A stretch of 15,527 nt of DNA from a virus. Where the stretch lies: the UHGV virus genome UHGV-1646100, one strand, 5' to 3'. The translations under genes and the position numbers were made by a program. Under the pieces are notes generated by a model that saw nothing but the letters and a program-made list of their open reading frames with translations, searched no databases and was not told where the DNA came from. Positions 1 to 15,527 of the stretch are shown here, piece by piece (within the stretch, counting starts at the first letter, position 1; every line of letters begins with the position of its first letter).

Positions 1-81
1 ATCTTCGGGAGCAAATCCACAGCAAATTGCCACTCGCTTGTTAATTTCAAAATCACTTAACTGTGAATAATCCATTGTCAT
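1..81 (-). CDS. nin-region hypothetical protein, N-terminal part only (gene continues beyond window start)
   Basis: Minus-strand ATG at 79-81 overlaps the ninE stop (ATGA). Translation begins [27 protein letters not shown] and runs off the window edge. Confidence 0.45.
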
Positions 82-254
82 TTCCTCGCACGATATCTTA
101 GCCACCGGATATCCCACAGGTGGGCTGTGTAATTGAAGGTTTTTACGTCAGATTCTTTTGGGATTAGCTTGCGTTTATTTCTGGAGCGTTTCGTTGGAAG
201 GTATTTGCAGTTTTCGCAGATTATGTCGGTGATGCTTCGTCGCTGTCGTCTCAT
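78..254 (-). CDS. ninE: NinE-like protein
   Basis: ORF 78..344 contains [29 protein letters not shown]..., which I recognise as lambda NinE. Start chosen at the internal Met at 252-254, which overlaps the upstream gene stop (ATGA). Confidence 0.8.
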
Positions 255-778
255 GCAGCCCTCCTGACGCCCTGCCCGATCGCCATCAATGCCGCTTTGG
301 ATACGGTAGTAAACATCCGTCGAGGACTGATGAACGGTCGCCAAATCAGCAGCATGGAGCCTTTGCTGTTTCCCTTCTTCTCCAGCCCTGTCGATGGTTC
401 GATAAAATTAATCCGTCCATCAGTGATAATACGAACTTCGTCAACACTCTCCAGAGCCTTGCTGAACCATCCGACAGACATATCCTCTGGCACAAGCATC
501 ACTACCGTCTGTCGCTGTTGTATACACTGCTCAGCGGCTTTTTCCACCCACGGCCTGATATTGCTGTACGGTGGGTTATTCCAGATTGCACCGTGGCTTA
601 CCCACTCAGAATTGAGCGCGTCGTCGTCCTCAGTTAGCCAGTGAGCGCACAGAGCATTTTTGTCGCTCGCTGCCGAATCCAGCCAGAATCCAAACTCAAT
701 ATCCAGTGCATCAAAAAGCCAAAGCGGCGTTTGCCAGCAGTCCTTGTCGTGTGCTGGCGTATTTGATTTGATAGTCAT
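251..778 (-). CDS. phage DNA N6-adenine methyltransferase (Dam-type)
   Basis: ORF 251..838. Carries the NPPY motif typical of N6-adenine methyltransferases (…[14 protein letters not shown]…). Start placed at MTIKSN (ATG 776-778) because it overlaps the ninB stop (ATGA); the ORF could instead start at 838. Confidence 0.75.
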
Positions 779-1215
779 GCAGCCCGATCTCCCCATCGCG
801 CTTTCCATTCGAGAGCCAGTCGCGCTTCGTCTGACCACTTAACGCCACGCTCTGTACCGAATGCCTGTATAAGCTCTAATAGCTCCGCAAATTCGCTTAC
901 ACGCATCCTGCTGGTTGACTGGCCTATTACCACAAAGCCATTCCCGGCAAGGTTAGGAACAACATCCTGCTGCTTTAATGCTGCGGTAAACACACACTTC
1001 CAGCTTTCTGCATCCAGCCAGCGACCATGCCATTCAACCTGACGAGAGACGTCACCTAAGCAGGCCCATAGCTTCCTGTTTTGGTCTAAGCTGCGGTTGC
1101 GTTCCTGAATGGTTACTACGATTGGTTTGGTTGGGTCTGGAAGGATTTGCTGTACTGCGTGAATAGCGTTTTGCTGATGTGCCGGAGATCGAATTTCAAA
1201 GGTTAGTTTTTTCAT
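775..1215 (-). CDS. ninB: NinB (Orf) recombination protein
   Basis: MKKLTFEIRSPAHQQNAIHAVQQILPDPTKPIVVTIQERNRSLDQNRKLW... matches lambda NinB as I remember it. Start at the internal Met (146 aa), preceded by GGAG. Confidence 0.9.
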   Translation of the reverse strand: MKKLTFEIRSPAHQQNAIHAVQQILPDPTKPIVVTIQERNRSLDQNRKLWACLGDVSRQVEWHGRWLDAESWKCVFTAALKQQDVVPNLAGNGFVVIGQSTSRMRVSEFAELLELIQAFGTERGVKWSDEARLALEWKARWGDRAA

Positions 1216-1230
1216 GACTTCCCTCTCCCC

Positions 1231-1263
1231 CAAATAAAAAGGCCTGCGATTACCTGCAGGCCT
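1231..1263 (-). terminator. rho-independent terminator between ren and ninB (tR2-like)
   Basis: 8-bp inverted repeat aggcctgc/gcaggcct (1240-1247 and 1256-1263) with an 8-nt loop, followed on the minus strand by a U-rich run (plus strand caaataaaaa, 1231-1240). Confidence 0.7.
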
Positions 1264-1288
1264 GTTATTAGCTCAGTGATGTAGATGG

Positions 1289-1579
1289 TCATCTTTTAAC
1301 TCCATATACCGCCAATATCCGTTTCATCGTGGCACTCTGGCGACACTCCTTAAAAATCAGGTTCGTGCTCATCTTTCCTTCCCGTTCTTCCTTGGTAGCA
1401 AACCGGTAATACACCGTTCGCCAGACCTTACCTTCGATAACCAGAAGACCTGCCCGTGCCATTTTAGCCGCGGCCTGATTTATGCTGGTTACTGTTGCGC
1501 CTGTTAGCGCGGCAACGTCCGGCGCACAGAAGCTATTATGCGTCCCCAGGTAATGAATAATTGCCTCTTTGCCCGTCAT
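1289..1579 (-). CDS. ren: Ren protein
   Basis: 96-aa ORF MTGKEAIIHYLGTHNSFCAPDVAALTGATVTSINQAAAKMARAGLLVIEGK... recognised as lambda Ren. Start overlaps the P stop. Confidence 0.9.
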   Translation of the reverse strand: MTGKEAIIHYLGTHNSFCAPDVAALTGATVTSINQAAAKMARAGLLVIEGKVWRTVYYRFATKEEREGKMSTNLIFKECRQSATMKRILAVYGVKR

Positions 1580-2277
1580 ACACTTGCTCCTTTCAGTCCT
1601 AACTTAGCTTTAATTTCTGCGATCTTCGCCAGCGCCTGAACACGATTTAGAGGTCTGCCGCCCATGACAGGAAGTTGTTTTACTGGTTCAGGTATCGTCT
1701 CACCACGGTTAATTCGCGCTGTCATACAGGTCAGTTCATCGGCAGCCTTGCGTCGTAATTCCGCGTCAGTCAGCGCATTGGCCCGCATGTTCTGGTACAG
1801 GTTGGTAACCAGCCAGTAGTGCGCGTTCGATTTCCACGGATAAGACTCTGCATCCGGATACAGGCCTCGCTTCCGGCAATACTCGTAAACCATATCAACC
1901 AGCTCGCTGACGTTTGGCAGTCCGGCGATAACGGATGCTTCTTCCCGGCACCATGCAACAAACTGCCCGGGTGATGGCAGAAATGGTCGATTCTGCCGAC
2001 GGGCTACGCGCATTCCTGCGTTAACCTGTTCCATTGTGGTGATCCCGTTTTCCCGGAAAGCCAGAACCCACTGGCGGCGGATTTCGTTCAGTTCGTTCTG
2101 GTCACGGTTAGCCAGACTCGCCGGGAAAGTTGCCAGTAACTGGCTGAACACACCGTTGATGATCTGCGCTACCTGCTGTACCTGCGGCTTTTCGTCGTAC
2201 TGTTCCGGCATGTTGTTGGCGATCCGACGCATCTGCTCACGGTCAAAATTAACCATCTGTGCGGCGATGTTTTTCAT
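1576..2277 (-). CDS. P: replication protein P (helicase loader)
   Basis: 233-aa ORF MKNIAAQMVNFDREQMRRIANNMPEQYDEKPQVQQ... recognised as lambda P. Start overlaps the O stop. Confidence 0.92.
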   Translation of the reverse strand: MKNIAAQMVNFDREQMRRIANNMPEQYDEKPQVQQVAQIINGVFSQLLATFPASLANRDQNELNEIRRQWVLAFRENGITTMEQVNAGMRVARRQNRPFLPSPGQFVAWCREEASVIAGLPNVSELVDMVYEYCRKRGLYPDAESYPWKSNAHYWLVTNLYQNMRANALTDAELRRKAADELTCMTARINRGETIPEPVKQLPVMGGRPLNRVQALAKIAEIKAKLGLKGASV

Positions 2278-3173
2278 AAATCCACCCCGTAAATCCAGTC
2301 AGTGTTTGTCAGGTCGAGTTTTGGTTTGCAGGCTGTCACACCTGCCTGTTGCTTGTTACGGTTGATTTCGAGCTGGGTCCACTTGTCGCGGAGTTTGGCC
2401 GGGCTCAGCACGTTACCGGACCAGAAGTTGTCCTGGCATGCCCAGCGGAACAGTACACACATGTCGCGATGGTTACGTCCGTCACGTTCACGCATCAGGC
2501 GGATATCGTTAGCCCACCCTGCAAAATTCGGTTTTCTGGCTGATGGCGCGATGGTCTTCACCATGTCAAACATCCATTCTGCGGCGGTCAGGTCTTCTGC
2601 TGTCCCCCACTTGCTGCCGCTCTGAATTGCAGCATCCGGTTTCACCACAGAAAGGTCGTTTTCTGGCTGGTCAGAGGATTCGCCAGAATTCTCTGACGAA
2701 TAATCTTTTCTTTTTTCTTTTGTAATAGTGTCTTTTGTGTCCCCCTGTTTTGAGGGATAGCAATCCCCCAATTTGAGGGATGTTTTATCCCTCGTTTTAG
2801 GGGATTTTCCCTCGTTTTGAGGGATACACCATTCTGAGATGTTTTTATTTGGTCCAAACATGCCGCCTTGCTGCTTGATAATATTCATTCTGACGAGTTC
2901 TAACTTGGCTTCATTGCACCGTTTGACGGGTAACTTTGTAATCTCGCTAAGTTGAGAATCGGTGATTCTGTCCATTGGTTTATTCCATCCATAGGTTTTA
3001 CGCAGAATGGCAAGCAGCACTTTAAACTGTCGCTTGGTCAGATCTGCGCCTGAATAAGCCTCAAGCAGCATATTTGATAGTCTGGCGTAACCATCATCGA
3101 GATCTGCCACATTACGCTCCTGTTTGGCAAAGTTACCTCTGCAGAAGTTGAGTATTTTTGCTGTATTTGTCAT
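2274..3173 (-). CDS. O: replication initiator protein O
   Basis: 299-aa ORF MTNTAKILNFCRGNFAKQERNVADLDDGYARLSNM... recognised as lambda O. The ori iterons lie inside the gene, as in lambda. Confidence 0.92.
   Translation of the reverse strand: MTNTAKILNFCRGNFAKQERNVADLDDGYARLSNMLLEAYSGADLTKRQFKVLLAILRKTYGWNKPMDRITDSQLSEITKLPVKRCNEAKLELVRMNIIKQQGGMFGPNKNISEWCIPQNEGKSPKTRDKTSLKLGDCYPSKQGDTKDTITKEKRKDYSSENSGESSDQPENDLSVVKPDAAIQSGSKWGTAEDLTAAEWMFDMVKTIAPSARKPNFAGWANDIRLMRERDGRNHRDMCVLFRWACQDNFWSGNVLSPAKLRDKWTQLEINRNKQQAGVTACKPKLDLTNTDWIYGVDL
2690..2828 (-). other. ori-lambda-type replication origin: four iterons plus adjacent AT-rich region
   Basis: Four ~19-bp iterons, each with internal dyad symmetry, at about 2740-2759, 2764-2782, 2787-2806 and 2808-2826 (tccccctgttttgagggata, atcccccaatttgagggatg, atccctcgttttaggggatt, tccctcgttttgagggata). 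The AT-rich stretch 2690-2737 lies on the O-downstream side. Confidence 0.85.
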
Positions 3174-3205
3174 AATGACTCCTGTGGATTGATCCAGTAA
3201 TGACC

Positions 3206-3502
3206 TCAGAATTCCATCTGGATTTGTTCAGAACGCTCGGTTGCCGCCGGGCGTTTTTTATTGGTGAGTCCATCAAGCGCATACTTAAAAGCCCTGCTAA
3301 TCGGACTGATGTCTGATGCCATTCCGAAAGCACACAAGACCGAAGCAATAAATCTCCAGTCCGTTCTGCTTATCTTCGATTCATGACAGCCAATCATCTT
3401 TGCCAGACCGCGCTGGGTAATAGCTGACAGATTGATAAGTAAATCTGTTTCTGCGCGATCAACGTCACGCTGTGATAGTTTGCTGTAACTTGTTCTTTCC
3501 AT
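3206..3502 (-). CDS. cII: CII-like transcriptional activator (chimeric: non-lambda N-terminus, lambda-type C-terminus)
   Basis: 98-aa ORF whose C-terminus …LTNKKRPAATERSEQIQMEF matches the lambda CII tail as I remember it. It sits between cro and O. The N-terminal ~75 aa differ from lambda. Confidence 0.75.
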   Translation of the reverse strand: MERTSYSKLSQRDVDRAETDLLINLSAITQRGLAKMIGCHESKISRTDWRFIASVLCAFGMASDISPISRAFKYALDGLTNKKRPAATERSEQIQMEF

Positions 3503-3587
3503 TTCTTAAGATTTCCAATAGTGAATAGTTAGTTGAAAGGTATGCGTGGAAACGCATATGGCCTTAGTTGGTCAGATATCTTGGAAC

Positions 3588-3634
3588 TCGCTTTTCAGCG
3601 ACGTAGGACGAATGTCCGTTGTTACAAAGAGCGG
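3588..3634 (-). promoter_or_regulatory. nutR-like site (boxA plus boxB hairpin) downstream of cro
   Basis: On the minus strand: GCTCTTTGTAACAACG (boxA-like), then …CTACGTCGCTGAAAAGCGAG with stem UCGCU/AGCGA and loop GAAAA. A near-identical arrangement occurs upstream of the N-like gene (6269-6314). Confidence 0.6.
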
Positions 3635-3643
3635 ATCCGCTTA

Positions 3644-3859
3644 TTAAGCGGCTTTGTGTTCCGGCGGGAACACGTCATCAAGACTGACTTTTGCGCCTAA
3701 CTTGTTTAGGCACGCAACAAGAGCACGGCATGTTTTAAGGTCTGGGAAGCGACGACCAGATTCCCAATGTCCGATAGCTCCCTGTGTGCATCCAACTGCC
3801 TTAGCAAGTGTTGTTTGAGAGATATTCAGTGACTCTCGATATTTTCGTAGGTTGCTCAT
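3644..3859 (-). CDS. cro: Cro-like HTH repressor (non-lambda specificity)
   Basis: Internal Met of ORF 3644..4030 gives a 71-aa protein MSNLRKYRESLNISQTTLAKAVGCTQGAIGHWESGRRF… with an HTH motif. It is divergent from cI, has an upstream GGAGGG, and sits directly upstream of cII/O/P. Confidence 0.8.
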   Translation of the reverse strand: MSNLRKYRESLNISQTTLAKAVGCTQGAIGHWESGRRFPDLKTCRALVACLNKLGAKVSLDDVFPPEHKAA

Positions 3860-3970
3860 ATGCCCTCCATAGTAAACACGAATAAAAAAATACAATATGT
3901 ACTTTGCGAATACAAGTAAAAATACACATTGTGCATGGATGGTTCCAGTACAGAGCGTAATAATAAGGAC
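3860..3970. promoter_or_regulatory. divergent cI/cro control region (OR operators, PR, PRM)
   Basis: Intergenic region between divergent cI and cro. Candidate PR on the minus strand: -35 TTGTAT (plus 3910-3915), 17-nt spacer, -10 TATTTT (plus 3887-3892). Operator-like motif tacaatatgtacttt (3891-3905) recurs in reverse complement at the PL region. Confidence 0.6.
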
Positions 3971-4630
3971 ATGAAAATGAAATGGTATGAACTGGCTAGA
4001 TCCAGAATGAAAGAGCTCGGCATAACTCAAGAGAAGTTAGCCGAAGAGCTAGGTATGACGCAGGGTGGGATTGGACACTGGTTGCGCGGATCTCGTCATC
4101 CATCTCTTAGTGATATTGGTGTGGTGTTTAAATACCTTGGTATTGATAACATATCATTCAACCACGACGGGACATTTTCACCTGTTGGCGAATACTCATC
4201 GGCCCCAGTTAAAAAACAATATGAGTACCCTGTTTTTTCTCATGTTCAGGCTGGGATGTTCTCTCCAGAACTCAGAACCTTTACCAAAGGCGATGCGGAG
4301 AGATTGGTAAGCACAACCAAAAAAGCCAGTGACTCTGCATTCTGGCTTGAGGTTGAAGGTAACTCAATGACCGCACCAACAGGTTCCAAACCCAGCTTTC
4401 CTGACGGGATGTTAATTCTGGTTGACCCTGAGCAAGCTGTTGAGCCCGGCGATTTCTGCATAGCCAGACTTGGTGGTGATGAATTTACCTTCAAGAAACT
4501 GATCAGGGATAGCGGTCAGGTGTTTCTACAGCCACTAAACCCACAATACCCAATGATCCCATGCAATGAGAGTTGTTCCGTTGTGGGGAAAGTTATCGCC
4601 AGCCAATGGCCTGAAGAGACGTTTGGGTGA
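3971..4630 (+). CDS. cI: CI repressor (LexA-like S24 peptidase C-terminal domain, distinct N-terminal HTH)
   Basis: ORF 3929..4630. The C-terminal half (…[26 protein letters not shown]…[90 protein letters not shown]) matches lambda CI as I remember it, including the catalytic Ser and Lys. The N-terminal HTH (…[10 protein letters not shown]…) is different. Start ATG 3971 is preceded by AAGGA. Confidence 0.85.
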
Positions 4631-4669
4631 TGAAACCACTTTTATCTACAATTTACAGGGCGGTAAACA

Positions 4670-5227
4670 TTGGCAAAAATAGATGATTATCAGCCAAGCC
4701 AAGTAGAAGTTGATAAAGTACTTTATTGTAAAAAAATAGTTAACTTTTCTGGCGTTAAATGGAAACAGAAACCAAGTCGCTCTGATATGTGGCTACAAGC
4801 CCATATCATCCCCTTGGATGAGGATTGTATACCTATACAAGGGCTAAAGTTTGAACTGAAATGGAAACCAGATCAGGATTCAGAACCTGATGACCCGATT
4901 TCTTACCCTAAAATAAATATTATTGCTTTCTATCATAACAAGAGGGTTTTCGCGGTAGATACCTATCACTTTGACAAACACACGAATAGTTACAAGGTCG
5001 ATCATCCGAAGTACCAAGATATCATTTACGGTGCTCACTACCATGTATACTATGAAGAAGCTGGATACTATAGTGATAGAATAGCGTTTCCAATCGAAGA
5101 TGACATAAACCCAGATGACCTGGTAGGGTATTGGAATTACTTCTGTAAACATCTGAACATAACTTACTCTGGGAGAATACCTTTACCGCTTGAAGATGAG
5201 TCGGGGCAAATGGGGTTTGGAATATGA
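4670..5227 (+). CDS. hypothetical protein, first gene of a two-gene cassette in the rexA position (function unknown)
   Basis: 185-aa ORF directly downstream of cI. No similarity to any protein I recognise. AT-rich. The start is a TTG (4670) with AGGG about 9 nt upstream; the first in-frame ATG is at 4787. The stop overlaps the next gene's ATG (ATGA). Confidence 0.6.
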   Translation: MAKIDDYQPSQVEVDKVLYCKKIVNFSGVKWKQKPSRSDMWLQAHIIPLDEDCIPIQGLKFELKWKPDQDSEPDDPISYPKINIIAFYHNKRVFAVDTYHFDKHTNSYKVDHPKYQDIIYGAHYHVYYEEAGYYSDRIAFPIEDDINPDDLVGYWNYFCKHLNITYSGRIPLPLEDESGQMGFGI

Positions 5228-5976
5228 TGTGCTCAACAGTGATCTCACAACTAGGTTTCGAATGCCATCCAATAGGCAAGACCTTGAGAATTATCAGTCC
5301 ATTCACTTACTGTGATGATGGAGAGCATGTCGGTGCCTTTATCCGTGAAGTCAATGGTAGGTATTTAGTTAGTGACAGATGCGATGCCTTAATGAATATG
5401 GAGGCAAGAGGGATCTCGCTTACCAAAAAACGACTTGATGAGATACGACAATTACTGCTTAAAGAAGGCGCAGAACTCAATGCTCGAGGAGAAATCATTG
5501 CTTGGGCAACAGAAAAGGATGTCGGTGCGATTACATCGAACATAATTAGAGCTGGTATACTCGCATCAACTTTGTCGTTAGACTGGTATCAGCCAGTTCA
5601 AGCTGAAAAGTTTGAAAGTATGGTTATTGATTATCTATATCACACAGAGCTTAGAGACGCACTTTCTCTTCGTGAAAACGTATATGGCTTGAGTGGACAT
5701 CAAATTACCGTCCCTGTAACAATAAAAACCGACATACCTAAATACGTTTTTACATCAAGCGTGAAACACGGAGGAAGCTGGAATAGTGCTTACTCATTGC
5801 TTGGGAAACTAATTGATCTTAAAGCTTCAAGTGAGGAGTATAACAACAGATTTGTTGTTATAGACAGCGAAGCAATTGGTGATCAAATGCAACAACTCTC
5901 CTTACTCTTCCATGAATCAAGCCAAGTTCTACCATTCTCCAAAAGAGAGACTTGGGTTAAGAGACTTGCAGCATAA
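5224..5976 (+). CDS. hypothetical protein, second gene of the two-gene cassette in the rexB position (function unknown)
   Basis: 250-aa ORF, translationally coupled to the upstream gene (ATGA overlap at 5224-5227) and followed by a strong terminator. No recognisable motifs such as Walker A. Confidence 0.65.
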   Translation: MMCSTVISQLGFECHPIGKTLRIISPFTYCDDGEHVGAFIREVNGRYLVSDRCDALMNMEARGISLTKKRLDEIRQLLLKEGAELNARGEIIAWATEKDVGAITSNIIRAGILASTLSLDWYQPVQAEKFESMVIDYLYHTELRDALSLRENVYGLSGHQITVPVTIKTDIPKYVFTSSVKHGGSWNSAYSLLGKLIDLKASSEEYNNRFVVIDSEAIGDQMQQLSLLFHESSQVLPFSKRETWVKRLAA

Positions 5977-5980
5977 TACA

Positions 5981-6007
5981 ACCCGGCCTCAGCGCCGGGT
6001 TTTCTTT
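5981..6007 (+). terminator. rho-independent terminator ending the cI operon
   Basis: Stem acccggc/gccgggt (5981-5987 and 5994-6000) with loop ctcagc, followed by tttcttt. Confidence 0.8.
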
Positions 6008-6187
6008 GCCTCACGTTCGCCCACCTAAAAACACATAACCAATTATATTTATTGAAAAATAAATAGATGCAACCCACTAAACCACGCAATTCTGATCTCT
6101 CCTTACATCGCCGAGGCAATACATCCACGCTAAAAAACAACACTATTAAATACAAAGCGTTATAAAAAACCACGCCAACTTACAACA

Positions 6188-6225
6188 AATTGTATTGATC
6201 TTGTAAAGTACATATCGTACTATTT
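6188..6225 (+). promoter_or_regulatory. PL-like promoter with OL operator
   Basis: -35 TTGATC (6195-6200), 17-nt spacer, -10 TACTAT (6218-6223). The operator-like motif aaagtacatatcgtac (6205-6220) shares a 15-nt core with the PR region in reverse complement. Confidence 0.55.
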
Positions 6226-6268
6226 AACCGTCAGCAGGACGCTGGAAGCCAAATGGAACAGACTGGCA

Positions 6269-6314
6269 GGCTCTTTAAACAACGTCGACTCTCGACTACG
6301 TGGCTGAAAAGCCA
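6269..6314 (+). promoter_or_regulatory. nutL-like site (boxA plus boxB hairpin)
   Basis: GGCTCTTTAAACAACG (boxA-like), then …CTACGTGGCTGAAAAGCCAG with stem UGGCU/AGCCA and loop GAAAA. Matches the nutR candidate nearly base for base. Lies upstream of the N-like gene. Confidence 0.6.
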
Positions 6315-6412
6315 GATCACCCAACCACATAAGCTGTGGGATGCAATGCCGAAGCAACCGTCTCAGGAGGAGCTTCGAGATTGCATCGCCAAAGTTTATT
6401 CGGGAGGAATCC

Positions 6413-6685
6413 ATGTCCAGAAAAACAGAATTTAAAGGCACCGCAGCTTCTCGCCGTAGAGCTCGTCGCGCAAATCTGCAAAGTCAGGAGGCGATCAGCT
6501 CCGACAAGCTACACAGGCCAACCCCTTCACGAGTGGTCTTGCAATGCAAGCTCAAACCAGCAATGAGAGCAGAAGTGATAACTCTGACAACGTTGACCAG
6601 AAAATATGAAGGTTCAACTTGTCTTCCGAACGTAGCTCTTTACGCGGCAGGCTACCGGAAATCAAAACAACTGACGGCGAGATGA
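6413..6685 (+). CDS. N: N-like transcription antitermination protein (arginine-rich motif)
   Basis: Internal Met of ORF 6341..6685, preceded by GGGAGGA. 90-aa protein MSRKTEFKGTAASRRRARRANLQ… with an N-terminal Arg-rich motif. The C-terminus …NVALYAAGYRKSKQLTAR resembles P22 gene 24-type N proteins as I remember them. Position after nutL fits. Confidence 0.75.
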   Translation: MSRKTEFKGTAASRRRARRANLQSQEAISSDKLHRPTPSRVVLQCKLKPAMRAEVITLTTLTRKYEGSTCLPNVALYAAGYRKSKQLTAR

Positions 6686-6701
6686 TAAATTCATTTGCTA
6701 A

Positions 6702-7283
6702 TTACTTGTTTTTGCCATGCTTATCCTGAGCGATAAGTTCATCCATAAGGCTGTCTGCCTTCCCGGCAAACCTAATGTAGCACTCATGTCTATAGCTTTC
6801 AGGGATAACGAAACGGTCGGTATCAGGATATCCAACAGCAGGAGGCCTTCGAACGAGGAGTCCTTTTTTGAGCAATGAAATTGATTCATGAGCGCCCTTT
6901 TCCGTTTGTAGCTGGTTATTAGCGGCTACAGCGAATGCCAAATACGCTCTTTCTCCAAGAGTTAACGAATCAAACAAATCTTGCACATATTTTTCTTCTT
7001 TAGATTTGCGCTTCTGAGCAGCGAATACCTCAATTCTTTCAGTCACAGCGTGATAAGCGGAATTAACAACGCCGTTAAGCACATAGCTAACGCAAAACAA
7101 CAGGATGTAATACATCCAGTAATGAGGAAGGATTTCTGGACTATGCAGGTTTATCCATTCTTTTACGCTTACCGGCATAACAATAATCAATATGATCAGG
7201 ATGATTAGCATATGAATCAACTGTTTAAGTGTCATTCCTTGCAGGAAAAAATGCATTAGTTCCTGCCACCATGAGTTGTTCAT
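6702..7283 (-). CDS. sieB: superinfection exclusion protein B (SieB)
   Basis: 193-aa ORF MNNSWWQELMHFFLQGMTLKQLIHMLIILIILIIVMPVSVKEW… with an N-terminal membrane segment; recognised as SieB of P22/lambda type. It is antisense to the PL operon between N and ral. Confidence 0.8.
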   Translation of the reverse strand: MNNSWWQELMHFFLQGMTLKQLIHMLIILIILIIVMPVSVKEWINLHSPEILPHYWMYYILLFCVSYVLNGVVNSAYHAVTERIEVFAAQKRKSKEEKYVQDLFDSLTLGERAYLAFAVAANNQLQTEKGAHESISLLKKGLLVRRPPAVGYPDTDRFVIPESYRHECYIRFAGKADSLMDELIAQDKHGKNK

Positions 7284-7426
7284 CGGCGTTTCTCTTTTGC
7301 TCTCTGTAGGGGTGAATAGAGTTTATCCGATTTCTCGTTGTAGGGGTACACGAGAACCACCGAGCCTGATGTGGTTAAAAGACAGGCACAATCTTTACTA
7401 CCGCAATCCACTATTTAAGGTGATAT

Positions 7427-7513
7427 ATGGAAGAAGAATTTGAAGAGTTCGAAGAGCATCCTCAAGATGTGATGGAACAATACCAGGACTATCCGTATGA
7501 CTACGACTATTGA
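7427..7513 (+). CDS. small acidic ORF (lambda orf28-like position)
   Basis: 28 codons, MEEEFEEFEEHPQDVMEQYQDYPYDYDY. Overlaps the ral start. Not in the ORF track because it is under 60 aa. Low confidence that it is expressed. Confidence 0.3.
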   Translation: MEEEFEEFEEHPQDVMEQYQDYPYDYDY

Positions 7514-7697
7514 TACAAATCAATGGTGTGGACAATTCAAACGATGCAATGGATGCAAGCTGCAATCGGAATGCATGGTTAAGCCTGAAGAAATGTTTCC
7601 TGTAATGGAAGATGGGAAATATGTCGATAAATGGGCAATACGAACGACGGCAATGATTGCCAGAGAACTTGGTAAACAGAACAACAAAGCTGCCTGA
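7497..7697 (+). CDS. ral: Ral restriction-alleviation protein
   Basis: 66-aa ORF MTTTIDTNQWCGQFKRCNGCKLQSECMVKPEEMFPVMEDGKYVDKWAIRTTAMIARELGKQNNKAA recognised as lambda Ral. Confidence 0.9.
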   Translation: MTTTIDTNQWCGQFKRCNGCKLQSECMVKPEEMFPVMEDGKYVDKWAIRTTAMIARELGKQNNKAA

Positions 7698-7833
7698 TAG
7701 TGGCCTTTATTTTTGGCATAAATAACAGAATAAACACTGCACTGTGTATTCATTCCAACGAGTGAATACACGGAGCAATGTCGCTCGTAACTAAACAGGA
7801 GCCGACTTGTTCTGATTATTGGAAATCTTCTTT

Positions 7834-7860
7834 GCCCTCCAGTGTGAGGGCGATTTTTTA
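7834..7860 (+). terminator. rho-independent terminator between ral and ea10
   Basis: Stem gccctc/gagggc (7834-7839 and 7846-7851) with loop cagtgt, followed by gatttttta. Confidence 0.7.
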
Positions 7861-7879
7861 TCTATGAGGATATGAATAG

Positions 7880-8248
7880 ATGTCAAACATCAAAAAATAC
7901 ATCATTGATTACGACTGGAAAGCATCAATAGAAATTGAAATTGACCATGACGTAATGACAGAGGAAAAACTTCACCAGATTAATAATTTCTGGTCAGACT
8001 CTGAATACCGACTCAATAAACACGGCTCTGTATTAAATGCTGTATTAATCATGCTGGCGCAACATGCTCTGCTTATAGCAATTTCAAGCGACTTAAATGC
8101 ATATGGTGTTGTGTGTGAGTTCGACTGGAATGATGGAAATGGTCAGGAAGGATGGCCTCCAATGGATGGTAGTGAAGGAATAAGAATTACCGATATCGAT
8201 ACATCAGGAATATTTGATTCAGATGATATGACTATCAAGGCCGCCTGA
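7880..8248 (+). CDS. ea10: Ea10-like protein
   Basis: 122-aa ORF MSNIKKYIIDYDWKASIEIEIDHDVMTEEKLHQINNFWSDSEYRLNKHGSVLNAVLIMLAQH… recognised as lambda Ea10. Confidence 0.85.
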   Translation: MSNIKKYIIDYDWKASIEIEIDHDVMTEEKLHQINNFWSDSEYRLNKHGSVLNAVLIMLAQHALLIAISSDLNAYGVVCEFDWNDGNGQEGWPPMDGSEGIRITDIDTSGIFDSDDMTIKAA

Positions 8249-8320
8249 GCGCGGCGTTACCGCATACCAATTACGCTTCACTCGAGGCGTTTTTCGTTAT
8301 GTATAAATAAGGAGCACACC

Positions 8321-8485
8321 ATGCAATATGCCATTGCAGGGTGGCCTGTTGCTGGCTGCCCTTCCGAATCTTTACTTGAACGAATCACCCGTAAATTACG
8401 TGACGGATGGAAACGCCTTATCGACATACTTAATCAGCCAGGAGTCCCAAAAAATGGATCAAACAATTATGGCTATCCAGACTAA
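8321..8485 (+). CDS. cIII: CIII (FtsH inhibitor that stabilises CII)
   Basis: 54-codon ORF not in the track (under 60 aa): [54 protein letters not shown]. Recognised as lambda CIII. TAAGGAG lies 7 nt upstream. Confidence 0.9.
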   Translation: MQYAIAGWPVAGCPSESLLERITRKLRDGWKRLIDILNQPGVPKNGSNNYGYPD

Positions 8486-8597
8486 ATTCACTATCGCCAC
8501 TTTTATTGGCGATGAAAAGATGTTTCGTGAGGCCGTCGACGCTTATAAAAAATGGATATTAATACTGAAACTGAGATCAAGCAAAAGCATTCACTAA
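8454..8597 (+). CDS. kil: Kil (host-killing, cell-division inhibitor)
   Basis: Internal Met of track ORF 8328..8597 gives a 47-aa protein [47 protein letters not shown], recognised as lambda Kil. CCAGGAG lies upstream. Overlaps the 3' end of cIII in another frame, as in lambda. Confidence 0.85.
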
Positions 8598-8672
8598 CCC
8601 CCTTTCCTGTTTTCCTAATCAGCCTGGCATTTCGCGGGCGATATTTTCACAGCCATTTTCAGGAGTTCAGCC

Positions 8673-8969
8673 ATGAACGCTTATTACATTCAGGATCGTC
8701 TTGAGGCTCAGAGCTGGGCGCGTCACTACCAGCAGATCGCCCGTGAAGAGAAAGAGGCAGAACTGGCAGACGACATGGAAAAAGGCCTGCCCCAGCACCT
8801 GTTTGAATCGCTATGCATCGATCATTTACAACGCCACGGGGCCAGCAAAAAAGCCATTACCCGTGCGTTTGATGACGATGTTGAGTTTCAGGAGCGCATG
8901 GCAGAACACATCCGGTACATAGTTGAAACCATTGCTCACCATCAGGCTGATATTGATTCAGAGGTATAA
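8673..8969 (+). CDS. gam: Gam (RecBCD inhibitor), short GamS-type form
   Basis: 98-aa [59 protein letters not shown]… recognised as lambda GamS. AGGAG lies upstream. Confidence 0.92.
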
Positions 8970-8974
8970 AACGG

Positions 8975-9760
8975 ATGAGTACAGCACTCGCAACGCTGGC
9001 AGGGAAGCTGGCTGAACGTGTCGGCATGGATTCTGTCGACCCACAGGAACTGATCACCACTCTTCGCCAGACGGCATTTAAAGGTGATGCCAGCGATGCG
9101 CAGTTCATCGCATTGTTGATCGTCGCCAACCAGTACGGCCTTAATCCGTGGACGAAAGAAATTTACGCCTTCCCTGATAAGCAGAACGGCATTGTTCCGG
9201 TGGTGGGCGTTGATGGCTGGTCCCGCATCATCAATGAAAACCAGCAGTTTGATGGTATGGACTTTGAGCAGGACAATGAATCATGTACATGCCGGATTTA
9301 CCGCAAAGACCGCAATCATCCGATCTGCGTTACCGAGTGGATGGATGAATGCCGCCGCGAACCATTCAAAACCCGCGAAGGCAGAGAAATCACGGGGCCG
9401 TGGCAGTCGCATCCCAAACGGATGTTACGGCATAAAGCCATGATTCAGTGTGCCCGTCTCGCCTTCGGATTTGCTGGTATCTATGACAAGGATGAAGCCG
9501 AGCGCATTGTCGAAAATACCGCATACACTGCAGAACGTCAGCCGGAACGCGACATCACTCCGGTTAACGATGAAACCATGCAGGAGATTAACACTCTGCT
9601 GATCGCCCTGGATAAAACATGGGATGACGACTTATTGCCGCTCTGTTCCCAGATATTTCGCCGCGACATTCGCGCATCGTCAGAACTGACACAGGCCGAA
9701 GCAGTGAAAGCTCTTGGATTCCTGAAACAGAAAGCCACTGAGCAGAAGGTGGCAGCATGA
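8975..9760 (+). CDS. bet: Bet (Red-beta single-strand annealing recombinase)
   Basis: 261-aa [62 protein letters not shown]… recognised as lambda Bet. Confidence 0.95.
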
Positions 9761-10437
9761 CACCGGACATTATCCTGCAGCGTACCGGGATCGACGTGAG
9801 AGCTGTCGAACAGGGGGATGATGCATGGCACAAATTACGGCTCGGCGTCATCACCGCTTCAGAAGTTCACAACGTGATAGCAAAACCCCGCTCCGGAAAG
9901 AAATGGCCTGACATGAAAATGTCCTACTTCCACACCCTGCTTGCTGAGGTTTGCACCGGTGTGGCTCCGGAAGTTAACGCTAAGGCGCTGGCTTGGGGAA
10001 AACAGTACGAGAACGACGCCAGAGCCCTGTTTGAGTTTACTTCCGGCGTGAATGTTACTGAATCCCCGATCATCTATCGCGACGAAAGTATGCGCACCGC
10101 CTGCTCTCCCGATGGTTTATGCAGTGACGGCAACGGCCTTGAGCTGAAATGCCCGTTTACCTCCCGGGATTTCATGAAGTTCCGGCTCGGTGGTTTCGAG
10201 GCCATAAAATCGGCTTACATGGCCCAGGTGCAGTACAGCATGTGGGTGACGCGAAAAGATGCCTGGTACTTTGCCAACTATGACCCGCGTATGAAGCGTG
10301 AAGGACTGCATTATGTCGTGGTTGAGCGGGATGAAAAGTACATGGCGAGTTTTGACGAGATGGTGCCGGAGTTCATCGAAAAAATGGACGAGGCACTGGC
10401 TGAAATTAGTTTTGTATTTGGGGAGCAATGGCGATGA
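9757..10437 (+). CDS. exo: Exo (lambda 5'-3' exonuclease, Red-alpha)
   Basis: 226-aa [68 protein letters not shown]… recognised as lambda Exo. Start overlaps the bet stop. Confidence 0.95.
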
Positions 10438-10616
10438 CGCATCCTCACGATAATATCCGGGTAGGCGCGATCACTTTCGTCTACTCCGTTACAAAGCGAG
10501 GCTGGGTATTTCCCGGCCTTTCTGTTATCAGAAATCCACTGAAAGCACAGCGGCTGGCTGAGAAGATAAATAATAAACGGGAGGCGGTATGCACAAAGCA
10601 TCTCCTGTTGAGTTAA
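10434..10616 (+). CDS. lambda orf60a-like hypothetical protein
   Basis: The ATG at 10434 overlaps the exo stop (ATGA) and gives exactly 60 aa: [60 protein letters not shown]. Confidence 0.75.
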
Positions 10617-10780
10617 GAACGAGTATTGAGATGGCACATAGCCTTGCTCAAATTGGAGTCAGGTTTGTGCCAATACCAGTAGAAACAGACGAAGAATTTC
10701 ATACGTTAGCCGCATCCCTTTCACAAAAGCTGGAAATGATGGTGGCGAAAGCAGAAGCAGATGAGAGAGACCAGGTATGA
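10589..10780 (+). CDS. lambda orf63-like hypothetical protein
   Basis: 63-aa [66 protein letters not shown]. Position and length match lambda orf63. Confidence 0.75.
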   Translation: MHKASPVELRTSIEMAHSLAQIGVRFVPIPVETDEEFHTLAASLSQKLEMMVAKAEADERDQV

Positions 10781-10860
10781 CAACCACTGAATGCATTTTT
10801 CTGGCAGCGGGCTTCATATTCTGTGTGCTTATGCTTGCCGACATGGGGCTTGTTCAGTGA
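10777..10860 (+). CDS. putative small hydrophobic peptide (27 aa)
   Basis: ATG 10777 overlaps the orf63 stop (ATGA). Encodes MTTTECIFLAAGFIFCVLMLADMGLVQ, a single predicted transmembrane-like segment. Its stop overlaps a GTG start of the next ORF (GTGA). Not in the ORF track (under 60 aa). Confidence 0.35.
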   Translation: MTTTECIFLAAGFIFCVLMLADMGLVQ

Positions 10861-11072
10861 CACCTCAGCAAGAAAACGCCCTTCGCAGCATTGCCCGTCA
10901 GGCTAATTCTGAAATCAAAAAAGCCAGACAGCAGTTTCCGGATAAAAACGTCGATGACATTTGCCGTAGCGTACTAAAGAAGCACCGCGAAACGGTAACG
11001 CTGATGGGATTCACACCGACTCATTTAAGCCTGGCGATCGGCATGTTAAACGGCGTCTTTAAGGAACGGTGA
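10857..11072 (+). CDS. hypothetical protein (lambda orf61-region)
   Basis: C-terminal part of track ORF 10791..11072. Start is uncertain: GTG at 10857 is coupled to the upstream small ORF, or ATG at 10791. Protein …VTPQQENALRSIARQANSEIKKARQQFPDKNVDDICRSVLKKHRETVTLMGF…. Confidence 0.5.
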   Translation: MTPQQENALRSIARQANSEIKKARQQFPDKNVDDICRSVLKKHRETVTLMGFTPTHLSLAIGMLNGVFKER

Positions 11073-11170
11073 ACATGAAAAGCAAAATCATCAGGGAGCT
11101 ACAGGCTCCTTTTTTATTATTCGCATTCACCCTCAAGCGTATTAACCAACAATTCAGGGATTAATGAAAG

Positions 11171-11392
11171 ATGGCGGACATCATTGATTCAGCATCAGAA
11201 ATTGAAGAATTACAGCGCAATACAGCAATAAAAATGCGTCGTCTGAACTACCAGACTATATCCGCCACTCATTGTTGTGAGTGTGGCGATCCCATAGATG
11301 AACGAAGACGCCTGGTCGTTCAGGGTTGTCGGACTTGTGCAAGTTGCCAGGAGGATCTGGAGCTTATCAGTAAACAGAGAGGTTCGAAGTGA
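11171..11392 (+). CDS. TraR/DksA-family C4 zinc-finger protein (lambda Orf73-like)
   Basis: 73-aa ORF with CxxC…CxxC (…ATHCCECGDPIDERRRLVVQGCRTCASCQ…), typical of TraR-like RNA-polymerase-binding proteins. Confidence 0.8.
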   Translation: MADIIDSASEIEELQRNTAIKMRRLNYQTISATHCCECGDPIDERRRLVVQGCRTCASCQEDLELISKQRGSK

Positions 11393-12153
11393 GCGAAATT
11401 AACTATCAGGCACTGCGTGAAGCGGCAGAAAAAGCAACGTGTGGTGAGTGGTCGCTCGAATATGGAGAGAGCCGATTTGATGGTGATTATGCGCTAATTC
11501 ATCGTGAAGTTGCTGGATATATTCCCATTTGCAGAATTGAAGGAGCGCATCCAGAAAGCGGTTTCGATGAAGATTTCCAAATGGAACAGCAGGCCAATGC
11601 TGAATTCATCGCCGCAGCCAATCCGGCTACTGTGCTGGCACTGCTGGATGAACGGGAAAGAAACCAGCAATACATAAAACGCCGCGACCAGGAGAACGAG
11701 GATATTGCTCTTACTGTTGGGAAGCTGAGAGTTGAGCTTGAGGAGACAAAATCAAAACTCAACGAGCAGCGTGAGTATTACGAAGGTGTTATCTCGGATG
11801 GGGGTAAGCGTATTGCTGAACTGGAGAAAAGCGAAGAGCAACTCATTAACGAGCGTGACCATGCTGAATCTGCTTTAGCAGATATGTACTTTGCAGCAAC
11901 CGGGGATGAGCCGGAGTGGAGCAACTGGTTCGGCTTTTCAGATGCTGTCGATGCCGTGGTTGACAGAATTGCTGATTTAGAAGCTAAACAGCCATCACCA
12001 GTAGTACCGGAAGGACTGGTTAAAGCAGTGCGCTTCTATGAACAGGTTAAGCGTGAAAATCCACCAGTCGAAACAGAGGCATGGAAAGACGCTATTGACT
12101 GGGTGCTCAAAGAGTCTTGTCAGGCTGTAAACATTGATACCAATGGAGATTGA
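11389..12153 (+). CDS. Ea22-like family protein (coiled-coil centre)
   Basis: 254-aa ORF MSEINYQALREAAEKATCGEWSLEYGESRFDGDYALIHREVAGYIPICRIEGAHPESGF… with a central charged, coiled-coil-like segment. Position between orf73 and xis. Family assignment is from memory only. Confidence 0.55.
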   Translation: MSEINYQALREAAEKATCGEWSLEYGESRFDGDYALIHREVAGYIPICRIEGAHPESGFDEDFQMEQQANAEFIAAANPATVLALLDERERNQQYIKRRDQENEDIALTVGKLRVELEETKSKLNEQREYYEGVISDGGKRIAELEKSEEQLINERDHAESALADMYFAATGDEPEWSNWFGFSDAVDAVVDRIADLEAKQPSPVVPEGLVKAVRFYEQVKRENPPVETEAWKDAIDWVLKESCQAVNIDTNGD

Positions 12154-12154
12154 T

Positions 12155-12409
12155 ATGAGCACTTTTACCGACAAAGAACTGATTAAAGAAATCAAAGAGC
12201 GTATCAGCAGTTTGGATGTGCGAGACAATGTTGAGCGCCGGGCTTATGAAATTGCTCTGGCATCGCTGGAAGAGAATCCGGTGGCATGGCTGCATTCAGA
12301 CAATGGCTTAGGTATTCCGGCAATAACGAGGAGTAAAAACATTGCTGACAGTTGGTTATCAAAGGGTTGGTATGTTCAGCCGCTATATATGCCAAGCCAG
12401 TGCCAGTAG
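12155..12409 (+). CDS. hypothetical protein, Ea22-like N-terminal module (possibly the 5' part of a frame-disrupted gene)
   Basis: ATG 12155 with GGAG 6 nt upstream. Protein MSTFTDKELIKEIKERISSLDVRDNVERRAYEIALASLEENPVAWL… shares the …IALASLE… module with ORF 13168..13908. It overlaps the next ORF, which is in the -1 frame. Confidence 0.5.
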   Translation: MSTFTDKELIKEIKERISSLDVRDNVERRAYEIALASLEENPVAWLHSDNGLGIPAITRSKNIADSWLSKGWYVQPLYMPSQCQ

Positions 12410-12960
12410 TACCTGAAGAAAAACCAATGCCTAACCCTCTTAGCATGTACGCGGTCGATGCTGTTGCCGCTATTGCAGAGGTGAGAGGCTGGAACGCCTG
12501 CCGCGCGGCTATGCTTCATGCCGGAAACTTTCGGGAAAACGCGAATTCGTCAACCAATAATTTTCGGGAAATTTCGGAAACGTCAACCAACTCTCCGGTA
12601 ATTCCTGGTGAGGTGTTGTCCGCAATCCTGAAATTTGCCAGAGTTCGTGCTGATTTCGATGATTTTGACGGCGACAGGCGAGGTATCGGTGATTGTCTGG
12701 ATGAGGCTGAGCAAGAGCTTATCGTTACCATTAACAAATATGCCAGTCAGTTGGCAGCAGAACCGATAGCGACTAATGACGTTCGAGAGCAGCAGACAGC
12801 CGTTCCGCCAGTTCCTGTAATACAGGCTGATGTCGCGCAAGCAATTGAAAATCTCAGGCAGAAGTTAGTGGAATGCAATCGCTATAACTACTGCGCAGAT
12901 GCAGTTAAGGGCGTAGAGGATGCCTGCCACGCTGCCATGCTTCAGGGAAAAAGAGAGTGA
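12352..12960 (+). CDS. hypothetical protein (Ea22-like C-terminal modules; start uncertain)
   Basis: 202-aa ORF containing an NSPVIPGEV module also present in ORF 13168..13908, and an internal tandem peptide repeat NFRENANSSTN / NFREISETSTN. It may be the downstream part of a frameshifted gene. Confidence 0.5.
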   Translation: MVIKGLVCSAAIYAKPVPVVPEEKPMPNPLSMYAVDAVAAIAEVRGWNACRAAMLHAGNFRENANSSTNNFREISETSTNSPVIPGEVLSAILKFARVRADFDDFDGDRRGIGDCLDEAEQELIVTINKYASQLAAEPIATNDVREQQTAVPPVPVIQADVAQAIENLRQKLVECNRYNYCADAVKGVEDACHAAMLQGKRE

Positions 12961-12961
12961 T

Positions 12962-13171
12962 ATGGCTATTGCCGCAAGTTACACCATGCATCTCTATTGT
13001 GATTGTCGCCAGTGTACGGAAGGTGTATATCCAGTGCCAGACTTCGGTGAGTATATCGGTACGTCATGGTCTGGTTGTGCAAAAGAGGCCCGTAAAGACG
13101 GGTGGCGAATAAGCAAAGACAAAACACGTACTTTTGCGCCCGGGCATAAAGTTTTGAGGATTAACACATGA
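12962..13171 (+). CDS. small cysteine-rich hypothetical protein
   Basis: Internal Met of track ORF 12920..13171, immediately after the upstream stop. 69 aa, MAIAASYTMHLYCDCRQCTEGVYPVPDFGEYIGTSWSGCAKEARKDGWRISKDK… Its stop overlaps the next ATG (ATGA). Confidence 0.5.
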   Translation: MAIAASYTMHLYCDCRQCTEGVYPVPDFGEYIGTSWSGCAKEARKDGWRISKDKTRTFAPGHKVLRINT

Positions 13172-13908
13172 CCACTATTACCAAAGAACGTATTGAATTG
13201 TTCATTAAAAATCCGCTTGAAAACGGGCTTACTCGTGGCGAACAAATGGAACTAGCACGAATTGCACTGGCATCACTGGAACGCGAACAGATTCGCCACG
13301 AGCATGCCAAATGGTCTGACTCCACATTTGGCTGCGTTGGCCCCATTGGTCCACTGAAACACCTCTCAAAAGAGGCACTGGAAGCCGCAGCCGAACCAGA
13401 CGATCTTAGCGAGTGGGCTGATATGCAGTTTCTGTTGTGGGATGCACAGCGCCGTGCTGGCATCAGCGATGCTGAAATTACCGTTGCTATGGAAGATAAA
13501 TTGAAGATCAACATGGAGCGCCAGTGGCCTGAGCCAAAAGATGGTGAGCCTCGCTTGCACATTAAAGAACCCGGCAACTCTCCGGTAATTCCGGATGGTT
13601 TATCCACGGTATGCGCTGAGGCTTATCAGGTTGTAGGAGTTATGGCAGATGCGCTTGGTGTATTCGGTGATGCAGCAGTACAGAAAGTTCTGGATAACCT
13701 GTCACAGCAAAAACTTGTTCACAGAGATGTGCTGCCGTTCTCGCTTCCGGTAACTCCGGATGGTTGGGTTATGGTTCCTAAACAGGTAACGCCGGAAATC
13801 AGCAACGCGATAAACGTTGTGGGTCAACGCTGTACATGCGGAAATTGCTCTCAGCGGTTGTGGGATTTATTACTCGACGCCACACAGCAAGGAGTTAACC
13901 GTGGCTAA
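13168..13908 (+). CDS. Ea22-like family protein
   Basis: 246-aa ORF MTTITKERIELFIKNPLENGLTRGEQMELARIALASLEREQIRHEHAKW… Shares the IALASLE and NSPVIPDG modules with upstream paralogues. Confidence 0.55.
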   Translation: MTTITKERIELFIKNPLENGLTRGEQMELARIALASLEREQIRHEHAKWSDSTFGCVGPIGPLKHLSKEALEAAAEPDDLSEWADMQFLLWDAQRRAGISDAEITVAMEDKLKINMERQWPEPKDGEPRLHIKEPGNSPVIPDGLSTVCAEAYQVVGVMADALGVFGDAAVQKVLDNLSQQKLVHRDVLPFSLPVTPDGWVMVPKQVTPEISNAINVVGQRCTCGNCSQRLWDLLLDATQQGVNRG

Positions 13909-14185
13909 CCTGCAACTTGCCGTTAAAGGTGAATACTTCGATGCCATGATTCGCGGAGAGAAAACGGAAGAGTATCGCCTGTGTAATGACTACTGGAAAA
14001 AGCGCCTCGTTAACCGTAAGCATGACCGCCTGATTATCACAAAGGGATATCCGAAGCGCGACGATTCCAGCCGCAGAGTTGATGTTCCGTATGACGGATA
14101 TGAAGTGAAGACAATCACACATCCGCACTTCGGTGATAAACCGGTAAAGGTATACGCGATAAAGGTAAATATCGGCACTGAATAA
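13901..14185 (+). CDS. ASCH-domain-like protein
   Basis: GTG 13901 with AAGGAG 7 nt upstream; alternatively TTG at 13817 as in the ORF track. Protein (M)ANLQLAVKGEYFDAMIRGEKTEEYRLCNDYWKKRL… resembles the ASCH/PUA-like N-terminal signature. Confidence 0.5.
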   Translation: MANLQLAVKGEYFDAMIRGEKTEEYRLCNDYWKKRLVNRKHDRLIITKGYPKRDDSSRRVDVPYDGYEVKTITHPHFGDKPVKVYAIKVNIGTE

Positions 14186-14210
14186 CAATCCGCACAACAC
14201 AAGGTCAAGA

Positions 14211-14450
14211 ATGTTCAGAGTGATTTACCCTAACACCTGGTACGTCGACCACCACGGCACTCCCTGCAAAATCCTGCGTTCCACTCACAACAAAGTTCAC
14301 TACATCCGAAAAGGCAGAACATGTATCGCCAGCATGTTCCGCTTTAATCATGACTTTGAACCTGTGAATAAAGCTGACGCAGATCGGATAGCTGAAGAGA
14401 TCGAAACAGCAGAACACATTAAGAAGTTACGTGCCATACGCAGGAAATAG
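14211..14450 (+). CDS. hypothetical protein
   Basis: 79-aa ORF MFRVIYPNTWYVDHHGTPCKILRSTHNKVHYIRKGRTCIASMFRFNHDFEPVNKADADRIAEEIETAEHIKKLRAIRRK. Co-directional with xis/int. No recognisable motif. Confidence 0.45.
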   Translation: MFRVIYPNTWYVDHHGTPCKILRSTHNKVHYIRKGRTCIASMFRFNHDFEPVNKADADRIAEEIETAEHIKKLRAIRRK

Positions 14451-14589
14451 AAAAATTGATAAATTCAATACTGCATTTCTCAGCATTAAATTTATCTCTA
14501 TGACCAGTCAAGAGATGTACCTGCCATGAGCTTAATATCATGTCAGATATATCGGTCACAAACTCCCTCAGCAGCTAAGAGGAGGACAA

Positions 14590-14826
14590 ATGTCTCGACT
14601 AATCACTTTACAGGACTGGGCTAAAGAAGAATTTGGGGACTTAGCACCAAGTGAGCGAGTTCTGAAAAAATACGCGCAAGGGAAAATGATGGCCCCACCC
14701 GCTATAAAAGTTGGTCGCTACTGGATGATTGACCGAAATTCCCGTTTTGTAGGAACGCTTGCAGAACCGCAACTCCCAATAAACGCAAACCCAAAACTCC
14801 AACGGATAATCGCTGATGGCTGCTAG
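14590..14826 (+). CDS. xis: excisionase (Xis-like DNA-binding protein)
   Basis: 78-aa ORF MSRLITLQDWAKEEFGDLAPSERVLKKYAQGKMMAPPAIKVGRYWMIDRNSRFVG… with a lambda/HK022 Xis-like pattern. Strong AAGAGGAGG RBS. Its stop overlaps the int start. Confidence 0.7.
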   Translation: MSRLITLQDWAKEEFGDLAPSERVLKKYAQGKMMAPPAIKVGRYWMIDRNSRFVGTLAEPQLPINANPKLQRIIADGC

Positions 14827-15464
14827 ACCCCGATCTCACAAAATCTCTATACCCAATTTATATTGCAAATTAGATAAGCGAACCGGAAAGGTATATTGGC
14901 AATACAAACATCCACTATCCGGTCGTTTTCATAGCTTAGGAACTGATGAGAATGAAGCAAAACAAGTTGCTACTGAAGCAAATACCATTATTGCTGAACA
15001 ACGTACCCGACAAATATTAAGCGTCAATGAGCGTCTAGAAAGAATGAAAGGCAGGCGCTCAGACATTACGGTGACAGAATGGCTTGATAAATATATTTCT
15101 ATCCAGGAGGACAGGCTGCAACATAATGAACTAAGACCCAACTCCTATCGGCAAAAAGGCAAACCCATTCGTCTTTTCCGTGAGCATTGTGGAATGCAAC
15201 ACCTCAAGGATATTACCGCACTTGATATTGCCGAAATAATTGATGCTGTAAAGGCTGAAGGTCATAACAGGATGGCGCAAGTCGTGAGAATGGTGTTGAT
15301 CGACGTCTTCAAAGAAGCACAACACGCAGGACATGTTCCGCCAGGATTTAACCCAGCGCAGGCAACAAAACAACCGCGAAATCGAGTAAACCGCCAAAGA
15401 TTATCACTGCCCGAATGGCAGGCAATATTTGACAGCGTAAGCAGACGGCAGCCCTATTTAAAAT
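14816..15464 (+). CDS. int: tyrosine integrase, N-terminal part (truncated by the contig end and adapter)
   Basis: Open frame from ATG 14816: MAARPRSHKISIPNLYCKLDKRTGKVYWQYKHPLSGRFHSLGTDENEAKQVATEANTIIAEQRTRQ…, typical of the N-terminal arm-binding and core-binding region of lambda-family integrases. No stop before the adapter at 15465. Confidence 0.75.
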
Positions 15465-15527
15465 CTGTCTCTTATACACATCTCCGAGCCCACGAGACCG
15501 TACTAGATCTCGTATGCCGTCTTCTGC
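15465..15527. other. Illumina Nextera adapter sequence (library artefact, not biological)
   Basis: ctgtctcttatacacatct (Tn5 mosaic end) + ccgagcccacgagac + an 8-nt index (cgtactag) + atctcgtatgccgtcttctgc (P7 primer region). Confidence 0.9.

Follow-up and report, generated by a model that had tools for sequence, protein, structure and literature searches.

The closest described relative of the immunity region studied here is that of VT2-Sakai (Sp5; AP000422), the Stx2 phage of Escherichia coli O157 Sakai. Its GenBank record annotates three operators each at OR and OL, the promoters PR, PRM and PL, and the nutL and nutR sites, and describes the CI repressor as 'similar to bacteriophage lambda CI'. 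The same immunity region occurs in Stx2 II, the Morioka V526 Stx1-converting phage and the PA-series O157 phages. VT2-Sakai CI has been assigned to clade I, with 61% overall identity to lambda CI (PMC8951638), and Fattah et al. 2000, as cited in PMC10742460, found the homology between VT2-Sa CI and lambda CI to be high in the C-terminal and low in the N-terminal part.

Three further systems serve as points of reference. Phage lambda itself (NC_001416) has the same gene order as the present locus and, likewise, two sets of three 17-bp operators some 2.3 kb from each other. The lambda imm21 hybrid and phage 21 (OM418627, AJ237660) carry a comparable border between lambda and non-lambda DNA, and the record AJ237660 annotates 'border lambda immunity' inside cII. 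The 434/P22-type regulatory pairs resemble the pair described below in that the N-terminal domain of the repressor and Cro are paralogous HTH_3 proteins with near-identical recognition helices and shared operators; they differ from it in operator sequence and in the C-terminal domain of the repressor, and the present pair is known from sequence alone.

The window, i.e. the whole stretch of 15,527 nucleotides analyzed here (virus genome UHGV-1646100), contains the early region of a lambda-like phage in an orientation opposite to that of the standard lambda map. Positions 39-15464 are 100% identical to the Escherichia phages ev017 and PhiR57_1. With high confidence the window can be assigned to a temperate phage of the lambda-like kind that is identical to these two; it represents the early regulatory region, with an immunity of the described VT2-Sakai (Sp5) type. 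The features referred to in the text are as follows.

1576-2277, minus strand: P (ren lies on the same strand)
2274-3173, minus strand: O
3184-3260, plus strand: predicted oop antisense RNA, overlapping the 3' end of cII, coordinates mapped from lambda
3206-3502, minus strand: cII (Phage_CII), 98 aa, with a lambda-type tail (3206-3268) and a body of the phage-21/H-19B/mEp234 type (3269-3502)
3230-3257, plus strand: terminator-like hairpin of oop with U-tract (RNA fold -28.4 kcal/mol, z = -3.2)
3480-3493, plus strand: putative CII-binding repeat TTGC-N6-TTGT in the -35 region of the establishment promoter, directed towards cI, mapped from the VT2-Sakai 'CII protein binding site'
3503-3643, minus strand: cII-cro spacer with nutR and tR1, a separate mosaic piece (94-95% shared with HK97, HK106 and H-19B)
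3644-3859, minus strand: cro, 71 aa, all-helical HTH_3 type (Pfam HTH_3, 4.3e-12)
3888-3962: right operator region with OR1 (3888-3904), OR2 (3920-3936) and OR3 (3946-3962), identical to the AP000422 operators, and divergent PR and PRM
3977-4219, plus strand: cI, N-terminal HTH domain (aa 1-81) of VT2-Sakai specificity, 242 of 243 nt identical to VT2-Sakai (HTH_3, 1.9e-10)
4220-4630, plus strand: cI, linker and S24 C-terminal domain (aa 82-217), lambda-type (nt identity 93.4% to lambda, 98.1% to VT2-Sakai)
4670-5976, plus strand: two cargo genes (185 aa and 250 aa) in the lambda rexA-rexB slot downstream of cI
5980-6001, plus strand: terminator hairpin ending the cI operon, inside a 122-nt lambda island (5980-6101, 90%)
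6148-6222: left operator region with OL3 (6148-6164), OL2 (6181-6197) and OL1 (6206-6222); OL1 identical to VT2-Sakai, OL2 and OL3 one nucleotide off each
6413-6685, plus strand: N, with a lambda-like cIII-to-exo block on the same strand
6702-7283, minus strand: sieB

A BLASTN search against the whole lambda genome yielded four islands of homology, 775-3268 (97.3%, pairing with lambda 41084-38591), 4220-4631 (93.4%, pairing with lambda 37637-37226), 5980-6101 (90%) and 7304-11437 (97.5%). Between the first two, at 3269-4219, neither BLASTN nor global alignment found any lambda-alignable DNA. Base-level alignment showed that at both edges of this gap, 3268/3269 in cII and 4219/4220 in cI, only a few nucleotides separate unalignable from near-identical sequence, and the proposal of an earlier note on this DNA that the region is a mosaic relative to lambda with joints inside both genes is thus borne out by sharp switches. 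The resemblances to lambda on which it was based are also real: CI residues 82-217 differ from lambda CI once in 136 aa (W129L), and CII ends in the same 20 aa as lambda CII. The CI N-terminal domain, Cro and the early part of CII do differ from lambda as had been noted, with the qualification that the 'different' part of CII still belongs to the CII family and is the phage 21 allele.

CI has the make-up of a LexA/CI-type self-cleaving repressor, combining an HTH domain with a peptidase S24 domain that contains a Ser/Lys dyad and an Ala-Gly site. The HTH_3 match covers residues 9-56 and the Peptidase_S24 match has an E-value of 1.1e-28 (Pfam). The C-terminal part matches the lambda repressor structures PDB 3bdn (E = 3e-96) and 8gmu (E = 3e-89). 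Lambda residues A111-G112, S149 and K192 align to A92-G93, S130 and K173 here; the RecA-cleavage apparatus is thus kept, and lambda-like SOS cleavage is plausible. The N-terminal 81 aa show weak similarity to lambda CI and lack its N-terminal arm; their nearest relatives outside the VT2-Sakai type are Salmonella phage repressors (about 51% identity) and the C2 repressor of phages L/ST64T (about 56%). The joint falls at Tyr82 in the interdomain linker, 10 residues upstream of the Ala-Gly cleavage site, so that the entire cleavage and oligomerisation apparatus is lambda-type. Since the C-terminal domain is closer to VT2-Sakai (98.1%) than to lambda (93.4%), the chimera is old; all phages of this immunity type share it. 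DNA encoding the lambda-type C-terminal domain was found in 99 phage records, joined to either a lambda or a VT2-Sakai N-terminal domain; the lambda-immunity group comprises lambda, HK97, HK106, mEp234, HK544 and SfI, and the other group consists of VT2-Sakai-immunity phages. The cI start of the VT2-Sakai record corresponds to ATG 3977, giving 217 aa, with ATG 3971 as an alternative. Two upstream starts, TTG 3929 and the PGAP start ATG 3935, were rejected because they lie inside or adjoin OR2.

Cro is identical to VT2-Sakai Cro over all 71 residues and is unrelated in sequence to lambda Cro, with 18 identities over a forced alignment of 77 columns. A Pfam search of Cro gave no match to the lambda-Cro family, and its PDB matches are HTH_3-type proteins, including the N-terminal domain of P22 C2. 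Cro and the CI N-terminal domain are paralogous (35% identical over 62 aa, E = 1e-12) and, as the earlier note had observed, have similar recognition helices, TQGGIGHW at CI residues 28-35 and TQGAIGHW at Cro residues 25-32.

Operators were assigned from the VT2-Sakai GenBank annotation, where they are termed 'putative', and from a motif scan. The six putative sites, with the half-site AAGTACA, have the symmetric consensus AAGTACA-N3-TGTACTT and are confined to two clusters; when 15,511 window positions were scanned with leave-one-out matrices, the OR sites ranked 1-8 and the OL sites 2-6. No site with four or fewer mismatches to the 17-mer of the lambda operators, of the TATCACCGCCAGTGGTA type, was found anywhere in the window, and the near-matches to the lambda 9-mer all lie beyond the regulatory region. 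The suggestion of non-lambda operators was therefore well founded. OR and OL are separated by about 2.26 kb, as in lambda. The centre-to-centre distance of OR1 and OR2 is 32 bp here versus 24 bp in lambda, and lambda-style pairwise cooperativity at OR is for this reason not guaranteed. PR and PRM were placed from the VT2-Sakai annotation and by reading of the sequence, a simple sigma-70 scan having recovered neither of the two promoters.

From these features we infer the following set of binding, cleavage and promoter activities. CI would bind the six 17-bp operators at OR and OL through its N-terminal HTH_3 domain, would repress PR and PL and would probably activate PRM from OR2. The lambda-type C-terminal domain would provide dimerisation, pairwise and long-range cooperativity and possibly looping between OL and OR, and RecA-stimulated self-cleavage at Ala92-Gly93 by Ser130/Lys173 would induce the prophage. 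Cro, a paralogous HTH protein with a near-identical recognition helix, would compete for the same operators, and CII, with its 21-type body, would activate the establishment promoter at TTGC-N6-TTGT. This putative repeat has the same geometry as in lambda and in the VT2-Sakai annotation, the lambda-type repeat being TTGC-N6-TTGC. A literature search found no experiment on CI, Cro or the operators of this exact phage.

The situation in cII is of a different kind. The Phage_CII match (PF05269, 7e-34) extends over residues 1-92 against a model of 91 positions, and the domain is present in full length. Over its first 78 aa, CII agrees with the lambda protein at about 20 positions. The allele of the cII body was found in 266 phage records, with 93.8% identity in phage 21 and 97.4% in mEp234; its carriers include phage 21, H-19B, phi24B, Stx phage 86 and the lambda-immune mEp234. 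The cII tail together with the spacer to O matches lambda at 92 of 95 nt (97%) and VT2-Sakai at 74.6%, and the VT2-Sakai CII tail differs at the protein level too. The lambda homology stops at 3268, a few bases beyond the oop terminator. In the literature the overlap of oop and cII is given as 52 nt (PMC5869508), and AJ237660 annotates oopRNA at the same place; oop is not annotated in the lambda records examined, and a search of Rfam returned the cIII thermoregulator only, without a match for oop or for the nut sites. The lambda-like 'CII tail' is the part of cII that is overlapped by oop, and it is consequently not the product of a protein-domain swap; in our reading, the cII joint delimits the oop-O-P-ren replication module and does not reflect an exchange of a CII protein segment. 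The classical lambda imm21 hybrid and AJ237660 are collinear at 96% with positions 1300-3534, which span ren, P, O, oop, the whole of cII and the region of the establishment promoter; the cII body allele is the same, and the border between lambda and non-lambda DNA again lies in the cII/oop overlap. That border is at about 3241 in imm21, compared to 3268/3269 here, which is some 27 nt further into cII, and the 21-type CII tail reads PVCK in place of the PAA found in this phage and in lambda. The cro gene, operators and cI of imm21 are of a different specificity.

Taken against lambda as a whole, the likeness comprises, besides the gene order and operator layout, the CI linker and C-terminal domain (135 of 136 residues, cleavage site and Ser/Lys dyad among them), the 20 C-terminal residues of CII, and the oop region, O, P and ren at 97%. 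The differences are a CI that lacks the N-terminal arm and has another recognition helix, a Cro of the all-helical HTH_3 type, operators unrelated in sequence, a non-lambda cII body, nutR, N and nutL, and the replacement of rexAB. Judged by N-terminal domain, lambda-fold Cro and operators, the region does not belong to the lambda immunity type. The specificity determinants are instead those of VT2-Sakai: CI is identical at 216 of 217 residues and the CI N-terminal domain at 81 of 81, the core from cro through OR to the CI N-terminal domain is 98.5% identical at the DNA level, next to 98.1% for the lambda-type C-terminal domain, and with OR1-3 and OL1 identical and OL2 and OL3 each one nucleotide different the operators are of the VT2-Sakai type. 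VT2-Sakai differs from the present phage in the cII tail and in all that lies to the right of it, with a tail of its own, an extra orf48 and HK022-like O and P, and it has other cargo between cI and OL; the phage studied here is without stx and has a lambda-like backbone.

Whether the patchwork could be a new, hitherto undescribed immunity type, created by recombination of lambda with an unknown phage, and whether recombination is needed at all, can be considered together. The joints relative to lambda are real, and the exact arrangement, in which a 21-type cII body with a lambda tail stands next to a VT2-Sakai cro-cI segment, differs from the VT2-Sakai record in the cII tail. Nevertheless, the novelty proposed in the earlier note does not hold up, and is refuted by the standard which that note had itself set (identity of the block with a described immunity type), as the interval 3100-4750 is 100% identical in four deposited phages (ev017, ev207, PhiR57_1 and PhiR63_2) and in prophages, at least 99% identical in 281 E. 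coli records, the specificity determinants equal those of VT2-Sakai, including CI, Cro and OR, each segment is a known allele, and the CI chimera had been described by Fattah et al. in 2000 according to the citation in PMC10742460. A new mosaic type is accordingly very improbable. At the opposite extreme, the lambda-like stretches might be ancestral sequence kept by purifying selection under vertical descent, and the codons of the CI C-terminal domain, with 26 synonymous differences and one non-synonymous difference to lambda, do indicate strong purifying selection on that domain. Such selection would, however, have to account for a change from unalignable to 93-97% identity within a few nucleotides at both joints, and for the conservation of synonymous sites and of the non-coding O-cII spacer as well. 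The cII gene, moreover, bears the signature of an exchange, with a tail that is 97% identical to lambda and 75% to VT2-Sakai and an adjacent body in which the relation is reversed. Descent without recombination is hence, if anything, even harder to credit than a new type.

The reading that we prefer is that the cI-cro-cII block is a patchwork in comparison with lambda, but is the long-described VT2-Sakai immunity region joined to a phage-21-type cII, and is as such already known. We attribute the patchwork to modular exchange of the ordinary kind, which took place at two boundaries. One is an old joint in the linker between the CI domains, and every phage of the VT2-Sakai immunity type has it. 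The other is specific to the lineage and lies where the gene for the oop antisense RNA ends on its 3' side; here the oop-O-P-ren replication module of lambda was attached. The region is a textbook case of modular exchange in lambdoid phages that is already represented in GenBank and in the literature, and it carries little weight as a discovery.

From the differences in operators and recognition helices it is plausible that the phage is heteroimmune to lambda. An alternative is that the two are not cleanly heteroimmune, and that mixed dimers or oligomers, or weak mutual recognition of operators, lead to partial cross-immunity or interference. Lambda and VT2-Sakai-type operator specificities both circulate in E. 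coli on a near-identical CI linker and C-terminal domain (135 of 136 aa), and the repressors of co-resident or superinfecting phages could for that reason form mixed dimers, tetramers and octamers. [quoted passage not shown] 2000 (cited in PMC10742460), and in gel shifts lambda CI bound VT2-Sakai operators with an apparent Kd of 3.7-6.4 μM, compared to 0.2-3 μM for its own sites (PMC10742460). Together, the second-hand cross-immunity and the micromolar binding suggest that the specificities may not be fully separate. On the other hand, the operators lack the lambda consensus, with the window devoid of any site within four mismatches, the recognition helices differ, micromolar binding in gel shifts that lacked a non-operator control is about what non-specific binding would give, and mixed dimers are expected to weaken repression rather than to confer immunity. 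On balance we consider incomplete heteroimmunity unlikely. Somewhat more doubtful still is the specific proposal that mixed oligomers of lambda and VT2-Sakai-type CI cause cross-talk in the form of partial cross-immunity, a dominant-negative 'anti-immunity' or coupled induction; if true, it would explain the cross-immunity that PMC10742460 attributes to Fattah et al. 2000.

In addition to the deposited phages, 100% identical copies of 3100-4750 are present in prophages of E. coli Nissle 1917, UTI89, ATCC 25922, ABU 83972, S88, the E. coli type strain and others. The copy in Nissle 1917 lies within a truncated prophage that is reportedly non-inducible. At least 80% of the interval is present in 625 of 5426 E. 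coli genomes, and the specificity core comprising cro, OR and the cI N-terminal domain (3635-4219) in 776 of the 5426 complete E. coli genomes, about one in seven. With its occurrence unchanged in sequenced phages and a core carried by roughly every seventh complete genome, the cI-cro-cII block is an ordinary one. A search of the literature on ev017, ev207 and PhiR57 returned nothing relevant. The comparison places ev017 and the prophages of Nissle 1917, UTI89 and ATCC 25922 in the immunity group of the O157 Sakai Stx2 phage Sp5, and membership in the same group predicts immunity to Sp5-type Stx phages in commensal and ExPEC strains that carry such prophages. What was cloned from Nissle 1917 as 'phage repressor pr' (PMC5987069) is the cII gene of this region, which alters the reading of the protection result in that paper.

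The two cargo genes downstream of cI gave Pfam matches to DUF6978 (weak) and DUF1828. In PADLOC they correspond to a candidate system, with matches to PDC-M24A (4.8e-4) and PDC-M24B (4.7e-10, full length); nothing was found in the literature on PDC-M24. At the position equivalent to the hairpin that follows them (5980-6001), VT2-Sakai annotates the terminator of the pRM transcript.

The 'phage repressor pr' of E. coli Nissle 1917, EcN_1294, was cloned and quantified with primers by Bury et al. 2018 (PMC5987069), and these primers can be placed in the immunity region, which the Nissle 1917 prophage shares. By primer mapping, the cloning primers fall at window positions 3180-3199 and 3530-3548 and the qPCR primers at 3247-3265 and 3288-3305. 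The gene cloned is cII and no repressor, because the primers fall at 3180-3548. The same paper reported that plating of lambda and Stx phages was down about 200-fold with pr, an effect that may come from overexpressed CII, which would force lysogeny or inhibit replication, instead of from repressor immunity. The prophage itself ends just past sieB, where a partial integrase and an ISEc52 transposase with a frameshift interrupt it (16280-17885 of L003, the chromosomal locus next to icd), a cut-off that agrees with the absence of induction reported for it.

Annotations disagree on the start of cI (window 3929-3979):

3935, ATG, PGAP; overlaps operator OR2
3929, TTG, ORF list
3977 (equivalent position), ATG, record of VT2-Sakai, an Stx2 phage of the same CI/Cro immunity type

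With the annotated -10 region of PRM ending near 3964, a transcript could begin at about 3970-3971. Its first codon would then be the AUG at 3971, and the cI mRNA would be leaderless. The cI mRNA of lambda is leaderless.

Downstream of cI, the slot of lambda rexA-rexB is occupied by other genes:

4670-5976, two-gene cargo encoding proteins of 185 aa (DUF6978, weak match) and 250 aa (DUF1828)

In PADLOC this pair matches PDC-M24, a candidate system for defence (4.8e-4 for A and, over the full length, 4.7e-10 for B), and it is bordered on either side by lambda-like sequence, namely the 3' end of cI and, at 5980-6001, the terminator. Other cargo stands at this site in VT2-Sakai and in the phages 2G7b and PhiR11_1.

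The nutR/tR1 spacer (3503-3634) is a mosaic piece of its own, with 94-95% identity to HK97, HK106 and H-19B and also to many Stx1a/Stx2a phages of other immunity types. The thermoregulator of cIII was found at 8308-8366 (Rfam Lambda_thermo, 88.5 bits), the only match in an Rfam scan of the window. Two reading frames overlap past OL1:

6253-6435, RefSeq 'hypothetical protein' of 60 aa, starting just past OL1 and overlapping the beginning of N
6413-6685, N (Pfam N_peptide, 1.5e-32)

The former, which lies where the VT2-Sakai record puts nutL, is probably not a true gene.

Within the E. coli genome collection, the core formed by cro, OR and the cI N-terminal part is present twice in some genomes, which thus carry two prophages sharing one immunity type. 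A variant of this core at just 90-95% identity occurs in 210 records of the collection and may represent a sub-type with altered specificity.

What the first reader, a model, noticed from the sequence alone, without database searches (positions are those of the whole stretch)
4670..5976. Unrecognised two-gene cassette in the rexA/rexB slot, directly downstream of cI
In lambda, cI is followed by rexA and rexB, an abortive-infection exclusion system expressed from the lysogen. Here cI (lambda-type C-terminal domain) is followed by two ORFs of 185 and 250 aa that resemble nothing I recognise: no Rex-like membrane segments, no Walker A. The region is noticeably AT-rich compared with its neighbours. 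The two genes are translationally coupled (ATGA at 5224-5227) and end at a strong terminator (5981-6007), just before PL, nutL and N. This position is a classic moron or defence slot of lambdoid prophages, so the pair is a candidate new prophage-encoded exclusion or defence system.
Basis: partly seen in the sequence, partly recalled or inferred. Interest (0 to 1): 0.85.

Follow-up and report, generated by a model that had tools for sequence, protein, structure and literature searches.

The report
Untested prophage defence candidate replacing rexAB
Two overlapping genes of unknown function sit exactly where phage lambda carries its rexA-rexB exclusion genes, always travel together behind prophage repressors in many bacteria, and are a credible anti-phage defence candidate that earlier computational screens flagged but, in the papers I could read, nobody has tested.

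Summary
ORF-A (4670-5227, 185 aa) and ORF-B (5224-5976, 250 aa) overlap by ATGA, follow cI by 39 bp and end at a strong terminator. Homology to phage lambda stops at the cI stop codon and resumes at the rexB stop codon, so the cassette replaces rexAB precisely. In 103 of 103 related loci an A-like ORF directly precedes B. In 37 of 43 distinct cases the next upstream gene is an HTH + S24 repressor, and these repressors share only 13-49% identity. Wild prophages with near-identical lambda cI and Cro carry this pair instead of rexAB.

B has a DUF1828 (type III secretion chaperone/YbjN-like) domain and a PD-(D/E)xK-fold domain with an atypical active site. A has a confidently predicted fold with no solved relative and an invariant Asp/His cluster.

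The pair is not new as a candidate. It is a distant relative of the untested PADLOC candidate PDC-M24, and both exact proteins are listed as predicted defence genes in the DefensePredictor tables, but they were not screened there.

Best reading: a lysogen-expressed two-protein anti-phage system (confidence about 0.55). The mechanism is inferred only.

The parts
3971..4630 (+). cI-type repressor (HTH_3 + Peptidase_S24). It is the first gene of the presumed operon. The longest ORF starts at 3929 and RefSeq annotates the start at 3935.
   Evidence: Pfam Peptidase_S24 E 1e-28 and HTH_3 E 2e-10. The C-terminal 135 aa are 134/135 identical to lambda cI, while the N-terminal domain is unrelated at 21/84.
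4632..5979 (+). Exchangeable cassette that occupies the rexA-rexB position.
   Evidence: blastn against lambda: homology at 93% ends at window 4631, the cI stop codon. It resumes at 90% at window 5980, which corresponds to the last bases of the rexB stop codon.
4670..5227 (+). Gene A, 185 aa. It is a beta-rich protein of unknown function and a remote DUF6978 / PDC-M24A relative.
4943..5044 (+). Invariant polar cluster of A (R92, D97, H104, N106, G121, H123, H125). It is a putative metal-binding or catalytic site.
   Evidence: These columns are invariant or nearly so across 32 homologs down to 22% identity.
5198..5224 (+). Conserved C-terminal tail of A (SGQxGLxL type), predicted to be disordered.
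   Evidence: pLDDT is below 50 for residues 177-185. The motif is conserved in 47 distinct pairs and in the Pseudomonas homolog.
5224..5227 (+). ATGA stop/start overlap between A and B (translational coupling).
   Evidence: Sequence. ATGA in 38 of 47 distinct pairs.
5224..5976 (+). Gene B, 250 aa. It is a two-domain DUF1828 + PD-(D/E)xK-fold protein and a PDC-M24B relative.
   Evidence: ORF. AlphaFold2 pLDDT 83.1. PDC-M24B E 5e-10 over the full length, and 29 of 29 family members hit it. The C-terminus is L(A/V)A in 45 of 47 distinct homologs.
5251..5568 (+). B N-terminal domain (about aa 10-115): DUF1828, with a type III secretion chaperone / YbjN-like fold.
5611..5973 (+). B C-terminal domain (about aa 130-250): PD-(D/E)xK restriction-endonuclease-like fold (DUF1829). 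The conserved SGH motif includes H159; D198 and R209 are also conserved.
5980..6010 (+). Intrinsic terminator that closes the cI-A-B unit. It is homologous to the terminator after lambda rexB.
   Evidence: Terminator scan. 90% identity to lambda. The same hairpin follows the cassette in L007, L047 and L012, and other hairpins with T-runs follow it in L010 and L107.
6341..6685 (+). N-like antiterminator ORF, which is the next gene. A boxA/boxB-like nutL lies at about 6270-6296 upstream.
   Evidence: ORF. Annotated as N in ev017. The hairpin at 6284-6296 was picked up by the terminator scan, preceded by GCTCTTTAA. The boxA/boxB reading is my own.

Best explanation
A and B form a two-protein accessory module that temperate phages carry in the repressor operon. 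They are transcribed with cI in the lysogen and stop at the terminator after B, as rexAB is in lambda. The module most likely protects the lysogen against superinfecting phages. Proposed working, all of it inferred: A is made in small amounts because it starts with GTG or TTG, and B is translated by coupling at the ATGA overlap. The two proteins form a complex, possibly through A's conserved disordered C-terminal tail docking into B's chaperone-like DUF1828 domain. A cue from an infecting phage then releases an effector activity. That activity is either DNA cleavage or binding by B's atypical PD-(D/E)xK domain (my preferred sub-model) or the activity of A's invariant Asp/His site. Either would block phage replication, possibly at the cost of the cell. 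What is shown: the gene structure, the exact rexAB replacement, the strict A-B linkage, the repressor linkage, the folds and the conserved residues. What is inferred: co-transcription, complex formation, sensing, the identity of the effector, and the defence phenotype itself.
For: The cassette replaces rexAB exactly between the cI stop codon and the terminator. No terminator lies between cI and A, and a strong one follows B. A-like and B-like ORFs are adjacent and overlapping in 103 of 103 loci from Escherichia, Salmonella-type, Klebsiella, Yersinia, Providencia, Xenorhabdus, Pantoea, Thorsellia and Aeromonas, and also in a Pseudomonas phage at 29% identity. The gene upstream is an HTH + S24 repressor in 37 of 43 distinct cases, and these repressors share only 13-49% identity, so the module has been recruited behind many immunity types. 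There is modular shuffling. The same cI (219/219 identical) is followed by two alleles that are only 40% (A) and 50% (B) identical. Near-identical lambda cI (235/237) and Cro (64/66) in E. coli ED1a are followed by this pair instead of rexAB. The slot is a known defence location for RexAB and BstA (PMC8585504), and DS-34, a cI + hypothetical unit, was validated as a defence system. B has a PD-(D/E)xK fold, the most common domain among validated systems in that study. DefensePredictor scores both genes above its strict cut-off of 4, at 4.90-5.42 for A and 5.64 for B. B is a full-length homolog of PADLOC candidate PDC-M24B, which was found embedded in BREX, DISARM or type I RM loci. The cassette is AT-rich and accessory: it occurs in 241 of 5426 complete E. 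coli genomes, always on the chromosome.
Against: There is no phenotype for this pair or for PDC-M24 in any paper I could read. Only 45% of the cloned DefensePredictor candidates validated, and that model may already use genomic context, so it is not independent of the positional argument. B's nuclease-like domain lacks a recognisable D...(D/E)xK signature. K173 is not kept in distant homologs, and the invariant residues are S157, G158, H159, T177, W186, D198 and R209. In the only validated DUF1829 protein, DS-6B of HipAD, that protein is proposed to be the antitoxin-like, DNA-binding partner rather than the effector. A's relation to DUF6978 and PDC-M24A is weak and partial: E is about 1e-4, below Pfam's threshold, and it covers the C-terminal half only. 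The tight linkage to repressors fits a role in lysogeny control or prophage maintenance equally well.
Confidence: 0.55

Rival explanations
1. The pair is a toxin-antitoxin-like addiction or stabilisation module. A would be a low-abundance toxic enzyme built around its Asp/His site. B would be an abundant, proteolytically unstable neutraliser, with its C-terminal LAA or LVA acting as a ClpXP tag. Its main benefit would be prophage retention. Any anti-phage effect would be secondary, arising because B decays when infection shuts off host gene expression.
For: The genes are small and overlap. A nearly always starts with the weak codons GTG or TTG, while B starts with ATG. B ends in L(A/V)A in 45 of 47 distinct homologs, and in ALAA in the Pseudomonas phage at 29% identity. 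From my own knowledge, this resembles the ssrA-type ClpX recognition motif. The validated DUF1829 protein DS-6B is proposed to be the antitoxin-like partner of a HipA-type toxin. A carries an invariant enzyme-like residue cluster.
Against: The pair has no promoter of its own above chance and no DNA-binding autoregulator domain; it depends on the cI promoter. The C-terminal residues of B lie at the end of a confidently modelled helix rather than in a floppy tail. Toxicity is untested. A has no similarity to any known toxin fold. No hits were found on plasmids, where addiction modules are common.
Confidence: 0.15
2. The pair is part of the lysis-lysogeny circuitry, functionally tied to the repressor. 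It might modulate induction, repressor stability or establishment, rather than acting against other phages.
For: The position directly downstream of a repressor is conserved across at least five unrelated repressor groups and several genera. The module is expressed whenever the repressor is.
Against: The same cI is found with two alleles only 40-50% identical. The same cassette follows unrelated repressors, including ones with and without an S24 domain. Lambda itself works with rexAB in this place. A specific regulatory partner of cI would be expected to co-vary with it. Neither protein has an HTH or a protease fold.
Confidence: 0.1
3. The pair serves the phage's own lytic or establishment programme, for example as a recombination or DNA-processing nuclease or an anti-defence factor. 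It would be expressed from PRE or by read-through early in infection.
For: B has a nuclease-like fold. Transcripts from a cII-activated establishment promoter would also cross the cassette; this is my inference from lambda biology.
Against: The cassette is dispensable and replaceable, because otherwise near-identical phages carry rexAB or other cargo here. It is kept in defective prophages such as the one in E. coli Nissle 1917 that is truncated by an IS element. The phage already has its own Exo, Bet and Gam genes.
Confidence: 0.08
4. The pair is a lysogenic-conversion factor that benefits the host for reasons unrelated to phages, such as stress tolerance or colonisation.
For: The cassette is frequent in extraintestinal and commensal B2 strains such as CFT073, Nissle 1917 and clone D i14. 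From my own knowledge, YbjN-like proteins have been linked to stress phenotypes.
Against: Both proteins lack signal peptides and membrane segments. The nuclease-like fold and the homology to cassettes embedded in BREX and RM loci point to nucleic-acid conflict. The module occurs in many genera with different lifestyles.
Confidence: 0.07

Closest known systems
Lambda RexA-RexB abortive-infection/exclusion system
   Same: It occupies exactly the same genomic position, between the cI stop codon and the terminator before PL. It is also a two-gene unit of about 1.35-1.4 kb, AT-rich, presumably co-transcribed with cI in lysogens, and dispensable cargo.
   Different: There is no sequence or fold similarity. 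Neither protein has membrane segments, whereas RexB is a polytopic membrane protein. No Rex family hit appeared in Pfam, PADLOC, PHROGs or NCBIfam. The mechanism is therefore very unlikely to be membrane depolarisation.
BstA (prophage BTP1 and relatives)
   Same: It is a prophage defence gene conserved directly downstream of the repressor, presumed to share its promoter, and found in diverse Gram-negative prophages (PMC8585504).
   Different: BstA is a single large protein with an anti-BstA DNA element. No homology was detected here, and this is a two-gene unit. Whether the phage has any self-immunity mechanism is unknown.
PADLOC phage defence candidate PDC-M24 (A + B)
   Same: It is the only library entry in which both proteins hit the two components of a single system. 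B matches PDC-M24B over its full length (E 5e-10; 29 of 29 family members), and A matches PDC-M24A over the His-motif half.
   Different: The relationship is distant, and A's match is weak and partial (E 5e-4; 7 of 32 members). The PDC systems were defined by being embedded in BREX, DISARM or type I RM loci and are explicitly untested. This lineage lives instead in prophage repressor operons.
DS-6 / HipAD (DefensePredictor; Brenes & Laub 2025)
   Same: DS-6B carries a DUF1829 (PDDEXK clan) domain, the same family that HHpred assigns to B residues 155-241, and it belongs to a validated two-gene E. coli defence system.
   Different: The partner there is a HipA-like kinase and the N-terminal domain is DUF3037. 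Here the partner is a DUF6978-like protein and the N-terminal domain is DUF1828. DS-6B is proposed to be the antitoxin-like component, not the effector.
Can2/Card1-type sensor-nuclease effectors and type II restriction endonucleases (PspGI, NgoMIV, Cfr10I)
   Different: The similarity is at fold level only, with 9-13% identity. B has no CARF domain, and the canonical catalytic D...(D/E)xK residues are not recognisable.

Membership tests
RexAB | Sequence homology to RexA and RexB | tested here: not met
   No Rex hit in Pfam, PADLOC, PHROGs or NCBIfam. blastn homology to lambda stops at the cI stop codon and resumes at the rexB stop codon.
RexAB | A membrane-spanning effector (RexB has multiple transmembrane segments) | tested here: not met
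   Maximum 19-residue hydropathy is 0.45 for A and 1.19 for B, against 2.39 for lambda RexB.
RexAB | Location between cI and the terminator before PL, in the cI operon | tested here: met
   This is positional equivalence only and does not establish membership.
PADLOC PDC-M24 (candidate system) | A protein matching the PDC-M24B profile | tested here: met
   E 4.7e-10, covering residues 2-249 against profile positions 4-254 of 256. 29 of 29 family members match at E <= 1e-3.
PADLOC PDC-M24 (candidate system) | An adjacent protein matching the PDC-M24A profile | tested here: inconclusive
   E 4.8e-4, covering only residues 104-163. Only 7 of 32 family members match at E <= 0.01.
PADLOC PDC-M24 (candidate system) | Demonstrated anti-phage activity | not testable with these tools
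   The PDC systems are described as 145 untested candidates.
Pfam DUF1828 (PF08861) | Score above the gathering threshold | tested here: met
   33.5 bits against 22 for residues 26-110. 29 of 29 members match.
Pfam DUF1829 / PDDEXK clan | Profile match to DUF1829 | tested here: inconclusive
   hmmscan finds no DUF1829 hit in any of the 29 members at E <= 1. The HHpred result published in DefensePredictor Table S5 gives 98.8% probability for residues 155-241.
Pfam DUF1829 / PDDEXK clan | PD-(D/E)xK alpha-beta-beta-beta-alpha-beta core fold | tested here: met
Pfam DUF1829 / PDDEXK clan | Catalytic D...(D/E)xK residues | tested here: not met
   There is no conserved acidic residue followed by x-K on the third strand. 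H159 occupies the position expected for the first Asp. K173 is replaced in the L016 and Pseudomonas homologs. The model coordinates could not be inspected, so a rearranged active site is not excluded.
Pfam DUF6978 (PF22398) | Score above the gathering threshold | tested here: not met
   22 bits against 29.6. 16 of 32 members match at E <= 0.01, with a best E of 1e-4. A is a remote relative at most.
Type II toxin-antitoxin module | Two small adjacent co-translated genes | tested here: met
Type II toxin-antitoxin module | Own autoregulated promoter and a DNA-binding antitoxin | tested here: not met
   Promoter-like sites are no more frequent than in shuffled sequence, and none precedes A with a good score. 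Neither protein has an HTH or RHH domain.
Type II toxin-antitoxin module | A toxic component neutralised by a labile partner | not testable with these tools
   The only hints are indirect: the weak start codon of A and the L(A/V)A C-terminus of B.

The most novel reading that the evidence does not exclude
The pair works by a mechanism not yet described for prophage defence. A would be a new-fold metal-dependent enzyme, kept scarce by its GTG or TTG start. It would be held in check through its conserved C-terminal tail by B's chaperone-like DUF1828 domain. B would be continuously turned over through its conserved C-terminal LAA or LVA, which resembles a ClpXP tag. A phage that perturbs host proteolysis or gene expression, or that supplies a protein competing for the chaperone-like domain, would tip the balance and unleash A, or B's atypical His-based PD-(D/E)xK domain. 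A variant of this reading is that A synthesises or modifies a small molecule that B's N-terminal domain reads, by analogy with CARF-nuclease effectors.
Probability: 0.15. Interest if true: 0.8.

Novelty: new variant of a known kind. Interest (0 to 1): 0.55.

Why it matters
If the pair is a defence system, it would be a third, non-homologous occupant of the classic cI-N exclusion slot, alongside RexAB and BstA, and a common one. This allele is in 241 of 5426 complete E. coli genomes, including the uropathogen CFT073 and the probiotic Nissle 1917. A second allele is on more than 1000 contigs, and relatives occur from Aeromonas to Pseudomonas phages. Natural prophages with lambda's own immunity region carry it instead of rexAB. 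That gives a clean isogenic setting (imm-lambda with rexAB versus A-B) for asking what selects cargo in this slot. Mechanistically, it would assign a function to three domains of unknown function: DUF1828, DUF1829 in this context, and a DUF6978-like fold with no solved relative. It would also give the first experimental anchor to the PADLOC candidate PDC-M24. It could help explain reported resistance of Nissle 1917 to lambdoid phages, which was attributed to a neighbouring gene. If it is not a defence system, the strict linkage to repressors would point to an unrecognised component of lysogeny control.

Tried and rejected
- The afdb50 fold library was not available.
- The search for related loci with the diverse A alignment failed because it has no conserved 7-10 column stretch. 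I used the B alignment instead.
- tblastn of B against plasmids gave no match. Against phages it gave only the seven near-identical E. coli/Stx phage records and one Pseudomonas phage.
- I looked for a promoter inside or in front of the cassette, by analogy with PLIT in lambda rexA. Promoter-like sites are no more frequent than in shuffled sequence.
- Rfam found nothing in the cassette.
- dN/dS was computed, but dS is saturated (above 2) for most comparisons, so I use it only qualitatively.
- Literature: there are no papers on PDC-M24, and DUF1828 and DUF6978 appear only in incidental mentions. A full-text search for the two WP accessions found nothing.
- Brenes & Laub 2025 (Cell Host Microbe, doi 10.1016/j.chom.2025.04.021) is not held in the library. 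PhiR57_1 and PhiR63_2, which carry this cassette, probably come from that study. I could not check whether the pair was tested there.
Full report
**Observation**

The window is 100% identical over this region to Escherichia phages ev017, ev207, PhiR57_1 and PhiR63_2. The gene order is that of a lambdoid immunity region read in lambda's leftward direction: O/P, cII and cro on the minus strand, then cI, the two ORFs, N and the rest of the PL operon on the plus strand.

- ORF-A is 4670-5227 (185 aa, TTG start). ORF-B is 5224-5976 (250 aa). They overlap by ATGA.
- cI, an HTH_3 + Peptidase_S24 protein, ends 39 bp before A.
- No terminator-like site lies between cI and A. A strong one (stem 5980-6001 plus a T-run) follows B.
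- There are no membrane segments and no Walker A motif.
- The cassette GC is 0.395. That is lower than cI (0.465) and N (0.499), but similar to the sieB-like gene and the region beyond it (about 0.41) and to lambda rexAB (0.409). The AT-richness is real but not unique to the cassette.

**The slot**

Aligning the window to lambda gives sharp boundaries. Homology at 93% runs through the C-terminal domain of cI and ends at the cI stop codon (window 4631). It resumes at 90% at window 5980, which corresponds to the last bases of the rexB stop codon and the terminator behind it. The segment 4632-5979 (1348 bp) therefore replaces lambda rexA-rexB (about 1.4 kb) precisely.

The window's cI has lambda's C-terminal domain (134/135 identical) but an unrelated DNA-binding domain.

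**Linkage and context**

I collected loci through exact-protein look-ups and pattern scans of genome and viral contig collections.

- In 103 of 103 loci that contain a B homolog, an A homolog lies directly upstream and overlaps it. These loci give 47 distinct pairs.
- The two loci reached through distant A homologs (24-31% identity) have a B homolog in the same arrangement.
- The next upstream ORF falls into 43 distinct sequences. Of these, 37 have both HTH_3 and Peptidase_S24, and most of the rest are short HTH-only repressors (Rac-like) or are cut by contig ends.
- The repressors share only 13-49% identity, and the replication modules beside them differ (lambda O/P, DnaB-type, IstB/DnaC-type).
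- A Pseudomonas phage (PP083311) has a CI-like repressor, one extra gene, an unannotated A-like ORF, and a B homolog at 29% identity.

The module is shuffled independently of its neighbours.

- L005 has a cI identical to the window's (219/219), but its cassette allele is only 40% (A) and 50% (B) identical. Nucleotide homology breaks about 44 nt into A and resumes about 135 nt before the end of B.
- Prophages with essentially lambda's own cI (235/237) and Cro (64/66), for example in E. coli ED1a, carry this divergent allele. Others with lambda-type cI (230/237) carry the window's allele.

The window's allele is in 241 of 5426 complete E. coli genomes, always chromosomal, including CFT073, Nissle 1917 and the type strain.

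**The proteins**

B is modelled with pLDDT 83.1 and has two domains.

- The canonical catalytic signature is not evident. The residues kept down to 29% identity are the S157-G158-H159 motif, T177, W186, D198 and R209. K173 is not kept in distant homologs.
- B ends in L(A/V)A in 45 of 47 distinct homologs.

A is modelled with pLDDT 87.8 as a beta-rich domain.

- A full HMMER scan of 1.84 billion cluster representatives found only 20 related clusters.
- Across homologs down to 22% identity, K22, W31, R92, D97, N106, G121, H123, H125, F158 and P173 are invariant and H104 is nearly so. This looks like a metal-binding or catalytic site.
- The last nine residues are predicted to be disordered yet carry a conserved SGQxGLxL-type motif.
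- A starts with GTG or TTG at a conserved 'xAK' position in about 42 of 47 distinct homologs.
- A diverges faster than B at every level, for example 66% against 82%, 43% against 65%, and 40% against 50%.

**What is already known**

No source names either protein.

- PADLOC gives the only two-component match: B to PDC-M24B (E 5e-10, full length, 29 of 29 members) and A weakly to PDC-M24A (E 5e-4, partial, 7 of 32 members). PDC systems are 145 explicitly untested candidates found embedded in BREX, DISARM or type I RM loci.
- DefensePredictor Tables S5 and S10 list WP_001062368.1 (A; log-odds 4.90 and 5.42) and WP_000968518.1 (B; 5.64) as 'Predicted novel defense gene'. Both scores are above the strict cut-off of 4. 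Neither accession is in Table S6 (units screened), S7 or S8. The overall validation rate in that study was 45%.
- The same study validated a DUF1829-containing protein (DS-6B of HipAD), proposed to be antitoxin-like, and a cI + hypothetical unit (DS-34).
- The cI-N slot is described as a mosaic hotspot carrying RexAB and BstA.
- I could not read Brenes & Laub 2025, the probable source of the PhiR phages.

**Interpretation**

The most economical reading is a lysogen-expressed, two-protein accessory module under selection to ride in the repressor operon, most likely for anti-phage protection (about 0.55). Within that reading I slightly prefer B as the effector (a nuclease fold behind a binding domain), with A as the faster-evolving partner that confers specificity or regulation.

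A toxin-antitoxin-like arrangement, with A as the effector and B as a labile neutraliser, is a serious alternative. It is supported by A's weak start codon, by B's LAA-type C-terminus, and by the antitoxin-like role proposed for DS-6B. Lysogeny control, a lytic-cycle function and non-phage lysogenic conversion remain possible but fit the shuffling pattern and the folds less well.

**Verdict**

The defence interpretation is plausible and independently predicted by others, but unproven, and it is not novel as a candidate. The mechanism is unknown, and one component has a fold with no characterised relative. Interest is moderate.

Noticed in passing
window 3288-3305 (-), inside the cII-like ORF 3206-3502 (-): Bury et al. 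2018 (PMC5987069) credited a 'phage repressor (pr)' gene, EcN_1294, with Nissle 1917's resistance to lambda and Stx phages. Their qPCR primer 1294_fwd matches inside the cII-like ORF, not cI. The reverse primer's complement also reads as the TNKKRP stretch of that ORF. Their 'repressor' therefore appears to be the cII homolog. The A-B pair two genes away in the same Nissle 1917 prophage was never tested.
   Followed up: partly
window 4670 and the homologous starts in 47 distinct pairs: Gene A uses GTG or TTG as its start codon in about 42 of 47 distinct homologs, while B uses ATG. This suggests selection for low A output relative to B.
   Followed up: partly
window 5965-5973 (the last three codons of B) and homologs: B's C-terminus is LAA (36 of 47) or LVA (9 of 47), and ALAA in a Pseudomonas phage homolog at 29% identity. 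This resembles the ssrA-type ClpX recognition motif. In the model these residues end a helix, so they may not be accessible.
   Followed up: partly
window 5230-5232 and 5263-5265 (B residues C3 and C14): Two N-terminal cysteines of B (C3 and C14) are kept even in homologs at 29% identity, and the D31-D32-x-E34 motif is invariant in the close family. This may be a structural or metal site in the DUF1828 domain.
   Followed up: no
window 6702-7283 (-): A sieB-like superinfection-exclusion gene lies on the opposite strand immediately after N. The region therefore carries a second exclusion function within 1 kb of the cassette.
   Followed up: no
window 8308-8366 (+): Rfam Lambda_thermo, the cIII thermoregulator element, matches at 88.5 bits. 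It is the only Rfam match in the window.
   Followed up: no
window 6341-6685 versus the ev017 RefSeq annotation (window 6563-6685): N is annotated as a 40-aa protein in NC_049948, as 90 aa in a related locus (L005), and the open frame here allows 114 aa. The N start looks inconsistently annotated.
   Followed up: no
L107 3420-4004 (Pseudomonas phage VB_PaD_phPA-G, PP083311): An A-like ORF overlapping the start of the B homolog is missing from the deposited annotation, which shows a 670-bp gap there.
   Followed up: yes
L026 (518-bp contig in an Actinomadura rugatobispora assembly): A tiny contig encodes the A/B junction at 82% identity to the E. coli-type cassette. This is almost certainly enterobacterial contamination of that actinomycete assembly.
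   Followed up: no
L015 8710-10314 (E. coli Nissle 1917 prophage at icd): In Nissle 1917 the PL operon beyond sieB is interrupted by an IS3-family element and a truncated integrase, so the prophage is defective. It still retains intact cI, A and B.
   Followed up: no

Follow-up and report, generated by a model that had tools for sequence, protein, structure and literature searches.

Adapter contamination of sequence assemblies leaves a characteristic signature, in which adapter sequence occurs in forward orientation at contig ends and as its reverse complement at contig starts, and contigs are broken at these positions (PMC11536531). The case described here resembles those documented by the Moeller lab (BMC Genomics 2024; PMC11536531) in three respects: a forward adapter at a contig end, a break of the contig at that point, and the false truncation of a gene. 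The two differ in the adapter involved, since the adapter sought there was the TruSeq universal one, AGATCGGAAGAG, whereas the adapter found here is of the Nextera/Tn5 type, and in the unusual length of the adapter stretch that survives, which runs through the index and into P7. The closest described relative of the genomic sequence next to the adapter is Escherichia phage ev017 (Jouyvirus ev017; LR597643.1 / NC_049948.1), and identical prophages of the ev017 type adjoin icd in E. coli ATCC 25922, ABU 83972, 1105, D8, and others. The attachment site of phage 21 and e14 also lies in icd, and the lambdoid prophage NC-SV, from strain NC101, has been described as occupying the phage 21 site of this gene (PMC12803456).

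We analyzed a stretch of 15,527 nt from virus genome UHGV-1646100 (the window, referring throughout to its full length). The last 63 nt of the window are almost certainly an artefact of read-through into Nextera adapter and part of no organism. This is a known kind of technical artefact and carries no biological novelty, and no feature of the sequence speaks against this reading. What precedes it covers the early-left, immunity, and replication genes of a common lambdoid E. coli prophage of the ev017 type, whose copies in complete genomes adjoin icd. The features discussed below are collected in Table 1.

Table 1. Positions of genomic and adapter-derived features in the window.
Feature	Coordinates	Strand	Sequence, match or remark
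Part of another ninX allele (codons 13-25), free of adapter	1..38	-	Collinearity with the references begins at 39
cI-like repressor gene	3929..4630		
First gene of an overlapping pair, 185 aa	4670..5227	+	PDC-M24 component M24A, E = 4.8e-4 (partial)
Second gene of the pair, 250 aa (DUF1828)	5224..5976	+	PDC-M24 component M24B, E = 4.7e-10 (full length)
Lambda cIII thermoregulator element	8308..8366	+	Rfam RF01804, full length, 88.5 bits
Excisionase gene, 78 aa, intact, overlapping the start of int	14590..14826	+	Pfam PF07825 Exc, E = 6.7e-6
int (lambda-type tyrosine integrase), genuine 5' part: codons 1-216 plus one base, of 380 codons	14816..15464	+	
Genome/adapter junction, the putative Tn5 cut site of a read-through library fragment	15464..15465		Alignment to three references
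Tn5 mosaic end (ME), 19 nt	15465..15483	+	CTGTCTCTTATACACATCT; matched exactly here only
Adapter-B-specific part of the Nextera read-2 transposase adapter, 15 nt	15484..15498	+	CCGAGCCCACGAGAC
i7 sample index, 8 nt, Nextera N702	15499..15506	+	CGTACTAG; index table of PMC7589761
P7 flow-cell sequence, first 21 of 24 nt	15507..15527	+	ATCTCGTATGCCGTCTTCTGC; TTG absent

Base for base, window 15465-15527 consists of the ME, the remainder of the read-2 adapter, an i7 index, and a partial P7 sequence. The terminal sequence, with a slash at the boundary between genome and adapter, is ...CAGCCCTATTTAAAAT / CTGTCTCTTATACACATCTCCGAGCCCACGAGACCGTACTAGATCTCGTATGCCGTCTTCTGC. The sequence-only reading had named the same components, and the string proved to lie exactly at the coordinates given there. 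That reading had further taken the string for untrimmed synthetic library sequence, and this is borne out by published oligonucleotides: PMC6994069 gives Tn5MErev as CTGTCTCTTATACACATCT and Tn5ME-B as GTCTCGTGGGCTCGGAGATGTGTATAAGAGACAG, while the Nextera XT index table of PMC7589761 gives N702 as CGTACTAG, contained within the primer CAAGCAGAAGACGGCATACGAGAT-CTAGTACG-.... When reverse-complemented, the first 34 nt of the tail (15465-15498) give exactly Tn5ME-B, which is the Nextera read-2 adapter GTCTCGTGGGCTCGGAGATGTGTATAAGAGACAG. The same 34-mer occurs in 111 papers, among them PMC6460022, which lists it with its read-trimming parameters; the P7 portion is the reverse complement of CAAGCAGAAGACGGCATACGAGAT minus its first 3 nt. 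The 19-nt ME remains unique in the window when up to three mismatches are allowed, and it was matched in 0 of 200 dinucleotide-preserving shuffles. When the full pattern was searched (ME, CCGAGCCCACGAGAC, any 8 nt, ATCTCGTATGCCGTCTTCTGC), an exact match was found at the terminal 63 nt, with order and orientation as in a library molecule. For the 55 specified bases of this pattern, counting both strands of the window, the chance expectation is 2.4e-29. A search of the window for 12-mers of Nextera read 1, P5, and TruSeq found none elsewhere.

Alignment to complete genomes locates the end of the genomic sequence. Window 14400-15527 matches 1,653 of 5,426 complete E. coli genomes (1,595 of them covering at least 80% of the query), and all of the matches listed, whether from E. 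coli genomes or from phage records, stop at query position 1065, corresponding to window position 15464. E. coli 1105, ATCC 25922, and phage ev017 are identical to the window through 15464 and diverge from 15465 onward, the references running on with GCGGGATGCTACTTGCTC (GCGGGATGCTAC...) where the window has CTGTCTCTTATA.... Because the genomic base at 15465 is G and the first adapter base is C, the position of the junction is unambiguous. The exact genome/adapter junction sequence has no match in IMG/VR. It had been proposed that raw reads joining this string to genomic DNA in many independent molecules would overturn an adapter origin; such an observation would refute nothing, since reads that run through into the adapter show the same thing.

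The same string recurs in records which have no relation to this prophage. None of the 5,426 complete E. coli genomes contains the 63-mer, yet it matches 45 records of the phage collection from unrelated hosts, namely Bacillus, Listeria, Streptococcus, Pseudomonas, Acinetobacter, Paenibacillus, Salmonella, Staphylococcus, and E. coli. Of the 40 matches listed, ten are internal, and most are no more than ~150 nt away from the end of the record. Full-length matches at 100% identity carry the same index, and lower identities would be expected from other indexes. The 34-mer, searched separately, is present in at least 120 IMG/VR contigs, where 123 of the 124 occurrences sampled face outward, with no more than 42 nt (median 14) to the end of the sequence; this agrees with the orientation and position rule of PMC11536531. 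The octamers which follow the 34-mer in IMG/VR vary, some being Nextera i7 indexes of PMC7589761, and the commonest index in the sampled contigs is CGTACTAG (13 cases). A large share of the IMG/VR contigs bearing the 34-mer comes from a single dataset, 3300045988, and in one contig the 34-mer is internal, at 3701-3734 (1 of 124 occurrences).

Nextera tails were also observed in phage genomes of the public databases, RefSeq included. They lie at 28-90 in NC_049948.1/LR597643.1, 46708-46770 in LR597652.1, 107523-107585 in MT584805.1, 76697-76759 in NC_054919.1, and 110018-110080 in MK327937.1. In two of these the tail is well inside the record, beginning at 110018 of 170182 in MK327937.1 and at 107523 of 146370 in MT584805.1, and some internal tails lie under annotated coding sequences, including a 'DNA polymerase' and a 'baseplate hub subunit and tail lysozyme'. 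The record of Lambda_ev110 ends in a 63-mer identical to that of the window, N702 index included.

We propose that read-through of a short library fragment gave rise to the tail. The DNA would have been prepared as a Nextera (Tn5 tagmentation) library under sample index N702, and at least one fragment would have ended at a Tn5 cut between 15464 and 15465 and been shorter than the read length. Read 1, beginning at the adapter-A side, would then overrun the short insert and continue through ME, adapter B, the i7 index, and P7. As this expected order is the order found on the plus strand, 15464 would be the Tn5 cut site of a short N702 fragment. If the reads were untrimmed or incompletely trimmed, the assembler would have extended the contig into the adapter. 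Extension may have stopped because adapter k-mers, being common to reads from everywhere, made the graph unresolvable, or else because the true continuation was uncovered by reads; the P7 sequence, 3 nt short of complete, fits a contig end at 15527.

Three other origins of the tail were weighed against read-through. Transposon insertions into prophage genes occur, and the first 19 nt of the tail resemble a Tn5 end, so that a natural Tn5/IS50 copy in int, with the window ending just inside the element, might be considered. The 19-mer, however, has 0 mismatches to the synthetic hyperactive ME, as against 3 to the outside end CTGACTCTTATACACAAGT and 4 to the inside end CTGTCTCTTGATCAGATCT, and the 44 nt that follow are an Illumina oligonucleotide with a catalogue index and not IS50. 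Together with the absence of the 63-mer from complete E. coli genomes, this leaves a natural insertion with a vanishingly small probability, and we regard the sequence as having refuted it. Transposons built for laboratory use have this mosaic end too, which speaks for an engineered ME-ended element (EZ-Tn5 type), or another laboratory construct carrying these oligonucleotides, physically present in int of the sequenced strain. Such an element is nevertheless extremely improbable, for the succession of read-2 adapter, i7 index, and P7 is that of a finished library molecule and not of a mutagenesis transposon, and the same arrangement stands at the ends of at least 120 unrelated metagenome-derived viral contigs. 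It was rejected on the sequence and on the absence of the 63-mer from finished E. coli genomes.

The adapter might instead have been internal to a longer chimeric contig, in which two unrelated pieces were joined through adapter sequence and from which the window was cut inside the adapter. Precedents exist in public records, in one of the 124 IMG/VR occurrences and in several GenBank phage genomes. A chimera is improbable here, for the window breaks off with 3 nt of P7 still to come, a typical place for a contig to end, and 123 of the 124 sampled IMG/VR cases are terminal. A chimeric contig would itself be an artefact, and int is falsely truncated in either case.

The gene which runs into the adapter belongs to the lambda-type tyrosine integrases, and its copy in the window is incomplete for technical reasons. 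In a one-piece BLAST alignment, the int region is 100.0% identical to the listed E. coli genomes and to phage ev017 up to 15464, and the 216 aa encoded in the window are the same, residue for residue, as the first 216 of the 380-aa integrase in the identical prophages. Relative to these, 494 nt of int (164 codons and the stop) are missing. The reading frame enters the adapter directly, as the sequence-only reading had described, and continues in it with no stop, giving ...RRQPYLK / SVSYTHLRAHETVLDLVCRLL and thereby 21 false residues. The conclusion of that reading that int is artificially truncated and lacks its 3' end also stands: the cut falls after codon 216 of 380, and nearly all of the catalytic domain PF00589 is lost. 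Pfam identifies Arm-DNA-bind_1 (PF09003) at residues 1-71 (E = 8.2e-29), along with a weak central domain, and finds no match to PF00589 within the window-encoded 216 aa, whereas in the 380-aa Int of an identical prophage PF00589 spans residues 200-367 (E = 7.8e-24). By comparison with these prophages, int appears to be complete in nature (380 aa) and to be shortened here solely by assembly. The gene that overlaps the start of int is annotated as an excisionase in the matching genomes as well.

The region beyond the window can be described from the same genomes. In E. coli ATCC 25922 and 1105, the 3' end of icd lies 113 nt after int and is followed by rluE and nudJ, and a third, otherwise different prophage shows the same adjacency between a 380-aa int and icd. 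Free phage ev017 and the 1105 lysogen are identical for 277 nt past the int stop and unrelated thereafter, and this stretch of identity includes the last 164 nt of icd. Since the end of icd is identical in phage and lysogen, the phage carries a replacement icd 3' end. As icd comes after int wherever identical prophages were seen in complete genomes, the missing end of the window is predictable, and would comprise the phage 21/e14 attachment site in icd; comparison with these prophages places the predicted prophage/chromosome junction inside icd, ~771 nt past 15464. It had been noted from the window that attP is missing, which is correct, attP lying outside it. The accompanying statement that the prophage boundary cannot be inferred holds for the window taken alone but not when the identical prophages at icd are consulted. 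In the adjacency of int to icd and in the phage-borne icd 3' end, both seen in genomes identical to the window, the reference prophages resemble the class of phage 21, e14, and NC-SV, as the prophage of the window is predicted to do. The differences from that class are that the attachment site is outside the window and that the full-length Int of the identical prophages is only 60% identical to the e14 IntE. Prophages which integrate in icd have been reported to encode a C0293-like sRNA, svsR (PMC12803456). When C0293 was aligned locally to the window, its top scores were 20-22, which did not exceed those of shuffled queries (mean 21.7, maximum 27).

Apart from its two ends, the window is a faithful copy of the ev017-type prophage. 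BLAST aligns window 39-15464 in one piece, at 100.0% identity, with a dozen complete E. coli chromosomes among the matches listed, as well as with two phage records of ev017 and one of PhiR57_1. Compared base by base with ev017 and with E. coli 1105, the same interval shows 0 indels and 1 substitution over 15,426 positions. The gene order common to the window and the ev017 type is ninE, dam, ninB, ren, P, O, cII, cro, cI, two morons, the N region, sieB, ral, cIII, kil, gam, bet, exo, the ea genes, xis, and int; the window departs from it in stopping before the end of int, with all that lies beyond absent, and in carrying another ninX allele at its left end. The sole substitution, at 10712 (G versus A), results in T42A in a 63-aa DUF1382 protein. 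As the variant protein occurs in 40,898 index blocks of public assemblies, being widespread in other lambdoid prophages, 10712 represents a common natural allele and gives no sign of error.

PGAP annotates pseudogenes in E. coli 1105 and ATCC 25922 at positions equivalent to window 12155-12606 ('frameshifted; incomplete') and 13168-13293 ('incomplete'). The window is the same as E. coli 1105 at both, and these are therefore features shared within the lineage and not assembly errors. An earlier warning, that other apparent frameshifts in the window could be errors of sequencing or assembly, is thus not sustained: 39-15464 has no indel relative to two independent records. By these checks, the remainder of the contig can be relied on.

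At the left end, the first 38 nt depart from the ev017-type references. Window 1-94 is identical to the ninX allele of E. coli WP3-W18, and a 56-nt block at 39-94, which spans the start of ninX, is identical in both ninX alleles. The exact sequence of window 1-200 is absent from the 5,426 complete E. coli genomes (best 98.5%) and from 50,697 phage records (best 97.5%). Two technical origins were considered for this end and rejected: an adapter, as no adapter 12-mers were found, and an inverted-repeat assembly artefact, as there are no inverted repeats of 20 nt or more. The segment 1-38, identical to the WP3-W18 allele, is a genuine alternative ninX allele. The joint at 38/39 may be truly mosaic, or the assembly may have switched from one co-resident lambdoid prophage to another across the 56-nt repeat. 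Were the ninX joint genuine and the true sequence different from the references just past 15464, for example through a rearrangement or insertion in int that brought assembly to a halt and left the adapter as the tail of the last read, the window would represent a new mosaic variant of the ev017 type. We consider this combination unlikely, and if true it would still be ordinary lambdoid mosaicism.

Two side features of the window were recorded. The overlapping genes of 4670-5976 lie between the cI-like repressor gene and the N region, which is the position of rexAB in lambda, and they resemble the PADLOC candidate defence system PDC-M24 (Table 1). Judged from this similarity, they may be a defence pair encoded by the prophage. 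The lambda cIII thermoregulator element is the only Rfam match at the gathering threshold in the window.

The significance of the finding lies solely in data hygiene and quality control. The 63 nt are to be trimmed, and the 21 residues encoded by the adapter (SVSYTHLRAHETVLDLVCRLL) are to be kept out of protein databases. Deposited phage genomes, RefSeq entries among them, carry the same tail, which in some cases lies beneath annotated genes. For this prophage, the partial int should not be annotated as truncated or degraded, nor be read as a sign of a defective prophage, and calls of completeness and of attachment sites for the contig should make use of the identical full-length prophages at icd.
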